Shown in pieces: positions 1 to 64,000 of a DNA stretch of 64,000 nt. Source of the DNA: Vulcanimicrobiota bacterium (GTDB lineage: Bacteria; Vulcanimicrobiota; Vulcanimicrobiia; Vulcanimicrobiales; Vulcanimicrobiaceae); the NCBI GenBank assembly GCA_003158175.1, contig PMHJ01000024.1:15316-79315 (forward strand), written 5' to 3'. Below the pieces are notes generated by a model. It was not told where the DNA came from. It saw only the letters and a program-made list of their open reading frames with translations, and ran no database searches. The first letter of the stretch is position 1; every line of letters begins with the position of its first letter. A program made the translations under genes and the position numbers.

Positions 1-474
1 CGCAAACGGGCTTCCGACGGCGTACAGTGCGCTTGCAAACAGCTCCGATGCGGGCGGATACCACCAATAGCGCGTCGTTGCAGTCCAAAGCGAATGCGCG
101 TGAACCCACGCAGCGGCGTTGGGCAGATGGTATGAAAGCGAATCGCCGTCGAGTAGCGGGCGAGTCAGCTGTGGCCACGCGACGAGGAGGAGCGCCGCGA
201 TCAGCAGATACGGCGTGGGGCGCGCCGTGTTTTCAATAGCCGGGCTGCGTTCGCTCATACTTCGCCAAACGGCGACCGCGATGCAAAGAAGCAGCGCAGC
301 CCAGCACGTGCCCCAATAGAACGCATGGACAAACCCAAGCACGAACGGAATGGCGACTCCCAGGATGAGCGTATCGCGCAGGCGATTGGGAAAGTCGTAG
401 GCCGGCCGCGTGCGCAGTGCCGGGGCGGCCGCATAAAGGCCGAGCAGCCAGATCGCGGCCGGCACTGCGGTCAC
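1..474 (-). CDS. Polytopic integral membrane protein, 5' part only (gene runs off the left edge); possibly a GT-C-type glycosyltransferase
   Basis: My own minus-strand translation; it is absent from the ORF track because no stop lies in the window. GTG at 474-472 sits 3 nt after the argS stop. The frame then reads VTAVPAAIWLLGLYAAAP...LILGVAIPFVLGFVHAFYWGTCWAALLLCIAVAVW...YLLIAALLLVAWPQLTRPLLDGDSLSYHLPNAAAW and stays open to nt 1. Several hydrophobic helices are present. Confidence 0.5.
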   Translation of the reverse strand, partial: MTAVPAAIWLLGLYAAAPALRTRPAYDFPNRLRDTLILGVAIPFVLGFVHAFYWGTCWAALLLCIAVAVWRSMSERSPAIENTARPTPYLLIAALLLVAWPQLTRPLLDGDSLSYHLPNAAAWVHAHSLWTATTRYWWYPPASELFASALYAVGSPFA

Positions 475-477
475 GAA

Positions 478-2133
478 TTACATCGAGTCCGGTGCGCTGA
501 CGCCCGCGAGCGAGAGGGCGCGTGCGAGGACGTTCTTCGATGCCAAGCAAAGCGCCAAGCGCGCCAGGCGTACGTCGCGTTCGTCGGTCAGAATCTTGCA
601 CTCGGTATAAAATTGATGGAAGTCCGAGGCGACGTCGCGCGCGTAGCGAGCCAACCGGTGAGCCGCCAGGCGTTCGACGACGCCTCGCACGACGCTCGGG
701 AACTCGGCGAGGCGGCGTACCAGCGAGAGCTCGGAGGGATGCACCAACGGCTCTAAAGAGGCGCTCCGAGCGGCCGCGACGTCGTCGGCCAGCGCGTTAC
801 GCAAGACCGACGCAATCCGCGCGTGGCCGTACTGCACGTAGTAAACCGGATTCTCGCTCTCTTTCTCGACGGCGAGCGCCAAATCGAACGTGAGCGGCGA
901 CTCTACCGCGAGCATGATGAAGAAAAAGCGGGCGGCGTCGACCCCGACTTCGTCGAGGATGTCGTCGAGCGTGACGATCTCTCCGGCGCGTTTGCTCATT
1001 GCGATTTGCTCGCTTCCGCGCATGAGCGCCACCTGTTGCGCGATGATGACGTCGAGCCGGCCCGGATAACCCAGCGCCGACGAGATGCCTTTGATGCGTT
1101 CGATGTAGCCGTGGTGATCGGGGCCGAGAATGTCGACGACGCGATCGCTGGCTTTGAGCTTTTGATAATGATAGGCCACGTCCATGCAAAAGTATGTCGG
1201 TCTCCCGTCGCCACGCAGCAGCACGCGATCCTTGTCGTCTCCGAACTGCGTTGCGCGAAAGAAGAGCGCGCCGTCCGCTTCGTACGTCAGGCCCAGCCGC
1301 CGAAGATGCTCGATACCCTCCGAGACTTGACCGGAATCGTGCAGCTCGCGCTCGCTTTGCCAGTGGTCGTACTCCACTCCGAATCGGCCGGCGGTCCGCC
1401 GTTGCTCTGCGACGAGCTCGTCGCGGCCGGCGGTCGAGAAGTACGCGAGCCAATCCGCTTCCGGCGCCGAGATCCAGCGGTCGCCGTCCCGTTGCCGGAT
1501 ACCCAGAGCAATCGGTATCAGATACTCGCCCGGATAGCCGTTCTCGGGCAGTGGAAACTCAGGTTCGAACGTTTGACGGTAACGTGCGTAGATCGAACGG
1601 CCCAGCGCGTCGAGTTGCCCCCCGGCATCGTTGATGATCCATTCAACAAACACTTCGTAGCCGCAGAAGCGCATCGCGTTGGCAAGCGTCGCGCCGATCG
1701 ACATCGAGCGCCCCTGAACGACGACGAGCGGTCCCGTTGGATTGGCGCTGCCGAACTCGAGCGACACCCGCGCGCCGTGCGGCGGAGTTTTCCCGAAGCT
1801 TTCGTTCTCGCGCAAAATACCGGATAGCTCGGCATGCCAGATTTGAGGAGCGAGACGTAAGTTGATAAATCCCCCAACGGGCACGATCTCCGTGAAGATT
1901 TCGCCAAGCTCCGGGGCGTTGCGCAGAACTTCGGTGGCAAGCAGTTTTGCGACGTCGTGCGGTGGCCGCCGCGCGACCTTGGCTAGCGAAAAGGCGACGT
2001 TGGAGGCGAAGTCGCCGAACTCGGGACGGCGAGGCGCCTCGAAAACGACCTGTGGCGTGACCTCTGGATACTGCTCCTTCACGGCAGCGGCCGTCGCATC
2101 GCCGAAAGCGCGCAGCGCGTCGTCGAGTTTCAT
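478..2133 (-). CDS. argS: Arginine--tRNA ligase (class I aaRS), with a degenerate HIGH motif
   Basis: 551-aa ORF with ArgRS architecture. Motifs seen: SANPTGPL...IINDAGGQ and an MSKR (KMSKS-like) motif in QIAMSKRAGE. The C-terminal part looks like an anticodon-binding domain. Confidence 0.93.
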   Translation of the reverse strand: MKLDDALRAFGDATAAAVKEQYPEVTPQVVFEAPRRPEFGDFASNVAFSLAKVARRPPHDVAKLLATEVLRNAPELGEIFTEIVPVGGFINLRLAPQIWHAELSGILRENESFGKTPPHGARVSLEFGSANPTGPLVVVQGRSMSIGATLANAMRFCGYEVFVEWIINDAGGQLDALGRSIYARYRQTFEPEFPLPENGYPGEYLIPIALGIRQRDGDRWISAPEADWLAYFSTAGRDELVAEQRRTAGRFGVEYDHWQSERELHDSGQVSEGIEHLRRLGLTYEADGALFFRATQFGDDKDRVLLRGDGRPTYFCMDVAYHYQKLKASDRVVDILGPDHHGYIERIKGISSALGYPGRLDVIIAQQVALMRGSEQIAMSKRAGEIVTLDDILDEVGVDAARFFFIMLAVESPLTFDLALAVEKESENPVYYVQYGHARIASVLRNALADDVAAARSASLEPLVHPSELSLVRRLAEFPSVVRGVVERLAAHRLARYARDVASDFHQFYTECKILTDERDVRLARLALCLASKNVLARALSLAGVSAPDSM

Positions 2134-3023
2134 CGCGCATGCTCTTCGCCGCCCGGTAGAACTCCGACCCGCGCATAAGCGGTGGCGCCCCGCGATTCGA
2201 TCGCGCCCTCAAGCTCCAGCCATGAAAGCGCCGCAAGCGCCGCCGATGCCGAAATGCCGCTCTCCGCGACGATTCGGTCAAAATCGAGGGGCCCGCTCTC
2301 GAGGGCTAGGAGTACCGACGCGCTGGCCGCATCACGCGGGACCTGGGCGGGTCGCGCGGGAGCCACGATATTAAGGCGACCGAGCGCTTCGAGAACGTCC
2401 GACGGGGCGCGGGCGAGCGTCGCGCCGTCGCGGATCAGTGCGAGGCAGCCCGCCACGTGCTTGCGGTCGACGTCCCCGGGCACGGCGAGCACCGGGATGC
2501 GCCCGGCGGCCCAGCTTGCCGTGTTGAGGGCGCCGCTGCGGGCCGGGGCCTCGACTACGAGGACTGCATCCGATAGGGCGGCTACAACGCCGTTACGCTC
2601 CAGGAACTGCCATGGCAAGGCCGCTTGATCGGGCGGATATGGCGAAAGGTCCGCGCCTTCGGCAGCCAGAATGCGCTCGGCCAGCCCGAGATTTCGAGGC
2701 GGAAAGAAACAGCGGTGTCCGCTGCCGAGGATCCCTATGGTCGGCGCTCCGGCCTCCAAGGCCCCCTCATGTGCCGCAGCATCGATCCCCAGGGCCAGTC
2801 CGGAGACGATGCAGCACCCGGAGCGGCCCAGTTCGGCGGCAAAGCCGTGAGCAAGCCGGCGGCCGTACGGCGTCGCCGCTCGGGTGCCGACGATCGCAAC
2901 GCAGGATCGGCCCAGGCCCTCCAAGCTGCCGGCGCACCAGAGGCCGCGCGCCGCAGCCTCGAAGGCTCGGCCGGCGCGCGCGGCTTCGATCCGTTCCCGG
3001 CTTTCGAAGGTCGGCTCTTGCAT
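2130..3023 (-). CDS. dprA: DNA-processing protein DprA/Smf
   Basis: GTRAATPYGRRLAHGFAAELGRSGCCIVSGLALGIDAAAHEGAL matches the DprA Rossmann core. The start is set at ATG 3023, which has GGAGG 5 nt upstream. The 5' 90 codons of ORF 2130..3308 overlap a better plus-strand gene. Confidence 0.85.
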   Translation of the reverse strand: MQEPTFESRERIEAARAGRAFEAAARGLWCAGSLEGLGRSCVAIVGTRAATPYGRRLAHGFAAELGRSGCCIVSGLALGIDAAAHEGALEAGAPTIGILGSGHRCFFPPRNLGLAERILAAEGADLSPYPPDQAALPWQFLERNGVVAALSDAVLVVEAPARSGALNTASWAAGRIPVLAVPGDVDRKHVAGCLALIRDGATLARAPSDVLEALGRLNIVAPARPAQVPRDAASASVLLALESGPLDFDRIVAESGISASAALAALSWLELEGAIESRGATAYARVGVLPGGEEHAR

Positions 3024-3113
3024 ATCGGCCTCCATCACGACAGGATGCGGATCGTGCAAGAGGGGGAATATGGCGCGCCCAACGGAATAGGCGGGCCCAC
3101 GGAGGTAGCTCAG

Positions 3114-3263
3114 TTGGCAGCAGAAGCGTATTGCGTCAAGTGCAAGGCCAAGCGCGAGATCAAAGACGCGGTTCAGATCACGATGAAAAACGGGCGACCC
3201 GCAACCGAAGGCAAGTGTCCGGTCTGCGGTACCAAGATGTTCAAAATCGGCTCCGCAGGCTGA
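3114..3263 (+). CDS. Small zinc-ribbon protein (DUF5679-like, CxxC...CxxC)
   Basis: GGAGG at 3101-3105, then TTG 3114 in frame. Product is LAAEAYCVKCKAKREIKDAVQITMKNGRPATEGKCPVCGTKMFKIGSAG. A hairpin plus T7 terminator follows. Confidence 0.7.
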   Translation: MAAEAYCVKCKAKREIKDAVQITMKNGRPATEGKCPVCGTKMFKIGSAG

Positions 3264-3363
3264 TTTAGCCCGGTCGACGGTGCCGGGCGGCCGATGTACC
3301 TCGTACACTTCGCCGCCCGTCGTCTAGACTAAGATCAAATTGGCTCTGCGGCAGAACGGACTA

Positions 3364-3391
3364 GGGACCGCTTGGCAGCGGCCCTTTTTTT
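3364..3391 (+). terminator. Rho-independent terminator after the small zinc-ribbon gene
   Basis: Stem GGGACCGC (3364-3371), loop ttggca, stem GCGGCCC (3378-3384) with a one-base bulge, then TTTTTTT (3385-3391). Confidence 0.55.
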
Positions 3392-3419
3392 GCGTTCCCC
3401 ACCGCTAGTGACGTATAAT
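3390..3419 (+). promoter_or_regulatory. Candidate sigma70-type promoter for nrdR
   Basis: TTGCGT (3390-3395), an 18-nt spacer, then TATAAT (3414-3419). This lies about 40 nt upstream of the proposed nrdR start. Confidence 0.4.
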
Positions 3420-3458
3420 ACGTTCGCCCACAAGATATGCCGTGGGGGAGACTTACCG

Positions 3459-3902
3459 CTGACTTGCCCGACCTGTCGCAAGAGTGAGACGCGCGTCGTC
3501 GACTCACGCGACGACGAGACCGTCGTGCGTCGCCGCCGCGAGTGTTTGGACCCGCGGTGCAAGCATCGCTTTACGACGTACGAACGCATGGAAGTCCCTC
3601 GCCTTTTCGTCGTAAAGAAGGATGGCCGGCGGGAACAGTACAGCCGCGACAAGATTCTGACCGGCTTGCGCAAGGCGTGCGAGAAGCGTCCGATTTCGGA
3701 GGGGCAGATGGAATCGGTGGCGGCCGATCTCGAACGCGAGCTTTTTGCGCGCGGCGAAAGCGAAGTGCCGGCCGCGACGGTCGGCGAGAGGCTCATGGAA
3801 GCGTTGAGAAAGCTCGATCCAGTCGCGTACATTCGTTTCGCGAGCGTCTACCGGTCTTTTCGCGATATCGAAAGCTTTCGCGAAGAGCTCGCGCAGCTCT
3901 AA
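3459..3902 (+). CDS. nrdR: Transcriptional repressor NrdR (zinc ribbon + ATP-cone)
   Basis: (L/M)TCPTCRKSETRVVDSRDDETVVRRRRECLDPRCKHRFTTYE is the NrdR zinc ribbon, followed by an ATP-cone. The ORF track opens at TTG 3372, and an in-frame GTG lies at 3408. The conserved M-x-C-P-x-C N-terminus instead coincides with CTG 3459, which has GGGGGAG 8 nt upstream. Confidence 0.9.
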   Translation: MTCPTCRKSETRVVDSRDDETVVRRRRECLDPRCKHRFTTYERMEVPRLFVVKKDGRREQYSRDKILTGLRKACEKRPISEGQMESVAADLERELFARGESEVPAATVGERLMEALRKLDPVAYIRFASVYRSFRDIESFREELAQL

Positions 3903-3919
3903 TGGTTATCGGCCGCTAA

Positions 3920-4375
3920 ATGGAGCGGGTACGCGTCTGCGTCCAACGCCTTTCGCGAGGCGAGGGACTGCCGTTGCCGGCTTATATGAGCGAGCACGCG
4001 GCGGGCGCCGATCTGTGCGCCGCGATTCGAGAGCAGCTAACACTGCTGCCTGGAGCACGGGCGCTGGTTCCAACGGGTTTTTCGATCGCGGTTCCGCCCG
4101 GCTACGAGGCGCAAGTCCGTCCGCGTAGCGGCCTGGCGATCCGCGATGGCGTCACGTGTCTCAACGCACCGGGCACGATCGATGCGGACTATCGCGGCGA
4201 AGTCCACGTCGTTTTAGCGAATCTCGGGACGGTGCCGGTGATGATCCATCGCGGCGACCGCATCGCGCAGATCGTCGTGGCGCCGGTCTCCCGCGCGTCC
4301 TTTGAAGTTGTGGAGGAACTGCCGCCGACCGTTCGCGGTGAGGGAGGTTTCGGTTCCACGGGCGTCTTTTCGTGA
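3920..4375 (+). CDS. dut: dUTP diphosphatase
   Basis: Motifs [21 protein letters not shown] and a C-terminal GFGSTG. Confidence 0.92.
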
Positions 4376-5346
4376 AGGTCTATATCGTCGGCAAGGGCGC
4401 GGTCGGCACGTATCTCGGAGACTTGCTGCGCGCCGTTTCGGTCGACGTTTGCTACGCCCCGCGCACCTTAGAGAAAGTCGAGCCGTACGATGCCGACGTT
4501 GCGATCATCGCGACCAAAGCGTACGATACGGACGGCGCAATTGAAACGCTGCGCAAAGCGATCGTGTATCCGGAAAAGTGCGTCTTCGTGTCGCCGCAAA
4601 ACGGCGTTGGCAACGAGGAGAAATTGGCGGTGGCCTTCAGTGCCGACAACGTGGTGGCAGCGGCGCTCACGACGCCGGTCGGCCGGGACCGCGACGGTAA
4701 CGCACGGGCGACGAAGGATGGAGGGCTGGCGCTCGCACCGATCGGCTCCAATGCGTATAACTGGCTGTCCGCTACTTTTGCGAGCACCGGGCTAGTCGTC
4801 AAGGTCGTCGAGGACTGGCGCTCGCTCAAATGGAGCAAGCTCGCGCTCAACGTGGTCGCAAATGCCAGCTGCGCAATCCTCAACGTCCTGCCGAACCGCT
4901 TCGTGCACTTCGACAAAATCTTCACGCTGGAAATTCGAATGATTCGCGAGGTCCGCGCCGTGATGCAGGCGTTAGCGATCGAACCGATCGATTTGCCTCG
5001 CTATCCGGTCCGCGCTCTCTTCGGCGTCGCGAATTTGCCCAGCCCGGTGGCGCGAACGCTTTTGGCCCACAGCATCGCGGGCGCACGCGGAACCAAGCCG
5101 CCCTCTTTGTTGATCGACCTGCGGCGTGCCGAGCCTCAGACCGAGGTGGACGTGCTCAATGGAGCCGTTGCGGTCGCAGGCCTCGAGCATCGCGTGCCGG
5201 TGCCCGTCAATGCCGTATACGCGCGGGTCCTCAACGACATCGCGCACACCCCTCCCCTGTGGGCGAAGTATCGCGAGCATCCCGACCGGCTCGAGGCCGA
5301 AGTCGAAGCCGAGGTGAAGCGCGCGAAAGTATTAGCTCGGCGCTAG
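4372..5346 (+). CDS. Ketopantoate reductase (ApbA/PanE) family oxidoreductase
   Basis: N-terminal Rossmann motif [16 protein letters not shown]. Length and C-terminal domain fit the PanE family. GTGA overlap with dut. Confidence 0.75.
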
Positions 5347-5364
5347 CCCGAACCGGCAGAGGAC

Positions 5365-6216
5365 ATGCGCGACCCGAACGTTCCGGAATCGCTCGAAGGT
5401 TGGTGGATCCTCCATCGCATGTTTGCATTCGACCGGCGCGCCTGGGACTCGCTGCCGGAAAAGCGGCGGAACAAATACGCGGGCCACGCGGCCGATCTCG
5501 TCGACCATCTCAAGGGGAGCGAGGACGGCGACGTCGGTTTGGCACAGATCGTCGGTCATAAGGGCGATCTCATGCTGACCCACTACGCGCGCACGTTTGA
5601 CGGGCTCGCCTACGCTCAGACGCTAGTGGACAAACTCGAGTTGCGCGAATTCCTCACGCCGCGTGGCTCGTACGTCTCCGTGCTCGAGATTGGGCTTTAC
5701 GACGCGACGGGAAAGATTCACGCCGAGCTGAATCAGCGCGGGCTGCCGCCGCAGTCGCCGGAATGGATCGCGGCCTTCGACGAACTCGTCCGCAAGCAAG
5801 CCGAGAGCCCATATATCGAGCCGCGCTTATGGGCCAGAATTCCGTCGCGCCGGTATCAGTGCTTTTACCCGATGAGCAAGCGGCGCGGCGAGGTGCAAAA
5901 CTGGTACATGCTCGGCTTTGAAGCGCGCGCCAAGATGATGAGCGAACACGGCGTCGTCGGGCGCTCGTATCACGGGCGCGTCACGCAAGTGATCTCAGGT
6001 TCCGTCGGCTTCGACGATTTCGAATGGGGCGTCGATCTCTACGCCGACGACCCGCTGGTTTTCAAGAAGCTCGTCTACGAGATGCGGTTTGACGAAGCCA
6101 GCGCGCGGTATGGTGAGTTCGGCCCGTTTTGGGCCGGTCTGCAGTTTTCACCCGGCGAGTTCTCCGCGTTCCTCGACGGCGACGCGATTCCGCAGTTCGA
6201 CCAGCCCGAGAGTTAG
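5365..6216 (+). CDS. chdC: Coproheme decarboxylase / hydrogen-peroxide-dependent heme synthase (chlorite dismutase family)
   Basis: Close to Bacillus HemQ along its length: CFYPMSKRR..NWYML, GRVTQVISGSVGFDDFEWGV, FKKLVYEMRFDEASARYGEFG. Confidence 0.88.
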   Translation: MRDPNVPESLEGWWILHRMFAFDRRAWDSLPEKRRNKYAGHAADLVDHLKGSEDGDVGLAQIVGHKGDLMLTHYARTFDGLAYAQTLVDKLELREFLTPRGSYVSVLEIGLYDATGKIHAELNQRGLPPQSPEWIAAFDELVRKQAESPYIEPRLWARIPSRRYQCFYPMSKRRGEVQNWYMLGFEARAKMMSEHGVVGRSYHGRVTQVISGSVGFDDFEWGVDLYADDPLVFKKLVYEMRFDEASARYGEFGPFWAGLQFSPGEFSAFLDGDAIPQFDQPES

Positions 6217-9200
6217 GGAACGGCCCGCGGCCCCGCGATGCCGTAGGGTCCGTTTCCGAGCTGAATCGGTTCGCCGACGCTCCGTGCAGCGACGTCGACA
6301 AACACGGCCGCGTTGTCACGCGAGAGCAGTACGAGCGCCCGTTTGCCGTCGGCGGTGAAGGTGACCCCGAGGGGCGCGCCTCCGACGTCGATCGGTGCAG
6401 CGGCTTCGTTCGTCTGCGGATCGAGCGGGGTGATCGTAGAGTTGGCGTGGTTGCTGACGTAGACGGCGCGACCGTCAGGCGAGATCGTGATTGCGAGCGG
6501 ATCCACACCAACGGGGATGCGTGCGACCGGCTGGCGCGTGCCGAGGTCGACGACGGTGACGTCGTTCGATGCGCTGTTGACGACGTAGAGGCGTTTGCCG
6601 TCAGGGCTGATTGCGACGCCCGCGGGTCGCAGCCCGACGGAGATATCGCCCCCGGCGGCGTTCGTGCGCAGGTCGATGGGCGTTACGCTGTTCGACCACG
6701 AGTTGCTGACGTAGAGCGTCGATCCGCCGGCGTCGATCGCCAGCGCGCGCGGATGCGAACCGACGTGCACCGTTGCACCCGCGCTAAGCGTGGCGGTGTC
6801 GATCGCTTGAACCGTGCCGTCGTCGTTGCTTACGACCCATAGCGTTTTGCCGTCGGGCGTCAGCGCGGCATCCATGGGCGTTCCGCCGGTCTTGACGGTC
6901 GCAATGCGCTTTCCAGCGCGCGTATCGACGACGCCGACCTCGTTGGCCCCGGACTCGACGACGTACAGTCGTTCTCCGTCGCCGCTAAGCGCCGCGGCGC
7001 GCGGCTCTTCGCCCACGGCGATTTCATTTGCCGCAACGCCGGTCGTGAGATCGATTGGCGTCACGCTGTTGCCGAAGCGATTGGTCGCATACGCCATCAA
7101 CGGCCAATCGTTGCCGCGCGCGACGCGTACGGGCAGATCGAGGTGTTCGAGGCGCGCACCGTTCGGCGCGGTGCCGTCGAAGCGAACGTCGTAGTAGCCG
7201 CTGCCGACCGCTCCATCGGCGGTTAAGCGAAGGTCGACCGCGCGTTCTGCGCGTGCTGCGACGGAGATTCTTCCGCCGGCCTCGTCGACGTGCAAACCGC
7301 GCGGCAGCGTTGCGCGCCAGGTGACGTCTGCGGCCGTTTCGCCGAGGCGATTCGACACGTCAAGCGTGACCGGCGTTCCGAGCCCGTCGCCGGTCCGAAC
7401 GACGATGGGATTTGCGGGCCTTACGAACTCCGCAGCCGTCGCTACCGGAATCGCCGGCGTGCGTAGCGCGTACGACGGCGGCGCATCCCCAGGACCGGTG
7501 GCCCAGCGTTCGTCGGCCGTGGCGCCGAGCGTGACGTCCAGCCGCACTTCTCCGCGGTCGGGGAGCGCGATCCAGCTCTTGTCGCTCGTGCGTCCGTCGA
7601 CGCGCAGCGCCTCGACGTATCGCGCGTCGGTTGCCGCGTTCGGCGCCGAGACTTCGAGCGTGAGGCCGCTCGGAGACTCGATGCGAACCGAGCGGAAGAG
7701 CGGTGCGCCAATATCGAGGTAGCGCGCTGCGGGATTCTGCGGGTACAAGCCCATCGCGCACCAGACATACCACGCGCTCATCGTGCCGAGATCGTCGTTG
7801 CCAGGAAGACCATCGGGTGTGTCGCTGTAGAGCGTCGTCATCGCTTGGCGCAGGATCGCTTGTGCGCGCCAGGGTTCGCTGGCCGAGAGATAGACCCACG
7901 GCGTGCCGAGGCTGGGCTCGTTTCCGAGCCACGCGTACGGCTTATCCGGCCCGGCGTTGAGTTGCGCGAAGAATTCGTCGAGTTTGGCGGCGGCAGCGCG
8001 CGCACCGCCCAATGCGTTGATGAGATCGCGTAGGTCGTGCGGCACCATCCAGGTGTACTGCGCCGCGTTGCCTTCTTGAAAACCGCTCTGACCATTTTCG
8101 GTGAGCGGCGCCTGCATGAAAGCGCCGTCCGGATCTCGCGGGGCAATCCAGCCGGTTGCCGCGTCAAAGAGCGTCGCCCAGTTCGACGATCGTGCGAAGA
8201 AGTCGCGATAGGCCGACCGGTCGCCGATGGCCTGCGCGAGTCGCGAGATTGCGAAATCGTCCAGCGCGTATTCGAGCGTCTCGGAAGCACCGTTGGGGAC
8301 CGGAGCAACCGACGTCGTGTGCGTGTTGACGACGTATCCGCGCTGCAGGTATTGGTCGCGAAGCTCCCAGCGCTCGAAGTACCAGCCTTGCGCCGGCGGT
8401 GGTTGCGTGCTGGTCGCCCCCTTTATCATCGCTGCGAGCGCGCCGCGCGCATCGAAGGCGCGCGCGCCGAACGCGTAGGCGCCGCCGATGACCGCGTCGA
8501 CTGAATCGCCGCCCATCACGCTGGTCGCGCCGTCGACCAGCGGCCAGCGCGGCAGCCAGCCTTCTTGATGATACGCGTCGACGAGTGACTGCACCATGTC
8601 GCTGGTTTCACTCGGCGCGACCAACGCGAGCAGCGGCACTTCGGTGCGGTAGATGTCCCAATCGGAGTAGTTTGCGTACTCGGCGTGGCCGGCGGTGACG
8701 CGGTGCACGCGGCCGTCAAAGCCGCGGTATTCCCCGGTGACGTCGCTGATGACGTTCGGGTGGAGCAGCGTGTGATAGAAGGCCGAATAAAACGTTCTTT
8801 GCTGCAGCGTCGTGCCGCCGTCGATAGCGATGCGGTGCAGCATCGCGCTCCACTTTTCCGTCGCGCGATCGCGCGCGCCGATCAGGTTCCAACCGGAGCT
8901 TTCTCCCGCAAGATTTGCGCGTGCGCCGGCCGTGCTGACGAAGGAGAGGCCGATTTTGATTTGGACCTTGCGATTCTGCATTGCATCGAAAGTCAGCCAG
9001 GCTCCCGCGGCGGGGCCTTGCGCTGACGAGGCATCGGGGAAGAGCCGGGCGGCTTGCCACGTTCCGTGCGCGCGAAACGGTCGGTCGAACTGCGCGACGA
9101 AATAGACGGTGTACTGATCGGGCATCCCGCAGAAGAAACCGCTGGTCGCGGAGCCGGAGATTTCGTTGGACCCGTCGATGCGCACATTGGAGCCTAGGAC

Positions 9201-9698
9201 GCCCGCCTGATTCGAGGCGACGTTGACGAGCAGATTCGCTTGCGACGTCTCGGGAAAGGTAAAGCGGCCGATGCCGGTACGCATCGTCACCGTAAGCTCG
9301 GCGCGAACCGCGGGCTCACCCAGCGAGACCGCGTACCATCCTGGAGCGCTCTGTTCGCTTGCATGGGAGAACGGCTGAGATGCCGTTGCGGGCGATGACG
9401 GCAGTGCTCCGGCAATCGGTAAGATGCCGAAATCGCCGAAGACGTTACATCCCGGCCCGCTCAGATGCGTTAGGCTCAGGCCCGTGATCTGCTTGTCGCC
9501 GTACTCGTAGCCGCCGCCGGCATTTTGCGACGGCGTATCCGGGCTCCACTGCACCATGCCGAAGGGCAAATCGGCACCCGGGAACGTATCGATCGGGCCG
9601 CCGGCTGGCGTTCCCGACGTGCCGACGAACGTATCGACGAGTGACGTAGGGCCGGCTACCGCCATGAGATTCGCCAGCGCCCAGAAGAGAACGTGCAT
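6213..9698 (-). CDS. GH92 alpha-mannosidase fused to a C-terminal YVTN-type beta-propeller
   Basis: N-terminal ~750 aa carry GH92 hallmarks (GGYEYGDKQITGLSLTHLSGPGC, NEPSLGTPWVY). C-terminal ~400 aa hold repeated (L/V)YV(S/V)N..SN.V(T/G)(P/V)ID blades. The N-terminus is signal-like. Confidence 0.85.
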   Translation of the reverse strand: MHVLFWALANLMAVAGPTSLVDTFVGTSGTPAGGPIDTFPGADLPFGMVQWSPDTPSQNAGGGYEYGDKQITGLSLTHLSGPGCNVFGDFGILPIAGALPSSPATASQPFSHASEQSAPGWYAVSLGEPAVRAELTVTMRTGIGRFTFPETSQANLLVNVASNQAGVLGSNVRIDGSNEISGSATSGFFCGMPDQYTVYFVAQFDRPFRAHGTWQAARLFPDASSAQGPAAGAWLTFDAMQNRKVQIKIGLSFVSTAGARANLAGESSGWNLIGARDRATEKWSAMLHRIAIDGGTTLQQRTFYSAFYHTLLHPNVISDVTGEYRGFDGRVHRVTAGHAEYANYSDWDIYRTEVPLLALVAPSETSDMVQSLVDAYHQEGWLPRWPLVDGATSVMGGDSVDAVIGGAYAFGARAFDARGALAAMIKGATSTQPPPAQGWYFERWELRDQYLQRGYVVNTHTTSVAPVPNGASETLEYALDDFAISRLAQAIGDRSAYRDFFARSSNWATLFDAATGWIAPRDPDGAFMQAPLTENGQSGFQEGNAAQYTWMVPHDLRDLINALGGARAAAAKLDEFFAQLNAGPDKPYAWLGNEPSLGTPWVYLSASEPWRAQAILRQAMTTLYSDTPDGLPGNDDLGTMSAWYVWCAMGLYPQNPAARYLDIGAPLFRSVRIESPSGLTLEVSAPNAATDARYVEALRVDGRTSDKSWIALPDRGEVRLDVTLGATADERWATGPGDAPPSYALRTPAIPVATAAEFVRPANPIVVRTGDGLGTPVTLDVSNRLGETAADVTWRATLPRGLHVDEAGGRISVAARAERAVDLRLTADGAVGSGYYDVRFDGTAPNGARLEHLDLPVRVARGNDWPLMAYATNRFGNSVTPIDLTTGVAANEIAVGEEPRAAALSGDGERLYVVESGANEVGVVDTRAGKRIATVKTGGTPMDAALTPDGKTLWVVSNDDGTVQAIDTATLSAGATVHVGSHPRALAIDAGGSTLYVSNSWSNSVTPIDLRTNAAGGDISVGLRPAGVAISPDGKRLYVVNSASNDVTVVDLGTRQPVARIPVGVDPLAITISPDGRAVYVSNHANSTITPLDPQTNEAAAPIDVGGAPLGVTFTADGKRALVLLSRDNAAVFVDVAARSVGEPIQLGNGPYGIAGPRAVP

Positions 9699-9745
9699 TG
9701 CTGCGCCTGTTGCCCGCGCGCCGCGCCGCTGCCTTCCGATCTACG

Positions 9746-11290
9746 TCACGCTGCTGAGCCGAGCCGTTCCAGACTGCGGTACCCAATGGCTTCGGCTACG
9801 TTCTCGGCCGCAATCGCGTCGTTGCCCGCAAGGTCTGCGATGGTGCGCGCGACGCGAGTAATCCGATCGAGGGCCCGCGCAGAAAACTGACGTTTCGCGC
9901 TAGCATGCGCCAGCAGCCGCAGAGCGGGCTCGTTCAGTTCGCAATAGCGGCGTATCGCGTTGCCGGGAATTTCCGCGTTGCAGGCTAGCGCGCTTCCGGC
10001 AAGCCGGCTTCCTTGAATCTCACGCGCGGCGACGACGCGGCGGCGAATACTCGCGGAGCGCTCGCCGCCGTCGTAGCGCAGCATGTCGTCGAAGGGCACG
10101 CGCGCGACGTCGATCTGCAGGTCGATTCGGTCGAGCAGCGGGCCCGACAGTTTGCTGATGTATTTTGCGACCATCGCGTCGTCGCAACGGCATTCCGCGC
10201 TGCGCGCGCCGCGATAACCGCAGGGACAGGGATTCATCGACGCGACCAGTTGGAAGCGCGCTGGATACGTAAACGTCCCCGCAGCCCGCGCGATGGTCAC
10301 GGTCCCTTCTTCCAACGGCTGCCGCATGACTTCTATGGCGCTTCGCGCGAACTCCGGTAATTCGTCTAGAAAGAGCACGCCGTGATGCGCGAGGGAAATC
10401 TCGCCAGGTTTCACGAGTGCACCGCCGCCGACTAATGCGGTTTGACTGATCGTGTGATGCGGAAACCGAAACGGCCGCGCTCGAACGATGCCGGCGCGCC
10501 CTACGAGCAATCCGGCAACGCTATAGATCTTCGTGACTTCGAGCGCTTCGTGCAGCGACATCGGCGGCAGAATAGACGGCAGCCTGCGAGCCAGCATCGT
10601 TTTTCCGCATCCCGGCGGCCCGACCAATAAGAGGTTGTGACCGCCGGCCGCCGCAATTTCCAGCGCGCGTTTCGCTGCGAGTTGTCCTCGGACGTCGACG
10701 AGGTCGCCGTGAATCGCTTCATCGTTTGCGTCCAGGACGGGAGCGGCGGTGCGGCGTCGCCATTTCGCACCGTGACCCATCAACACCGCAACCGCCGAGC
10801 GCAACGAGTCGATTGCGTACAGCTCGATGCCCGAGACGAGTGCGGCTTCGTCGGCGTTGCAAGCGGGAACGATCAACTTTGAAAAACCGGCGTTGCGCGC
10901 GCCGAGCACCATTGGAAGAATGCCGCTGACCGGTTGCAGCTTGCCATCGAGCGCGAGTTCGCCAAGCGCGATAAGCTCTTGCAATCCGGCGCGGCCGACC
11001 TGCTCGTCGATCCCGAGCAGCGCCAGTGCAATTGCGAGATCGAACGATGGGCCGGCCTTGCGAACGTCGGCCGGCGACAGGTTGACCAGCAGCCGGCCCG
11101 CCGGATAGGAAAACCCCGAGTTAAGAATTGCAGCCCGGACACGTTCTCGCGCCTCGCCCAGTGCGCGATCGGGTAAGCCGATGATGGCGAAGCCGGGGGT
11201 CCCCGGCGCGCTATCGGCCTCGACGCGCACGACATAGCCCTCGATGCCGAGCATCGCGGCTGAAAAGGCGAGCGAGAGCATATGTTGCAT
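9746..11290 (-). CDS. comM: YifB/ComM family Mg-chelatase-like AAA+ ATPase
   Basis: MLSLAFSAAMLGIEGYVVRVEAD N-domain, Walker A GPPGCGKTM, and a C-terminal ChlI-like region. Confidence 0.9.
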   Translation of the reverse strand: MQHMLSLAFSAAMLGIEGYVVRVEADSAPGTPGFAIIGLPDRALGEARERVRAAILNSGFSYPAGRLLVNLSPADVRKAGPSFDLAIALALLGIDEQVGRAGLQELIALGELALDGKLQPVSGILPMVLGARNAGFSKLIVPACNADEAALVSGIELYAIDSLRSAVAVLMGHGAKWRRRTAAPVLDANDEAIHGDLVDVRGQLAAKRALEIAAAGGHNLLLVGPPGCGKTMLARRLPSILPPMSLHEALEVTKIYSVAGLLVGRAGIVRARPFRFPHHTISQTALVGGGALVKPGEISLAHHGVLFLDELPEFARSAIEVMRQPLEEGTVTIARAAGTFTYPARFQLVASMNPCPCGYRGARSAECRCDDAMVAKYISKLSGPLLDRIDLQIDVARVPFDDMLRYDGGERSASIRRRVVAAREIQGSRLAGSALACNAEIPGNAIRRYCELNEPALRLLAHASAKRQFSARALDRITRVARTIADLAGNDAIAAENVAEAIGYRSLERLGSAA

Positions 11291-11349
11291 CTGCGCGCCG
11301 CGACGCCGCCGTCTAGGGGTCGCGCTTCGCGGTCAAGAATGCGCCAGCC

Positions 11350-11946
11350 GTGAATTGGGAGGCGATAAGCGTTTGGGCGCAGGTTGCGACCGCAGTTGGA
11401 CAGCTCGGGACGTTCGTCGTGGTCGGCGGCAGCGTCATCGCCGCGCTCGTTCAACTGCGGCATATGCGCGGCGGCAATCAGTTGCAGGCGCTGCTGTCAC
11501 TCGAGCACGATTTTCGCGGCCCCGAACTGCAGGCGGCGCTCACCTACGTTCAAGAGCATCTGCCGCAGCGGTTGGAAGATCCGGCGTACCGTCGGGATCT
11601 AGATCAGCTCGGGTTTATCGATCCGGGGATGCATCCGGAGATGGTGGCCTGCAACTGGCTCAATGAAATGGGCACTTTGGTCAAGCGAAATCTGGTTTCA
11701 GAAGACACCTTTATGGATCTTTTCGGCCGATTAATCGTACATTGCTGGAAACACCTATCGCCGGCCATCGCCATCATGCGGCGCAAACGCGGCCAAGCGC
11801 AGTACCACGACTTCGAGTACTTGGCGGTACGAGCGGAAGCGTGGCTCCAACGAAATCCGCAGGGCACGTCGCCGCGGCCATTTGCCCGTGCGAAGGTTCC
11901 CGATCCTTGGCTGGCGTTGGATACAGCGCCGGGCGCAGAGCGCTAG
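11350..11946 (+). CDS. Hypothetical membrane-anchored protein (possibly DUF4760-like)
   Basis: 198-aa ORF with a GTG start and one N-terminal TM helix (VATAVGQLGTFVVVGGSVIAALV). I recognise no catalytic motif. Confidence 0.5.
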   Translation: MNWEAISVWAQVATAVGQLGTFVVVGGSVIAALVQLRHMRGGNQLQALLSLEHDFRGPELQAALTYVQEHLPQRLEDPAYRRDLDQLGFIDPGMHPEMVACNWLNEMGTLVKRNLVSEDTFMDLFGRLIVHCWKHLSPAIAIMRRKRGQAQYHDFEYLAVRAEAWLQRNPQGTSPRPFARAKVPDPWLALDTAPGAER

Positions 11947-12138
11947 GAAAACTAAGCCGCCTTTAAGGCCATGCGGGAATCGGCCATAACCCACGAGAGA
12001 ACCTGAGCGCAAAAAAGCCCTTCTCCACAGATTGCACAAGACCAATGTCACAGGTTGTGGACAATATCCAAGAGGCCGGATGTAGCGGGGCGTTCAAAGG
12101 ACCGCCGTTACAGGTCCGTTACTGCATAGGAGAAATCA

Positions 12139-13089
12139 TTGAAACTAGCGCTCGCTCGGATTGCGGCGACGCTCGCCGCGCTTGCCTCGCTAGGTGCCTG
12201 CTCCCACGGAGCCTCCCAGGCGGCGGCCTCGGCGCAGCCAGGCGCCGCCAGGACGGCGCATAAGACGATCGGCGTTTCGATCCAAAATCGTGAGGCGCAA
12301 TTTTACCAGGATATGGAATCCGGCATGCGTGCCGAGGCCGCGAAAGACGGCTACGCCCTCGTTGTCGTGGACGCCAGCCGTGACAACGCGCGCCAACAGA
12401 GCCAAGTCGAAGATTTTATCTCCAAGCACGTCGATGCCATTGTCCTGACGCCGTACGATTCGGCGGCGATTGGCAGCGCGATCGCCGAGGCGAACGCCGC
12501 GAAGATTCCCGTCTTCACGGCGGACATTGCGAGCACGAGCAGTCAAGGGCATGTGGTAGCGCACATTGCCAGCGACAACGTGCAGGGTGGATTTGAGGCA
12601 GGCAAACTGATCTGCACGGCCGTCGGAAAGAGCGGCGCTATCGCAATCGTCGACGAGCCCGAGGTAACCAGCGTTCAGGATCGCGTCAAAGGCTTCAAAC
12701 AAGCGATCGCGCAGCTCTGCCCGGGCGTCACGATCGTTGCCGACGTCGATTCGGGTGGAACGCGCGATAAGGCGAGCAGCGATACCGGCGACATTCTGCA
12801 AGCGCATCACGATCTCAAAGGCATCTTTGGAATCAACGACGATTCGGCGCTCGGCGCGCTCGCTGCGGTTCGCGCCGCCGGGCTAACCGGAAAGGTTGCA
12901 ATCGTTGGTTACGACGCGACGCCCGAGGCGCGGCGCGCAATTGCAGCCGGCGAAATGTACGGCGATGCCATTCAGTATCCGGTCAGAATCGGTTCGACGA
13001 CGATTGACGTAATCCGCGATTACTTCGCCGGGAAGAAGCCGCCGGCGTTCGTCAAGATTCCCGTCGGCGCGTTTACGAAGTCCCCATAG
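12139..13089 (+). CDS. Sugar (ribose-type) ABC transporter substrate-binding lipoprotein
   Basis: AGGAGA SD followed by TTG. Lipobox LASLGAC. Periplasmic-binding-protein type I sequence (IGVSIQNREAQFYQDM...). Confidence 0.85.
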   Translation: MKLALARIAATLAALASLGACSHGASQAAASAQPGAARTAHKTIGVSIQNREAQFYQDMESGMRAEAAKDGYALVVVDASRDNARQQSQVEDFISKHVDAIVLTPYDSAAIGSAIAEANAAKIPVFTADIASTSSQGHVVAHIASDNVQGGFEAGKLICTAVGKSGAIAIVDEPEVTSVQDRVKGFKQAIAQLCPGVTIVADVDSGGTRDKASSDTGDILQAHHDLKGIFGINDDSALGALAAVRAAGLTGKVAIVGYDATPEARRAIAAGEMYGDAIQYPVRIGSTTIDVIRDYFAGKKPPAFVKIPVGAFTKSP

Positions 13090-13090
13090 C

Positions 13091-14590
13091 GTGCTGGCGC
13101 CGCTGCTCGAGATGCGCGGCATCGGGAAAAGCTTTCCCGGGGTTCGAGCGCTCTCCGACGTCTCGTTGACGCTCGCGGCGGGCGAAGTGCTGGTCTTGGT
13201 AGGCGAAAACGGCGCCGGCAAATCCACGCTGATGAGGATTCTGGCTGGCGCGCTTCACGCCGACAGCGGACAGATCTCGATCGACGGTGCGCCGGTGGAG
13301 ATCGATTCGCCGCTGCGAGCGCAGCATTTGGGCATCGGCATGATCTATCAGGAGTTTACGCTCGTGCCGCAGTTGACGGCAGTTGCCAACGTCACGCTCG
13401 GAGCCGAGCCGACGCGCGGTGGACTGATCGATTCGAGAGCGGCCGTCCAACGCGCGATGCGCGTCTTCGACGAGCTCGGCCTGCGCGTGCCGCTCGACGT
13501 TCCCGTCGCCAAGCTCTCCGTCGGGCAGCAGCAACTCGTCGAGATCGCCAAGGTCTTGGCGAGATCGGCGCGGATCATCGTGATGGACGAGCCGACCGCG
13601 GCGCTCGCCGACCGAGAGATTGAAGGTCTCTTTGCAATCGTTGCGATTTTGCGAAGGGCCGGAGTCGGCATCATCTACATCTCGCATCGGATGGAAGAGC
13701 TCTCGCGAATCGCCGACCGCATCGCGGTGATGCGCGACGGAAGCATCGTGGAAACGCGTCCGGCAAAGGACTTTTCCGGCGAAGATATTATTCGCGCGAT
13801 GGTCGGACGCAAGCTCGACTCGCACTTCCCAAAGCTGCCCCCTGCAGCAAACGACGCGGCGGTGCGGCTGCAAGTGGAGGGTCTCTCGCGAACGCCCGCT
13901 TTCCAGGACGTCGCGTTTCGCGTGCGCGCCGGCGAGATCGTCGGTTTGGCCGGCCTCATCGGCGCGGGGCGAACGGAAATTCTGCGGGCTATCGCCGGGG
14001 CCGACGTACCGGATCGCGGCGAGGTTCGCATCGACGACCGGCGTTTGCGGCCGGGCGACATCGCCGGCGCCATCGCCGCCGGCGTGGCGTTCATTACCGA
14101 AGACCGCAAGGCGCAAGGCCTGGTGCTGGGGATGAGCGTCCGCGAGAACGTCTCGCTCGCGCATCTCGCCGACTTTGTCGATCGGGATCTGCTGATCGAT
14201 GTCACGCGCGAGCGAAGCGCCGCGACGCGAATGATTGCGGACCTGCAGATTCGGACGCCGAGCACCGAGCAACTGGTACGCAATCTCTCGGGCGGAACGC
14301 AGCAGAAAGTCGTGCTCGCCAAGTGGCTACTCGGCAACGCAGGCGTCTTTCTCTTCGACGAGCCCACGCGCGGAATCGATATTGGAGCGAAGACCGAAAT
14401 CTACAAGCTCATGCTCGAGCTTCTTGCTCGCGGCGCGGCGATCGTCGTCGCGTCGAGCGATCTTCCGGAAGTCTTGGGCATGGCGCATCGCGTCCTCGTC
14501 GTTCGCGAGGGCCGTATTGCGGCGGAGTTCGTTCGCGACGACGCGACCCCCGAGAAGGTGATCGCCGTGGCCACGGGGGCGGCGGCATGA
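13091..14590 (+). CDS. Sugar ABC transporter ATP-binding protein (duplicated ABC cassette, RbsA-like)
   Basis: Two ABC modules: GENGAGKST with LSVGQQQ, and GLIGAGRTE with LSGGTQQK. Confidence 0.92.
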   Translation: MLAPLLEMRGIGKSFPGVRALSDVSLTLAAGEVLVLVGENGAGKSTLMRILAGALHADSGQISIDGAPVEIDSPLRAQHLGIGMIYQEFTLVPQLTAVANVTLGAEPTRGGLIDSRAAVQRAMRVFDELGLRVPLDVPVAKLSVGQQQLVEIAKVLARSARIIVMDEPTAALADREIEGLFAIVAILRRAGVGIIYISHRMEELSRIADRIAVMRDGSIVETRPAKDFSGEDIIRAMVGRKLDSHFPKLPPAANDAAVRLQVEGLSRTPAFQDVAFRVRAGEIVGLAGLIGAGRTEILRAIAGADVPDRGEVRIDDRRLRPGDIAGAIAAGVAFITEDRKAQGLVLGMSVRENVSLAHLADFVDRDLLIDVTRERSAATRMIADLQIRTPSTEQLVRNLSGGTQQKVVLAKWLLGNAGVFLFDEPTRGIDIGAKTEIYKLMLELLARGAAIVVASSDLPEVLGMAHRVLVVREGRIAAEFVRDDATPEKVIAVATGAAA

Positions 14591-15588
14591 CGCAGCGCGA
14601 CCGGCTGTGGTACTGGCTGCGTATCGTGGCGGCCCTGGCATTCTTGGTCGCGATGATCGCGATCGTCGACGTCGCATCGCACGGCTCGTTCCTCGAGCCG
14701 AGCAATATCGTCCGCGTGCTGCGTCAGATCACATACAACTGCGTGCTGGGCATCGGCCAAACGTTCGTCATCATCACTTCCGGCATCGATCTCTCGGTAG
14801 GATCGCTCGTGGCGTTGACCGGCGTCGTCGCGGCGCTCTTTGCCAACTCGGTGCATTTGACCGGCTTTCCCCTGATCGCCGCAACGCTCATCGTAGCGGT
14901 CGCGGTCGGCTGCGCGGCCGGCTGGGTCAACGCCTTACCGGTCGTCAAGCTCAATCTGCCGCCGTTCATAACGACGCTTGCGATGCTCGAGATGGCGCTC
15001 GGAGCATCATTCATTCTCTCGCATGGGCGGCCGGTCGCCCTGCAGAGCTCGGACTTCGAGAATACGGGAATCGGGTCGTTCATGGGCGGCGTCACGAACG
15101 CGCTGCATCTGCCGAGCATTCCCGTCCCGGTGATTTGGATGCTCGTCGTCATCGTCGCGGCATCGGTTCTCTTGAATCGGACGCGCTTTGGGCGCTACGT
15201 CTTCGCCATTGGCGGCAACGAAGAGGCGGCGCGCCTAGCCGGCATCAACGTCGCGCGCGTCAAGACGACCGTCTACATGATTAGCGGCGGCTGCGCCGCT
15301 ATCGTGGGCTTCTTATACATGGCCCTTTTCTCGTCGGGATCGCCCCAGACGGGAACCGGCGACGAACTGCTAGAGTCCATCGCGGCCGTCGTCGTAGGCG
15401 GCACGAGCTTGATGGGAGGGCGCGGCAGCGTGATCGGCACCTTCTTCGGTGCGCTCCTCATCGGGGTGCTTTACAACGCGATGAACCTACTCAACGTGGA
15501 TTCGTATCTGCAGAAGGTGCTGCTCGGTGCGGTGATCCTGCTCGCCGTCGTCCTCGACGAGTTGAGAAAACGCTACCTAGCGAAGTAG
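14587..15588 (+). CDS. Sugar ABC transporter permease (RbsC/BPD type 2)
   Basis: ATGA overlap with the ATPase stop. The product MTQRDRLWYWLRIVAALAFL... is multi-TM. The upstream part of ORF 14323..15588 is an out-of-frame shadow of the ATPase gene. Confidence 0.9.
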   Translation: MTQRDRLWYWLRIVAALAFLVAMIAIVDVASHGSFLEPSNIVRVLRQITYNCVLGIGQTFVIITSGIDLSVGSLVALTGVVAALFANSVHLTGFPLIAATLIVAVAVGCAAGWVNALPVVKLNLPPFITTLAMLEMALGASFILSHGRPVALQSSDFENTGIGSFMGGVTNALHLPSIPVPVIWMLVVIVAASVLLNRTRFGRYVFAIGGNEEAARLAGINVARVKTTVYMISGGCAAIVGFLYMALFSSGSPQTGTGDELLESIAAVVVGGTSLMGGRGSVIGTFFGALLIGVLYNAMNLLNVDSYLQKVLLGAVILLAVVLDELRKRYLAK

Positions 15589-15597
15589 TTCCGCGCT

Positions 15598-15707
15598 GTC
15601 ACCCTGGCAGCACCCACTGTCATCCTGACCGCTCCCGGTGTCATCCTGACCGCTCCCGGTGTCATCCTGACCGCTCCCGGTGTCATCCTGAGCCTGTCGA
15701 AGGATGA
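15598..15707 (+). repeat. Tandem 21-bp repeat array ending in a hairpin module (GTCATCCTGA family)
   Basis: Degenerate unit at 15598-15618. Three perfect GTCATCCTGACCGCTCCCGGT units at 15619-15681. Terminal GTCATCCTGAGCCTGTCGAAGGATGA at 15682-15707, where TCATCCT pairs with AGGATGA. Confidence 0.9.
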
Positions 15708-15784
15708 TTGCGTCTGACGGCGTCGGGGCGAGCTGCGCGCTGCATCGGGTCGCTAGCCTACCCCAGCGCGCAGCCGCCTTTCCG

Positions 15785-16219
15785 CTAGAGGTCGCCGCAG
15801 GAAACGTAGTGAGCTAGATTCGCAGCGCTCTCGTGGACGTTGATCGCATACTTGGCTTTCTTGAGGTCCGCGATCGTGAGACCCTTGATGGTCGTCACGG
15901 AGACGCCCTTGATAACGTTGGAGAGCCCTTTCCAGGGCGCTGGATTCAACTTTGCGCAGGTACCTTGGTGGATGTGCGCGGGTTCCGAAGCTCCGGCCGG
16001 CTCGTTCTTCACTTGCAGCTTCACTTTCAAGCCGGCGGAGGTGTCGTTCAGGAAGGCCTGACCGTCTTGTTTCGAACCATTTTGTGCGCCGAGATTGATG
16101 GTCATCGCGTGCGGTGACATCGCATTGTCAACGTGGTTCATCGTATTCGTCGCGGCCAACGCCTGCGCGACAAAAGCCAGAGCGATTGCCGGAACGAGGA
16201 GCGAGTGCCCAAGTTTCAC
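15785..16219 (-). CDS. Secreted CHRD-like domain protein
   Basis: GGAGG lies 7 nt upstream of GTG 16219. Signal peptide VKLGHSLLVPAIALAFVAQALA. The motifs AHIHQGTC and YAINVHES resemble the CHRD HIH.G / VNVH signatures. Confidence 0.6.
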   Translation of the reverse strand: MKLGHSLLVPAIALAFVAQALAATNTMNHVDNAMSPHAMTINLGAQNGSKQDGQAFLNDTSAGLKVKLQVKNEPAGASEPAHIHQGTCAKLNPAPWKGLSNVIKGVSVTTIKGLTIADLKKAKYAINVHESAANLAHYVSCGDL

Positions 16220-16324
16220 AAAAAATACCTCCAAAAAAGCTGGGTTGCGCTTGGAGGCCTATTACCCCGGCGCGATGCTCTCCACACGCGCCGGCCGAGG
16301 TTCCTTCGGCCGTTTAACGATCGG

Positions 16325-16984
16325 CTAGAACGGGAAGTCGGCTTGCGTTAGTCCGACGTTGGTTTTGAGATCGGTAACGTTTTCGTCGAGGACGACCTGC
16401 GAGCCGGAGTACATGATCTGGCGAACCGGCCAGTGCGTCTCTTTCGATAGGTAGAGAATTTGATCGGAGACGCCGTTGTTCGAGGCCGGGTCGGTGACCT
16501 TGAGCTCGATGCGATCGGTGTCGACGCCCTGGACCTTCCCCCCGTCGACCTGCGTGAGCTTTCCGGGAATCGTGGCGTAGTTATCGACGATGCGCTGCAT
16601 CAAACCCTCGGGAATCGTCACGCCGCGCAGCGAAACGGCGCGTGGATCGTGCAGGCCGATCTTCAAGTGAATGCCGGAAAGAAAACCGCCTTGATGTCCG
16701 CTGACTTGATCGCCGCCTGTCCAAACGCCGCCGGAGCCTTTGCCATCGCCGTCGAGGATCAGCGTCTTCACGTAATGCGGCTTCATGAACTCGTACTGGT
16801 AGACGCGGTCTTGCGTTGCCGTACCTTTTGCCTCGTGAACGTGCAAGGTGCACGTGTAGTCGTTGATGCCGGCAAAGGCTTTGTCGAACGCCGCAATTGC
16901 GGGTGCCACATTCGCGCCCCGCGCCGCCAAGTAACTCACCCCGACGAGCGCAATGCAAAGTGGCAACGAACGTCGGATATTCAC
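16325..16984 (-). CDS. Secreted hypothetical protein (LolA-like/DUF1571-like fold is a guess)
   Basis: GAGGAGA SD followed by GTG 16984. Signal peptide VNIRRSLPLCIALVGVSYLAARG. Function unknown. Confidence 0.55.
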   Translation of the reverse strand: MNIRRSLPLCIALVGVSYLAARGANVAPAIAAFDKAFAGINDYTCTLHVHEAKGTATQDRVYQYEFMKPHYVKTLILDGDGKGSGGVWTGGDQVSGHQGGFLSGIHLKIGLHDPRAVSLRGVTIPEGLMQRIVDNYATIPGKLTQVDGGKVQGVDTDRIELKVTDPASNNGVSDQILYLSKETHWPVRQIMYSGSQVVLDENVTDLKTNVGLTQADFPF

Positions 16985-17001
16985 GATTCTCTCCTCAAAC
17001 T

Positions 17002-17622
17002 TTAAGCTTGCTGCGAATTGGATTGAGCGCTCTCGTCTATCAGCAGCGTACCGTGCTTGCCTTCGACGCCGATCAGCACATCGCATTTTGCATCGGCTGC
17101 GATCTCATCGATCACGCGGCCGAGCGGCGCGCCGCTGTATTTCCCCTCGCGGTACGAACCCAAGATGATCAAATCCGCCTTCTCGCGCTTGGCGACGTCG
17201 AGAACCGCCTGCTTCGTCGAACGAGCTTTGATCGTCTCGGTGCGAATCACGACGTTGTTCTTGTTCGCGATCGTTTCCGCGGCGCCGAGCGCGTCGAGAG
17301 CCGCTCTTTCCTCCAACGTCATTTCCGCATCGGGCGGCAGCGTGTACGGCACTTCGATCACATAGAGCGCCAGCAACTCGGATCGCTCTCCTCGCGCCAG
17401 CTTTGCGGCCAGCGCCATCATGTGTGCCGAGTCGATCTCCGGCGAAAAGGCGACGATCAAGCTGCCCACGATTCGTTCGAGGTTGCGTTCGGCAGCGGCG
17501 GCGATGCGCTGGACGTACGACTCCGGCGGATGAAGCATCCACCAGAGCGTCGCTCCGACGAGTCCGGCGACCAGCAGCGCGATGAGGGCTCCCGCAAGCG
17601 TGACGTGCACTTGGCTGGACAT
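17002..17622 (-). CDS. Membrane-anchored universal stress protein (UspA family)
   Basis: ATG 17622, one TM helix, then a Usp domain (LLALYVIEVP...ADLIILGSYREG...GRVIDEIAADAKCDVLIGV). Confidence 0.8.
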   Translation of the reverse strand: MSSQVHVTLAGALIALLVAGLVGATLWWMLHPPESYVQRIAAAAERNLERIVGSLIVAFSPEIDSAHMMALAAKLARGERSELLALYVIEVPYTLPPDAEMTLEERAALDALGAAETIANKNNVVIRTETIKARSTKQAVLDVAKREKADLIILGSYREGKYSGAPLGRVIDEIAADAKCDVLIGVEGKHGTLLIDESAQSNSQQA

Positions 17623-17627
17623 CGAAA

Positions 17628-17822
17628 TCACATCATTCCACGCACGCGAGCGATGAGCGAGAGCCGGTGAACGCCAAGCGCAATCATCGCCCCGCCCAAA
17701 ACGATGCCGGGAAGAACCGCGAAGCGGCCCTGGGGCAGCGCCTCGGCCATGCGTACGAGAATCACGAGTCCGCACACGATTATCGCTACGGCGAGCAGTC
17801 CGCGAACGAAGAGCCAGGCCAC
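17628..17822 (-). CDS. Small two-TM membrane protein
   Basis: 64-aa hydrophobic ORF wedged between the APC permease stop and usp. Its start overlaps the permease stop. Confidence 0.45.
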   Translation of the reverse strand: MAWLFVRGLLAVAIIVCGLVILVRMAEALPQGRFAVLPGIVLGGAMIALGVHRLSLIARVRGMM

Positions 17823-19450
17823 TAAGTGCCTTGCCCCGCTCGCAGTGCGTCGCTGGCTTTGACGTTGGCGACGTACTCATCCATGAGCTCGAGCTCTCCG
17901 GCACGACGCAGAATCTCCGTTTGCGCGGTACGCCAGTTACGGGGCTGCGAACCGAGAATCGGCAGACGCCGGTATCTGCGATACACGAGGTAGAAGAGAA
18001 GTCCCAACAGCAGCCAGCTCGGCCCGAAGATTCGCCCGAGCGGGTGCGTGAACAGCGTAAACATCAGGATCGAAAATATGCCGATGAACCCGATGACGGC
18101 GACGATTGGAAACTCGACCCGTTCTCCGCGAAAGCGCATCGGCACGTTGAGCGGAATCTTGAACTTACGAGGGCTGAGCGGATCGGTCAGGCGCAATCCG
18201 ATCAAGCCGAGAAAGACGAACGAGTAGCTCGTGGCCGCACCGAACGCATAGAGATCCGCCAGGAAATCGAGGCCGTTCTCGCCGTGAAAGAAGCGCGTGT
18301 AGAGCGAGGAGACCGCCGGAAAGAGCGCCGGGGCTGCGGCAAAAAGCAACTCTATGACGGCAATGATCGAGAAGAAGACGATCGAGATCATCGGCGTGCG
18401 AAACTTCCGGTGAACGCGCTGAAAGATCGAGGGCAATAGATTGCTGGTGCTCATTGCGTAGGCGATTCGAGAACTCCCAAAGACGCCCGAGTTCGAGGAA
18501 ATGAGCAACAAAATGGCGCCCAGGACCGGGACGTAGAGCGCGGCAAACGCGCCGTAGTATGGGACCTGCGCCGCAAGGAGCGCGACCGCCTTGCCTTGAT
18601 TGTCGGGGTTGTTCGGGAAAATTTGCCAAAACTGTAGATGATGACCGGCGGCATCGGTGATCGGATGCCACGGTTGAAACCCCAAGGCTAGGTTCGAGTA
18701 CGCCAACGCAAAGATCAAAATCGTGAGAATCAAAGAGACCGACGTGCGCGGAATGATCGAAGCCGGTCGTTGCGTTTCTTGCGCCGCCTGCGAAATCGAT
18801 TCGAGCCCGACGAACGAGATGATCGCAAGCGACGTTCCCAGCATGAGCTCGTAGGGCGAAGGCCAGTGCGTTTGCATCGTGTGAATGAGCAGCTGGGGCC
18901 GGAACGCGAAAAGGAAGCCAAAGCACAGGATACAGGTTTCGCTGATCACGTCGAGCGCCGATACCACGCCGTTGAACGTCGTACTTTCGCGCACGCCGAT
19001 CACGTTCAAAAGGCAGAGCCCGATAACGAGCCCGAGTACGACGCCGAAGTGCAGCCACGGGTGAACCGAGTTCACGAGCGCGGGCAGCAGCTGGCTGGAA
19101 TAGTCCACGGAGGTCCAGGCAAAGAGCGTCACGTCGATGGTGAAGTCGAGCAACACTGCCCATCCCGCGATGAAGCCGAAGATATCGCCGAGCCCGCGCA
19201 TGACGAAATACTGGCCGCCGCCGGCCACGGGATAGGTTGCTGCGAGCTCCGTGTACGCCAGTCCGATGCAGACGTACACGACGCCGGCGAACAGAAAGGC
19301 AACGTTCGAGGCTCCGGCAGCCCACGCGAGCACCAGGCCCAACCCGACGAAGATGTCGGCGCCCACGTCGGAATAGCCCCAGGAGAAGGAGCCCCAGGGC
19401 GTTACGCTGCGGCGCAGCTCCGGCTGGGAGCTCTTAGAATCGGCGGGCAC
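17822..19450 (-). CDS. APC superfamily amino-acid/polyamine permease
   Basis: 542 aa with about 12 or more TM segments and APC-type sequence (GAGASNVAFLFAGVVYVCIGLAYTELA). Confidence 0.88.
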   Translation of the reverse strand: MPADSKSSQPELRRSVTPWGSFSWGYSDVGADIFVGLGLVLAWAAGASNVAFLFAGVVYVCIGLAYTELAATYPVAGGGQYFVMRGLGDIFGFIAGWAVLLDFTIDVTLFAWTSVDYSSQLLPALVNSVHPWLHFGVVLGLVIGLCLLNVIGVRESTTFNGVVSALDVISETCILCFGFLFAFRPQLLIHTMQTHWPSPYELMLGTSLAIISFVGLESISQAAQETQRPASIIPRTSVSLILTILIFALAYSNLALGFQPWHPITDAAGHHLQFWQIFPNNPDNQGKAVALLAAQVPYYGAFAALYVPVLGAILLLISSNSGVFGSSRIAYAMSTSNLLPSIFQRVHRKFRTPMISIVFFSIIAVIELLFAAAPALFPAVSSLYTRFFHGENGLDFLADLYAFGAATSYSFVFLGLIGLRLTDPLSPRKFKIPLNVPMRFRGERVEFPIVAVIGFIGIFSILMFTLFTHPLGRIFGPSWLLLGLLFYLVYRRYRRLPILGSQPRNWRTAQTEILRRAGELELMDEYVANVKASDALRAGQGT

Positions 19451-19456
19451 TGGCCA

Positions 19457-19849
19457 CTAGAACGCGTTTCGATGCAGGCTCAAGCGTTTTCCGTCCAGCG
19501 TGACGATGTCGAAGCGAATCTTTGCGGAAGGCGCGACGATTTGACCGTAATCCGCGGCGATCCGCCGCAGCGTCGCGCGTTTTCGCGTATCCACCGCCTG
19601 CAACGCCGCGCCGAACTTCCTGGAGTCACGGCGCTTTACTTCGACGATGACGAGCGTCGGCCCGTCGAGGCAAACGGCATCGATTTCCCCGCCGGGAACG
19701 CGTACGTTGCGAGCCAGGATGCGATAACCGCAAGCGGCAAGAAAGTCGCTCGCCCGGTCCTCTCCCTGTCGCCCTTTTGCGCCGCTATTCTTCAATCCAA
19801 CTTGGGTCCAGCGCGAGCTGCGCGTCACGCACCCGCGCCCAGTTTGCAC
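19457..19849 (-). CDS. yraN: YraN-family (UPF0102) endonuclease
   Basis: GRQGEDRASDFLAACGYRILARNVRVPGGEIDAVCLDG..LVIVEVKRR. An alternative TTG start at 19796 would give 113 aa. Confidence 0.8.
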   Translation of the reverse strand: MQTGRGCVTRSSRWTQVGLKNSGAKGRQGEDRASDFLAACGYRILARNVRVPGGEIDAVCLDGPTLVIVEVKRRDSRKFGAALQAVDTRKRATLRRIAADYGQIVAPSAKIRFDIVTLDGKRLSLHRNAF

Positions 19850-20474
19850 GATGGTGAATGCTGGGGCCGTGTACTCTCAAGGCCTCCAGGTGATGGGGCG
19901 TCGAGTACCCCTTATGAAGCGCATATCCGTAGCGGGCGTCCTCTTTGTCGAGTTCGACCATCAGGGCATCGCGATGCACCTTTGCGACAATCGAAGCAGC
20001 GGCCACGAGCGCGCAGCGCGCGTCGCCGTGAATCAGTGGTTCTTGCGGGCCAATAAACGACCGGATCCGAACGGCGTCGGTAATCAGATACTCGGGCGCT
20101 GCCGTCAGCGATGCGATGGCACGTTCCATCGCTAGGAGGCTGGCCCAATAGATGTTGAGCCGGTCGATCTCGGCGACGCAGGCGCTTCCGACCGCCCAAG
20201 CCACGGCTTGCAGCTTGACGATCTGTGCGATCTCGATTCGCAACTCCGGTCGCACCTGCTTGGAGTCGTTGAGACCTCTGATGAACAGGGGTTGGGTAGC
20301 GACGACGCAGGCCGCAACGACCGGCCCGGCCAGGGGGCCGCGTCCCACTTCGTCGATGCCGCCGACCAGCCGAAAGCCTTTTGCGCGGGCCGCCTCCTCG
20401 AATCGGTGCAACCGATGCAGGCGGCGCCGTTCGCGCTCGTACGCGGTCTTGGTCTTACGCTGCTTCGGTGTCAT
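19785..20474 (-). CDS. rnhB: Ribonuclease HII
   Basis: GIDEVGRGPLAGPVVAACVV and DSKQ motifs. ATG 20474 is preceded by GGAGG. Confidence 0.9.
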   Translation of the reverse strand: MTPKQRKTKTAYERERRRLHRLHRFEEAARAKGFRLVGGIDEVGRGPLAGPVVAACVVATQPLFIRGLNDSKQVRPELRIEIAQIVKLQAVAWAVGSACVAEIDRLNIYWASLLAMERAIASLTAAPEYLITDAVRIRSFIGPQEPLIHGDARCALVAAASIVAKVHRDALMVELDKEDARYGYALHKGYSTPHHLEALRVHGPSIHHRANWARVRDAQLALDPSWIEE

Positions 20475-21267
20475 CGGGAGCCTCCAATGATATGCGCCCG
20501 AAGGCGCCTTCGTTGAACGCGCGGATATACGAATGCGCCGCGTTGTGATAATCGAGTTCGCCGCCGCGCCGCACGAAACCGCGTGCCGTCGCAAACGCGT
20601 GCAGATCCGGCACCTTGCTCCGAGGCGTGCGAGCGAGCAGCCAGCGATGAAAGGCCGCCGCGATCTCTTGCGCGTCGTATCGCTCGTGCGGTACGCCTCC
20701 GCAGAGGGCGAGTTTCCACTGTGCGTCGGCGTTGGGAATTCGCGTCGGCAAGATGCCGGGTGTGTCCATGAGTTCGACGTTTCCTTCGAGACGAAACCAT
20801 TGAAGGTGCTTCGTCACGCCCGCGCGGGCCTCGGTCTTCGCAGCGGCTCTGCGCAGGAGCGCATTGACGATGGAGGATTTGCCGGAGTTAGGAATTCCAA
20901 CGATCATCGCCCGCGCGACCCCGGCCGTCTTCTTCCCCCGCGAGCGGCCGATCGCAGCGGCGATCTGCATGACGCTGCGCTGATTTCGCCCGTCCACGGC
21001 AACGCCCGCCCAACCGCGCTGCGATAAGTCCGCCAGCCAGCGTTTCGTCGTGGCAGGATCGGCGAGATCGTTGCGGTCGAGCACGACGAGCCGCGTGCGC
21101 TCGCCGGCAAGCTCGTCGAGCAGCGGATTACGCCCCGTGCGCGCGATGCGCGCATCGACGACCTCGACGACGATATCGATCGAGCGCAAGTACTCGCGAA
21201 TTCGACGCATGGCCTTGGCCATGTGGCCGGGATACCATTGAACCGGACGCTCCAACTTCGAATTCAC
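20455..21267 (-). CDS. rbgA: Ribosome biogenesis GTPase A (YlqF/RbgA)
   Basis: VQWYPGHMAKA, circularly permuted GTPase motifs (DRNDLAD, GIPNSGKSS, DTPGIL). GTG 21267. The 5' 170 codons of ORF 20455..21786 overlap lepB out of frame. Confidence 0.88.
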   Translation of the reverse strand: MNSKLERPVQWYPGHMAKAMRRIREYLRSIDIVVEVVDARIARTGRNPLLDELAGERTRLVVLDRNDLADPATTKRWLADLSQRGWAGVAVDGRNQRSVMQIAAAIGRSRGKKTAGVARAMIVGIPNSGKSSIVNALLRRAAAKTEARAGVTKHLQWFRLEGNVELMDTPGILPTRIPNADAQWKLALCGGVPHERYDAQEIAAAFHRWLLARTPRSKVPDLHAFATARGFVRRGGELDYHNAAHSYIRAFNEGAFGRISLEAPDDTEAA

Positions 21268-21293
21268 AGTTCCCTGCGCTTCCCGGAACCGAG

Positions 21294-21803
21294 TCAAAGC
21301 GCGCCCAGCATGCCCGGGGGCCAAACGCCGGCGACGGCCCGCCCGATCAAACGGTCGTCGCTCACGGCGCCGAAGGAGCGAGAATCTTCGCTGTTCGCGC
21401 GATTGTCTCCCAGCACGTACACGAATGACGGAGGGACCGTGATCTCGGGGACGCTGCGAGCGTCGGCATCTTGCACGTAGGTTTCGTCCAGTTTCGCGCC
21501 GTTGACGTAGACGCGCCCGCGATCGATTCGAATCCGGTCTCCCGCTACCCCGATCACGCGTTTGATGAAGACCTCGCGCGCATCGCCTTCGTGGCGAAAG
21601 GCCACGATCTGGCCACGCCGCGGCGCGCCGAGCCGATACGCGAACGTGTTGATCAGCACGTATTCGCCGGAATGGATCAGCGGTTCCATCGAGAGGCCCG
21701 AAACCTGGGGCAATCGCATGAAGAAAGCCACGACGAGAAGGGAGAGCACGGCGAGCTGCAACACCAGGCTCGCGACCGAGCGCCATCGCAAGAAGCGGGC
21801 CAC
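21294..21803 (-). CDS. lepB: Signal peptidase I (copy 1, short form)
   Basis: Catalytic Ser box GLSMEP, Lys box FIKRVIGVAGD, and GDNRANSEDSR. Confidence 0.9.
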   Translation of the reverse strand: MARFLRWRSVASLVLQLAVLSLLVVAFFMRLPQVSGLSMEPLIHSGEYVLINTFAYRLGAPRRGQIVAFRHEGDAREVFIKRVIGVAGDRIRIDRGRVYVNGAKLDETYVQDADARSVPEITVPPSFVYVLGDNRANSEDSRSFGAVSDDRLIGRAVAGVWPPGMLGAL

Positions 21804-21825
21804 GCGCTCGACTTCGCGCCGCGCG

Positions 21826-22560
21826 CTACAGAGTCTTGGCTTGCGAGGGCGGCCAGAAGATCAGAAACGCCCGGCCGGTGAAGCCGGCCGGCGCACCGCT
21901 ACGCGGCCCCGTTGCGAAACGTCCGCCATCCTGCGCGAAGCCCCAAATATGCGAGTCTTCGGAATCGTTGCGATTATCGCCGAGCATGACGTAACAGTGC
22001 GGTGGAATGCGATCCGGTTCGTTCCACGACGATTTCGGCGGTACGTTCCCCGAGTCTGGATCGACGCGTTCCCAGCCGGTGCCGTAGTTGATGTACATCC
22101 CGTAATCGCGGATCTCGAGGTTATAGTCCGGTTTTTCGGCCACGTACGGTTCGTGCAGCGGTTTGCCGTTGATATAGACCGTGCCGTCCGAGATGCGCAT
22201 ACGATCGCCCGGACGGCCGATCACGCGCTTGATGAAGTCGTCGGGGGTCGGAACGGGTGGCGGAAAAACGACGACGTCGCCTTCGTTGGGACGATGAAAG
22301 CGGTATTCGAACTTGTCGACCAGGAGAACGTCGTGAATTTGTAAGGTCGGAAGCATCGAGCCGGATGGAATGTAATACGTGCGCGCGACGAAGGTGATGA
22401 GAACCCACGCGGCGAGGCCGGCGATGATGAACGGGTCGAGGAACTCGCGCGCGATGGCGGTGCTGCGGCCCGACGATCCGGCGACCACGGGCCGCAGAGA
22501 AAGCAGCGCGCGGGCTGCTCCAATGACTGCGACGATTGCGAGGAGTTCGTACGGCGTCAT
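21826..22560 (-). CDS. lepB: Signal peptidase I (copy 2)
   Basis: SGSMLPTL, FIKRVIGRPGD, GDNRNDSEDSHIWGF. Confidence 0.9.
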   Translation of the reverse strand: MTPYELLAIVAVIGAARALLSLRPVVAGSSGRSTAIAREFLDPFIIAGLAAWVLITFVARTYYIPSGSMLPTLQIHDVLLVDKFEYRFHRPNEGDVVVFPPPVPTPDDFIKRVIGRPGDRMRISDGTVYINGKPLHEPYVAEKPDYNLEIRDYGMYINYGTGWERVDPDSGNVPPKSSWNEPDRIPPHCYVMLGDNRNDSEDSHIWGFAQDGGRFATGPRSGAPAGFTGRAFLIFWPPSQAKTL

Positions 22561-22565
22561 GTGGT

Positions 22566-23183
22566 CTACTTCTCCAAAACTTGCAGCCGGTTCAGCGGCC
22601 AGACGATCGCGAAGGCACGTCCTGTGAAACTGGCAGGCGCTTTGCCCCTCGCCAGCGGCCCGGCGGCGAAATCACCGTGCGTTTGCGCGAATCCCCAAAC
22701 GTGCGAGTCGTCGGAATAGTTCCGATTGTCGCCGAGGACGAAATAAAAACCGCGGGGAATTCGATTGGGCGCTTGCCACGAGGCGCGAGGCGGAACGTTT
22801 GCCGTTCGCGGATCGAGGGGATGGCCGTTGACGTAGATGCCGTAGTCTCGAATAGTGAGATCGTAGTTGGGCGCCTGGTTTTCGTACGGCTCCCGCAGAG
22901 CCGCACCGTTTCGATAAACGACGCCGTCTCGGATCGTAATGGCGTCCTCGGGCACGCCGATCACGCGCTTGACAAAATCGTTGCCGCCCGATTCCGCCGG
23001 TGGTATGAAGACGGCGACGTCACCATCGTGGGGAGGGTGCAGACGATAGGCGATTTCGTCGACCAGCAGCACGTCGCGGACTTGCAGCGTCGGCACCATC
23101 GAAACGGATGGGATGTAGAACGTGCGGATGACAAACGTGATCAAGAAGAGCGCGACGAGACCCGCGACGATGAGGGCGTCCAC
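22566..23183 (-). CDS. lepB: Signal peptidase I (copy 3); the N-terminus may extend to CTG 23270
   Basis: SVSMVPTL, FVKRVIGVPED, GDNRNYSDDSHVWGF. The frame stays open back to the rplS stop and encodes (L)TPLQLVGLLGLLTIARF, which parallels MTPYELLAIVAVIGAAR of copy 2. Confidence 0.88.
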   Translation of the reverse strand: MDALIVAGLVALFLITFVIRTFYIPSVSMVPTLQVRDVLLVDEIAYRLHPPHDGDVAVFIPPAESGGNDFVKRVIGVPEDAITIRDGVVYRNGAALREPYENQAPNYDLTIRDYGIYVNGHPLDPRTANVPPRASWQAPNRIPRGFYFVLGDNRNYSDDSHVWGFAQTHGDFAAGPLARGKAPASFTGRAFAIVWPLNRLQVLEK

Positions 23184-23279
23184 CGCGTCTCTCGCCGGCG
23201 CTTTTGCCGATAGTGCAAACCGAGCAATCGTTAAGAGGCCGAGAAGCCCTACGAGCTGCAGTGGTGTCAGAGCGGCGGG

Positions 23280-23633
23280 TCAGGTTCCTTTGGCTTTCTT
23301 TTCCTTGATTCGAGCCGCTTTGCCGACCTTTTCGCTCAAGTAATAGAGCCGGCTGCGGGCGACGATGCCCCGCTTTCCGACTTCGATTCGCTCGACGCGC
23401 GGGCTGTGGAGCAGAAAGGTTTTCTCCACGCCGACGCCATGAGCGATGCGGCGGACCGTGATGGATTCGGCCGAGCTCCCGCCCTTGCGCACGATCACCA
23501 CGCCCTCGAACATTTGCGTCCGTTCCTTGCCGCCTTCGGTAACCTTAGAAAAGACCTTCACGGTGTCGCCCGGCCGGAATTGCGGGACACTTTGCTTGAC
23601 CTGATCTCGCTTGAGTGCGTCAATTACGTTCAT
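23280..23633 (-). CDS. rplS: 50S ribosomal protein L19
   Basis: FRPGDTVKV..KVTEGGKERTQMFEGVVI..R..G...SITVRRI..GVGVEKTF..HSP. Confidence 0.95.
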   Translation of the reverse strand: MNVIDALKRDQVKQSVPQFRPGDTVKVFSKVTEGGKERTQMFEGVVIVRKGGSSAESITVRRIAHGVGVEKTFLLHSPRVERIEVGKRGIVARSRLYYLSEKVGKAARIKEKKAKGT

Positions 23634-23638
23634 AACTT

Positions 23639-23686
23639 GTCATCCTGATGCTTCGACTTCGCTCAGCGCTACGGCTGGTCGAAGGG
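23639..23686. repeat. Degenerate copy of the GTCATCCTGA repeat family in the trmD-rplS spacer
   Basis: GTCATCCTGATGCTTCGAC...GGTCGAAGGG. It lies 5 nt upstream of the rplS start codon on the other strand, where its AGGATGAC end reads as a possible SD. Confidence 0.6.
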
Positions 23687-23741
23687 CTAGGCGGCGCAAC
23701 GAATAGCCGGGCACGAAGCCCGGCAGAACCACCGTATCCTA

Positions 23742-24449
23742 TCACGGGCTTTCCCGCGGAGGCAAGGCATTATCGAGCAGGTCGCGGCGGCGGCTGGCCG
23801 TGCGCAGGCGGGACTCTTCGCGACGCCACTGCGCGATCTTGGCGTGATCGCCCGAAAGCAGGACGGCTGGGACGTCGACGCCGCGGAAGGTTGCCGGACG
23901 AGTAAAACTCGGATAATCCAACATTCCCGCCGAAAACGACTCGTGCTCCAGCGACCCCGAGGCGATGGTGCCCTCGAGCAAACGAATGGTGGCATCCATG
24001 AAGGCAAGTGCCGGGATCTCTCCGCCGGTCAGGACGAAATCGCCGAGCGAGTACTCCTGAACGGGATAGAGGACTGCGAGCCGATCATCGATGCCCTCGA
24101 AGTGTCCGCAAACGAGGATCAGGCGGTCGAGCCGTGCCAAGCGCTCGGCTGCGTGCTGGTCGAACCGTTCGCCGCTGGGGCTGGGAACGGCAATGAGCCG
24201 CCGCTCGTCCGGCGCTGCCTGCGCCGCTATGCTGTCGAGAACTCGAGCGATCGGTTCGATGCGCAGCACCATCCCCGGGCCGCCCCCGAACGGCGCGTCG
24301 TCGGCGCGCTCGCCGCCGTTGAGATGGTCGAGAAGATGATGGTACCGGACCCTTGCGATTCCGGCTTCGACCGCGCGCCCGACAATCGACAGGCCTACGA
24401 ACGGTGCAAAGACCTCAGGGAAGAGCGAGACGACGTCGATCTCGAACAT
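23742..24449 (-). CDS. trmD: tRNA (guanine37-N1)-methyltransferase
   Basis: MFEIDVVSLFPEVF...DDAPFGGGPGMVL...GHFEGIDDR...EYSLGDFVLTGGE. Confidence 0.93.
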   Translation of the reverse strand: MFEIDVVSLFPEVFAPFVGLSIVGRAVEAGIARVRYHHLLDHLNGGERADDAPFGGGPGMVLRIEPIARVLDSIAAQAAPDERRLIAVPSPSGERFDQHAAERLARLDRLILVCGHFEGIDDRLAVLYPVQEYSLGDFVLTGGEIPALAFMDATIRLLEGTIASGSLEHESFSAGMLDYPSFTRPATFRGVDVPAVLLSGDHAKIAQWRREESRLRTASRRRDLLDNALPPRESP

Positions 24450-24457
24450 GGACGAGA

Positions 24458-24931
24458 GTGTTCCGGGACCGAGATGAATTTGCTTGCGCGCTCGAGGCGC
24501 TCGATCGTCGCGATTTCGCCCGTGCGCAGAGCGAGCTCGACTTGCTGCTCGACCGCCGATCGTCCGGTGGGCCCGAACGCGCCTTTCTTCTCAACAAACG
24601 AGGCGTGGCTCGCATGGGCCTGGATCTGCGGGAACTAGCGCGCGGCGACTTCGAATCGGCCCTGGAGGCGCAGAGTCATTATGCGCCGGCGCTCACCAAC
24701 CTGGGCAATCTGTTGCTCGAAAGCGGTCAATTGCAAGAGGCGATCGATCATTACGAACGCGCCATTTCCAGCGACGGCGAGTACGCAATTGCCTTTCTCA
24801 ATCTGGGAGTTGCGTATAAGCGGGCCGGTCGCATCGCCGAAGGAGTGCGAGCGTTGCGTCAGGCGCAGCGGCTGGAGCAGCGTTTACGGACTACCGGTCG
24901 ACGTTATTACCGGCCGTCTCGGCCGCGGTGA
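24458..24931 (+). CDS. TPR-repeat protein
   Basis: GTG 24458 is in frame. TPR consensus stretches are present (YAPALTNLGNLLLESGQLQEAIDHYERAI, AIAFLNLGVAYKRAGRIAEG). Confidence 0.6.
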   Translation: MFRDRDEFACALEALDRRDFARAQSELDLLLDRRSSGGPERAFLLNKRGVARMGLDLRELARGDFESALEAQSHYAPALTNLGNLLLESGQLQEAIDHYERAISSDGEYAIAFLNLGVAYKRAGRIAEGVRALRQAQRLEQRLRTTGRRYYRPSRPR

Positions 24932-25379
24932 TCCCTTCGAGATACTGGAAAAGCTGCGGAAGCGTGATCTTTTCGAGCGCGGTCCGTTCGTGAATCGTTG
25001 CGGCGTCCTCTCCCTCGTCGCGAAGATAACACCGCGTTTCGACGCCCTCGCTGCTGCCGACGAAAGCGATGGCGAAGCCGCGGCCGGGAATCTCGTCGTA
25101 GATCCGCATCGTGTCGGGATCGAGAACCTCTATTGAGTGCGCCGAGTTGTGCGCATCGAAGATTAAGATTTTCAGGTGTTCGAAGTTTGTTACTTCGATA
25201 AGCCCGACCACGAACAAGTTCTTGGTTGAAAAGAACTCGTGACCGCGTTTGTTGCGGCTGGAGATTTCATAAAAGACCCGGTGCGCAACGAACCGGTTTA
25301 GGATCTTTCGCAAGGTCGCCAGTGAGGCTAGCGTTTCGGTGCGATTGCCGCGAGTGTAGACGATCTTCACCAGGGGCAC
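24891..25379 (-). CDS. Hypothetical protein (no family recognised), with a locally low-GC core
   Basis: 162-aa ORF MPLVKIVYTRGNRTETLASL... with non-Arg-rich, protein-like composition. A 120-nt core at 25141-25260 is 47.5% G+C by hand count. Confidence 0.55.
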   Translation of the reverse strand: MPLVKIVYTRGNRTETLASLATLRKILNRFVAHRVFYEISSRNKRGHEFFSTKNLFVVGLIEVTNFEHLKILIFDAHNSAHSIEVLDPDTMRIYDEIPGRGFAIAFVGSSEGVETRCYLRDEGEDAATIHERTALEKITLPQLFQYLEGITAAETAGNNVDR

Positions 25380-25461
25380 TCATGCTTGCACGGCCCTGCA
25401 GGCCAGCCCTTCTCCGGCCGCGGCGGAAGTCTCGGACCGCTGCTGAAGCTATTGCTCGCCG

Positions 25462-25728
25462 ATGCTTTCCGTGCCCGACGTTCTCGTGGTTTCCGTGCTA
25501 GCGCTGTTGCTCTTTGGGCCTGACCGGCTCCCAAAGGTCATGCGCCAAGCCGGGCGTTTCATGCGCGACGTACAAAACACGTCCCACTCGTTCATCGCTG
25601 AAATGGAACGCGCCGCCGATACGACCGAAATACCGCCCGCTACGCCGCCGCCTGAGCCCTTAGCCCCTGATTTGAAGACCGGACCCGACCACGAGGAGAT
25701 CTCCGAAAAGGAAACCGAGGCGGGCTAG
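25462..25728 (+). CDS. tatA: Twin-arginine translocase TatA/TatE-family protein
   Basis: MLSVPDVLVVSVLALLLFGPDRLPKVMRQAGRFMRDV shows the TM helix, FGP hinge and amphipathic helix. Confidence 0.85.
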   Translation: MLSVPDVLVVSVLALLLFGPDRLPKVMRQAGRFMRDVQNTSHSFIAEMERAADTTEIPPATPPPEPLAPDLKTGPDHEEISEKETEAG

Positions 25729-26009
25729 ATGTTGAAGTTTTGGCGCAGCTCCGTAATCCGCTGTTGGAGCATCGTGCGTACCTGAGTATGAAGCCGCTCC
25801 CTTTGTTCGTCGGGAAGGCGCCGGTAGATCAGATAGCCCGCAGCTGAGAGCAGGCCGCCAAGTACGCCGGCGAGCACGACCTTACCGGCTTCGCCGGCAT
25901 CCTCGTCGTTCGAACCTTTATCGCCGAAAGCGGTCTGATAGCCGTTTCCCGGGCTCGATGAACTCGACCACGGTTGGTCGGATGGGGTGGTTCGAAAACT
26001 TTCAGACAT
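25725..26009 (-). CDS. Small single-TM protein (hypothetical)
   Basis: 94 aa with a central TM helix VVLAGVLGGLLSAAGYLIY and a charged helical C-terminus. It shares a CTAG overlapping stop with tatA. Confidence 0.45.
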   Translation of the reverse strand: MSESFRTTPSDQPWSSSSSPGNGYQTAFGDKGSNDEDAGEAGKVVLAGVLGGLLSAAGYLIYRRLPDEQRERLHTQVRTMLQQRITELRQNFNI

Positions 26010-26095
26010 CCTGCGGCCTCCTTCGACCTGTCGAGTTTGTTACCCGTGACGTACGGTGTTTGTTACCCGTCCCGAGATGCGGTCTCTCGCGGTCT

Positions 26096-26422
26096 TCATA
26101 CCTTTTCCAGTGCCACGCTCACGTGCTCTGGGAAACGACGAGCAACCTGCCTAACCGCGAGCTCGGCGGTCATGATGATTGCTTGAATGCTTTCGAGGTC
26201 TCGACGGCCGTCCTCCAGCATGACGTCGAACTCTCCCTCGTGCTGGAATGCGGTGAGGGCGCCTCCGCCATAGTGCTCGAGCCCGAGTCGGGCAGCCTGG
26301 AGAATTCCGGAAACCGCGGCGCACACAATATCCTGGCCGTGTTCGGCAAAATCCACGTGACCATAGGCAGAAATTCCCGCGAAGCGATTGTGTCCGTCGC
26401 GATAAAAAGTGACCTCGAGCAC
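26096..26422 (-). CDS. prp: Ribosomal-processing cysteine protease Prp (YsxB/DUF464)
   Basis: ISAYGHVDFAEHGQDIVCAAVSGILQAA carries the His/Cys dyad context. It sits immediately downstream of rplU. Confidence 0.8.
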   Translation of the reverse strand: MLEVTFYRDGHNRFAGISAYGHVDFAEHGQDIVCAAVSGILQAARLGLEHYGGGALTAFQHEGEFDVMLEDGRRDLESIQAIIMTAELAVRQVARRFPEHVSVALEKV

Positions 26423-26433
26423 GGGGGCGGCGG

Positions 26434-26748
26434 CTAGGGCAGCGTGATTTTGGTTATTTTGACTTCCGCGAAGGGTTGGCGGTGGCCGTTGAGTTTACGG
26501 ACGCGCTTCTTCGGCTTGTAGCGGAAGACCAAGATTTTCTTGTCCTTGGCTTGGCGCAGCACGGTTCCGGTGACCGAGGCGCCGGTCAGCGTCGGATTGC
26601 CGATGGCGACATTATCGTCGCTTGCCGCGAGTACGACACGATCGAAGGTAACGTCGGAGCCGACCTCGCTGGAGACCAAATCGCAGCGGATGACGTCGCC
26701 CTCGGCGACTCGGTATTGCTTGCCGTCGGCCTCAATGATCGCGTACAT
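26434..26748 (-). CDS. rplU: 50S ribosomal protein L21
   Basis: MYAIIEADGKQYRVAEGDVI...KILVFRYKPKKRVRKLNGHRQPFAEVKI. ATG 26748. Confidence 0.95.
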   Translation of the reverse strand: MYAIIEADGKQYRVAEGDVIRCDLVSSEVGSDVTFDRVVLAASDDNVAIGNPTLTGASVTGTVLRQAKDKKILVFRYKPKKRVRKLNGHRQPFAEVKITKITLP

Positions 26749-26876
26749 AACCTCGGTACGATACCAGCCGCGAGCCCCTGCCGTCAACGAAGATGCGTGC
26801 TCCGGCGCCTTGACGAGGCGTTCTGCGCGTGGTAAGCATAGAGTAGTCTAGAAAACAGATTACTCTGGAGGCCAAT

Positions 26877-27062
26877 ATGTATTCGGTGATTCGGCAGCGT
26901 AGGCACTGCGCCGGCAAGCTGTTCTTAGTCTGGGGAGCCTTTGGCTTGGGGATGGCGGCCGTTTGGGGCGTTGCCCACGGCAATCCCGTCGCGGAGGCGG
27001 CCACTTGGGAGCTCGGTCTCGTCGCGGCCGCCGGCCTGCTCCTTGGGATGGGGGAGCTATGA
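26877..27062 (+). CDS. Small two-TM membrane protein
   Basis: GGAGG SD 5 nt before ATG 26877. Hydrophobic 61-aa product. ATGA overlap with the next gene. Confidence 0.5.
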   Translation: MYSVIRQRRHCAGKLFLVWGAFGLGMAAVWGVAHGNPVAEAATWELGLVAAAGLLLGMGEL

Positions 27063-27643
27063 GTACGGAACCCCTCGACGCCGCCGCGGCCCAAGATCAC
27101 CTCGAAATGGTCAAACGTATCCTGGCGGAGTCGCAGCAGCGGCTCTGCTCGGGCGGCGAGCATTTCGTGGTTTGGGGCATTGGGTCGGCCTATATCACGG
27201 TGCTCTTTCAACTAGTGCACGGCGGATTGCTTCGGTCCGCGGCGGCGTGGTCGGTTCCGACCGTCATCGCCGCATGCGCGGCCTTTTCGATCGTTCGCGG
27301 GAGGCAAACGCGCCGCGTGCTGCAGCGCAGTTCGTTGTTGCAGCGCGAGTTTTTCAACGTGCTCTGGTTGACGCTCGGCTTGTCCTTCGTCGTCGACGTT
27401 GCCGTTTTCAATATCTTCCACGGTTTGGCGTCCGCGGCGATCTGGAGCGTGGCGGAGGCGATCGTACTGCTTTATATCGGCATGCATGGCAACCGCCGCG
27501 CGCAGATCGCCGGCGTGCTCGTCATCGTTTCGTTGGTCGTGGCGAATTTCGCGTCGCCGGGGATTGCGGGATATATCTTGGGCGCCGGCATGCTCGTCGG
27601 GTATGCCGGTTTCGGCGCGAGCGAGCTGCTCGCGCGCGAGTAG
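27059..27643 (+). CDS. Integral membrane protein (about 5 TM, hypothetical)
   Basis: MSTEPLDAAAAQDHLEMVKRIL... followed by several TM helices. Coupled to flanking genes. Confidence 0.6.
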   Translation: MSTEPLDAAAAQDHLEMVKRILAESQQRLCSGGEHFVVWGIGSAYITVLFQLVHGGLLRSAAAWSVPTVIAACAAFSIVRGRQTRRVLQRSSLLQREFFNVLWLTLGLSFVVDVAVFNIFHGLASAAIWSVAEAIVLLYIGMHGNRRAQIAGVLVIVSLVVANFASPGIAGYILGAGMLVGYAGFGASELLARE

Positions 27644-27652
27644 CCGGATTCA

Positions 27653-27931
27653 ATGGACGAACTGTTGCTCTCGAAAGTGCGTCTCGGCGTCGTTGCCGAG
27701 CTTCTGAGCTTCGACTGGGTCGCGTTCTCGGAGCTGGCGCGCTCGCTCGACGTCAGCAACGGTAACCTCGGCGCGCACCTGAGTAAGCTCGTCGACGCCG
27801 GCTACGTCGAGGAGGAGAAGAGTTTTGCCAATCGCCGCCCGCTCAGCCGGTACCGGCTGACAAAAGGTGGCCGCGAAGCGTTCGCTGGTCATGTGGCGGA
27901 GCTGCAATCGCTCTTGAAGGCTACGCCATGA
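27653..27931 (+). CDS. Winged-helix transcriptional regulator (ArsR/HTH_34-like)
   Basis: RLGVVAELLSFDWVAFSELARSLDVSNGNLGAHLSKLVDAGYVEEEK. 92 aa. Overlaps the ABC ATPase start. Confidence 0.75.
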   Translation: MDELLLSKVRLGVVAELLSFDWVAFSELARSLDVSNGNLGAHLSKLVDAGYVEEEKSFANRRPLSRYRLTKGGREAFAGHVAELQSLLKATP

Positions 27932-28749
27932 TCCTGGCGTTTGAAGAGGTCGTCAAATCGTATGGCGAGGTTCGTGCGCTCGACGGGCTTTCGTTCGGCG
28001 TCGATCGCAACGAGATCGTGGCGCTGCTCGGTCCCAACGGCGCGGGAAAGACCACGGCGCTCGAGATAGCGCTGGGCCTGCGCGGTTGCGATTTCGGGAG
28101 CGTACGCCTCTTCGGGGCATCGCCGCGCAGCATCGCGGTGCGTCGTCGGCTCGGCGTGACGCCGCAGGAGAGCGGTTTTCCCGATATGCTCACCGTCGCT
28201 GAGATCGTCGAATTCGTGGCGCGACATTATCCTGCGCCCGCGCCGCTTGCGCAGACGCTGAGCGCCTTTGGATTGGAAGCGATGAAAAAGCGCCGCGCCG
28301 GAACGCTCTCCGGCGGCGAGTCGCGACGGCTGGCGCTTGCCCTGGCCTTCATCGCGAATCCGGAGTTCTTCGTTCTCGACGAGCCGACGACAGGCTTGGA
28401 CGTGCTGTCGAGGCGGCGCTTGTGGGAAATCGTGCGCGAAGCGTCCGGCAACCGTTCCATTCTCTTCACCACGCACTATCTCGAGGAAGCGCAGGCGCAC
28501 GCGACGCGCATCCTCGTCGTCGATCGCGGGCGGATGCTTTTCGACGGCGACGCGCAGACGTTGCGCGGCCGCGTGGGTGCTCGGCGCGTGACGTATGTTG
28601 GGCCGGACGGTCCCGTCGTCGCAATGCCCGGCGACACCGACGCCTACGTTCGCGCGCTTGTCAACTCGGGCGCCCCATTTTCCAACTTGGAGATCTCGAA
28701 GCCCTCGCTCGAAGAAGCATTTCTCTTACTCACGAAAGGCCTGGCATGA
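27928..28749 (+). CDS. ABC transporter ATP-binding protein
   Basis: Walker A GPNGAGKTT, signature LSGGESRR, Walker B FFVLDEPT. Confidence 0.9.
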   Translation: MILAFEEVVKSYGEVRALDGLSFGVDRNEIVALLGPNGAGKTTALEIALGLRGCDFGSVRLFGASPRSIAVRRRLGVTPQESGFPDMLTVAEIVEFVARHYPAPAPLAQTLSAFGLEAMKKRRAGTLSGGESRRLALALAFIANPEFFVLDEPTTGLDVLSRRRLWEIVREASGNRSILFTTHYLEEAQAHATRILVVDRGRMLFDGDAQTLRGRVGARRVTYVGPDGPVVAMPGDTDAYVRALVNSGAPFSNLEISKPSLEEAFLLLTKGLA

Positions 28750-29489
28750 ACGCACTTTCGCTGGTGCGCGCCCACACGAAAGTCCAGTTTCTCGACCTTA
28801 TCCGTTGGCCCGGTTACGTCGTTCCGACGCTAGCCTTCCCGGCAATGTTCTATTCGATTTTCGATCTGCCGGTCGCAAGAATGCATCCGCAAGATGCCGA
28901 TCTCTTGGCCCTCGCCTTCATCGCTTGGGCGGTCATCGGCGTCACGCTCTACCAGTTCGGCGTCGGCATCGCGCAAGAACGCGGCCGCCCGTGGGAGCGC
29001 TACGTGCGTACGCTGCCGGCTTCGGTGTTCGTGCGCTTCAGCGGGCGCATTGCGACGGCGCTGCTCTTCGGAGTGATGACCGCGGCGATCGTCGCGCTGG
29101 TTGCGCGCGTCTTTACGCCGATCGATCTTACGCTCGTGCAATGGCTGCGGGTGCTGGTTTATGCGATCGCCGGAGGCATTCCGTTCGTGCTGATCGGCAT
29201 AACGATCGGCTATTGGGTCTCTGCGCGCGCCTCCGTCCCGACGGCGACGGCCGTCAATCTCTTACTGGCCTACGCGGGCGGCTTATGGATGCCCCCGCAG
29301 TATCTTCCGCACTTTGTCGCGACGATCTCACCCTATCTCCCCACGCGGCAGTTCGGCGACCTCTTGTGGAGCGTCGTAGGTGAGGGCAACGCGTCGCGCG
29401 CGGTAATGGGCCTAGCCTTGTATACGCTGATTTTCGGAGTCGCCGCGGCGATCGGTTACCGCCGCGACGAACGCAAGCGGTACGCGTGA
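28746..29489 (+). CDS. ABC-2 type transporter permease
   Basis: ATGA overlap with the ATPase. Six-TM-like 247-aa product MNALSLVRAHTKVQFLDLIRWP... Confidence 0.8.
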   Translation: MNALSLVRAHTKVQFLDLIRWPGYVVPTLAFPAMFYSIFDLPVARMHPQDADLLALAFIAWAVIGVTLYQFGVGIAQERGRPWERYVRTLPASVFVRFSGRIATALLFGVMTAAIVALVARVFTPIDLTLVQWLRVLVYAIAGGIPFVLIGITIGYWVSARASVPTATAVNLLLAYAGGLWMPPQYLPHFVATISPYLPTRQFGDLLWSVVGEGNASRAVMGLALYTLIFGVAAAIGYRRDERKRYA

Positions 29490-29493
29490 CCCA

Positions 29494-29610
29494 GTGTCAT
29501 GCTCTCCCAATGTCATCCTGAGCCTGTCGAAGCATGATGGTGCCTCTCGGTCATCCTTCGACAGGCTCAGGATGACACCGGGAGAGGCTCAGGATGACAC
29601 CGGGAGAGAG
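29494..29610. repeat. Two convergent copies of the GTCATCCTGA repeat family forming a perfect 21-bp inverted repeat
   Basis: GTCATCCTGAGCCTGTCGAAG at 29511-29531 and its exact reverse complement at 29555-29575. Two tandem GCTCAGGATGACACCGGGAGAG units follow at 29564-29607. Confidence 0.9.
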
Positions 29611-31606
29611 AGTGTGCTGCTCTCAGGCCTTCGTCGAATGCGCGGACCGCATTGAGTTCCGCAGCGTCTTTGGCACCCCCCACGACTCTATAAGGAACCC
29701 CGAGCGCCGCAATCGGTGCTAGGAGCGCGTCGTTACGCTCTTGGCCGGCGGCGATCACGACCGTGTCCGCTTCGATCAAGCGCGCCGTGCCGCCGGCATC
29801 GCGAATTCGAATGCCGCCCGGTACGATGGCTTCGTAGCTGACGTTGGGAAGCGTCGCAACACCGGCCGCACGCAATGCGGCGATCACGGTCCAGCGCGTC
29901 GTCTTGCCGATGCCCTTGCCGATCGTCGCACCGCGGCGCAGGAGCGCGACCTGTTTTCTTCCAGTCACGAGTAAAGCACCGTTGCCCGGTGCAGCCAGAC
30001 CCTGCTCGTAAAGAAAGCGCGTCGTTTCGTCGACGTTCGCTTCGCCGAAGCTCAAGTAGTGTGCGACGTCGACGCCGATTCCGCCGGCACCGACGATCGC
30101 GACGCGTTCGCCGACCTCCGGATTGCCGAGGAGCAACTCGGCGTAGGTGAGCACGTGGGGAAGGTCGCTTCCGCTCAAGGGTGGCCGCCGCGGCAGCACG
30201 CCCGTCGCGAGCACGATCGCGTCGAAACCACGCAACGTCGCCGCGTCGGAGCAGCGGCTGCGTAACCGCACGACGACGCCGAGTCGAGCCAGCTCGTTGG
30301 TAAAATAGCGGATCGTTTCGTGAAAGTCGCGTTTGCCCGGAATGCGGCACGCCATGCGGAACTGGCCGCCGAGCTCGTCCTCTGCTTCGAAGAGCTCGAC
30401 TGCGTGTCCGAGCGCGGCTAAGGCACGCGCGCTCTCCATTCCCGCGGGTCCTCCGCCGACGACGGCAAAGCGGCGACGCAACGCTTTGGGCGGCGGCTCC
30501 TCGGGAAACTCTAGCTCGCGCGCCGCGCGCGGGTTGACCATGCACGAGACCGGCGCGTCCACTAACGACCGGTCAATACAAGCCTGATTGCACGCGATGC
30601 AGGTGTTGACAAGTGCCGCTTCGTTGCGCGCCGCCTTGGCGACGATGTTTGCGTCGGAGAGAAAGGGACGCGCCATCGAAATGAAATCAACGCTTCCGGC
30701 TGCGAGGGCGAACTCGGCGGCCTCCAGCGAGTTGATGCGATTGCTTGCGATGACCGGCAGCTCGCCGACGGCGCCTTTGACCGCGCCGGCAAACGGAATC
30801 CAAACGCCGCTGGGAACGACTTGCTGAACCGTCGGAATCGACGATTCATGCCAGCCGATGCCGACATTGAGCGCGTCGACGCCGTCGCCGGCCAGCGCCG
30901 CTGCAAACGACAGCGTCTCATCCGCGGTCGTCGAGTCTTTCATCAGGTCGGCGCCGGAGATGCGGAAGATCACGGGAAACTCGGTGCCGGCAAGCGCGCG
31001 GATCTCGTGCAGCACCGCACGTGGGAGACGCATGCGCCGTTCGAGATCGCCGCCCCAGGCATCGTCACGGCGGTTCGTCAGCGGTGAAAGAAACTGATTG
31101 AGGAGATAACCCTCCGACGCCATCACCTCCACCGCGTCGAATCCCAGATCCCTGGCTGCAAGGGCGCCTCGCGCAAAGTCGCCGATGGTTTCGAGAATCT
31201 CGCCTTCACTCAGCGCGCGCGGCGGATCCGGTGAAAAGCGCGACGGAATTGCGGACGGCGCGACCGGCGCAATTCCGAACGATGCAAAATACGCGTACCG
31301 CCCTGCGTGGAAGAGCTGCAGTGCAATCCGGCCGCCGGCGGCGTGCACGGCCTCGACGGCGCCCCGCAGCGGCGCGCTCGATTCCGGTTCGTTGATGAAG
31401 CTGTAGTTGCGGCCGCCGGCGCCCGCTCGATTGACGCACGAGCCTCCCGTGACGATCAACCCCGCGCCGCCGCGAGCGCGCTGGCTATAGAATGCGGCCA
31501 GCGCGGCGCCGTCGGATTCGATTCCTAGATGCATCGAGCCCATGACGATGCGATTGGCAAGGCGCAGCGTGCCGATGACTCCGGCTTGCAGCGTGCGTTC
31601 GAACAA
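29567..31606 (-). CDS. NADPH-dependent 2,4-dienoyl-CoA reductase (OYE-like FMN domain + FAD/NAD(P) domain), AnsM/PlmM-like
   Basis: LFERTLQAGVIGTLRLANRIVMGSMH aligns with the E. coli FadH N-terminus. 4Fe-4S Cys motif CIACNQACID. C-terminal dinucleotide folds VVGGGPAGME and IVGAGGIGVD. TTG 31606 lies 5 nt after the upstream stop. Confidence 0.85.
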   Translation of the reverse strand: MFERTLQAGVIGTLRLANRIVMGSMHLGIESDGAALAAFYSQRARGGAGLIVTGGSCVNRAGAGGRNYSFINEPESSAPLRGAVEAVHAAGGRIALQLFHAGRYAYFASFGIAPVAPSAIPSRFSPDPPRALSEGEILETIGDFARGALAARDLGFDAVEVMASEGYLLNQFLSPLTNRRDDAWGGDLERRMRLPRAVLHEIRALAGTEFPVIFRISGADLMKDSTTADETLSFAAALAGDGVDALNVGIGWHESSIPTVQQVVPSGVWIPFAGAVKGAVGELPVIASNRINSLEAAEFALAAGSVDFISMARPFLSDANIVAKAARNEAALVNTCIACNQACIDRSLVDAPVSCMVNPRAARELEFPEEPPPKALRRRFAVVGGGPAGMESARALAALGHAVELFEAEDELGGQFRMACRIPGKRDFHETIRYFTNELARLGVVVRLRSRCSDAATLRGFDAIVLATGVLPRRPPLSGSDLPHVLTYAELLLGNPEVGERVAIVGAGGIGVDVAHYLSFGEANVDETTRFLYEQGLAAPGNGALLVTGRKQVALLRRGATIGKGIGKTTRWTVIAALRAAGVATLPNVSYEAIVPGGIRIRDAGGTARLIEADTVVIAAGQERNDALLAPIAALGVPYRVVGGAKDAAELNAVRAFDEGLRAAHSLSRCHPEPLPVSS

Positions 31607-31611
31607 CGGAG

Positions 31612-32415
31612 TTACAGCGAGAGCGGCGGCGTGGTGTCGGAGTAGAACGGCGGCGCGATGACGCTCAAACCGCCGTCGACGCAAATCGTCTGACCCGTGA
31701 TGTACTCGGATTCCGGCGAGAGCAGGAAGGCGATCGTGTCGGCGACTTCTTGGACGGTCCCCATGCGCGCTTTCGGAAGCTTCGAGAGAACGCTTTCGAT
31801 CGGCGCCATTCCAGGGACGTTTTTATAGAAATAGGCGCACGATTCGGTGTCGATCAGCCCACCATTGATGGCGTTGACGTTGATCCCGCGAGGCGCGAAC
31901 TCGACGGCCATATAGCGTACCCACGCTTCGAGCGCCGCTTTGTTCGAACCGAGGTTCGCGTAGGTCGGATAGGCACGAATGCTGCCGTAGCTCGAGAGCA
32001 CCGCGATGCGACCACCCTGCGTCATCAGCTTCACCGCGCGTTGCGCTCCGAGAACGAAGGCGCGTACGTTGAGCGCGAAGGAGCGGTCGAGATTGTGCGC
32101 CTTTAAGTCCGCAACTTTCTTGAACGCGCTGGCCGCGGCATTGGAGACGAAGTGGTCGAGGCGGCCAAACTCGCCTTCGACCCGGTCGAAGAGCCGGTCG
32201 ATCGCTTCGGGCTCTTCCATATTCGCCTGAACGGAGATCGCTCGCGTGCCTAGCGATTCAATCTCACGCACGGTTTGCGCGGCAAGATTGGCGTTACGAT
32301 TGTAGTTGACGACGATCGACGCGCCCTCGCGCGCCAGCGTCAACGCCAAAGCGCGCCCGATCCCGCGAGAGCTGCCGGTGACGAGCGCGATCTTATCCTC
32401 GAAGCGCCGCCTCAC
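31612..32415 (-). CDS. SDR-family enoyl reductase, FabL / ChcA (1-cyclohexenylcarbonyl-CoA reductase)-like
   Basis: [10 protein letters not shown] cofactor motif. [33 protein letters not shown] shows Tyr-x6-Lys spacing, typical of FabI/FabL enoyl reductases rather than YxxxK. GTGA overlap with the upstream gene. Confidence 0.8.
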
Positions 32416-33584
32416 GCGCCGGTTCCCCCGCCGAGGAGCGCGCGAGCGATGACGGTCTTTTGAATCTCGTTGGTACCCTCTTCAAAACGTTGAGCGCGTG
32501 CGTCGCGATAGACGCGCTCGATGGCGTTGGGCTGCCAATATCCCGTGCCGCCGTGAATTTGAAGAGCTTTGTCGGTAACGCGAGTAAGCATCTCGACGGC
32601 CTGCAGCTTCGACATTGACGAGAGCATCGCGGCACGGGAACTGCCGGCTTCCCATTGCGTCGCGGCATGAAGTACTAACTGGCGCGCCGCCTCGATGTCG
32701 GTTGCATTCTCTGCGATCATGAAGCGAATTGCTTGGCGCTGCACGAGCCGCTTGCCGAACGTCTCGCGGTTGCCGGCGTATTCGATCGCCAGCTCTTGTG
32801 CTCGCCGCGCGAGGCCGACGCACGTCATTGCAACCGAGATTCGGCTGGGCGTCAAAAATCCGCCGAGCGCGATCTCGAGTCCTTGCCCTTCCTCGCCGAG
32901 TCGATTCTCTACCGGGACCGGCGTGCGGTCGAAGGTAAGGCGTCCGTGATCGGTTCCCCGCACACCCATCGACTCGTCCATCTGCATCACGGTGGCTCCC
33001 GGAGCGTGACGATCGACGAGCAGCGCGACCGTCCCGTCGCCACCGCGTGTCCCGGCGAGCCTCGCGAAGAGCAGCCAGTAATCGCAGATCGTTCCAAACG
33101 TGATGAGGTGCTTCTCGCCGCTCAAGTAATAGGTGTCGCCTTCGCGAACGACACTGCAGCGAAGATCGGCTCCGGTTCCCGCCGTCGGCTCCGTCAGCGT
33201 AAACGCAATCCTCAGCTCGCCTTTGATCGACGGAATCACGAATGCGCGGCGCTGCTGCGGCGTAGCAAAGCGGTCCATCGCCCGCCACGTGCCGTTGACG
33301 ACGTGCACGATCATCCGTATCGACGCATGCGACATGGAAAAGAGCTCGATCAGGCGGAGGTAGCGGGTGAACGGAATGCCGCGACCGCCATACTCGGTTG
33401 GGGCCGCCAGCGAAAGGTAGCCGCGATCGCGCAGCTCGTCCCAGAGCTCGAGTGGAACTCGGCGTTCGTTCTCGATGCGTTGTGCCCACTCTTCGGCGGG
33501 TCCGGCAACGTATGCGGCGATCTCGCTCTCGAGCGCCGCAAAGGCGGCTTCGTCGAAGATCTCGGGCCGGTCGAGCTGCTTCAA
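32412..33584 (-). CDS. Acyl-CoA dehydrogenase
   Basis: ACAD three-domain layout. C-terminal [17 protein letters not shown] places the catalytic Glu in context. TTG 33584 overlaps the upstream stop (TTGA). Confidence 0.88.
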
Positions 33585-36500
33585 GAGACGCTCGCCTTGC
33601 CGCGTTCGTGCGGTCGCAACTCTCTCGCTCGCTCGCGGAGCAGAAATTTCTGAACCTTCCCCGACGGCGTACGCGGAAGTTCGCCGACGATCTCCAGCCG
33701 CTCCGGCCAATAGTGTTTGGCGGCCTGGCACGCGTAAAGATAGTGCTGCATCCGGTCGAAATCGAGCTGTGCGCCGGCGCGCAGCACGACGAAGGCGCAG
33801 GCACGTTCGCCTAAGCGCGGATCGGGCATTGCGACGATCGCGATTTCGGCGACTGCCGGGTGATCGCTCAGCAGTTGTTCCATCTCGCCGACCGGAATTT
33901 TTTCACCGCCGCGATTGATGACGTCGCGTACTCGTCCGGTGATGCGAACGTATCCCGATTCGTCAATGACGCCGAGATCGCCGGTGCGAAACCAGCCGTC
34001 GGGCGTGAAGGCTGCCGCAGTCCAGTCGGGGTGATCGGCGTAGCCCACGAACATCGTCGGAGATTGCACTTCGAAGTGCCCTTCTTGCCCGGGCAACATC
34101 GTGCGGCCCTCAGCGTCGGCGATTCGAAGGTGAATTCCACGCAGTGCGCGCCCATCCGTTCCCCAAACCTTCGCCGGTTCGTCGGTCGGTGCGGAGAGCG
34201 ATCCCAAGCACGACTCGGTGGTCCCCCAAGCCCCGCAAACCGCCGTGCCGAGAATGCGCGTCGCACGTTCGGCCAGCCCGCGCGGCACCGCAGCGCCCGT
34301 TGCAACGAAGATGCGCAAAGCAGCCGGAGCGCGTTCGCCGCCCTCAACGGCCGCAACGAGATCGGCCAAGAACGGTGTGGCGGCCTGCACGAACGTGCCG
34401 TCCCAGTCGTTGAGCGCCCGCAGTGCGCGTGACGCGCTCCAGACCGGCTGCACGATCTGCGGAACTCCCATGAGCAACGCGAGCCACATTCCGTAGAGAA
34501 ATCCGGTTTGATGAGCGAGCGGAGACGGAACGAAGATGCGGTCCTCCGCTCGCAGGCCAAGATGCTCGATCTCCATTGCCGCGGCGCGCATCAGCACGTC
34601 ATTACGATGCAGTACGCCTTTGGGCTCGCCCGAGGTTCCGGAGGTGAAGAGCAGCTGCGCGATCGCTTCGGCATCGCTCGGCTGCGCGTCGAGCACCTTC
34701 CGATCGACCTCGATCGTGCGCAACGCGTCTTGGTAGCGCAGCCAGCGTACGGTGTCGTCGTAACCGGGCGTCGGAAGAGCGTAGGTGTTGCGCGCGCCCG
34801 CGCACACGACGACGTGCTCCAGCTTCAGCGGAAGATCGCCGCTAAAAACGGAGGCCTCCTGCAGAATGGACGCGATCTCCTCGGCGTGATTGCGGCCGCG
34901 CGCTTCATCGGGAACGAAGAGAACGCGCGCTCGGGAACGCCGCAGGCAAAAGGCGACTTCGCGTTCCCGGAAGATTGGCATCAGGGGGCAGCAGACGGCG
35001 CCGACGCGCAGCGTCGCAAGGGAAATAACGACGAACTCCAGGGTGTTGGGTAGCTGGTACGCGACTCGTTCGCCCGGACGTACGCCCAAACTCAGAAGAA
35101 GCGTGGCGGTGCGTTCGACTCGCTCGAGCAGCTCTTGCCAGGTGAGAGCGACGTCGCTTCCCTCGCGGGTTTCGACAACGGCGAGGCCGAGTGGGGTTTC
35201 GCGTGCGTGGTGCGCGAGCAGCTCGCCCAACGTCATTTGCGCGGCTCGATCGGGTTTTGGCATCGCCGCCGCCCGCGCTGCCGAATGCTGACCGTTGTGC
35301 GGCCCGTCGGAGATCGATAGCGAGACGCCGATGCTTCGCATCGCATCCAGAAAGCGAGGATACGAGATCCGGTACGCATTCGGATAAGTCAACGTACTCT
35401 GTCCCTGCGCGCGGGATGCGGCGACCGCCAACGACATCAATATGCGGTGATCGTTGAAGGACGAAAGATGTGCGCCTTGAAGCTCCGAGACGCCGTGCGC
35501 GACGAGCCGATCGTCGTGCAGCTCCAAGTGGCCGCCCATGCGATTGAGTTGCAGCATTGCGGCGACGCGGTCGGATTCTTTGAGGCGCACGTGTGCGATA
35601 TTTTCCAATACGGTTTCACCTTTTGCGAACGTGCCCAGCGTCGACAAGATGGGCAGCATGTCTGGAATGTCGCGGCAATCGACTCGAACTCCGCGCAGCT
35701 CGATGCCGGCGTGCCGTACGCGAACGGCGTGCGCCTGCGCGTCATACGCCATCGGGAGCCCCATCTCCCGAAGGATCTCCATAAATGCCCCCTCGGGATG
35801 GTCGGGAAGTTCTCCGGGCAGCGCTTGCAGACCGCGAAAGAGCACGTCCGAGGGATGGAGGGCCGTCGCGGCGAGCCCGAACGCGGCCGAGCCGATGTCG
35901 GGCGGCAGCTCGAGCGTCGCCGGACGCGGCCGCTGTCCGGGCTCGACCTCGAAACGCCGCCAATCCGGCGCGATCCTTACGTGCAGATCGAAAGCGCGCA
36001 TCATCTCGGCCGTTAGCGCGATATACGGGCGCTCGTTGAGTTCGCCTTCGACCTCGATGATCGTCGGTTCTTTCGTGAAGGGAGCCAGCAGAAGAAGGCC
36101 GGAAATCCACTGCGATAAGGTGCCGGGGATGACGATTTTCCCGCCGCGCGGCTGACCCGGAAACACGGTAATCGGCGGACAACCGCTGTTCGATTCGAAC
36201 GCAACGCCCATCTGAGAGAGCGCCGCAAGCAGCGGTCCGACGGGACGGCGCTGAAAATATTTTTGGGCGGTTAGCGTGACGGGCGAATCGGCGAGCGATG
36301 CCAACCCGATCATGAAATATAGCGTCGATCCGGAGCTGCCCACCGATACGACCTTGCGCTTGACGTGATAGGGGCCGCCCGCCACGAGCAACGTCTGGCC
36401 TTCCACCTCGATTTTCGTACCGAGCGCGCGCAACACGTCCATCGTGAACTGTACGTGACGAGCATCCGAAAGGCCGAGAATTCGGCTCGTTCCCGGCGCC

Positions 36501-36601
36501 AGCGACGCGAGAATGAGCGCGCGGTGCGCGTGATATTTCGAGTTCGGAACCTCGACCTCGCCGGTCAACGGCCCGCTCGTTCCTTTAACGAGAAGATTCA
36601 T
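33581..36601 (-). CDS. Fusion protein: EPSP-synthase (AroA)-like domain + AMP-dependent acyl-CoA synthetase/ligase
   Basis: Residues 1 to about 440 are EPSPS-fold (PNSKYHAHRALILASL, LKESDRVAAM, FNDHRILMSLA). Residues from about 450 to 1006 are an adenylate-forming enzyme (LLFTSGTSGEPKGV, GWFRTGDLG, PRTPSGKVQK). Confidence 0.9.
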   Translation of the reverse strand: MNLLVKGTSGPLTGEVEVPNSKYHAHRALILASLAPGTSRILGLSDARHVQFTMDVLRALGTKIEVEGQTLLVAGGPYHVKRKVVSVGSSGSTLYFMIGLASLADSPVTLTAQKYFQRRPVGPLLAALSQMGVAFESNSGCPPITVFPGQPRGGKIVIPGTLSQWISGLLLLAPFTKEPTIIEVEGELNERPYIALTAEMMRAFDLHVRIAPDWRRFEVEPGQRPRPATLELPPDIGSAAFGLAATALHPSDVLFRGLQALPGELPDHPEGAFMEILREMGLPMAYDAQAHAVRVRHAGIELRGVRVDCRDIPDMLPILSTLGTFAKGETVLENIAHVRLKESDRVAAMLQLNRMGGHLELHDDRLVAHGVSELQGAHLSSFNDHRILMSLAVAASRAQGQSTLTYPNAYRISYPRFLDAMRSIGVSLSISDGPHNGQHSAARAAAMPKPDRAAQMTLGELLAHHARETPLGLAVVETREGSDVALTWQELLERVERTATLLLSLGVRPGERVAYQLPNTLEFVVISLATLRVGAVCCPLMPIFREREVAFCLRRSRARVLFVPDEARGRNHAEEIASILQEASVFSGDLPLKLEHVVVCAGARNTYALPTPGYDDTVRWLRYQDALRTIEVDRKVLDAQPSDAEAIAQLLFTSGTSGEPKGVLHRNDVLMRAAAMEIEHLGLRAEDRIFVPSPLAHQTGFLYGMWLALLMGVPQIVQPVWSASRALRALNDWDGTFVQAATPFLADLVAAVEGGERAPAALRIFVATGAAVPRGLAERATRILGTAVCGAWGTTESCLGSLSAPTDEPAKVWGTDGRALRGIHLRIADAEGRTMLPGQEGHFEVQSPTMFVGYADHPDWTAAAFTPDGWFRTGDLGVIDESGYVRITGRVRDVINRGGEKIPVGEMEQLLSDHPAVAEIAIVAMPDPRLGERACAFVVLRAGAQLDFDRMQHYLYACQAAKHYWPERLEIVGELPRTPSGKVQKFLLRERARELRPHERGKASVS

Positions 36602-36680
36602 CTAACGAGATTCATCGGCGTCCTACCTCAAGGCGGCGGATGCAAACTTCCGGTTTAAATCGGAGCGCCCTGCTCGCTGC

Positions 36681-37895
36681 TCATCGCGAGATAACTAGCG
36701 ACGCGTTCTGTCCGCCGAAGCCGAAGGCGTTCACTTGAAAGACGCCGTAGCGATGCGAGCGCGGGCGTTCCATCACCAAGTCGAAACGCGTCGCCGGATC
36801 GAGTCGCTGCGTTCCGATCGTGGGCGGAATACACTCTTCGTGCATCCCCGCGATACCAGCGACGGCGCACATCGCGCCTGCGCTGGCCATGCTGTGGCCG
36901 ACGTGCCCTTTGATTGAGGTGACGATTGCCGGGCGATCGGCGTAAACGGCGTCGATCGCCTTGGACTCAGCAGCGTCGCCGACGATCGTACCGGTCGCGT
37001 GCGCGTACACGACCGCGCATTGTTCGCCTGCATCGCCCGAGCGTTCGATTGCATCTTGCATCGCGCGCACTTCGTAGCGCGCCGACGGGTCGGGCGACGT
37101 AATATGATAGGCATCGGCGAGCGAACCGTAACCCCGAATGCGCGCCAGCACGCGCGCTCCGCGCTCCAACGCCCGTTCGATGCGTTCCAAGACCAGAATC
37201 GCGGCGCCATCGCCCATAACGAATCCGTCACGGTCGACGTCGAAGGGTCGCGACGCCTTGGCGGCATCGGTGTTGCGCGAGAGCGCGCCTGCACGAACGA
37301 GGCTTTCGTACACCAGCGGACTCAAGAGCGTTTCGCAGCCTCCGGCAATTGCCGCGTCGATCTCGCCTCGCTCGATCATGCCCGAGGCCAAGCCGATCGC
37401 ATCGAGCGATGAGGCGCAGGCCGTGCTGATCGCGAGTTGCGGCCCGTGCAGGTTCCAATGCATCGCGATCAGTGCGCTTGGCATATTCGGAATGACCAGG
37501 GCCATCAGTTTCGGCGTCACGGTACGACCGCCGGATTCGAGTAGGCGCGTCTGCGCTTGCGCGACGAGAGGAAAGCCGCCCATCGTATTCCCCACGATGA
37601 CCGCGGTTCGCTCGGCGGGCGGATCGAGCCGTGCCTGCCCGAGCGCTTCGGTGGTCGCGACCATCGCGAACTGCGTGAAACGGTCTGTATTTCGCAAGGC
37701 GGCCGGTGGGATTGAGCTGCGATCTAAAAAGTCGTCCGCGACCGCCGCCCAAAGCTCATTTCCGGAAACCTTCGGCCCCGAAACCTTTATCGGAGCAATT
37801 CCGCACTTGCCCTCGAGTAAGTGTTGCCAAAAGACTTCGGTTGCCGTACCGATCGGCGATACGATCCCCATTCCGGTGACCGCGACGTGCTCCAC
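36681..37895 (-). CDS. Beta-ketoacyl-ACP synthase (KAS I/II, FabF/FabB-like)
   Basis: Cys-His-His triad contexts ISTACASSLDAIG, YAHATGT and GHVGHSMASAG. 404 aa. Confidence 0.9.
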   Translation of the reverse strand: MEHVAVTGMGIVSPIGTATEVFWQHLLEGKCGIAPIKVSGPKVSGNELWAAVADDFLDRSSIPPAALRNTDRFTQFAMVATTEALGQARLDPPAERTAVIVGNTMGGFPLVAQAQTRLLESGGRTVTPKLMALVIPNMPSALIAMHWNLHGPQLAISTACASSLDAIGLASGMIERGEIDAAIAGGCETLLSPLVYESLVRAGALSRNTDAAKASRPFDVDRDGFVMGDGAAILVLERIERALERGARVLARIRGYGSLADAYHITSPDPSARYEVRAMQDAIERSGDAGEQCAVVYAHATGTIVGDAAESKAIDAVYADRPAIVTSIKGHVGHSMASAGAMCAVAGIAGMHEECIPPTIGTQRLDPATRFDLVMERPRSHRYGVFQVNAFGFGGQNASLVISR

Positions 37896-37943
37896 GGCGC
37901 TCTGATTGCGGGAGCGATACGGGAGGCGCCTGCCGGGCTGGGC

Positions 37944-38915
37944 ATGAGGGAGGGAGCATGCGTCGAAGCGAGGATGGTGGAGCGAGGGGTAAACGTACCG
38001 CAGTCGTACCGCCTAGTGCGGCGTGACGCGCGGGGCGAGCGAACAATCGTACGTCTGAGGAACGGCGCCACTTTTGGCGGCGATGAGATCGCCATTTGCG
38101 CCGGCCCGTGCGGAGTCGAATCGCGCGAACAGCTCGAAACGGCGGCGGCCGCGGTGGCCGCCGCAGGAGCCAACGTCCTGCGGGGCGGCGCGTACAAACC
38201 GCGTACCTCGCCGTACTCCTTCCAAGGGCTCGGCGAAGAGGGGCTCAAGATGTTGCGCGATTCCGGCGATCGGCACGGCTTGGGCGTCGTTACCGAAGTG
38301 CTGGATCCGCGTGATGTCGAGAGGGTCGCGCGCTACGCGGATATGCTGCAGATCGGCGCGCGAAACATGCAGAACTTTCCGTTGCTGCGCGAAGTCGGCG
38401 GCCTGCGCATGCCCGTGCTTCTAAAGCGCGGTCTCTCGGCAACGGTGCAAGAGTGGCTGCTCGCCGCGGAATACGTGATGCTCGGCGGTAACGAGAGCGT
38501 CGTTTTGTGCGAACGTGGCGTCCGGTCTTTTGATCCCGCGACTCGCAACCTGCTCGACATCGCCGTCGTGCCTTTGCTCGAGGAAATGACGCATCTTCCG
38601 GTTATCGTCGATCCGTCGCACGCGATGGGGATCGCGCGTCTCGTTCCGCCGATCGCGGTGGCCAGCATCGCCGCCGGCGCGCACGGCCTTCTCATCGAAG
38701 TCCATCCCGATCCGGCCAACGCACTCTCGGACGGCGCTCAATCGCTGGATTGCGATCAGTTCGCGCTGCTCATGCGGCGATTGGCTGCCGTTGCAGAGTT
38801 TGCCGGACGCCGGCTTCCGCAGCACGTAAAACCCTCCGATGCCGCGCGTTCGAACGGTCAGCGTGAAGCCGACGGCGCCGTGCGATCGAGCAAGAGCGGC
38901 GTAAGGCTGGCGTAG
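37944..38915 (+). CDS. 3-deoxy-7-phosphoheptulonate (DAHP) synthase, type I-beta
   Basis: GPCGVES, LRGGAYKPRTSPYSFQGLGEEGLKML, LQIGARNMQNF, VIVDPSH. The start is ATG 37944 or ATG 37974. The 5' part of ORF 37821.. overlaps the KAS start. Confidence 0.88.
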   Translation: MREGACVEARMVERGVNVPQSYRLVRRDARGERTIVRLRNGATFGGDEIAICAGPCGVESREQLETAAAAVAAAGANVLRGGAYKPRTSPYSFQGLGEEGLKMLRDSGDRHGLGVVTEVLDPRDVERVARYADMLQIGARNMQNFPLLREVGGLRMPVLLKRGLSATVQEWLLAAEYVMLGGNESVVLCERGVRSFDPATRNLLDIAVVPLLEEMTHLPVIVDPSHAMGIARLVPPIAVASIAAGAHGLLIEVHPDPANALSDGAQSLDCDQFALLMRRLAAVAEFAGRRLPQHVKPSDAARSNGQREADGAVRSSKSGVRLA

Positions 38916-39601
38916 CCACCGTGCACCGCGCCGATGTCGGTGCCCAGCGTGTCGCGGTCGGTTTCGAAGGGCGATTCCCAGGCGCGATAATAGCGCGTCG
39001 CTCCTCCGCGATCTTCGCCCACCATTCGCCCGCAAATACGCTTTCGTCCTAAGCGCGTCGTAGAAATGCCGCGAATTGACGGCAGGGGGACGTTGGGAAC
39101 GTTTAAGTTCCAATAGCACGTCGTGTCTGCGAATCGTTCGAACTCGTGCTCGACACATCGATGGACGATCGCAGCGGCGGTCTCCCAGTACCGCAGGTCA
39201 AACGGCTCCTCGTGGTCGGACGCAAGCGAGACCGCTAGCGCAGGAATTCCAAGGAGGCAGGCTTCAACCGCTCCCGCGACGGTTCCGGAGTAGTTAACGT
39301 CGTCGGCCAGATTGGGGCCATGATTGATGCCGCTGATCACCAGCTCCGGTCGCGGCGCGAGCTCCGTCGATCCGAGGAAGACGCAATCGGCCGGAGTCCC
39401 CGAACACGCGTACGAGAGAACCTTGGCGGCGTGACGGCGTTCTACCGTGATCGCTTCGTCTGCCGTGATTGCGTGTGAGACGCCGCTCCGATCGCCGGAG
39501 GGCGCAACGACGACGATATCGTGGTCGTGGGCCATCACCTCCACGAGTGCTTCAATGCCGGGCGAATCGATGCCGTCGTCATTGGTGATGAGGATTCGCA
39601 G
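38858..39601 (-). CDS. surE: 5'/3'-nucleotidase SurE
   Basis: (L/M)RILITNDDGIDSPGIEALVEVM...SGVSHAIT. The conserved MRIL.TNDDG N-terminus falls on CTG 39601, 5 nt after the msrB stop. The ORF track's TTG 39799 start would overlap msrB by about 190 nt. Confidence 0.85.
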   Translation of the reverse strand: MRILITNDDGIDSPGIEALVEVMAHDHDIVVVAPSGDRSGVSHAITADEAITVERRHAAKVLSYACSGTPADCVFLGSTELAPRPELVISGINHGPNLADDVNYSGTVAGAVEACLLGIPALAVSLASDHEEPFDLRYWETAAAIVHRCVEHEFERFADTTCYWNLNVPNVPLPSIRGISTTRLGRKRICGRMVGEDRGGATRYYRAWESPFETDRDTLGTDIGAVHGGYASLTPLLLDRTAPSASR

Positions 39602-39606
39602 ACGTC

Positions 39607-40077
39607 TTATGCCGGAACGAACCGAAGCGCGAGTCCGTCGATGCAATAACGCAGATGCGTTGGCGGAGGTCCGTCGTCGAAGATATGACCGAGATGGCTT
39701 CCGCACTGCCGGCAATGCACTTCGGTCCGCATTTCGACGAGCGCATAATCGACTTGCGTACGCGTCGTGTTGGGCTGTACGTCCCAAAACGACGGCCAAC
39801 CGTCGCCGCTATCGTATTTTTTCTTCGAGGAAAAGATCACCAACTCGCACCCGGCGCATTGATAGGTGCCTGGCCGTTTCTCCCCGATCAACGGGCTGGA
39901 AAAGGCGGGCTCCGTTCCCCCACGGCGAAGAATTTCGAAACGATCGTCTCCTAACATCGCGCGCCACTGCGCCTCGGTGTGCGTCACCTGATAGTGCTCT
40001 TCCGTGGCCCGGCCACGAATCGCAAGACCGAAAAGGGCAACGGTCGCCGCCGTCGTCAAGAACTCGCTACGTCTCAT
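39607..40077 (-). CDS. msrB: Peptide-methionine (R)-S-oxide reductase MsrB with a twin-arginine signal peptide
   Basis: [19 protein letters not shown] has a Tat-like RRxFL motif. Zn-binding CxxC pairs are CAGC and CRQC, and GHIFDDGP is present. ATGA overlap with msrA. Confidence 0.88.
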
Positions 40078-40562
40078 CGTGCGGCTCCCGGAATGACGTG
40101 ACACGCCGCGCCGCCATTCTTCTCAAAGTACCGCTGATGGTACTCTTCGGCCGGCCAGAACCGCGGCGCCGGAGCGATCTGCGTTACGATTGGGCGTGAT
40201 TGTTTCTTTTGCTGCCGATCGCGCGAGGCAATCGCGGCCTGCTCTTGCTCCGGCCCGTGCGTAAAGACTGCCGAACGGTATTGATCGCCGACGTCGGGCC
40301 CCTGGCGATTGAGCTGCGTGGGATCGTGAATTTGCCAGAACAGGTCGAGGAGCTGGTCGTACGTCACGCGCTGCGGATCGTAGATCACTTCGACCGCCTC
40401 GGCGTGTCCGGTGCCGTGGCCGCAGACCTGACGGTACGTCGGGTTCTCGGTGTGGCCGCCGGTGTAGCCTGAGACGACCTCTTCGACTCCGGGAAGCTCA
40501 CGAAATGCGGCTTCGACCCCCCAGAAGCAGCCAGCCGCAAAGGTAGCAATTTTCGTTTCCAT
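40074..40562 (-). CDS. msrA: Peptide-methionine (S)-S-oxide reductase MsrA
   Basis: [15 protein letters not shown]...[21 protein letters not shown]. Confidence 0.92.
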
Positions 40563-40607
40563 ACACTCTTTACAACGTCGCAGGCCGCTCAGTGGATGCG
40601 TGGTCCT

Positions 40608-40712
40608 CGGAGCGCTCGTCGCTCCGGCATCCTGCCTGCGCTCCTGCTGCCTGGCCTCCTCGCTCCGCCATCCGGGCTCCGCTCGTCGTGCACACCCTCC
40701 GAAGCATCACGC
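40608..40712. repeat. Possible degenerate member of the GTCATCCTGA repeat family, with a hairpin
   Basis: Hairpin CGGAGCG-ctcgt-CGCTCCG at 40608-40626. It is followed by GGCATCCTGCCTGCGCTCC and CCGAAGCATCACG, which resemble the unit and terminal module seen at 15.6 kb and 29.5 kb. Confidence 0.3.
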
Positions 40713-40747
40713 ACACGACCTACGTGACCACGACCCGACAGGCTCCT

Positions 40748-41974
40748 TCACACGGCGTCGTTGCGAAGGACGTCTTCGATGGTTTCGCGGCGCGCTAGCA
40801 ACCGGTGGGTGCCGCTTGCGATGGCCACGACGGCCGGTTTGGGGAAGCGGTTATAGTTGCCGGCCATGCTGTAGGTGTAGGCGCCGGTCGAGTGCATCGC
40901 GAGGAGATCGCCCGGGCCGACGTCACGCGGAAGCCGCATCGTTCCGAGCTCGTCGTTTTCACACGAACGGCCGCAGAGCGTTATCTCCTGGTCTTCTTCG
41001 TGCCGCGGCGTCACGGCGGTAACGTGGTAGCGCGCGCCGTAGAGCGCCGGTCGTGGATTTTCCGCAATACCGCCATCCACGACCACGAAGGTGCGATGCG
41101 ACTGGCGCTTCACGGCTAGGACGCGATAGAGCGTCGTGCCGGCGTCGGCGACGATGGCACGTCCGGGTTCGATCCCCAATCGGCGTATGCCGAGGCCGCG
41201 TTCCTGCGCCGCGCTGCGGACGCGCGATGCTGCGGCGGCGATGGTCGCGGTAACGTCGAGTCGTTCGTGCTCGCCTTTGGGATCGGAGGGGACACCGAAA
41301 CCGCCGCCGATTACGACCCGTTCGCTTTGCAGTCCGAAGGCTGCAAGCCGCTCGGCCGCCGCGACGAGGGCCGATGCGTTTTCCAAATAGGCCGACTCGT
41401 CGTAGATCTGCGAGCCGATATGAGCGTGCACGCCGGCGAAGCGCAGTTGCGGATTGACCGAGAGCAGCGACGCCGCGGCGCGTTCGTCCCGTGGATGGAT
41501 TCCAAACTTGCTATCCTTGCCGCCGGTGCGCACGAAGGCGTGTGTGCTCGCATCGACGCCGACGTTCAAGCGGAGCATCACGGTCGCCGTATGTCCGTCT
41601 CGTGAAATCTCCGCGAGCCGCTGGAGCTCCGCGATGCCGTCGACGGCGATACAGCCGATCTGTCCGGTGCAAGCGGCGGTCAGCTCGTCGTCGGACTTTC
41701 CCGCGCCGTGCAGCGTGATGCGCTCCGATTCGAATCCGGCTCGCTGCGCGGTCACCAGCTCGCCCAGCGAACAGACGTCGACGCCGATCGGGTAGCGGGC
41801 CAAGTAGCGCAAGAACTCAACGGTTGCAAACGCCTTGGCGGCGTACGAGACTTCGACGCCAAAATCCGTCGCACACCGTACGAGTTCGCTTAGGGTGGCA
41901 TCGACGGCGTCAAGATCGATGACGAGCAGCGGCGTGCCGTAAATCGTTGCGAGCGTCTCGGGGGACGGATTCAG
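40748..41974 (-). CDS. lysA: Diaminopimelate decarboxylase (fold-III PLP decarboxylase)
   Basis: YGTPLLVIDL, SYAAKAF (PLP Lys), HAHIGSQ, GGGFG, CGRSCENDE. The proposed start CTG 41974 overlaps the manA stop (CTGA). The only canonical alternatives, GTG 42115 and 42112, overlap manA by about 145 nt. Confidence 0.85.
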   Translation of the reverse strand: MNPSPETLATIYGTPLLVIDLDAVDATLSELVRCATDFGVEVSYAAKAFATVEFLRYLARYPIGVDVCSLGELVTAQRAGFESERITLHGAGKSDDELTAACTGQIGCIAVDGIAELQRLAEISRDGHTATVMLRLNVGVDASTHAFVRTGGKDSKFGIHPRDERAAASLLSVNPQLRFAGVHAHIGSQIYDESAYLENASALVAAAERLAAFGLQSERVVIGGGFGVPSDPKGEHERLDVTATIAAAASRVRSAAQERGLGIRRLGIEPGRAIVADAGTTLYRVLAVKRQSHRTFVVVDGGIAENPRPALYGARYHVTAVTPRHEEDQEITLCGRSCENDELGTMRLPRDVGPGDLLAMHSTGAYTYSMAGNYNRFPKPAVVAIASGTHRLLARRETIEDVLRNDAV

Positions 41975-43032
41975 AACTGCTCCATGAAGCGATCGACGGA
42001 ATCTTGCGGGATGCCCGCCGCGACGAGCTGGACCGGCAGGCGTTGCCGATCGTGCGGCGGCGTCACGAACATAAACGATGAAGTATCGCTTCCTGCTGCG
42101 CGGACCGTGCACCACTCCGCGGACGCTGGAATCAGCACCGTTTGATAGCGAGATAGCGTAACGGTGGATTCGTTGCTGGCCACTTCGAGCGGCTCGTTGA
42201 GGGACGTGAGGATCAGCGGGCGCCCGTCGGTCCGCATTGACCCGGGTTCGCCGGTTGCCACGATCCGCTCGACGACGAAATGCTCGTCGGCGATGAGCGC
42301 CGTCCGATCGAGGCCCTCGAAATGATAAGGGATCTGCAGAAGCGTCCCGGTCTCCATGGCCTTATAGTTCAGCACGTCGGCGGCCTTTTGCACGTGAAGT
42401 TCGCGCGGCTTACCGTCGAGACCGACGCGATTGTAGTCGAACATCCGATACGTGAGGTCGGAGGCCTGCTGAGTTTCGAAGATTGTCACGCCGGGCCCGA
42501 TCGCGTGGACGACCCCATGCGGAATGTAAACGGTATCGCCGGCTTTGAGATCGATCTTGCGAAGAATCTCGCCGAGCGTGCCGTCGGCGACGCGCTGCAA
42601 GTATTCCTCTCTCGAGGTGTCGCGCGTCCATCCGTAGATGATTTGGGCTTGCGGCTGGGCATCCAAAACGTACCAGCACTCGGTCTTTCCAAAAGGCTGA
42701 TGTTCGACGCGCTGCGCGTACGCATCGTCGGGGTGCACTTGCACCGAGAGCCAATCGTGTGCCGTGATAATTTTCGTAAGCACGGGAAAGATGCGCTTTG
42801 GATTGATGTCCCCGAGGAGCTTCGGGCCCAAGCGCATGCGCAGATCGGCGACCATACAGCCGGCCAACGCGCCGTTGAGAACTCGATCGGTATCCCAGCA
42901 TTCCCACGACTCGCCCAAGCGAGCTTGTGGATCGCCATGTTTGCCGTAGACCCGCACGAGCTCGTCGCCGCCCCAGACCTGCGTCGTTAGCTTCGGATCG
43001 AGGACGTACGGATAAAGGGGGAGGCTTTGCAT
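41971..43032 (-). CDS. manA: Mannose-6-phosphate isomerase, class I
   Basis: QVWGG, LSVQVHPDD, GKTECWYVL, YIPHGVVHAIGPG. Confidence 0.85.
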   Translation of the reverse strand: MQSLPLYPYVLDPKLTTQVWGGDELVRVYGKHGDPQARLGESWECWDTDRVLNGALAGCMVADLRMRLGPKLLGDINPKRIFPVLTKIITAHDWLSVQVHPDDAYAQRVEHQPFGKTECWYVLDAQPQAQIIYGWTRDTSREEYLQRVADGTLGEILRKIDLKAGDTVYIPHGVVHAIGPGVTIFETQQASDLTYRMFDYNRVGLDGKPRELHVQKAADVLNYKAMETGTLLQIPYHFEGLDRTALIADEHFVVERIVATGEPGSMRTDGRPLILTSLNEPLEVASNESTVTLSRYQTVLIPASAEWCTVRAAGSDTSSFMFVTPPHDRQRLPVQLVAAGIPQDSVDRFMEQF

Positions 43033-43094
43033 GGTCCGGCTACGATACGATAGGTTCGGTGGGAATTCCGCCAGCGGATAGAAGAGAGCTTACC

Positions 43095-44531
43095 GTGCAT
43101 GACCTTTATGTCGGCATCGGCTCGAACCTCGGCGATCGACAGGCAAACATCCTAGCCGCGCTGCAGCGCTTGCGGGCGCGCGCGCAGATCCTAGCCGTTT
43201 CGGCGTTTTACGAATCCGAGGCCGCCGGTGGGGCGCAAGGGCCCGCGTACTTGAACGTCGCGGCAGCGCTGCGCACGGAGCTCGATGCGCAAGCCTTTGT
43301 GAGTTTTGCGCGTGATGTGGAACTTGCGGTCGGCCGCGCGCGTGGAACGCGCCGGCTCGAGGCGCGCCCGATCGACCTCGACCTTTTGGTTTACGACGGT
43401 GCGATCGTACAGCCGCAGCTCGACGCTCGTCCGTATAACGCCGTGCCGCTCGCTGAGATAGCGCCCCAGCTCGTCGACATGCCGGCCTCGAACGGGCTTG
43501 TGCGGCGGCGGGAGCGCGGGTTGCGGTTCGATACCGATCGTCAATCGGAGGAGCCCGAAGTTCGGCTTTCACTTAGTCGCGCCGGCGTCTCGCGGGTGCG
43601 GCGGGTCGTTCATTTGGAAATCGACGGCCGTCCCGCGGTCTACAACGCCGAGTTTTCGATGGTCGCCGATCTCGCTGCGGACCGATCCGGCGTTCATATG
43701 TCGCGCTTTGCCGAAATTCTCGAGGAAGCGACGCTGGACGTGCTGGCCGGAGCAAACAGACCCGCCCGGATCGAACGGCTCGCCGAAGCGATCGCGCGTG
43801 AGATCGTGCAGAGTCAGCGTGCTATTCGGGCCGACGTGCGCCTGCGCGCCCGGTTCGGTTTGGAGCGATGGACTCCGGTCAGCGGAAAGCGCGGGGAAGA
43901 GACGTATACGCTCGTCGGCATAGCGCACGCCGATGAAAGCGGAACGCGGCGTATCGTCGGAGTCGAGGCCGAGGGCATGACCGCCTGCCCGTGCGCGCAG
44001 GCCATGGTGCGCGAGCATTCAATGCATCAGTTGATCGAAGCCGGCTTCAGCGAGGCCGACGCGCGGCGCGCGCTTGACGTGCTGCCCGTCGCAACGCACA
44101 ACCAGCGCGGTCGCGGCAGCATTCTCATCGGTGTACCCGAGGCGCAGACCGACGTCATCCGTGCCGAAGATCTCGTCGAAATCGTCGAAAACTCCATGTC
44201 GAGCGAAACGTACGATCTGCTCAAGCGGCCCGACGAGTTCTTCGTCGTTAACAAGGCGCATCACAATCCGAAGTTCGTCGAAGACGTCGTTCGCGGAATT
44301 CTCTTTCGCGCGCTCGAGATGTATGCCGATCTCGGCGACGACACGTTCGTATTCGCAAGCCAAATCAACGAAGAGTCCATCCACAAGCACGACGCATTCG
44401 CCGAAGGCTTTGGACTCTTCGGCGAACTGCGCGCAGAGCTGCGCAGCGGCTCGCACGAGATATCGAAGACCGATCTGGCAACCTGGCTTCGTACGCGCCC
44501 GTCCAAAATTACCATCGCCGAGGAAGTTTGA
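43095..44531 (+). CDS. Bifunctional fusion: HPPK (FolK) + GTP cyclohydrolase I type 2 (FolE2/MptA family)
   Basis: N-terminal VGIGSNLGDR...RPIDLDLLVY is HPPK. From about residue 190, GVHMSRF...MTACPCAQ...ATHNQRG..HKHDAFAE is FolE2. This is one uninterrupted frame. GTG 43095. Confidence 0.82.
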   Translation: MHDLYVGIGSNLGDRQANILAALQRLRARAQILAVSAFYESEAAGGAQGPAYLNVAAALRTELDAQAFVSFARDVELAVGRARGTRRLEARPIDLDLLVYDGAIVQPQLDARPYNAVPLAEIAPQLVDMPASNGLVRRRERGLRFDTDRQSEEPEVRLSLSRAGVSRVRRVVHLEIDGRPAVYNAEFSMVADLAADRSGVHMSRFAEILEEATLDVLAGANRPARIERLAEAIAREIVQSQRAIRADVRLRARFGLERWTPVSGKRGEETYTLVGIAHADESGTRRIVGVEAEGMTACPCAQAMVREHSMHQLIEAGFSEADARRALDVLPVATHNQRGRGSILIGVPEAQTDVIRAEDLVEIVENSMSSETYDLLKRPDEFFVVNKAHHNPKFVEDVVRGILFRALEMYADLGDDTFVFASQINEESIHKHDAFAEGFGLFGELRAELRSGSHEISKTDLATWLRTRPSKITIAEEV

Positions 44532-45973
44532 GCTTAACCTTGACTATGGCCATCAGCCGATATCTCGCGGCGTTCTGCTCCTTCTCGATGGCTCTAGCAT
44601 TTGCAGATTGCACGAGATTGCAGCCGCAGTCTGCGCCGGGGATGGTGCCGGCAACTACGGGCGCATTACCCGCTGGGGGCGCCATGCCGGCGCGCCTCCG
44701 AGCGGTGCGCGTAGCACGGTACATCCGTCACGTTGTGATCGTGGTTCAAGAAAATCGCACCTTCGACAATCTGTTTGCGACGTTCCCCGGCGCGGACGGA
44801 ACGCGATACGGCGAGATGAAGAGCGGCTCGAAGGAGGTCCGAATCGAGCTCAAGTCCGTCCCCCTCGACGGCCTCTGCGATTTCGGACATGGCTACGGAA
44901 ACTACCTCAGCGACTATGACCACGGCTTGATGGATGGTTTCAATTTAGAAGGCGGCAGCAAGAAATGTCCGGGCAAAGCCGGAGCCGCTCCTTATCAATA
45001 CGTCAGTCCGTCGCAAATCCGTCCGTACTGGGAGATGGCCCATCAATACGTGCTGGCCGATCACCTATTTACAACGCAAGGCAGCGGGAGCTTCACGGCG
45101 CACCAAGATTTAATTGCCGGGGGCACGACGATCGGTACGGCACAAACCGTGGCGCTCGTCGACTTCCCGACTCATTTTCCGTGGGGGTGCGACGCGCCAG
45201 CGGGGACCGTGACGTCCTTATTAATCGCCGGTGCGCCGCCAAAATATGAATCCGATGCGGGTCCGTTCCCCTGCCTAAAGTATGCAACGCTCCGCGATCT
45301 CCTCGACGCAAGGTCGATTACTTGGAAGTACTACTCGCCGCCGGAGCCGCACGGGACCGGCGCGCTCTGGGACGCGTTCGATGCGATCAAGGCCGTGCGC
45401 GAAGGTACGGAATGGAAGACGAACGTTACCCACCAGCCAACGGTCATCTTTAGCGACATCTCCAACGGTACGCTGCCCGCGGTTTCCTGGGTCGTACCCG
45501 ATGACGTGAACTCAGATCATCCGGGCGATGCGTCCGACGCAGGCCCTTCGTGGGTCGCGAGCATCGTTAATGCGGTCGGCGAAAGCAAGTACTGGCATTC
45601 TACCGCGGTCATCGTCGTGTGGGACGATTGGGGGGGATTCTACGATCACGTGAGGCCGCCGTTCTTCGATCGATGGGGAGGCCTGGGTTTTCGAGTCCCT
45701 ATGCTGATCGTTTCGGCCTATTCGCGCGAAGAAAACTCAAAGCACCACGGCTACGTCTCGCACACCCAGTACGAGTTTGGCAGTATTTTGAAGTTTGTAG
45801 AAAACATCTGGGGCTTGGGACGCCTTGGAACGACCGATTCGCGCGCCACCAGCATTGTCGACTGTTTCGACTTTGCGCAATCTCCACGAACGTTCAAGCG
45901 CATCTCCTCGTCGTATTCCCGGGAATATTTTGAGCATCAGCCGCCGTCGTACGAGCCGGTCGATTCCGAATAG
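44528..45973 (+). CDS. Phosphoesterase-family protein (phospholipase C / acid phosphatase AcpA type), lipoprotein
   Basis: VVIVVQENRTFDNLF, lipobox-like ALAFADC, and VIVVWDDWGGFYDH. TTGA overlap with the upstream gene. An alternative ATG lies at 44546. Confidence 0.8.
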   Translation: MSLTLTMAISRYLAAFCSFSMALAFADCTRLQPQSAPGMVPATTGALPAGGAMPARLRAVRVARYIRHVVIVVQENRTFDNLFATFPGADGTRYGEMKSGSKEVRIELKSVPLDGLCDFGHGYGNYLSDYDHGLMDGFNLEGGSKKCPGKAGAAPYQYVSPSQIRPYWEMAHQYVLADHLFTTQGSGSFTAHQDLIAGGTTIGTAQTVALVDFPTHFPWGCDAPAGTVTSLLIAGAPPKYESDAGPFPCLKYATLRDLLDARSITWKYYSPPEPHGTGALWDAFDAIKAVREGTEWKTNVTHQPTVIFSDISNGTLPAVSWVVPDDVNSDHPGDASDAGPSWVASIVNAVGESKYWHSTAVIVVWDDWGGFYDHVRPPFFDRWGGLGFRVPMLIVSAYSREENSKHHGYVSHTQYEFGSILKFVENIWGLGRLGTTDSRATSIVDCFDFAQSPRTFKRISSSYSREYFEHQPPSYEPVDSE

Positions 45974-45982
45974 CTCCTGACC

Positions 45983-47164
45983 CTACGAGCCTTCGAGGGT
46001 CGCGATGCGCGCTCGCAGCGAAGGATGCGACGAGAAGAAGAGCTCGTACCACGCCGGCGGATCTTCGTCGGCGAGATTCTGGTCGCGCAAGCGACGGAAG
46101 GCGGAGGCTCCGGCGGCCGCGTCGCCGGTAGCGGCAAGCGCGAATCGGTCCGCGGCCCATTCGCGCGAGCGCGAAAAGGCGAAGAGCAGCGGTCGAAGGG
46201 CCTGCGACGCGACGAGCATCGCTGCGTAGAGCCGAACGATGAGCAGCGGCCGGTCGCGCAGCTCCTCGCGCTCGCTTTTTGAAACGGCGGAGTTTGCGAC
46301 CAGAAAAAGCACGATCGCGAGCGCTTCGCCCAGCGCAATCAGCCGCCACGTGTCCTTATTGACGTAGTGGCCGAGCTCGTGTGCCACGACGAACTCGGTC
46401 TCGTTCTCCGGAAAGGCCTCAATCAGTGTGTCGCCGAGCACGATTCGATGTGTCTTACCGATGCCGGTGACGAAGGCGTTTGCCTTGCGCGTCTGCCGGC
46501 TCATGTCCATTCGAAGAATCGCCGCGTCGCCAACTCCATACCGTGACGCCAGCGCGCGCAGGCGTTCCTCCAACGAGCCCGTCACCGGGTCGAACTTATT
46601 GAAGAGCGGCATCACATAGAGCGGAACGATCAGATTCCCGATTATAAAGAGAGGGAAAACTCCGACCGACGCAAGGATCGGCCATCTCCGAGGCGCGCGC
46701 CGAAGCGCAAAGCCGAAGAGCGTCGCGAGCAACGCCGATAATACGGCCGAAATCGTCGCGCCCTTCGCGTAGTCGTCCAGCCAGCCGCGCCGCGATTGAT
46801 CGCTGAGCCCAAAACGCCGTTCGAGCGAGTACTCTTCGATAAACGATACGGGCAGCTCCGTAATCGCCGAAGCAAGCGAAAGCGCGGCATAATAGCAAGC
46901 GGGACGCGCCCAAACCGGCAGGCGGAGCGTAGCGCGGTCCGCGCGAGCTCCTAGCGGACCATAGGCAAATGCCATGAAGCCGGCGATTCCTCTCACGGTG
47001 CCCAGCACTTCGAGTGCTCGTCTAGCCCGTGCGTACGCCGCCGCATCTTTGGCGACCGGCGCGGCCGGATTGCGCCATTCCGAAAAAGCCTCGTAGTATC
47101 TTACCGCGAGATAACCGGCGCCCAATCCCATTCCTGCGCCCAACAGCACCTTACGACCGTTCAT
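45983..47164 (-). CDS. M48-family (Ste24/HtpX-like) zinc metalloprotease
   Basis: HELGHYVNKD HExxH motif, multi-TM N-terminal half. ATG 47164. Confidence 0.82.
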   Translation of the reverse strand: MNGRKVLLGAGMGLGAGYLAVRYYEAFSEWRNPAAPVAKDAAAYARARRALEVLGTVRGIAGFMAFAYGPLGARADRATLRLPVWARPACYYAALSLASAITELPVSFIEEYSLERRFGLSDQSRRGWLDDYAKGATISAVLSALLATLFGFALRRAPRRWPILASVGVFPLFIIGNLIVPLYVMPLFNKFDPVTGSLEERLRALASRYGVGDAAILRMDMSRQTRKANAFVTGIGKTHRIVLGDTLIEAFPENETEFVVAHELGHYVNKDTWRLIALGEALAIVLFLVANSAVSKSEREELRDRPLLIVRLYAAMLVASQALRPLLFAFSRSREWAADRFALAATGDAAAGASAFRRLRDQNLADEDPPAWYELFFSSHPSLRARIATLEGS

Positions 47165-47210
47165 CAGCGCCGCGCTTCGCCGAAAGCCGCTCCCCTCCGC
47201 TGCAATGCGG

Positions 47211-48296
47211 TCAGACGATTGAAATCGTCTCTTTTGGCTTAGGGTGTGCGGCGATCGCGGAAAGCAGGCTATCGGCCAAGACGTCGCAGATCGGATCGTC
47301 CAGCTCCTCGATTCGCCCCTCATCGGCGAGGAGCAGTTTGATCGGATCGATCGGAATGCGCGCGAAGACCGGCGCTTGGGCCAGCTCGGCGACCTGCTGG
47401 GCGTACGACGGCCCGAAGATCTCGTACTCCTTTCCCGTATCGGGCGCGACGAAATACGACATGTTTTCGACGACGCCGAGAACAGGTTTTTTTAACTCAC
47501 GGATCAAGTTGGCCGCCTTGCGCACGATCATCGTCGCCAGAGCTTGCGGCATCGTGACGAGGACGACGCCATCGATGTTCAACGACTGCAAAACGGTCAG
47601 CGGCGCGTCGGACGTGCCCGGCGGAAGATCGACGAGCAAGAAGTCCAGCTCGCTCCAGAGTACCTGCTCGTAAAATTGGCGGATGACGCTCGCGACGATC
47701 GGCCCGCGCCAGATCATCGCTTTGTCTTCCTGTTCGATAAACAGGTTGGAGCTGACGACTTCGATCGCGCTTCGCGTGACGGCCGGATGCATCAGCGGCT
47801 GCGGTTGTCCTTGGGGCGTCGTTTTGACCGGGTCGGCGTCGATCTGCATCGGCCGGCGCAGACCGAAAAGCTTCGGGATCGAGGGCCCGGTGATATCGGC
47901 GTCGATGATGCCGACGCGGTAGTTCTTGCGGCGCAGCCCAACGGCGAGCAGTGCGGTAACCAGCGATTTGCCGACGCCGCCCTTTCCCGACATGATCGGA
48001 ATCGTATGCGCGAACTTGGTACGCCCGCTAAAGGCGCCCGGTGCTCGCGCGGCGGGCCGGCGCGATTCCTCGGCAATCTTCGGTACGTTTCCCGACCGTC
48101 GAGCCTCTTTCAGTGCGTCGACGATCGGTTCGACGCGCAGGCCGTGCGCCCGCGCGCCCTGTTCGACATTCTCGTACTTGCTCACGCCGCACCCGCTGCA
48201 GCCCAGCCCAAATGCCGTCAAAACCTCAGCGGCAATCGGCAGCTGGGCGACGAGCTCCTTTATATTGGTTTGTGGGGCGATCACGATTTCGGGCAT
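47211..48296 (-). CDS. Mrp/NBP35 (ApbC) Fe-S cluster carrier ATPase with an N-terminal DUF1858-like CxxC domain
   Basis: N-terminal AEVLTAFGLGCSGCGVS. Deviant Walker A MSGKGGVGKS. C-terminal Mrp core. Confidence 0.85.
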   Translation of the reverse strand: MPEIVIAPQTNIKELVAQLPIAAEVLTAFGLGCSGCGVSKYENVEQGARAHGLRVEPIVDALKEARRSGNVPKIAEESRRPAARAPGAFSGRTKFAHTIPIMSGKGGVGKSLVTALLAVGLRRKNYRVGIIDADITGPSIPKLFGLRRPMQIDADPVKTTPQGQPQPLMHPAVTRSAIEVVSSNLFIEQEDKAMIWRGPIVASVIRQFYEQVLWSELDFLLVDLPPGTSDAPLTVLQSLNIDGVVLVTMPQALATMIVRKAANLIRELKKPVLGVVENMSYFVAPDTGKEYEIFGPSYAQQVAELAQAPVFARIPIDPIKLLLADEGRIEELDDPICDVLADSLLSAIAAHPKPKETISIV

Positions 48297-48331
48297 GGCT
48301 TCCTCGTTGAACCTTCGAACCGCGCCAGAGT

Positions 48332-49621
48332 ATGCAACGGTCGATCGAGCGTGCGCTCGAGGTGCTCGCCGGCGGATGCGATTCGCCGGTACGCTCGGGT
48401 TGGAGCGCCGGCTTGCCGATGTTCGTGCAAGCTTCGGCCGCCGGCGCCTACGCGTACGACGAATCGGGCCGGCGCTACATCGACTACGTGATGGCTTATG
48501 GGCCGCTGCTCTTCGGGCACACGCATCCCGAACTGGTCACCGGTCTCGACTCGCTGGCCGAGCATGGTCTCGTCTGGGGTACGACTCATGGCGAAGAGAT
48601 TCGCCTCGCCGAACGCATTCGAGCGTATCTGCCGTCAATGCAGCGCCTGCGCTTCGTCACGACCGGAACCGAAGCGATGATGAGCGCGGTCCGCGTGGCA
48701 CGCGCTTTTACCGGACGCTCGCGCATTCTCAAGTTTGCGGGCAACTATCACGGCCATTTCGATCCCGCGCTCATCGATGCGGGCGCCTCGGCCGGCGCGG
48801 GGGGCGGCGGAATTCCGCAAAGCGTGCGAGCCGACGTGCTTGTCGCGCGATACAACGATCTCGCCTCCGTTGACGAGTTGCTCGAAGGAGACGAAACCGG
48901 CCTCGCCGCGATAATGGTCGAACCGATCGGGGCCAACATGGGTCTAGTGCAGCCGGCCGATGGATTCTTGGAAGGTTTACTGCAACGCGCTCGGCGCGCC
49001 GGCGCCCTCCTGATCTTCGATGAAGTCATCACGTGGCTTCGTTTCGGGCTGCGCGGTGCGCAAGACCGCACGCCGGTCGTTCCGGATTTGACGGCGCTGG
49101 GGAAGATCATGGGCGGTGGCCTGCCGATTGCCGCTTTCGGCGGACGGCGCGACGCGATGGCGGTACTGGCACCGGAGGGCGAAACCTTCACCGGCGGGAC
49201 CCACGGAGGCAATCCGTTCTGTGTCGGAATGGCGCATCGAGTTCTCGACGTGCTCGAAGCGCATCCGGAATACTATGCTTACATGGATGGACTCGCGCGG
49301 CGACTGGCTGCCGGCTTTCGAGAGATCTTTACGCGGCGCGGACTGCCCTATACGGTCGTGCAGCAGGAGTCGGTCGTCGATTTCAAGTTTCGTGCCGGCA
49401 CGCCTGCGCAAAACTATGACGACGCTTGCAGCGCCGATCGCACGGCATTCGCGCGCTATTGTAAGGCGATGCTCGAACGGGGCGTACTGCTTGCGCCGTC
49501 GCAGAATGAGGTGATGTTCCTCTCTACCGCTCACACCGCGCAAGACGTGGACGAAACGCTCGCGGCGGCGGAGTTTGCCCTAGGCGCGGCGGCGACGCGG
49601 AACGATCTTCGCGCGCAATAA
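48332..49621 (+). CDS. hemL: Glutamate-1-semialdehyde 2,1-aminomutase
   Basis: Class-III aminotransferase. YIDYVMAYGPLLFGH, LIFDEVITWLRFG, LGKIMGGGLP (PLP Lys). Confidence 0.9.
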   Translation: MQRSIERALEVLAGGCDSPVRSGWSAGLPMFVQASAAGAYAYDESGRRYIDYVMAYGPLLFGHTHPELVTGLDSLAEHGLVWGTTHGEEIRLAERIRAYLPSMQRLRFVTTGTEAMMSAVRVARAFTGRSRILKFAGNYHGHFDPALIDAGASAGAGGGGIPQSVRADVLVARYNDLASVDELLEGDETGLAAIMVEPIGANMGLVQPADGFLEGLLQRARRAGALLIFDEVITWLRFGLRGAQDRTPVVPDLTALGKIMGGGLPIAAFGGRRDAMAVLAPEGETFTGGTHGGNPFCVGMAHRVLDVLEAHPEYYAYMDGLARRLAAGFREIFTRRGLPYTVVQQESVVDFKFRAGTPAQNYDDACSADRTAFARYCKAMLERGVLLAPSQNEVMFLSTAHTAQDVDETLAAAEFALGAAATRNDLRAQ

Positions 49622-49625
49622 ATTC

Positions 49626-49657
49626 GCAACGGCCTCCGTTTCACCGGAGGCCGTTGC
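49626..49657. terminator. Bidirectional hairpin terminator between hemL and the TonB-dependent receptor gene
   Basis: Perfect 13-bp stem GCAACGGCCTCCG (49626-49638) paired with CGGAGGCCGTTGC (49645-49657), and a 6-nt loop. It is flanked by short T/A-rich runs on both strands. Confidence 0.6.
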
Positions 49658-49680
49658 GCCCTTTCCAAGAGATCGTTGCG

Positions 49681-52600
49681 CTAGATTTTTACCTGTGCGT
49701 TGAAGTAGAGGTTGATCGGTGGCGCTATCGCTCCGATCGATCCGTTGTTTGCGCCGCCCGACGGGAGGTAGCTCTGCGTCCACGGCGTGCTCGCCTTGTT
49801 GGCCGCCCGGTCGCCGATGCCGGTGCCGTTGTAGAAGTTGCCGGGATAGAGGGTGCTGTTGAGCACGCCGCCGTCCGGCGCGTAGGCGCAGGCCACATTA
49901 CTCGGCGGATTTGCCAGCGTCCACGGCTCTTGCGTTCCACCGAAGCAGACGTGGAACAGGCCCGCGCCGAGCAGCGTTAGGCGAATCCGAGGGGTCACGT
50001 CGTAGGCGATCTGAAGGTTTCCGACGACTGAGTTGGGCTGCTCGATGTTATCGAACGCGAACGAGCCGGTCTGGAAGTTCGGCGTGTACAAGTAGCCGTA
50101 CGTACCCAAACCGGGGGAGCCCGCGTAGAGGTAGTTGCACTGTTGCGGGTTGGCCTTCGGCGAGAGCTTCGTGATTCCGGTCGTCGCCGAGTTCAGAATG
50201 CAGGAGCGCGGATCGTAGCCGTTGTTGTCCAGCGGAGTGCCGTAGAAACCGCCGCTCTGGAAGGAGAAGCTTGGCGTGATCGCCAGCTTATCGTGTCGCC
50301 AGTTGAGGATCAACGACGAGACGTACGGCGAGATGTAGCTGACGAACGAACCGTTGAGACTCGGCGCGATCGCAGTTGAGTAGGGATTGTACCAGCCACC
50401 GAGATTCAAGAGTCCCTGTGATGGAAGGTTGTAGTACGGGTTGAGGATCGTATCGTAACCTTTCAAGATCTTGCCGTTGCGAGTGTTGCACGGAACGCCG
50501 ATTCCGTCTTGGTAGCAGGGATGTCCGCCGCCCGCTTTGGTCAGCAAGTTGTACTGCGAGATGACCCCGTTGAGGACGGTGAGCGGATTGGGGATGATGC
50601 CGCCGGTCGAGAGCGGCACGTTCTGGAACATGACCTTCGAGTTGGTATACGTGAAGGCCAACTGTCCGGAGAGCCCGTTGCGGGTGAAATCGCCCTTGGT
50701 GAACTCAAACTCCACACCTTGGTTGCGATTGACGCCGACGGGAATCTGCGTGGCGAAGTTGGAGCCGATAAACGTTTGTTGCTGCCAGTTCGAGACCCAG
50801 GTGTAGAACGGCGTGAGCTTAAAACTCATGTCCGTTCCGCGAAAGTGCTGCTCGTAGGAGAGATCGTACTGCCCCGACGAGACACCCGGAATCGGATGGA
50901 ACGGCGAGTAGAATCCGAGGTTCATCGTGTTGTTCCAAACCGAGCGTTCGTCGCCGGATGAACTGAGGTACTGTACCGACGCGGAGATCGGCGGCTGCGT
51001 GTAGCGCCCGGCCGAGACGCGCCAGACGACGTCGGGCGATTGCGAATAGGTCGCCGAGAAACGCGGCTCCCAGTAGTTGAGCGTGTACGAGTTGGGCGAG
51101 GACGCCGTGAAGTTCGGCGCCGCGACGCCGTTTTGCGTCGTGCCGTTGGGATGGACCCAGCCGGTGTGGGGACCCGCCGGGTGAAGGACCGCGGCTGCGG
51201 TGTCGCAGCTTCCGTTAACGTACTGGGCATTTGCCGGCGGCGGTTGCCCTGGCGGCAGCAGTTGCGTGAGCACTTGGTTCGTCGGTGCGTAGACGCAAGT
51301 GTAGTTGGCGGTCATGTTCGCGTAGAACTCGTCGGCCGCAGTCGCCGAGTCGGGCAGCTTATACGTGAAGTTGTCGTAGCGAATCGCCGCATTGATCAGG
51401 ATTTTATCGTTGGGGCGGAACTGATCGGCAAGCGAAGCGTTCACGAACTCCGGTTTAACCGAGTTGTACGAGCCGCTCGCATTGCCATTCCAGAGACTAT
51501 CCCACTGCGCACCAGCCTTGGCGGCCGGTGAGCCCGGGGCGCCGTACCCCGCTGGGCCGCCGGAAGCTACGCCGGTCCAGGTCGGCACGACGTTGCATTG
51601 CGGAGCCGCCTTTTTTGCACAGTTAAAATACGAGGATCCGGTGCCCCCTGTGAGGCTCGTATCGTAGTAGGTGGGCGCGTCCAGGCAGATCTGCTTGGCG
51701 CCAGTCGTGGGATCGTAACAGGTGAATCCACCTGCCGACCGAGCCATGTAGCCGATTGGGGAATCGTTGTCGGCCGCCGAGCCGTTGTTCCAGCGGATGA
51801 CGCCGGCGGTCGTGTAGTTGCCGTCAGCCGTCAGGAGATTCTGGTCGTTGAGCTGGTCTTGGAAGTCCAGCGCGCCGCCGGAGGTGTGCGTGACGAGCTG
51901 GTATTGTGCGTTTGCAGGTAGTGACGGGACGCCGTCTCCCGTTGCGCCCGCGATCGGGTTATTCTCCAGCCAATCCGAGTAGAAGGTGTAGCCGTAGGCT
52001 CGCAGATAGGCCGATTGGCTTAGTGCGTAGGTGTACTGCAGCTTGCTGATGCCGGCGTCGTTCCGAATGCTCCCTTCCGAGTTGTCGTTGAGCGGAATCG
52101 GGCCGTTAAACGCGTGGGCCGGCGTGTCGGGAACCATATAGACGCCCGGCGACCGGACGGTCCCCGTGCCGGTCTTATAGTTGTACGCGCTAATCGGAGC
52201 GCCGAATGGAACGTTGTAGGCAACACCGTCGGCATATCCCAGATAGGTCGGTCCGCAGGCGAGCGTCCCAAGAGTGGTCGAGGGACACGTATATGGACCG
52301 GGCGGCAAGCCAAGACGCTGCAGATAGAACTGGTTCGGCTGCAGAAAAGAAACGATCTGACCAACTCCCGAGCATCCGTTGACGGTGAGGCCGGGGCCGA
52401 CCGTCTCCGGACCGCAAGTCGGAGCCGCAGCCCGCGTTCCGTATGCCCCCCAGATGAACTGGTTGTTGCCCGGTCCTTCGTCATCTGGGCTGTTATAACC
52501 GTAGTTGTTGAGCGCTGATCCGCTCCATAGGACCTGGACGTCGTCGCGCAATCCGTTGGCTTTGGGGATGCCCATGTGCAGGTTGATCACGCTCTCGCGA

Positions 52601-53751
52601 TCCGTGACTACCGATGGGTCGCCGGCAACGCCGCTGTAGTACTGCCAGCATCCTTGGTCTGGGAAGCTGAACTTCGGTCCGTACAATTGACAGATGGGCT
52701 TCACGCCTTGAGCGGTGCCAAAAACCGCGGTCGGTGACGTATCGTACACTTGAGCGCTCAGGAGGCCGTAGCCGAGCAACGTACCGTCGACATCGCCCGA
52801 GAAGAAGCCGCCCGGGGTCATGTATCCCGCGCCGTTGGTGCTGTCGAAGAAACGCGATTCTTGATTGTAGCCTAAAAGGCCGACGTAGTAGCTGAAGTTA
52901 CGATCGGGGGTCGAGCCGCCGATCTCGACGCTCGCCTGATGGTAGAACTGCGGCGTCGCGATCCCCAGGTTGGCCGTCGCGAAGCCCGGGAAGGTACCGG
53001 TCTTGATCACCTGGTTGATAAAACCGGCGGTGCCGGCCGAGGCAACCGAGGAGGGACCGCCGCCGGTGTAGACCTGCAACTCGGAAAGACCGAGGCTCGA
53101 TTCGGTTCCGGAGTTGTAGTTGTCGAAGGAACGGTTGATGGGGATCCCGTCATACTCGAAGCCCGTGTAGTACGAGTTTTGGCCGCGAATGTAGGCCGCG
53201 TTGAAATCCCAGCCCATCCCTCCCTGCGACGTTTGGATGCCCGGGACCGACGCCATTGCCGAGTAGGCGCTGTTGAGGTTTCCGCCGCCGCCAAGCGCCG
53301 CCGCAGCCGCGGCTTGCGCTGAGTTGACGCTGTAGAGATCGCCTCCGACGCCGGATTTTACCAGCGACGAGCCGGCTTGCGACGTCACCGACGCGATCGT
53401 TTTGAGCGACTTGCTCAGCGTGAAGCTGACTTGTTGAGTTTGATCGGCAAAAACGACCGTTCCGCCAATGGATACGCTCTGGTAACCGAATTTGCTTAGG
53501 CTAAGCGTATAGGTGTCCGGTGCGAGCGAGAGCAGGGTGAAATGGCCGCCGGAATCGGTCGTTGCCGTCGCGCTCTGCGACGGCGATTCGGCTTTCACGC
53601 TTACTCCCGCTAGGGGCGCTCCCGTGTTATCGCGGACGGTGCCGTTCACGTTTCCGGTGACTCCTGCCAGTGCCCATGTTTCCTGGAACAGGAAGGCGAC
53701 CAGAAGCGCAACGGCGACGCTCGTAAAACGGAGCGTTCGTTGCTGTTTCAT
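49681..53751 (-). CDS. Oar-like TonB-dependent outer-membrane receptor with an N-terminal carboxypeptidase-regulatory-like domain
   Basis: Signal peptide, then GNVNGTVRDNTGAPLAGVSVKA...TDSGGHFTLLSLAPDTYTL (CarboxypepD_reg). A plug-like region and about 1100 aa of Gly/Tyr/Asn-rich beta-barrel sequence follow. Confidence 0.8.
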   Translation of the reverse strand: MKQQRTLRFTSVAVALLVAFLFQETWALAGVTGNVNGTVRDNTGAPLAGVSVKAESPSQSATATTDSGGHFTLLSLAPDTYTLSLSKFGYQSVSIGGTVVFADQTQQVSFTLSKSLKTIASVTSQAGSSLVKSGVGGDLYSVNSAQAAAAAALGGGGNLNSAYSAMASVPGIQTSQGGMGWDFNAAYIRGQNSYYTGFEYDGIPINRSFDNYNSGTESSLGLSELQVYTGGGPSSVASAGTAGFINQVIKTGTFPGFATANLGIATPQFYHQASVEIGGSTPDRNFSYYVGLLGYNQESRFFDSTNGAGYMTPGGFFSGDVDGTLLGYGLLSAQVYDTSPTAVFGTAQGVKPICQLYGPKFSFPDQGCWQYYSGVAGDPSVVTDRESVINLHMGIPKANGLRDDVQVLWSGSALNNYGYNSPDDEGPGNNQFIWGAYGTRAAAPTCGPETVGPGLTVNGCSGVGQIVSFLQPNQFYLQRLGLPPGPYTCPSTTLGTLACGPTYLGYADGVAYNVPFGAPISAYNYKTGTGTVRSPGVYMVPDTPAHAFNGPIPLNDNSEGSIRNDAGISKLQYTYALSQSAYLRAYGYTFYSDWLENNPIAGATGDGVPSLPANAQYQLVTHTSGGALDFQDQLNDQNLLTADGNYTTAGVIRWNNGSAADNDSPIGYMARSAGGFTCYDPTTGAKQICLDAPTYYDTSLTGGTGSSYFNCAKKAAPQCNVVPTWTGVASGGPAGYGAPGSPAAKAGAQWDSLWNGNASGSYNSVKPEFVNASLADQFRPNDKILINAAIRYDNFTYKLPDSATAADEFYANMTANYTCVYAPTNQVLTQLLPPGQPPPANAQYVNGSCDTAAAVLHPAGPHTGWVHPNGTTQNGVAAPNFTASSPNSYTLNYWEPRFSATYSQSPDVVWRVSAGRYTQPPISASVQYLSSSGDERSVWNNTMNLGFYSPFHPIPGVSSGQYDLSYEQHFRGTDMSFKLTPFYTWVSNWQQQTFIGSNFATQIPVGVNRNQGVEFEFTKGDFTRNGLSGQLAFTYTNSKVMFQNVPLSTGGIIPNPLTVLNGVISQYNLLTKAGGGHPCYQDGIGVPCNTRNGKILKGYDTILNPYYNLPSQGLLNLGGWYNPYSTAIAPSLNGSFVSYISPYVSSLILNWRHDKLAITPSFSFQSGGFYGTPLDNNGYDPRSCILNSATTGITKLSPKANPQQCNYLYAGSPGLGTYGYLYTPNFQTGSFAFDNIEQPNSVVGNLQIAYDVTPRIRLTLLGAGLFHVCFGGTQEPWTLANPPSNVACAYAPDGGVLNSTLYPGNFYNGTGIGDRAANKASTPWTQSYLPSGGANNGSIGAIAPPINLYFNAQVKI

Positions 53752-53850
53752 TTTTTGCGTTCTTCCCTCTTGTAGTAGCTTCGAAATTGCACACCTGTGT
53801 TCGGTGCGCTATATCGGCCTTACGAAATACCGGGAATGCGACCTTTTGAT

Positions 53851-53896
53851 GATCGTTGACGAATGCAAGCGCCACGATACTTTCGCATCAACGATC
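53851..53896. promoter_or_regulatory. Inverted repeat (candidate operator) in the AT-rich divergent control region
   Basis: GATCGTTGA at 53851-53859 and TCAACGATC at 53888-53896, 28 bp apart. The extended arms are nearly complementary. Confidence 0.35.
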
Positions 53897-53999
53897 TTCA
53901 ATAAGCTCAAGTAATCTCAAATTAAAAAGCCGTCGCACGCTTTTCGCGTTTTGGAGTTTCCTGAAGACGGCGAGATAAAAGCTGCGTATTCTGTTAACC

Positions 54000-55430
54000 A
54001 TGGCGGTATCGCCGATGGAGCGACAAGTACTGCGGCTGTTACACCGCGTCAGGAAACCCGACGCGCTGGCGGCTACGCCGTTGATGGCTTCGGTCTGCCT
54101 GCAAACCGGAATGGCGAATCCGGTCGGTGCGCTCGAGCGAATCGTCAAAGCCGCGCTCGCCGGGGACGACGAACGGACGGAGAAGCTACGCAGCGCGATC
54201 TTCGACGCGGATTTTAGGCGGGCCACGAGCAACGCGGAGCTGGCGCGACTCAGCGGCGTCTCTCGGCGTCATTTTCAGCGCCGGCGGGCCGAGGCCGTTG
54301 CTTCTATCGCTCAGTACGCAGGTGGACTGCTGAAATCGTGCCGCGAGAGCCGCTCGTCGCGCAACGATCGTTCGTGGCGTTTCCGACGAGAGGTTGCCGC
54401 ATTTCTCGACGCTCGCGACCGCGGCAACGCCCTCGAGATGCGCTGCGTTTCTAATAATCTCGTCCGTTTGGCGGAGGATGCCGAGGCCACAACACTCGCC
54501 AGGTCGTTCCTGCGCGACGCGAATCTGCGCCTCGGCATAACGGAAGCGGGATTCGAGCCTCACGAGAGCCCGTTGCCGCAAACGCTTTCATCTCGTTCCT
54601 GGGTCGGGATCGCAAAAGAAGTCGAGCGTGCGCGTCAACTCGTGCTCCGAGATGGGATGGCGCAGGCCGAAACGTTGGCGTCGTCGGCCTGGAAACGTTC
54701 CGAGCTGCGCGGTTTCCAAGGCTTGGCTGCACGCGCGGCCGCCGTCCTCTCTGCGACGGCGTTGGCTCGCGGCGGGTTCGCGGAAGCGCGATCTTGGCGG
54801 GCGCGGGCGATCGAGCGTCTTCTCCCGACCCAAGATCGCCTTTTGGCCGTCGGCCTCTTTCTTTACTCGGCGTACGACGAGCGACGCTGCATGGACCGCG
54901 CGCTGGGCGACGTGCTCTACGAGCGACTGTGCCTGATCGTGCCGCAAATGCTCGGCGATGGCGAACGGCAGCGCGCCGCCGTCACCGCCTTGGTCGCCGC
55001 GCTTTTTGATGCGCGGGTCTTGCCGAGCGCGATTGCGCCGGTTGCGCAAAGCGATTCGGCCTTCGCGCATTACGCCGAGAAAAACGCGGAACGCATCGCC
55101 GAGATGCTCGCTCTGGCGCTGATGGCGTTGACCGGAGTCTCCTGGGACGCAGCCTTCGACGGTCTGCGAATAACGCTGGCGGATTGCGCGTCGAAGCTCC
55201 GACCGGCGGCCCCGCGAACGATCTCAATTACGGTACCTAAGTCACAATCGGCCGCCATCGATCATTTGAAGTTTGATGATCAACGCTCAGGCAGGGTCGA
55301 AGATCTCGCCGGTCTACACATTCGGCTCCTTCCGCTTCGATCCGACACGGGGGCTGCTCACACACGGCGCCGCCGTGACCCCGTTACCGGACCGCCTGGC
55401 GCAGTTGCTAGTTCTGCTCATTCACGCTAA
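54000..55430 (+). CDS. Hypothetical protein, possibly regulatory (helical)
   Basis: 476-aa ORF. The N-terminal ELARLSGVSRRHFQRRRAEA looks HTH-like, and the rest is helical and Ala/Leu-rich. The last ~50 codons overlap the next gene and look like low-complexity read-through. Confidence 0.5.
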   Translation: MAVSPMERQVLRLLHRVRKPDALAATPLMASVCLQTGMANPVGALERIVKAALAGDDERTEKLRSAIFDADFRRATSNAELARLSGVSRRHFQRRRAEAVASIAQYAGGLLKSCRESRSSRNDRSWRFRREVAAFLDARDRGNALEMRCVSNNLVRLAEDAEATTLARSFLRDANLRLGITEAGFEPHESPLPQTLSSRSWVGIAKEVERARQLVLRDGMAQAETLASSAWKRSELRGFQGLAARAAAVLSATALARGGFAEARSWRARAIERLLPTQDRLLAVGLFLYSAYDERRCMDRALGDVLYERLCLIVPQMLGDGERQRAAVTALVAALFDARVLPSAIAPVAQSDSAFAHYAEKNAERIAEMLALALMALTGVSWDAAFDGLRITLADCASKLRPAAPRTISITVPKSQSAAIDHLKFDDQRSGRVEDLAGLHIRLLPLRSDTGAAHTRRRRDPVTGPPGAVASSAHSR

Positions 55431-56682
55431 CGGCGACGTCATCGACAAGGAGACGATTGCGACGCAAATTTGGCCGGATACCGTCGTTAGCGATGGAAAT
55501 CTCTCGCAACATATGTACATGCTGCGGCAGCTGCTCGACGAACGCGCGACCGACCGCTCCTACCTCATGACCGTGCGCGGGAAAGGGTATCGCTTCGTCG
55601 CACCTGTTAGTATCGTGGCACCGATACTCGCCGAGACGGCGCTGCATGCAGCCGAGGATTCCGCAGATCGCCTCTTCAACGGCGCTCCCGAAGCGTTCCA
55701 TCACTACTGCCGCGGCTCGTATCTCCTGGAAAAGCGGACGGCGAGCGCGCTGACGGCAGCGGCCGAGCAGTTCGAAGCGGTCCTGCGCGTCCACCGAGAT
55801 CACGTGCCGGCGCTCATTGGGCTTTCTCGTGCGCACGCGCTCATGGCCCAATATTGGTACGCTAGCGGCTCGTATACGTTTCCGAAAGCCAAAGCCGCGA
55901 TCGTTCGAGCGCTCGAGCTCGATCCGTCCTCCGCGGAAGCCCGGGCCACGCTCGCGCTAATCCTGCTTTTTTGCGATTGGAACTGGATCGAGGCCGAACG
56001 CGAAATCGATACGGCCGTTCGTCTGAACCCGACGTCCACGTTGGTCTACATGAACGCCGCATGGTTTAACATGTGCAAGGGTTCCGGCGACAAACCCGTG
56101 CGCGAGATGCAGCGCGCCCTGCTCGTCGAGCCGTCGTCGCCCGCCCTGCAGCTTTTTCTCGCCAGAATATTCCTTCACACCGGTCAGTACCGGCGCGCAA
56201 TCGGCGCGTTCTCCAACTTGCTCGAAAGCGGAACGGATTTCGCGATCGCGCGCCGTCACCGGGCTCAAGCCTTCATCCTCAACGGGCAGCCGGCCGAAGC
56301 GATCGCGGATTTGGCCCTCTTGCCGCACGATCGTGCCGAAGACGTCGCGCTGCGCCTGCCGCTGCTCGGACGCGCGTACGCCGAGTGCGGCGACACCGAG
56401 CGCGCCGAAAGCATCTACCAGACGCTGCAGGAGATGGCGCGTACCGAGTTTGTCGTGGGTTTCAATCTCGCGACGGTCGCCGTCGGGCTTGGAAAACTCG
56501 AAGAAGCGTTGGAGCATCTCGAGCGCGCTCTGAAGGTGCGCGAGCCGGCGCTCCTGATGCTGCGCAGCATGCCTTGGTTTGAGCCGATCGCGCAGCGCTC
56601 GCGATTCAAAGCGATACTGCGCGCGATTTGGCCTACTCTCGAACCGGAACCGGATAGACGGCGGGGCTGCGCAGCCCGTTAG
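55273..56682 (+). CDS. Winged-helix (OmpR/CadC-type trans_reg_C) DNA-binding protein with C-terminal TPR repeats
   Basis: FGSFRFDPTRGLL..G..V.L..RLAQLLVLLI...VRGKGYRFVAP, followed by multiple TPR-like repeats. Confidence 0.8.
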   Translation: MMINAQAGSKISPVYTFGSFRFDPTRGLLTHGAAVTPLPDRLAQLLVLLIHANGDVIDKETIATQIWPDTVVSDGNLSQHMYMLRQLLDERATDRSYLMTVRGKGYRFVAPVSIVAPILAETALHAAEDSADRLFNGAPEAFHHYCRGSYLLEKRTASALTAAAEQFEAVLRVHRDHVPALIGLSRAHALMAQYWYASGSYTFPKAKAAIVRALELDPSSAEARATLALILLFCDWNWIEAEREIDTAVRLNPTSTLVYMNAAWFNMCKGSGDKPVREMQRALLVEPSSPALQLFLARIFLHTGQYRRAIGAFSNLLESGTDFAIARRHRAQAFILNGQPAEAIADLALLPHDRAEDVALRLPLLGRAYAECGDTERAESIYQTLQEMARTEFVVGFNLATVAVGLGKLEEALEHLERALKVREPALLMLRSMPWFEPIAQRSRFKAILRAIWPTLEPEPDRRRGCAAR

Positions 56683-57997
56683 CATCGACGCTGCGCACTC
56701 CTAGAATATAATCGTCTTTGGATATGGGGACCGTTGCTTCGACGACGTCGCCGGCGTTGTGAGCCCCTTGCCATTGCGGCGCATCGGTGGATCGCCAGAC
56801 GATCTCGTAGGACACCGCGTCGGCTGCGGGCTTCCAACGCAGCGTCGACTCGTATCCGAGCCGCGCGGTCACTAGGCGGACGTCGCGCGGCGCTGCGGGC
56901 CCCATTGCCAGCGTGGCCAGCGCGGAAATGTTCGCTTGTGTCGCGCGTTTCAAGTATTCCGGATCGATGTATTGCGGCAGGTCGCCGTACTGCACTCCGT
57001 CTTGCATTCGGACGTCTTGATGCTGGTGGGTGAAGTTCTCATGCGGTTCGACAAAACGCACGGCGGCGGAGTACCCCACGGATTGGAACGACTGCTGATC
57101 GCCACCGCGCAGGAAGCGGTCGGAGCGAAAGATTTGGCGCACCGTAAAGTTTGGAACGTAGACCGGGACGATCTCGGCGATGAAGCGGGAGAGTTCGCGC
57201 GACGGCGAGTCGTTCTCGCTGCCCACGAGGTTGACTCGCTCTATCTCGGTTCCGGCCGGCAGCGCTTCGCTGAAGACGCGAATCACGCCGGGCTCGGAGC
57301 TCCCGTCACCGCCGACGGAGTTTGCGATGATGTCGTTATTGAGCACCGCCAGCACCGGCGCGTGCGCAGCCGCCAGCTCGTGCGCGTAATGGTTGCTGCC
57401 CCAGAGGCCCAGCTCTTCCCCGTCAAAACACGCAAAGACGATCGTGCCGCGAAAGTGCGTACCGGCCATCACACGTGCCGCTTCCAAGACCGCGGCGACG
57501 CTCGAGCCGTTGTCGTCGGCGCCCGGCGCGATGCCTATGCCGTCCGTGCAATGCCCGTCGCAGTCGTCGTAGTGGCTGGACATGATGTAGATGCGTCCCG
57601 GGGTCGTGCCCCGCAGCGTTGCGATCACGCTCGATTCGGTAACGGCGCGTGGGGTTCTCGGCGTTTTTGGTTGGAGGAACGTGTCGAGCTCGACGCTCAT
57701 GCGCCCCGGCGCCGTCGCGGCGATGGCGGCGAACCGGGCGGCGATCCAATCCCGCGCGCCGAAGACGCCGCGCTCTGGGGTCGAGGCTGTTTCGGAGAAA
57801 TCGTTGCGCGTTTTGAACGCGACGAGACGTTCGACCGTACTCTTCAATCGATCCACTCGTACCGCGCCGACCATCGTGGCGATCGGTCCGTAGACCGGCG
57901 GCTGCGGCATCGGTTCGCTACCTGCCGCTGCGAGAAGAAGCAGCGCGCCAAGGATCGAGGCTCGCCGGCGGAAATTACCTATGTGTGACGGACTCAT
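56633..57997 (-). CDS. Secreted M28-family aminopeptidase with a C-terminal FN3-like domain
   Basis: Signal peptide MSPSHIGNFRRRASILGALLLLAAAG. GADDNGSSVAAVLEAARV and FACFDGEELGLWGS are M28 metal ligand contexts. Confidence 0.82.
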   Translation of the reverse strand: MSPSHIGNFRRRASILGALLLLAAAGSEPMPQPPVYGPIATMVGAVRVDRLKSTVERLVAFKTRNDFSETASTPERGVFGARDWIAARFAAIAATAPGRMSVELDTFLQPKTPRTPRAVTESSVIATLRGTTPGRIYIMSSHYDDCDGHCTDGIGIAPGADDNGSSVAAVLEAARVMAGTHFRGTIVFACFDGEELGLWGSNHYAHELAAAHAPVLAVLNNDIIANSVGGDGSSEPGVIRVFSEALPAGTEIERVNLVGSENDSPSRELSRFIAEIVPVYVPNFTVRQIFRSDRFLRGGDQQSFQSVGYSAAVRFVEPHENFTHQHQDVRMQDGVQYGDLPQYIDPEYLKRATQANISALATLAMGPAAPRDVRLVTARLGYESTLRWKPAADAVSYEIVWRSTDAPQWQGAHNAGDVVEATVPISKDDYILGVRSVDANGLRSPAVYPVPVRE

Positions 57998-58293
57998 CGC
58001 GCAACCTTCCGGCCGTCTACGTCCTGGCCTGCAGCGATGGGTCGCTCTATACCGGAGCGACGGTCGACCTTGGGCGCCGTCTCGGCTCGCACCACCGCGG
58101 TACGGCCGCGAAATACACTCGCGGACGTCTGCCGGTCGCGCTTGTCGGATGGTGGCATCCCCCAACGTTCGCGCTTGCGAAATCGCACGAGGCGCGCTTC
58201 AAGCGCTTGCGACGCGCGGCGAAGCTGGCTGCGCTGCGCAGCGGCCTCGTCTATGGCTGCGTCGTTCATCGTCAGACTTCAAGCCAATCGTGA
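57985..58293 (+). CDS. GIY-YIG nuclease-family protein (UPF0213/YhbQ-like)
   Basis: VYVLACSDGSLYTGATVDLGRRLGSHHRGTAAKYTR. 102 aa. GTG 57985. Confidence 0.8.
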   Translation: MTDSSRNLPAVYVLACSDGSLYTGATVDLGRRLGSHHRGTAAKYTRGRLPVALVGWWHPPTFALAKSHEARFKRLRRAAKLAALRSGLVYGCVVHRQTSSQS

Positions 58294-59148
58294 GACGGAG
58301 GCATAGACGGCACGCGTCACCGCGTGGATCGCGGCGTAGGAAGCGGCGTAGTCGTACGCGTCCTTCGTCATTACCGCGAGGATGAACGGTGAGTCGCCGA
58401 ACGGGGCCACGACCGCGATGTCGTTGCGCGTTCCCTCGATCTCGCCGGTCTTGTTTGCAACCGGGACGTGCGGCGGCAGCGCCGCCGGGATGGCGTCGCG
58501 GTCCGTCTGACGTAGCATGATGTCGAGCATCGCTACGCAGTGTCGGGACGAAACGATGGTGGCAACTCCTTCGCGCGCACCGTGCTCGATCAGATAGAGG
58601 AGCCGGCCCATGTCGGCGGGCGTCGAGAGATTGTCGTTGTGATGCGCGATCGCAGTGTAGTCGAGAAAGCGGCGCGCGAGGTGCGTCCGCCTCATGCCCG
58701 CGCGGGCGCCGACTTCGTTGATCCTAGCGACGCCGAAATGTCCGATTAAGAGATTGGCCGCGGTGTTATCGCTCACCGTAATCATCGGAACGATCAGCTC
58801 GCGCACCGTGAAGCGCTGGCCGTTTCGCGCGTTCGCCATGAAATCCGAACCGCCGATGAGGTCGTCGCTGTCGAAGACGATCTTCTCGTTGAGGACTCCG
58901 GGCCGGGTTTCGTCGAGTGCATAGGCTGTCGTCATGATCAGTACCTTGATGATCGATGCCGTAGGGAATCGCTCGGAAGCGTTGTAGGCGGCCAGCGGCG
59001 GCCCCTCACCCAACGTGCGGGCGTAGACGCCGAGCACGCCCGGCAGCGCTCGCGCGACCGAGCTGATACGTCCGCTCAACGATGCCGCAACGGCCGGCAC
59101 GCCGACCAGCGCGGCGCCGGCGCAGCTCAGGAATGCAGCCCGCTTCAG
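58279..59148 (-). CDS. Class-A beta-lactamase-like serine hydrolase (secreted)
   Basis: SxxK (TASIIK), SDN (VSDNTAANL) and KTG (NKTGE). The start is either CTG 59148, overlapping the upstream stop as CTGA and giving MKRAAFLSCAGAALVG..., or ATG 59211. The rest of ORF 58279..59865 is an out-of-frame shadow of the permease gene. Confidence 0.8.
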   Translation of the reverse strand: MKRAAFLSCAGAALVGVPAVAASLSGRISSVARALPGVLGVYARTLGEGPPLAAYNASERFPTASIIKVLIMTTAYALDETRPGVLNEKIVFDSDDLIGGSDFMANARNGQRFTVRELIVPMITVSDNTAANLLIGHFGVARINEVGARAGMRRTHLARRFLDYTAIAHHNDNLSTPADMGRLLYLIEHGAREGVATIVSSRHCVAMLDIMLRQTDRDAIPAALPPHVPVANKTGEIEGTRNDIAVVAPFGDSPFILAVMTKDAYDYAASYAAIHAVTRAVYASVSRLA

Positions 59149-59939
59149 GAGCCGGTTCCCTGATAGTGGCGCAAGCCGAAGATCCAAAACGCGTACGCGG
59201 CGCCCAGCCATGCGAGCCCGATCGCCGGGGTGAGCAAACCGACGGCCGGATTGAGGTGCAGACCCGTTTCGGCCTTTTGCAGGAAGTACGTCGCCGGAAA
59301 GTAGTTCATGAACGCAAATGGCAGCACGAAGGCGAGGACGATCTGCACGCCGCGCCCGTAGATGCTGATCGGATATCTCGTGAAGTCTTGTTCGAGCGAC
59401 ATCACGACCCAGCGCAGCGTATCCACGCGAACGAACCAAAACGAGCAGGTCGCAATCGCCAATGAGATGCCCAAATCGATGAGCGCTCCGCCGAAGACGA
59501 TCGCCGGCACGAAGAGCGCGAAGACCCAGTCCGGGCGCACGCCCGCGACATGCGTGGCGACCGCGAGCGTGGCGATTCCGAGAATCAATCCGTCGGGAAC
59601 GATCTGCTGGGGGACGGTTAGCACCTGAAAGAGCGTGTCGAGCGGTCGCACCAAGAAGCGGTCGAAACGCCCCTCGCGAACGTATTCGGGAACGCTCACG
59701 ACCGTGAAAAACAGCGTGTTGTGCAGTTCGTGGCCGCACATCCAGAGCGCGTACAAGAAGAAGACATCCCGGAAGTTCCAGCCGTTCATCGATGGAAAGC
59801 GTTCCATCGTTACGAAGAGCGCTCCGAGCGCAACCCCGTGATAGACGATCGTAAAGACGAACCACATGATGAAGTTCGCGCGGTATTCGAGCATCGTGAG
59901 GAGGTTGATCCGCCAGTATTGCGCGTAGGCGCCGAGCAT
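59145..59939 (-). CDS. ABC-2 family transporter permease (DUF990-like)
   Basis: MLGAYAQYWRINLLTMLEYRANFIMWFVFTIVYHG... with six TM-like segments. ATG 59939. Confidence 0.8.
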   Translation of the reverse strand: MLGAYAQYWRINLLTMLEYRANFIMWFVFTIVYHGVALGALFVTMERFPSMNGWNFRDVFFLYALWMCGHELHNTLFFTVVSVPEYVREGRFDRFLVRPLDTLFQVLTVPQQIVPDGLILGIATLAVATHVAGVRPDWVFALFVPAIVFGGALIDLGISLAIATCSFWFVRVDTLRWVVMSLEQDFTRYPISIYGRGVQIVLAFVLPFAFMNYFPATYFLQKAETGLHLNPAVGLLTPAIGLAWLGAAYAFWIFGLRHYQGTGS

Positions 59940-59994
59940 GGCTGGGCGCTTCGGTGCAACCCTCCGTTGCCCCGCCCCGGTCAGAGATGACGCT

Positions 59995-60726
59995 ATGACT
60001 ACCGCGACCTCACGCTCGCCCGTTTCTGCCGTCGTGCCCGCCACCGGGCGCGCGCACGCAGATCACGGCTGGCTCGATACCTATTACTCGTTTAGCTTTG
60101 CCGATTATTACGATCCGGCAAACGAGAACTGGGGCGCCTTACGCGTCTTCAACGACGACACGGTGGCGGGCGGCACCGGCTTCCCGCCGCATCCGCATCG
60201 CGACATGGAGATCGTGACCTACGTGCTCTCCGGCGAGCTGGCGCATCGCGACAGCATGGGCAATCACGGCGTCGTCGGGCCCGGCGGCGTGCAATTCATG
60301 AGCGCCGGCACGGGCGTCACCCACAGCGAGTACAACAATAAGGCCGACGAGCCGCTGCATCTCGTGCAGATGTGGGTACTGCCCGGCCGCTTGGGAATGC
60401 CGCCGTCTTACGGAGAGATGGCGTTCGAGAAGGCCGACCGGCTTAACCGATGGCTCGACATCGTCAGCGGAGACCCCGCCGTCAACGCGCCGATTCGCAT
60501 CACGCAGAATGCCACGTTTCGCGTCGCGCGCCTCGAGGATACGACGATCGAGACGCAGTTCGCACCGGACCGATATGGGTTCCTTTTCGTCGCCGATGGC
60601 AGCGCCGAAGCGAACGGCGAACGCCTGAATGGCGGGGACGCCGTGCGCTTCTACGACGTTCGCACGTTACGCGTCAGCGGTAACGCCGAGCTCGTGATGT
60701 GGGATTTACCGGGGCTGACGCCATGA
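59995..60726 (+). CDS. Pirin-family protein
   Basis: GFPPHPHRDMEIVTYVLSGELAHRDSMGN...MSAGTGVTHSE cupin motifs. ATG 59995. Confidence 0.88.
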   Translation: MTTATSRSPVSAVVPATGRAHADHGWLDTYYSFSFADYYDPANENWGALRVFNDDTVAGGTGFPPHPHRDMEIVTYVLSGELAHRDSMGNHGVVGPGGVQFMSAGTGVTHSEYNNKADEPLHLVQMWVLPGRLGMPPSYGEMAFEKADRLNRWLDIVSGDPAVNAPIRITQNATFRVARLEDTTIETQFAPDRYGFLFVADGSAEANGERLNGGDAVRFYDVRTLRVSGNAELVMWDLPGLTP

Positions 60727-60989
60727 ACGCCGAGCTCTGCGACCATATCGGAGAAGCGGGCCATCCGGCACCGCGAACGCCGCAAGGCTGCGAAGAGTGC
60801 CTAAAGATCGGTGCTACGTGGGTGCACTTGCGGCTCTGCTTAACCTGCGGTCAGGTCGGCTGCTGCGATTCGTCGCCCAACACGCACGCCACCAAACATT
60901 TTCACGCCACGAGCCATCCCGTTATCCAATCGTTTCAGCCCGGCGAACATTGGCGGTGGTGCTACGTTGACGAGATCCTAGCGCAATAG
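60723..60989 (+). CDS. UBP-type zinc-finger domain protein
   Basis: CEECLKIGATWVHLRLCLTCGQVGCCDSSPNTHATKHFHATSHP. ATGA overlap with the pirin gene. Confidence 0.8.
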   Translation: MNAELCDHIGEAGHPAPRTPQGCEECLKIGATWVHLRLCLTCGQVGCCDSSPNTHATKHFHATSHPVIQSFQPGEHWRWCYVDEILAQ

Positions 60990-61397
60990 GCGAAGCTCAC
61001 ACACTGACATCTTTCCGGGCACCGTGGTTCGCCACTGGCCGTTCCAGGTGCCGGCGTTCGCCTTGGCGACCTCTGGGCATTTCTTCTGCGCATCCGACTG
61101 GTTCCAGATAGGCCCCGCTTCGATCACTTCGACGACATATCTGTCCCTCGAAGGCGGCAGGCCCAGCTCGCAAACGGACATCCTGCCGGGTACCGTGGTC
61201 CGCCACTGGCCATTCCAAGTGCCGCCGTTCGCCTTGGCGACTTCAGAGCATTTCCGCTGCGCATCCGCCTGGTTCCAGATAGGCCCCGCTTCGACGGAGA
61301 TCGTCCTGGTCTGCGCCCGGGCAGTGGAAGGCACGGCGAGACAAAGCATTGCCGCGCCGGCAGCGAGGTTGAGGGCAATAAAACGATTGGTCTGCAT
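60978..61397 (-). CDS. Secreted tandem-repeat mannan-binding lectin (MVL-like)
   Basis: Signal peptide plus two 57-aa repeats AGPIWNQ(A/S)DAQ(R/K)KC.EVAKAN.GTWNGQWRTTVPG(R/K)MSVCEL. This resembles the AGPLWSN.EAQ...GQW.TVV...MSV repeat of the Microcystis viridis lectin. Confidence 0.75.
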   Translation of the reverse strand: MQTNRFIALNLAAGAAMLCLAVPSTARAQTRTISVEAGPIWNQADAQRKCSEVAKANGGTWNGQWRTTVPGRMSVCELGLPPSRDRYVVEVIEAGPIWNQSDAQKKCPEVAKANAGTWNGQWRTTVPGKMSVCELRLLR

Positions 61398-61418
61398 TGG
61401 ATATCTCCTGTCGACGTG

Positions 61419-62216
61419 TTATCCACCTTGAATCACTACGCGGTTTGAAGCGGCGCGCCAAACCACCGAGGCCAGCGCCGCGAACAGCACGAGCCATAGC
61501 ATCTGCACCGCGATGCTGATCGCCCATCGAGCGGGCGGAATGACGCCGACGTAGATCAGCAGCGGTGTGGAATAAATCGCGGCGAACGGCAGCGCAAAGA
61601 CGAGGCGGCCAAAGATCCCCGGAAAAAACAACAACGGGATGATCTGGCCCGAGAGCAGGTCGGAGGCCCAGCGCACGATTAACTGCGCGGCGAAGGTCTC
61701 GAGCGTCCAGAATGCGATGCAGTTCATCAGAAAATTGAGAAAGAAGTTGACTCCGTAACCGATCAGAAAGGCCAGAAGAAATACCGCGAACGTTGCGGGC
61801 GATGGCACGTCGATGCGCACGAGCAGCAGCGCGCAGAGCAGCGACGGAACGACGAGCAGCGCGTGGAGCGCCGTTTGCCCGAGTCCGTCGCTAAAAAAGT
61901 AGAACGGCACGCTAATCGGCTTCATTAAGTCGGTGGCGATCGTCCCCTCACGGAGTTTTTCGCGAATGAGGCGTGTTGCATCCACTTCGAGGATCAGCGA
62001 CATCAGCATGGCCACCGTTGCATACGTGATCATGCTGTGCAGGGGAAGACCGACCGGCGCAACGTTCTGCGCGTAGAGCGCGGTCCAGAGCGAGCGCAGG
62101 ATATAGACTCGCAAGACCAGCGAGCCGATCTCGGTGAGAACCTCGATTCGATAGGTGGCCTCTCGTGCGAACGCCTTCTTCGCAAACGCGACGTACGGGG
62201 CGAGCGCGGCTTCCAG
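61419..62216 (-). CDS. ABC-2 family transporter permease (DUF990-like); the N-terminus extends to CTG 62216
   Basis: The ORF track starts at TTG 62114. The 34 in-frame codons upstream read (L)EAALAPYVAFAKKAFAREATYRIEVLTEIGSLV, clearly part of the protein, and contain no ATG, GTG or TTG. Confidence 0.8.
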   Translation of the reverse strand: MEAALAPYVAFAKKAFAREATYRIEVLTEIGSLVLRVYILRSLWTALYAQNVAPVGLPLHSMITYATVAMLMSLILEVDATRLIREKLREGTIATDLMKPISVPFYFFSDGLGQTALHALLVVPSLLCALLLVRIDVPSPATFAVFLLAFLIGYGVNFFLNFLMNCIAFWTLETFAAQLIVRWASDLLSGQIIPLLFFPGIFGRLVFALPFAAIYSTPLLIYVGVIPPARWAISIAVQMLWLVLFAALASVVWRAASNRVVIQGG

Positions 62217-62218
62217 AG

Positions 62219-62977
62219 CTAGTGGCCCTTTTGCCGTTTGATCGCGGCTTGGCGGCGGTGCTCCATCTCTTCCAGCTCGAGCATCATAACGTCGACGACC
62301 TTGTCGACTTCCGCGACCTGCGTCGGCGGCGGCTCTTCGCCCGATCGCCGCGCCGGCGGTTTGACGCTCCGATGTTCGTCGAGAACGACGTCTTGGGCGT
62401 GGGCTTTCCGCAGAAACTTGGAATAGGTCGCGGCGGCCCGGGCCCGCGCGTCCTGCGTCCCCTCGACGTTGAAGACGTCGGCGAAGAACTGCATCTTCGA
62501 GTGAACTTCGGGAGCCTTCTCCGGCGGATAGATCGTGGCCGGGTCGCCGAAGGCGATGTGCTGCATCGGTACGCTCTCGCCTTTGCGCAGACGGGTATTC
62601 ACGTGCACGATCCCGCCCAGCGCAACCGCGCTTCCATCCTCGAGTTTCGCTCCGTTGAAAATCTTCGTGCCGCTTGCCACGAAACAGCCGTCACCGATCG
62701 TCGCTCCGACGACGTAGGCCTGCGGACCCACGATGCAGTGGCTGCCGATTTGCAGCGGAAACTGCAAGACGCTTCCGCCGCTGGCTTTCAGAACGGCGTT
62801 TTCCATCACGACCGTATCGGCTCCGATCGTCACCGCCGCGCCCTCCGCAACGATGACGGCCCCGTGCAGCACCGCGCAGCCGGCGCCGATCGTCACCTCT
62901 CCGGCAATCGTCGCCGTGGGAGCGACGTACGCGCTCGAATGAACCTTTGGCTTTTTCGTTCCGCTGGACAGAATCAT
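62219..62977 (-). CDS. Left-handed beta-helix (hexapeptide-repeat, gamma-carbonic-anhydrase-like) protein with a charged C-terminal tail
   Basis: Hexapeptide repeats in SSAYVAPTATIAGEVTIGAGCAVLHGAVIVAEGAAVTIGADTVVMENAVL. The start overlaps the ATPase stop. Confidence 0.7.
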   Translation of the reverse strand: MILSSGTKKPKVHSSAYVAPTATIAGEVTIGAGCAVLHGAVIVAEGAAVTIGADTVVMENAVLKASGGSVLQFPLQIGSHCIVGPQAYVVGATIGDGCFVASGTKIFNGAKLEDGSAVALGGIVHVNTRLRKGESVPMQHIAFGDPATIYPPEKAPEVHSKMQFFADVFNVEGTQDARARAAATYSKFLRKAHAQDVVLDEHRSVKPPARRSGEEPPPTQVAEVDKVVDVMMLELEEMEHRRQAAIKRQKGH

Positions 62978-63906
62978 GACGCGCCCTCCTCCGGCCGCCG
63001 TTCGTATCCCTCGATGTAGATGCGTCGAATGATCGATTCCAAGTCGGGTTCCTCCAAGCTCACGTCTTCGACGCTATAGCGCTCACTCGCTTGCCGCACG
63101 AGGCGATCCGCTCGCACCAGGTTGCGATCGAATCGAAAGCGCGCGCTCGAGCCCTCGAGTCCGCTCAGCTGCGCCCCCTCGAGCTCGGGTTGCGCTACCG
63201 GTTCGCTAAAGCGCACGACGAGCGTACGGAACCGTCCGTACTCGCTCTTGATTCGATCGATGTCGCCGTCGTAAATGAGCGTCCCTCGATCGATGAGGAC
63301 GATCCGCCGGCAGAGACGCTCGACGTCGGCGAGGTCGTGTGTGGTCAAGACGATCGTCGCTCCGCGCTCGGCGTTGATTCTGGCGATGAACTCTCGGATT
63401 GCCTCCTTTGCAACCACGTCGAGTCCGATCGTCGGTTCGTCAAGATAGACCACCTTGGGACCGTGCAGGAGGGCGGCAGCGAAATCGCCGCGCATCCGTT
63501 GGCCCAGGGAGAGCTGACGTACCGGCGTGTTCAGGAAATCGCTCATTTCGAGAATGTCGACGAACTCGTCGAGGTTTCGCCGGTAGCGGTCTGGCTGAAT
63601 GCCGTAGATCGCCCGAAGGAGCTCGAACGAGTCGATCAGCGGCAGATCCCAATAGAGCTGACTTCGCTGGCCGAAGACCACGCCGATGTTGCGAGCGTTC
63701 TCCTTGCGGCTTTTCCACGGAACCAATCCTGCGACGCGCACCTGGCCCGACGTGGGAACGAGAATCCCGGTGAGCATCTTGATGGTCGTGGACTTGCCCG
63801 CGCCGTTGGGGCCGATGTAGCCGACGAGCTCGCCCGGCTCCAACGCAAAGGTGACGTCGCCGACGGCGACGCGCTCCTCGTATTCGGGCGAAAAGAGGGA
63901 GCGCAA
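62974..63906 (-). CDS. ABC transporter ATP-binding protein (5' end uncertain, at or beyond 63906)
   Basis: GPNGAGKSTT, LSLGQRMR, VVYLDEPT. The frame is open upstream to the window edge and reads ...PIVEARDLRKVFRTVKRTPGALGA. The true start is therefore CTG 63981 or lies outside the window. Confidence 0.85.
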   Translation of the reverse strand: MRSLFSPEYEERVAVGDVTFALEPGELVGYIGPNGAGKSTTIKMLTGILVPTSGQVRVAGLVPWKSRKENARNIGVVFGQRSQLYWDLPLIDSFELLRAIYGIQPDRYRRNLDEFVDILEMSDFLNTPVRQLSLGQRMRGDFAAALLHGPKVVYLDEPTIGLDVVAKEAIREFIARINAERGATIVLTTHDLADVERLCRRIVLIDRGTLIYDGDIDRIKSEYGRFRTLVVRFSEPVAQPELEGAQLSGLEGSSARFRFDRNLVRADRLVRQASERYSVEDVSLEEPDLESIIRRIYIEGYERRPEEGAS

Positions 63907-64000
63907 CGCGCCGAGGGCTCCCGGCGTGCGCTTTACGGTGCGAAAGACCTTACGGAGGTCGCGCGCTTCAACGATTGGCAGGACACCGCGATTCGTCGTT

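Follow-up and report, generated by a model that had tools for sequence, protein, structure and literature searches.

The window analyzed here, a 64-kb stretch of DNA from Candidatus Cybelea, an uncultured member of the Eremiobacterota/Vulcanimicrobiota (formerly WPS-2) from acid soil, contains a module of six genes, five of which are co-directional on the minus strand. From the operon head, these five encode a ketoacyl synthase (KAS; positions 36681-37895, 404 amino acids), an EPSP-synthase (EPSPS)-like::AMP-ligase fusion protein (33581-36601, 1006 amino acids), an acyl-CoA dehydrogenase (ACAD)-family flavoprotein of the PlmL/AnsL type (32412-33584, 390 amino acids), a ChcA-type SDR enoyl-CoA reductase (31612-32415, 267 amino acids), and a FadH/OYE-type 2,4-dienoyl-CoA reductase of the PlmM/AnsM type (29567-31606, 679 amino acids). 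The fusion and ACAD genes overlap at TTGA, the ACAD and SDR genes overlap at GTGA, and the spacer between the SDR and FadH-like genes is 5 nucleotides long, as read in the sequence. The sixth gene, which encodes a type I-beta DAHP synthase (37974 to 38915, 313 amino acids according to the gene call), is located on the plus strand and is divergent from the operon. The coordinates of the five minus-strand genes are those given by an ORF list and by independent gene calls on public contigs with identical sequence. An earlier note, made from the sequence alone, had described the same six genes, both overlaps, and a domain content that Pfam and NCBIfam now bear out for every gene. For the DAHP synthase, which it placed at 37944-38915, the end is the same, and the start is either 37974, as in the gene call, or the in-frame ATG at 37944. 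The flanking genes (ArgRS, DprA, SurE, MsrA/B, L21, TrmD, and L19) are the ordinary housekeeping genes that the note had recognized, and the host is, as it supposed, not an actinomycete. Among the examined ORFs of the window, no PKS, NRPS, or ACP genes and no cyclase or tailoring genes were identified, in agreement with the note's picture of a FabF-like KAS with no adjoining PKS or NRPS, and no further aro genes were found among the scanned ORFs. Within the module itself, ACP, FabH, and acyltransferase genes are absent.

The fusion protein is encoded by one ORF that holds PF00275 together with PF00501 and PF13193, and the EPSPS-like and ligase portions are hence joined as they are in PlmJK. 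The N-terminal domain (35297 to 36601, minus strand), which is of the AnsJ/PlmJ type, matched PF00275 with 279 bits in the Pfam search and narrowly passed the AroA model TIGR01356 (310 bits versus a cut-off of 287). We considered housekeeping EPSP synthase (AroA) as an identity for this domain and rejected it, as only 28% of its residues match those of E. coli AroA and the contact residues are not conserved throughout. The fold and the catalytic residues of canonical AroA are retained, including (in E. coli numbering) K22, R27, R124, D313, K340, E341, R344, H385, and R386, but eight contact or motif positions differ: E. coli S23, N94, R100, P101, S197, N336, and K411 are replaced by Y23, S94, Y100, F101, E197, H336, and I411, respectively, and S169 is deleted. 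The assignment of these altered positions to shikimate-3-phosphate and PEP contacts is one that we presume from the E. coli structure papers. The same eight-position signature is found, identically, in the window, in Streptomyces platensis, in Streptomyces F-5630, in Herbiconiux, and in a MAG labelled Vulcanimicrobiaceae, and it is common to all cassettes examined. Judged by these residues, the domain looks like a conserved paralogue whose pocket no longer appears fit for shikimate-3-phosphate, and not like a fully canonical AroA; the earlier note had listed a domain that is both fully canonical and the only aroA of the genome as a result that would speak against its proposal. The ligase domain (33581 to 35269, minus strand) is a predicted shikimoyl-CoA synthetase, and its best NCBIfam match is cyclohexanecarboxylate-CoA ligase, at 451 bits versus a cut-off of 792.

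Three ACAD domains were matched by Pfam in the ACAD-family protein, in which the catalytic Glu is retained within an FEEGT motif; the second-place NCBIfam name is cyclohexane-1-carbonyl-CoA dehydrogenase, at 198 bits versus a cut-off of 650. This flavoprotein is predicted to be an FAD-dependent dehydratase that acts on shikimoyl-CoA intermediates. The SDR matched adh_short_C2, with FabL as its best NCBIfam model (262 bits versus a cut-off of 328) and B. subtilis FabL (3OIC) as its nearest solved structure, and it has a Tyr-x6-Lys motif that reads Y-ANLGSN-K, which upholds its description as a FabL/ChcA-like enzyme. The FadH-like reductase is composed of Oxidored_FMN and Pyr_redox_2 domains (Pfam) and contains a C336-x2-C-x3-C-x11-C355 4Fe-4S motif as well as two GxGxxG motifs. 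Catalytic motifs are thus intact in the ACAD-family protein, the SDR, and the FadH-like reductase, as they are in the KAS.

The KAS contains both the N- and C-terminal ketoacyl-synt domains (Pfam), has a thiolase fold, and retains the catalytic Cys-His-His-Lys residues and a GFGG motif, with TACAS, AHATGT, and KGHVGH aligning with the corresponding catalytic motifs in FabF from T. thermophilus. While the Cys-His-His triad and the fold of canonical FabF are therefore retained, the protein scores below the equivalog cut-off of TIGR03150 (fabF; 376 versus 494 bits), is no more than 38 to 41% identical to a canonical FabF (41% in the case of T. thermophilus FabF), and has received from PGAP only the generic name "synthase family protein." It is also not part of a fab operon, no acpP or other fab gene being present among the scanned ORFs of the window. 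The KAS is a FabF-like, divergent paralogue of KAS II. The divergently encoded enzyme contains a DAHP_synth_1 domain (Pfam), and the type I-beta class assigned to it earlier is confirmed by scores well above the cut-offs of PRK08673 (421 versus 335 bits) and TIGR01361 (368 versus 268 bits). Its nearest solved relatives are the A. pernix (1VS1; 324 bits), T. maritima, and P. furiosus enzymes. Homology extends from the called start codon, the alignment with T. maritima DAHP synthase starts at residue 58 of the latter, past its N-terminal regulatory domain, and no extra or N-terminal ACT, ferredoxin-like, or chorismate mutase domain was detected in the window protein. The enzyme is a type I-beta catalytic barrel without an N-terminal regulatory domain.

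The four core genes (fusion, ACAD, SDR, and FadH-like reductase) are collinear with a fusion-ACAD-SDR-OYE set in S. platensis (62/62/64/64/51% identity, with 62% for the ligase domain, 64% for the ACAD, 64% for the SDR against the gene in the chcA position, and 51% for the FadH-like reductase). In S. platensis, a type I PKS immediately precedes this set and a LuxR regulator follows it, with a non-orthologous type II DAHP synthase nearby, and the gene order of the set matches the published table for the phoslactomycin genes, in which pnP1-4 correspond to plmJK, plmL, chcA, and plmM (PMC5852498). The window therefore shares with the phoslactomycin sub-cluster (Streptomyces sp. HK803; pnP1-P4 in S. 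platensis SAM-0654) the four proteins, their order, the fusion, and the proximity of a DAHP synthase. However, the Streptomyces cassette is accompanied by a type II DAHP synthase and forms part of a type I PKS cluster that also has a LuxR regulator, whereas no PKS was identified among the examined ORFs of the window, the divergently encoded DAHP synthase is an unregulated type I-beta enzyme, and the first gene of the operon encodes a FabF-like KAS. The suggestion in the earlier note that the core set is a plm-type cassette for cyclohexanecarboxyl-CoA (CHC-CoA) is borne out by this comparison, and the best relatives of the encoded proteins are not generic beta-oxidation enzymes. Enzyme functions equal to those of the window set are also encoded by the ansatrienin genes of S. 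collinus, which we take to be named ansJKL-chcA-ansM and to be unfused, and by asuB1-B4 of asukamycin, but these are polyketide starter-unit pathways of Streptomyces. Streptomyces homologues of the fusion protein that belong to the same family include those of Streptomyces sp. XZQH13 and S. rishiriensis, which are presumably ansatrienin/mycotrienin producers. Skyrud and colleagues are said to have reported, in ACS Catal in 2020, a reconstitution of the conversion of shikimate to CHC-CoA. The asuB1-B4 genes have been assigned to the formation of cyclohexylcarbonyl-CoA (PMC12720273). Priming in asukamycin biosynthesis is reported to be by KAS III-type enzymes and not, as would be the case here, by a FabF-type enzyme.

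More than 60 species-level genomes show the arrangement seen in the window, and because of this repetition it is more than chance. Of the Eremiobacterota loci, 64 extend far enough upstream for comparison; the divergent DAHP synthase is present in every one of these (64/64), and the FabF-like KAS is intact in 61. The EPSPS-like domain and the remaining cassette genes are conserved together everywhere. The gene order that the earlier note had suggested comparing in relatives is thus widely kept. In L004, a MAG labelled Vulcanimicrobiaceae, the flanks differ while the linkage to KAS and DAHP synthase is kept; in L092, also a MAG, the gene order is rearranged with the KAS at the operon tail, and the DAHP synthase is again retained. 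The KAS and the ACAD have both been lost from L070, and the KAS is reduced to a remnant in L074. Since 3 of the 64 genomes have a missing or degraded KAS and yet keep most of the CHC genes, the KAS is not strictly required. Outside this arrangement, the cassette has repeatedly acquired linked ketosynthase genes by independent recruitment, namely, in Microbacterium, in Streptomyces NRRL F-5630, where a KAS and a second AMP-ligase follow the cassette, and in another MAG, where the enzyme is a KAS III.

Two non-coding elements accompany the genes. The short intergenic region that separates the divergent KAS and DAHP synthase genes (37896 to 37973, not assigned to a strand) spans 48 to 78 bp, depending on the choice of the DAHP synthase start, and is presumed to be a shared promoter/operator region; neither a sigma-70-like consensus nor a match to an Rfam family was found within it. 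In the spacer between the KAS and fusion genes, an alignment of 62 loci revealed a conserved DNA motif, GCAGGGCG-N14-GGAAGTTT (36644 to 36673, minus strand), for which RNAalifold returned no RNA consensus structure (-0.13 kcal/mol). This motif is retained in L074 and missing from L070 and L092, and it is a candidate internal promoter/operator for the CHC genes.

Gene sets homologous to the cassette are also found in bacteria with cyclohexyl lipids. Alicyclobacillus cellulosilyticus, a species with omega-cyclohexane fatty acids, has a cluster of genes for a ligase, an ACAD, and a FadH-like reductase that are 48/58/53% identical to the proteins of the window, and Herbiconiux solani, from a genus reported to have cyclohexyl-C17:0, has a complete, unfused five-gene set (43 to 69% identity). 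Both sets are chromosomal and PKS free, as in the window, but they have no adjacent KAS or DAHP synthase and belong to other phyla (Herbiconiux being a member of the Microbacteriaceae). In Alicyclobacillus, no EPSPS-like gene is visible beside these genes, the contig ending inside the neighboring gene. Our literature searches found no paper that links the Alicyclobacillus or Herbiconiux gene sets to the cyclohexyl lipid or the Eremiobacterota to cyclohexyl compounds. For V. alpinus, the sole cultured member of the phylum, fatty acids of the iso-C14:0 type and no cyclohexyl acids have been reported; as this species is absent from the matches of our cassette pattern scan, it may simply lack the cassette.

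Based on these comparisons, synthesis of CHC-CoA by the four core genes is well supported as a prediction, and we think it probable, if by no means assured, that the module as a whole leads from shikimate via CHC-CoA to omega-cyclohexyl fatty acids, with its own KAS acting on the product and the DAHP synthase supplying the precursor. The unregulated DAHP synthase would direct more flux into the shikimate pathway. To judge from their orthologues in the phoslactomycin, ansatrienin, and asukamycin pathways, the ligase domain would form shikimoyl-CoA, the ACAD-like flavoprotein would carry out the dehydrations, and the double bonds would be reduced by two enzymes, the ChcA-type SDR and the reductase of the FadH type, to give CHC-CoA. 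The lipid fate of CHC-CoA and the role of the KAS are what we infer from the gene context: CHC-CoA would prime type II fatty acid synthesis, and the FabF-like KAS would catalyze the condensations that start the chain or begin its elongation, with the housekeeping ACP as carrier. Several observations speak against this reading: FabF-type enzymes normally accept acyl-ACP and not acyl-CoA, the module has no ACP, FabH, or acyltransferase gene of its own, the KAS is dispensable in three genomes, the Alicyclobacillus and Herbiconiux sets have no KAS beside them, and no cyclohexyl acids are reported for V. alpinus. An omega-cyclohexyl product gains support from the PKS-free homologous sets of A. cellulosilyticus and Herbiconiux solani and from the repeated linkage of ketosynthase genes to the cassette.

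Should CHC-CoA be made next to a KAS and a DAHP synthase that are ordinary housekeeping enzymes and neighbors by chance, namely, the FabF of the genome and its only DAHP synthase, CHC-CoA would be taken up by FabH, as is assumed for Alicyclobacillus, or would have a non-lipid use. A fully canonical FabF active site in the KAS, core housekeeping genes on the flanks, the lack of an adjacent KAS in the Alicyclobacillus and Herbiconiux sets, and the persistence of the cassette in genomes with a missing or damaged KAS would all fit such an arrangement. We nevertheless regard it as unlikely, given the low fabF score of the KAS, its modest identity to canonical FabF, and its generic PGAP name; an essential sole FabF, moreover, would tolerate neither the deletion nor the truncation seen in L070 and L074, and linkage of the KAS and the DAHP synthase withstands new flanks in L004 and a new gene order in L092. 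Slightly less likely still is that CHC-CoA serves as a starter or acyl donor for a specialized metabolite whose other genes lie elsewhere, with the KAS as a dedicated priming ketosynthase. In the literature that we reached, every experimentally characterized use of the cassette is indeed as a source of polyketide starters (phoslactomycin, ansatrienin, and asukamycin), one distant cassette adjoins genes for a KAS III, an HMG-CoA reductase, and an AurF-like protein, and the genes that follow the cassette in Streptomyces NRRL F-5630 point in the same direction. Such a role is at odds with the examined ORFs of the window, which include no biosynthetic partner of the kinds named above, with the uniform GC content across the region, and with a position that is conserved in the core genome of more than 60 species and would be expected of a primary or membrane trait more than of an accessory biosynthetic cluster. 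Finally, a catabolic operon that degrades cyclohexanecarboxylate, shikimate/quinate, or alicyclic (naphthenic) acids via CoA thioesters is suggested by the NCBIfam names of the ligase and the ACAD, and by the JGI annotation of the fusion as cyclohexanecarboxylate-CoA ligase; the anaerobic bad-ali system of R. palustris (AliA/AliB-BadK/H/I) also has a ligase and an ACAD that act on alicyclic CoA esters. A catabolic role is nevertheless very improbable, because both names fall far short of their equivalog cut-offs, the module and its flanks lack an enoyl-CoA hydratase, a hydroxyacyl-CoA dehydrogenase, and a ring-cleaving hydrolase of the Ali/Bad type, the linked DAHP synthase and ketosynthase are biosynthetic, and the cassette is orthologous to an anabolic one within a PKS cluster.

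Under the preferred interpretation, in which CHC-CoA primes fatty acid synthesis through the KAS of the module, these acid soil bacteria would produce omega-cyclohexyl fatty acids for their membranes, plausibly as an acid tolerance trait. To date, membranes with cyclohexyl-tailed fatty acids have been known chiefly from Alicyclobacillus.

The arrangement proposed in the earlier note, five minus-strand genes beside a divergent plus-strand DAHP synthase (DAHPS) gene, was found both in the ORF list and in the gene calls on two sequence-identical public contigs. Running from 37895 to 29567, the minus-strand genes encode a ketoacyl synthase (KAS; 36681-37895), a fusion of an EPSPS-like domain to an AMP-ligase (33581-36601), an acyl-CoA-dehydrogenase-family flavoprotein (ACAD; 32412-33584), a ChcA-type enoyl reductase (SDR; 31612-32415), and a FadH/OYE-like reductase (29567-31606); the DAHPS gene ends at 38915. 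We refer to the last four of the minus-strand genes as the cassette and to the cassette with the KAS and DAHPS genes as the module. The TTGA and GTGA start/stop overlaps can be read from the sequence, as can a 5-nt spacer in the same gene run, and the domain contents attributed to all genes were recovered with Pfam and NCBIfam. The SDR has a Tyr-x6-Lys motif and B. subtilis FabL as its nearest solved relative, the ACAD retains its catalytic glutamate, and the FadH-like protein carries an iron-sulfur motif (C-x2-C-x3-C-x11-C) and two dinucleotide-binding motifs. GC content is even across the region, where Rfam, tRNA, and promoter scans gave no matches and the 13 terminator-like matches were not above shuffled expectation. 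The DAHPS gene and a convergent surE gene overlap tail to tail by approximately 55 to 58 nt (38858-38915), as they do in most Ca. Cybelea loci. Further along the window, a 1,356-amino-acid ORF (49681-53751) with only an N-terminal CarboxypepD_reg domain recognized lies where GC skew is elevated (0.14) and adjoins a 476-amino-acid ORF without a Pfam match (54000-55430).

Members of the fusion-protein family are also encoded in Streptomyces sp. XZQH13 and S. rishiriensis, two ansatrienin/mycotrienin producers. A fusion protein in our homologue match list (P0327), 77% identical to the Streptomyces query, is labelled Streptomyces avermitilis, a species in which cyclohexanecarboxylate must be fed or engineered for doramectin; the source of this record may be an engineered or misnamed strain. 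The interpretation of the cassette as a cyclohexanecarboxyl-CoA (CHC-CoA) pathway was upheld, the window proteins being 62, 62, 64, 64, and 51% identical to the S. platensis set. At the S. platensis locus, homologous fusion, ACAD, SDR, and OYE genes come after a type I PKS and before a LuxR regulator, which matches the order pnB, pnP1 to pnP4 (corresponding to plmJK, plmL, chcA, and plmM), and pnR1 published for the phoslactomycin cluster of this species (PMC5852498). The steps of the ligase and the ACAD were assigned by orthology and from the title of the reconstitution paper of Skyrud et al. (2020). A type II DAHPS is encoded near the S. platensis cassette, whereas the window enzyme is of type I-beta. 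What is new here is that a known cassette is coupled, in a conserved manner, with its own FabF-like ketosynthase and an apparently unregulated DAHPS, without a PKS.

The EPSPS-like domain just clears the aroA model (310 bits against a cut-off of 287). It retains K22, R27, R124, D313, K340, E341, R344, H385, and R386 but has a signature of altered residues (Y23, S94, Y100, F101, a deletion at 169, E197, H336, and I411) that is the same in copies from S. platensis, Herbiconiux, and Vulcanimicrobiaceae-labelled sources and near-identical in two distant cassettes. Judged by this shared signature and by its 28% identity to E. coli AroA, the domain is a paralogue of the AnsJ/PlmJ type found in such cassettes rather than a canonical AroA. 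Among the altered residues, several presumably occupy positions that contact the 3-phosphate of shikimate-3-phosphate, as in the E. coli structures; if so, the domain would be predicted to bind an unphosphorylated shikimate derivative. The module supplies many diverse sequences of this enigmatic domain for mechanistic work.

The KAS retains the Cys-His-His-Lys set, scores 376 bits against the FabF model (cut-off, 494), and has only a generic PGAP name. Its family shows 62 to 66% identity within the Eremiobacterota and 38 to 41% identity to T. thermophilus FabF, and a protein-database search returned Eremiobacterota orthologues only (74 to 96% identity). The DAHPS consists of the type I-beta barrel alone, since its homology to the T. 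maritima enzyme begins beyond the regulatory domain of the latter. Unadorned archaeal DAHPS enzymes show no feedback inhibition, and by analogy the window enzyme is probably free of it, which would suit dedicated precursor supply.

The suggestion that the organism is not an actinomycete was correct: it belongs to an uncultured phylum, and the closest relatives of the fusion protein come from Ca. Cybelea/Eremiobacterota MAGs. These relatives (75 to 97% identity) are encoded in MAGs that bear the names Candidatus Cybelea, Baltobacteraceae, or Eremiobacteraeota/Vulcanimicrobiota, followed at 62 to 68% by a MAG labelled Vulcanimicrobiaceae and then by actinomycetes; in a search of 50%-identity representatives, NRPS adenylation domains dominate past the first few dozen matches. 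When one genome from each GTDB species was scanned with a sequence pattern, 242 loci encoding a relative of the EPSPS-like domain were obtained. Among the best 80 of these, Eremiobacterota account for approximately 72 species, and the remainder are from Solirubrobacterales, Conexibacter, Actinocatenispora, Microbacterium, Streptomyces, and Microlunatus. All four downstream functions are present as single clean tblastn matches in 54 of 60 Eremiobacterota loci. In the 64 Eremiobacterota loci whose upstream sequence was long enough, tblastn mapping placed a divergent DAHPS gene in every one and an intact KAS gene in 61. Both genes are kept with the module in a MAG labelled Vulcanimicrobiaceae despite unrelated flanks, and also in another MAG in which the KAS gene has been relocated to the operon tail. 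The alternative that the KAS and DAHPS are housekeeping neighbors of a CHC-CoA cassette is therefore unlikely. The actinomycete loci, bar two exceptions, have a four- or five-gene cassette only.

In the exceptions, Microbacterium STN6 and Streptomyces NRRL F-5630, the cassette is followed by a FabF-like KAS that differs from the Eremiobacterota one, and in a more distant MAG a KAS III adjoins it. As the KAS types differ between cassette-bearing lineages, condensing enzymes have joined the cassette several times, independently. We rejected the idea that the Eremiobacterota KAS is orthologous to the Microbacterium/Streptomyces post-cassette KAS, because their identity (35 to 38%) is below that of either to canonical FabF. 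Recent horizontal transfer from Streptomyces was likewise rejected, given the uniform GC content and flanks conserved in >60 species; also against it is an unbootstrapped neighbor-joining tree, in which the Eremiobacterota fusion proteins are sister to the actinomycete ones and not nested among them.

In two Eremiobacterota genomes, the module is breaking down: one locus (L070, 9900-13950) lacks both KAS and ACAD, and the other (L074, 9307-9945) has a 212-amino-acid KAS remnant with an internal deletion of approximately 200 amino acids and no catalytic core. Deletion of the KAS in some genomes shows that elongation does not depend on this KAS alone. Gammaproteobacterial Rhodanobacteraceae MAGs (proteins P0366, P0383, and P0136) have fused and unfused EPSPS-like/ligase genes, the fused forms being 61 to 63% identical to the Streptomyces query, which points to cassette transfer across phyla. 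The distant CHC-type cassette noted above beside a KAS III (L089; GCA_021792015.1, JAJYVM010000025.1, 3830-13589) has a 50% identical fusion protein. It adjoins genes for this FabH-like KAS III, HMG-CoA reductase, and an AurF-like protein, with no SDR seen, and may serve a different cyclohexyl-primed product. Another locus (L091; JGI 3300044686, 717-12539) has the cassette only, 61 to 77% identical to the window proteins, without KAS or DAHPS; it lies 2 to 5 kb from plsX and a fakA-like gene, a possible lipid-metabolism neighborhood.

Two features at and upstream of the fusion-gene start were also noted. At 36598-36615 on the minus strand, the start is duplicated in tandem over 14 nt (ATGAATCTCGTTAG followed by ATGAATCTTCTCG), creating behind a ribosome-binding site a 5-codon mini-ORF (MNLVR*) whose TGA overlaps the real fusion ATG; both public assemblies for this population carry the duplication, which is missing in seven aligned close relatives. 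The 79-nt KAS-fusion spacer contains a motif, GCAGGGCG-N13-15-GGAAnnTT (36644-36673, minus strand), that is conserved in the same spacer of approximately 60 loci. RNAalifold gave no consensus RNA structure for this spacer; it was hence read as a DNA motif and may be an internal promoter or operator.

Omega-cyclohexyl fatty acids are the most likely product of CHC-CoA, an inference from PKS-free homologues in two cultured lineages with such lipids, from the location of the module in the core genome, and from its linkage to a ketosynthase gene. A. cellulosilyticus has omega-cyclohexane fatty acids (PMC5023266), and its clustered ligase, ACAD, and FadH-like reductase are 48, 58, and 53% identical to the window proteins. 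Cyclohexyl-C17:0 has been reported for the genus Herbiconiux (PMC10011130), and Herbiconiux solani has a PKS-free five-gene set in which, unlike in the window, the EPSPS-like and ligase genes are unfused. Against this assignment, V. alpinus, the only cultured Eremiobacterota member, shows iso-C14:0-type acids, although it is not among the pattern-scan matches listed, and the module is without an ACP or acyltransferase gene; a literature search found no paper pairing Eremiobacterota with cyclohexyl compounds. CHC-CoA might instead be the starter for some specialized metabolite, but we regard this as improbable: consistent with the earlier note, no PKS or NRPS was found among the window ORFs scanned, nor were ACP, further fab, or further aro genes. 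A catabolic operon is very improbable and poorly supported, because Ali/Bad equivalog scores fall short and hydratase and ring-cleavage genes are absent. Acidic peat and boreal soils harbor abundant Baltobacteraceae/Ca. Cybelea. For these bacteria, we tentatively extend the omega-cyclohexyl assignment to propose that such fatty acids could form a large share of the membrane and that the dedicated FabF-derived ketosynthase could prime or elongate cyclohexyl-acyl chains, a role normally ascribed to FabH.

Omega-cyclohexyl fatty acids are considered characteristic of thermoacidophilic Alicyclobacillus and of a few actinomycetes, and they serve as biomarkers; to our knowledge, the genes behind the lipid, unlike those for polyketide starters, are poorly documented. 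The CHC-CoA module described here is conserved and PKS-independent, brings a ketosynthase and a precursor-supply enzyme of its own, and occurs in a phylum that is largely uncultured and is common in acidic soils and in peat; a concrete, testable prediction follows on the membrane chemistry and acid tolerance of its carriers. The KAS, as a candidate ketosynthase with cyclohexyl specificity, could be used to engineer alicyclic fatty acids. If the proposed membrane role is true, these bacteria would be a second source of omega-cyclohexyl lipids, one that is unrelated by phylogeny and dominant in the environment, and the module would provide a genetic marker for such lipids in soils and sediments.

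Follow-up and report, generated by a model that had tools for sequence, protein, structure and literature searches.

At which codon does translation of the permease gene permA begin? Within the stretch of DNA analysed here (64,000 nucleotides; hereafter the window), its reading frame offers no ATG, GTG or TTG ahead of residues that look like a genuine permease N-terminus. We consider it quite probable, on comparative grounds, that permA is intact and is translated from the CUG at 62216-62214, as a case of genuine but weak, lineage-specific CUG initiation that would work mostly by coupling to an upstream gene. CTG starts appear to serve permA and at least four or five further genes of this 64-kb stretch, and the habit appears to be common to many related species of uncultured soil Eremiobacterota.

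The permease gene and its upstream neighbour

The permA coding sequence lies on the minus strand (61419..62216; 265 codons plus stop) and, by Pfam and its homologues, encodes an ABC-2 permease of family PF06182 (ABC2_membrane_6; E = 4.4e-20, residues 44-264 on profile positions 11-229 of 229), the same Pfam match as for its paralogue permB (59145-59939). Direct reading of the minus strand finds no stop in the frame between 62690 and the terminal one at 61419, and a scan from 62690 to 62114 finds no ATG, GTG or TTG 5' of the TTG at 62114 (62112..62114), as the sequence-only reading had claimed. The upstream gene, a hexapeptide-repeat (LbH) gene on the same strand (62219..62977; Pfam Hexapep), ends in a TAG at 62221-62219, followed by CT at 62218-62217 and the CTG at 62216-62214; the earlier placement of this CTG 2 nt past the upstream stop is thus exact, and the coordinates given for the other candidate CTGs (nrdR, lepB3, surE, lysA, the beta-lactamase-like gene and the ABC ATPase) are all correct. 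The junction of the two genes reads …AAAAGGGCCACTAGCTCTG…, and translation of permA from the CTG gives LEAALAPYVAFAKKAFAREATYRIEVLTEIGSLV. The hexapeptide-repeat gene is kept between the ATPase and the permease at 77 loci, and its own start column in relatives is ATG 59 and GTG 17.

Two signals in the nucleotide sequence bear on the CTG, which we propose as the initiation codon from orthologue alignment and coding potential. The maximal coding-potential suffix of permA opens precisely at 62216, and a Shine-Dalgarno-like AAAAGGG (62226..62232, minus strand), read from the sequence, lies 9 nt 5' of the CTG, with a duplex energy against the anti-Shine-Dalgarno of -4.6 kcal/mol versus a background of -2.9. 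Gene callers choose the TTG at 62114 instead and return a truncated permA of 231 aa, 34 residues short. Taken at face value, their output would mean that translation begins at the first downstream canonical codon and that the upstream residues are untranslated leftovers, and the same could be said of lepB3, with GTG 23183 as the start, where the callers give 205 aa in relatives and the coding-potential estimate drops near 23189. We regard this as very unlikely, given where the permA suffix opens and what the relatives retain, as described below.

A fusion of permA with the hexapeptide-repeat protein, through a -1 ribosomal frameshift before the TAG, would need no start codon at all. The -1 frame of the hexapeptide-repeat gene is the permA frame, and the upstream gene ends ...CA_A_AAG_GGC CAC TAG, in which A_AAG_GGC is formally a -1 slippery heptamer. 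However, this heptamer occurs in the window only, the CTG-bearing relatives having CAA AAA GGC or unrelated sequence; loci L042 and L044 carry an in-frame TGA two codons ahead of the CTG; and nrdR, with no gene ahead of it on its strand, would be left unexplained. We rejected the programmed fusion because the slippery heptamer is not conserved among relatives, and we give it hardly any weight.

Orthologues and selection on the permease leader

The 33 codons from the CTG to the first canonical codon (62115..62213) encode EAALAPYVAFAKKAFAREATYRIEVLTEIGSLV, which is the conserved N-terminus of the family, so that the earlier suspicion of a real permease N-terminus ahead of the TTG was borne out. 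All of the 120 closest homologues carry PF06182, are 257-280 aa long and cover 96-100% of permA; the block PY.EFAKKAFAREATYR.EVLTEIGSLVLRVY is present in every one, with their starts 0-8 residues before it. The closest of them, P0001 (95% identical), opens MEAALAPYIAFAKK, and its Met therefore aligns with the CTG of the window. The same CTG is aligned with ATG, GTG and TTG start codons of orthologues, and at columns -6, -4 and -2 of the alignment CTG alternates with ATG, GTG and TTG.

We tallied the permA start over the window and 77 informative loci, counting the codon nearest to the conserved block. ATG was found in 18, GTG in 17, TTG in 17 and a CTG as the only option in 21, the remainder being ATT (1), ATC (1), ACG (2) and none (1). 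CTG is the sole option in 20 other species, at the permA position or 2-5 codons downstream. In 26 genomes the 10 codons next to the block hold no canonical start, and 21 of these genomes carry a CTG in that interval, against 28% expected by chance (P = 3e-8). Three orthologues lack even a CTG (none in L041; ACG only in L063 and L075), so either a non-CTG codon can serve or those permA genes are impaired.

The leader is also under purifying selection, with a pN/pS of 0.18 pooled over 10 CTG-bearing species. This value and the conservation of the 33 codons in 120/120 homologues speak against a downstream start, and the former equally against the idea that the CTGs are decayed starts of pseudogenes or barely expressed genes, or else sequencing or assembly errors. 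That all genomes compared are metagenome-assembled, some at low coverage, and that one of them (L002) has apparent frameshifts elsewhere would suit such an explanation. Yet identical CTGs recur across independent assemblies, platforms and studies (palsa, SMAG, SPRUCE, MFD and JGI metagenomes), and protein identity exceeds nucleotide identity; we find decay or error scarcely credible. The sequence-only reading had itself named two ways in which it might fall, namely that the extra residues are unconserved or that sequencing errors hide an ATG or GTG. Neither is what we find: the leader is conserved, orthologues have ATG, GTG or TTG at the position of the CTG, and the same CTGs come from separate projects.

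Probable CTG starts at other closely spaced genes

Recurrence of CTG starts at surE, lysA and lepB3 had been proposed as well, and relatives, profile position and conserved peptides provide good support for all three. In surE (38858..39601, minus strand; placed by NF001489 and relatives), the CTG at 39601-39599 lies 7 nt past the msrB TAA and coincides with position 1 of NF001489. Eleven relatives share it, among them L175 and L176, in which the upstream frame differs, and it is aligned with an ATG start in L177; it has essentially no Shine-Dalgarno (-1.7 kcal/mol). In lysA (40748..41974, minus strand; placed by relatives), the CTG at 41974-41972 forms a CTGA overlap with the stop of a mannose-6-phosphate-isomerase-like gene and has a GGAG 5 nt on its 5' side. 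This CTG is found in 15 close loci and in L176 and L178-180. In L178-180 it lines up with the Met of homologues that read M-T-x-x-P-x-W, in L176 no canonical codon could serve instead, and the NCBI protein P0242 (LysA) begins at this very codon. As a separate observation, in-frame canonical codons are present upstream of lysA and surE in the close clade, inside the preceding gene.

The third signal peptidase I paralogue, lepB3 (22566..23270, minus strand), has its CTG at 23270-23268, 9 nt past the rplS TGA, and no ATG, GTG or TTG lies between that TGA and the conserved peptide. The peptide, LTPLQL(V/I)GL, is kept in L178 (65% identity) through synonymous changes, with an in-frame TAG two codons upstream, whereas the downstream GTG 23183 is GTC in L181 and L188, which again argues against a downstream start.

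For two further genes the sequence-only reading had spoken of possible CTG starts, and here the outcome is divided. The class A beta-lactamase-like gene (58279..59148, minus strand) probably starts at the CTG at 59148-59146, in a CTGA overlap with the permB stop, with the in-frame TTG 59187, 13 codons upstream, as an alternative; the start column of its orthologues is GTG 50, ATG 5, TTG 1 and CTG 7 plus the window. The ABC ATPase (62974..63999, minus strand; placed by relatives) has two candidate starts, the CTG at 63981-63979, 6 codons from the end of the window, and an ACG at 63999-63997. Its CTG is invariant in 47 species, with ATG or GTG there in 16 distant ones; 6 codons 5' of it, sister species have ATG or GTG and the clade of the window has ACG. 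The ATPase start is non-canonical either way, though it may be ACG rather than CTG.

The TTG ahead of the beta-lactamase-like gene belongs to a set of canonical codons further upstream (GTG 3408 for nrdR, TTG 39646 for surE, GTG 42115 for lysA, TTG 59187 or ATG 59211 for the beta-lactamase-like gene) from which extended NrdR, SurE, LysA and beta-lactamase-like proteins, overlapping the preceding genes, might be made. Many database entries are called in this way, and the TTG is present in 8/8 CTG beta-lactamase-like genes against about 53% of other genomes. The extensions, however, vary in sequence and length among relatives, and in many of these relatives stops separate such codons from the CTG or no such codon exists (for example nrdR in L088, L093, L106 and L138; lysA in L176; surE in L175 and L176). 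With profile position 1 falling on the CTG for both nrdR and surE, and with the nrdR candidates no closer to the gene than a terminator-like hairpin and a TATAAT box, in or 5' of which they lie, we judge upstream starts to be very improbable. Separately, compensation for the CTG by the upstream TTG of the beta-lactamase-like gene was considered and dropped: the association is not significant because it rests on about three independent clades.

A probable uncoupled CTG start at nrdR

The most strongly supported recurrence is that at nrdR (3459..3902, plus strand; start CTG 3459-3461), placed by TIGR00244, whose position 1 coincides with the CTG, and by the lineage loci. The start column over 77 of these loci is CTG 61, GTG 6, ATG 5, TTG 3 and ATA 2, with no CTC, CTT, CTA or TTA, and at least 12 loci have in-frame stops 1-6 codons 5' of the CTG. 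A Shine-Dalgarno GGGGGAG (3444..3450) lies 8 nt 5' of the CTG, with a duplex energy of -8.4 kcal/mol, and pairing is stronger at CTG sites than at the others (-7.2 vs about -5 kcal/mol). Further upstream is a perfect TATAAT (3414-3419, plus strand); a sigma-70 scan 5' of nrdR passed no -35/-10 pair and found only this box and the terminator-like hairpin. The CTG is retained even at loci whose NrdR shares only some 78-80% identity with that of the window and where adjacent synonymous sites vary freely, a further point against decay or error.

The nrdR pattern is specific to the lineage. Among 140 wider NrdR representatives, nearly all of them from outside the lineage, the start position is Met or Val in 134 (96%) and Leu in about 3%, half of those few being lineage members.

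Probable CTG starts at the level of the lineage

Counting the window and about 14 genes just outside it, 6-7 of some 77 genes appear to have CTG starts; the other window genes checked and the about 14 flanking genes have canonical starts at the expected positions according to relatives and profile models. The CTG genes either keep their CTG or have another start codon in its place; synonymous Leu codons do not replace it. By comparison, an ordinary Leu column is a mix of TTG, CTG, CTC, TTA and CTA, a neutral NTG column is a mix that includes non-NTG codons, and CTC, although commoner than CTG in the lineage (40.6 vs 32.0 per 1000), never occurs in the start columns. A tally of start columns for whole families, drawn from 160 loci, was kept for such controls only, since overlapping genes look conserved in shifted frames and its automated choice of frame and of homology boundaries is therefore unreliable. 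Coding potential also pointed to extra non-canonical starts (the mannose-6-phosphate-isomerase-like gene at 43086, fabF at 37925 and others), which we rejected because relatives and profile models show normal ATG, GTG or TTG starts there.

Is the lineage then special? CTG may initiate here simply through T-to-C or A-to-C drift of start codons at tightly coupled genes, where the strength of the start would make little difference, as in any deeply sampled high-GC bacterium. We hold this to be a real though less likely alternative. In its favour, 5/6 CTG genes overlap the upstream stop or sit at most 9 nt from it, CTG makes up 0-2% of the start column in several gene families, and the NTGA of the beta-lactamase-like gene has 50 GTG against 8 CTG, though N is synonymous there for the overlapping gene. 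On the other side, the uncoupled nrdR has 79% CTG in the lineage, far from its wider Leu share, and 6-7 of about 77 genes is a far higher share than that of non-canonical starts in the annotations of model genomes, about 0.05% or less (10.1101/063800), the comparison here being between this lineage and those annotations. The proposal of a lineage-level peculiarity thus stands for nrdR but fails as a uniform trait: the rate is gene-specific, as the near absence of CTG from several start columns implies.

A possible route to CUG initiation

We envision that a ribosome ending on the hexapeptide-repeat gene would re-initiate at the nearest acceptable codon, the permA CUG, and that the initiator tRNA would read this CUG as Met despite the mismatch at the first position. 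A CUG 2 nt past a stop, with the weak AAAAGGG, makes translational coupling likely at permA, and where re-initiation takes the nearest acceptable codon a weak start codon would suffice. The same supply of ribosomes may serve the other closely spaced genes, that is lysA, surE and lepB3 and probably the beta-lactamase-like gene, all with a CTGA overlap or a gap of 2-9 nt (permA +2, surE +7 and lepB3 +9 nt; CTGA at lysA and the beta-lactamase-like gene); Shine-Dalgarno pairing is moderate at permA, lepB3 and the beta-lactamase-like gene. In contrast, nrdR would rely on its own promoter region and strong Shine-Dalgarno, with CTG as the majority, long-conserved state in the lineage. Recurrence at coupled genes and at nrdR together leads us to suggest that these Eremiobacterota (Baltobacteraceae / Ca. 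Cybelea) use CTG as a weak start codon beside the three usual ones, for about 1/10 of the genes of this region, presumably with fMet-tRNA as initiator at each CTG.

Gene pairs that overlap or lie close together are established sites of termination-reinitiation (e.g. PMC10666635), and the starts of permA, lysA, surE, lepB3 and the beta-lactamase-like gene fall -4 to +9 nt from a same-strand stop in like manner; the described cases, however, restart at ATG, GTG or TTG (ATGA, GTGA, TGATG), whereas the restart codon proposed here is CTG (CTGA, TAGCTCTG). In E. coli, CUG initiates at 1-2% of the AUG level, and the M1 anticodon-stem variant of the initiator tRNA, with an altered G30-C40 pair, discriminates less against CUG (10.1101/063800; PMC11497404). 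These reporters supply a mechanistic basis, in that CUG can pair with the CAU anticodon, only its first position being weak, albeit in engineered systems rather than in natural genes as here.

The closest natural parallel is Deinococcus, where conserved CTG starts were confirmed by proteomics (PMC2830850); in Deinococcus deserti and Deinococcus-Thermus these and other unusual starts include rpsL CTG, Deide_03051 CTG, dnaA ATC and infC ATA (Baudet et al., PMC2830850). Both there and here a housekeeping gene has a lineage-wide CTG start that automatic annotation missed and that is recognised through conserved N-terminal residues 5' of any canonical codon. The Deinococcus cases rest on N-terminal proteomics and number four genes per whole genome, whereas ours are 6-7 other genes in 64 kb, with comparative evidence. 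A search of the literature on start-codon usage in Eremiobacterota found nothing relevant.

The initiation machinery of the lineage may be more permissive. As a tentative extension, which we think somewhat less probable than not, start-codon proofreading would be relaxed (through IF3, the initiator-tRNA anticodon stem or the 16S P-site), CUG would be a regular fourth start for several percent of genes, with occasional ACG or AUU, and the nrdR CUG would have been fixed as a device that sets the level of the repressor. No initiator tRNA, infC or 16S rRNA gene is present in the window or in any of the relatives' loci searched. The conserved CUG on nrdR, the ribonucleotide-reductase repressor, does suggest a weak start as a regulatory set-point. 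The E. coli infC AUU (or AUA) and pcnB AUU, as summarised in PMC2830850, are regulatory weak start codons, and like them nrdR is a regulatory gene with a conserved near-cognate weak start, here with a strong Shine-Dalgarno. IF3, the product of infC, senses the start codon of its own gene, whereas no such feedback is known for NrdR, and the nrdR codon is CUG, mismatched at the first position. Routine acceptance of CUG, if real, would make the lineage a natural experiment in how faithfully start codons are chosen (IF3, the three initiator-tRNA G-C pairs, 16S G1338/A1339) and would bear on how coupling relaxes selection on start codons.

Consequences for annotation

If about 1/10 of genes start at CTG, callers restricted to ATG, GTG and TTG would give wrong N-termini across the whole candidate phylum, and the errors would spread to protein families, structure prediction, signal-peptide calls and metabolic reconstructions. 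The expectation that standard gene callers mis-annotate such genes is already realised in the gene calls for permA and in database entries for NrdR and LysA. Spurious N-terminal extensions are found in about 74 of the 120 closest NrdR entries of the protein collection, 6 of the 120 are without the zinc ribbon, and many entries for LysA are 15-98 residues too short.

A permease gene that probably opens with CTG

The window has a G+C content of ~63%, and the source names of its closest protein homologues point to Candidatus Eremiobacterota (Vulcanimicrobiota), family Baltobacteraceae, near Ca. Cybelea. On its reverse strand, a gene for an ABC ATPase runs down to 62974 and shares an ATGA overlap with a hexapeptide-repeat gene (62977-62219), and two bases past the TAG of the latter (62221-62219) stands a CTG (62216-62214) whose frame runs to a stop at 61419. 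The sequence-only reading had described this accurately: from the opening of the frame at 62690 down to the TTG at 62114 there is no ATG, GTG or TTG. Read from the CTG, the product (permA) has 265 aa and matches the ABC-2 permease family PF06182.

That the residues ahead of TTG 62114 belong to a real permease N-terminus, as had been proposed, is borne out by three lines of evidence. The block PY.EFAKKAFAREATYR.EVLTEIGSLVLRVY is present in all 120 best homologues (79-95% identical), whose proteins start 0-8 residues ahead of it; the closest homologue begins MEAALAPYIAFAKK, aligned with LEAALAPYVAFAKK in the window. Under a codon-usage log-odds score, the highest-scoring suffix of the open frame begins exactly at 62216, which places the start of coding there. 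Across ten CTG-bearing species, the 33 leader codons between CTG and TTG have a pS of 0.38 and a pN of 0.067 (ratio 0.18). Because of these observations, we read the leader as coding, and as subject to purifying selection in the same genomes that lack a canonical start. Across the candidate CTG genes, leader conservation rules against downstream canonical starts; upstream ones are ruled against by in-frame stops and by extensions without conservation. A -1 frameshift fusing the hexapeptide-repeat protein with permA is formally possible, as an A_AAG_GGC precedes the TAG in the window, but this heptamer is not conserved among relatives.

The start column was then compared in 80 species-representative genomes with 10 kb flanks, taking the start-like codon closest to the conserved block in the window and the 77 loci where the block was found. 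This codon is ATG in 18, GTG in 17, TTG in 17, only a CTG in 21, ATT in 1, ATC in 1, only ACG in 2, and nothing in 1. CTG occupies the same columns as the canonical codons: column -6 holds CTG in the window and ten relatives (L001, L002, L005-7, L009, L010, L042, L044, L054), GTG in L004, L008 and L037, and TTG in L011-14, L016 and L022, while column -4 reads M/V/L-N-L-E-P-Y in many loci, with CTG in L024, L028, L029, L043 and L058. An in-frame TGA precedes the CTG by two codons in L042 and L044. A canonical codon is missing from 26 genomes, of which 21 carry a CTG at most 10 codons away (chance expectation 28%, P = 3e-8). Sequencing error, checked as a cause of the missing canonical start, is excluded because CTG recurs in genomes from unrelated projects and platforms; errors and pseudogenes are likewise ruled against by independent assemblies and purifying selection. 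The closest MAG (palsa_1505, L002) has a thiolase ORF spanning only profile positions 1-250 of 400 (L002:1944-2981) and an MFS transporter gene broken into two ORFs (L002:6386-8063), likely frameshifts or assembly errors of that genome.

The transporter layout is itself unusual for the ABC-2 type: the hexapeptide-repeat gene (LbH, gamma-carbonic-anhydrase-like; 62219-62977, reverse strand) sits between ATPase and permease in 77 of 80 species, and a second permease (59145-59939), paired with a beta-lactamase-like gene, lies 1.4 kb off. Also on the reverse strand, 60978-61397 encodes a 139-aa secreted protein made of two copies of a ~55-aa Cys-containing repeat (…GPIWNQxDAQxKCxEVAKANxGTWNGQWRTTVPGxMSVCEL), with no NCBIfam match.

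CTG at nrdR

The proposed nrdR start at CTG 3459 coincides with the first position of the equivalog model for NrdR, two residues ahead of the zinc-ribbon CxxC. Within the lineage, 77 metagenomic loci give a start column of CTG 61, GTG 6, ATG 5, TTG 3 and ATA 2; at least 12 of them lack a canonical codon and have their frame closed by a stop 1-6 codons ahead. Synonymous sites in the adjoining Pro, Thr and Cys codons change freely; CTC, CTT, CTA and TTA never replace CTG in the 77 loci, and CTC is the lineage's commonest Leu codon. Together these observations uphold the assignment.

Upstream on the forward strand lie a perfect TATAAT (3414-3419), an NrdR-box-like palindrome and, just behind it, a Shine-Dalgarno GGGGGAG 8 nt ahead of the CTG, so this gene is not translationally coupled. 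The divergent dprA-nrdR intergenic region (3368-3446) also contains a hairpin (3368-3391, forward strand) that resembles a terminator and has a T7 run; together with palindrome and TATAAT, it suggests possible autoregulation. Shine-Dalgarno pairing averages -7.2 kcal/mol where the start is CTG; orthologues with canonical starts give -4.3 to -5.8, and the background gives -2.9.

As a control, 150 NrdR representatives (50% identity clusters, almost all outside the lineage) were examined: 107 open with M/V-x-CxxC, 33 carry an N-terminal extension (M or V at the start position in 27), and L occupies that position in only four, two of them lineage members. This argues against a live alternative that concerns the cause of CTG usage rather than its fact, namely start-codon drift at coupled genes, perhaps in any deeply sampled high-GC lineage.

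Further proposed CTG starts

At lysA (CTG 41974), the junction GGA GCA GTT CTG A retains its CTG in 15 close loci, in L176 (73% identity), without a canonical alternative, and in L178-180 (68% identity), whose peptide read from the CTG, L-T-P-V-P-T-W-K-G-D-L-A-P-G-Q, aligns with M-T-x-x-P-x-W-x-G-x-L-A-P-G-Q of ATG-called homologues. L177, another 68%-identical relative, has ATT CTA A in place of CTG A (~9880-10000), leaving ATT as sole near-cognate candidate. Since the NCBI-annotated LysA P0242 (N-terminus MNPSPE) is encoded from CTG in L161, the NCBI pipeline already accepts this start in one genome, in agreement with the earlier assignment. For surE, CTG 39601 is profile position 1 and recurs in 11 relatives, L175 and L176 included; L177 has ATG there. 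The upstream frame differs in L175 and L176, so the TTG lying 15 codons further up is not retained in frame. The third signal peptidase I paralogue (lepB3, CTG 23270) keeps LTPLQL(V/I)GL… in L178 (65% overall identity), where most changes fall on third positions and a TAG lies two codons ahead; further down, GTG 23183 is replaced by GTC in L181 and L188. Both starts stand as proposed. The three tandem paralogues follow rplS (21294-23270, reverse strand), an arrangement kept in L178 and L181-L190.

Two tentative candidates were borne out in part. The beta-lactamase-like gene (CTG 59148) shares its column with GTG in 50 orthologues, ATG in 5, TTG in 1 and CTG in 7 besides the window, the CTG-bearing loci spanning three or more clades. 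For the overlapping permease gene the changing base falls on the synonymous third position of a codon, which leaves the start codon as its sole constraint. A possible alternative start is the TTG 13 codons further up, which the Phe-Trp codons of the overlapping gene keep fixed. The ATPase CTG 63981 is invariant in 47 species, and 16 distant species have ATG or GTG in its place. Six codons further up, most species have an additional ATG or GTG, preceded by a well-spaced Shine-Dalgarno, whereas the window clade has ACG there (63994-63999, reverse strand; also L002-L004, L006, L059). The window start is thus non-canonical whether CTG or ACG, both being candidates. For permA in L063 and L075, too, no near-cognate codon other than ACG is available, and ACG may be an occasional start codon.

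Frequency, mechanism and annotation

All ~63 genes of the window were translated from stop to stop and matched against NCBIfam models, and every doubtful N-terminus was inspected. The remaining genes have ATG, GTG or TTG at the model- or orthologue-expected start, several in ATGA, GTGA or TTGA overlaps, and ~14 more just beyond the window edges, read in near-identical relatives, are all canonical. CTG genes thus number 6-7 among ~77, in line with the five to seven anticipated; non-canonical starts annotated in model bacteria total ~0.05% or less (10.1101/063800). CTG usage is gene-specific, since it is rare at the start columns of other families: the hexapeptide-repeat gene (ATG 59, GTG 17, CTG 0), the second permease (ATG 54, GTG 8, TTG 2, CTG 0), a panE-like gene (GTG 32, ATG 23, TTG 2, CTG 1) and a hemQ-like gene (ATG 33, GTG 9, TTG 1, CTG 0).

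In E. coli, CUG initiates at 1-2% of the AUG level (10.1101/063800), and its first position pairs weakly with the initiator anticodon (PMC11497404). As five of six CTG genes begin -4 to +9 nt from an upstream stop, termination-reinitiation, with ribosome delivery independent of start-codon strength, would be the parsimonious route at these genes. At nrdR, CUG would function without coupling, behind a strong Shine-Dalgarno, and could keep the repressor level low, resembling the weak starts of infC and pcnB (PMC2830850). Now and then a start column holds ACG or ATT (in the ATPase, in permA of L026, L063 and L075, and in lysA of L177), a hint that selection of the start codon may be relaxed in general. 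All steps of this mechanism are inferred from sequence; genes for IF3, initiator tRNA and 16S were found neither in the window nor in any fetched locus.

CTG initiation is a known rarity, its closest precedent here being the conserved CTG at rpsL of Deinococcus-Thermus (PMC2830850), and searching the literature for Eremiobacterota start codons turned up no report. What appears new is the CTG density in this region and the CTG in ~79% of nrdR orthologues. The consequences for annotation are immediate: database gene calls for the lineage are widely wrong at the N-terminus in the entries examined, confirming that standard callers mis-annotate such genes. NrdR entries (P0121-P0240) carry non-conserved extensions in ~74 of 120 and lack the zinc ribbon in 6, and many LysA entries (P0241-P0360) are shortened by 15-98 residues.

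Other gene fusions in the window

In a single 1006-aa ORF (33581-36601, reverse strand), residues 14-425 form an EPSP synthase (aroA) and residues 445-990 an acyl/cyclohexanecarboxylate-CoA ligase. Relatives keep this fusion, which adjoins a fabF-like synthase, DAHP synthase, acyl-CoA dehydrogenase, FabL-like reductase and OYE flavoenzyme, a neighbourhood that could be a shikimate-derived biosynthetic cluster. On the forward strand, HPPK (folK) and a GTP cyclohydrolase of the MptA/FolE2 type are fused in one ORF (42879-44531).
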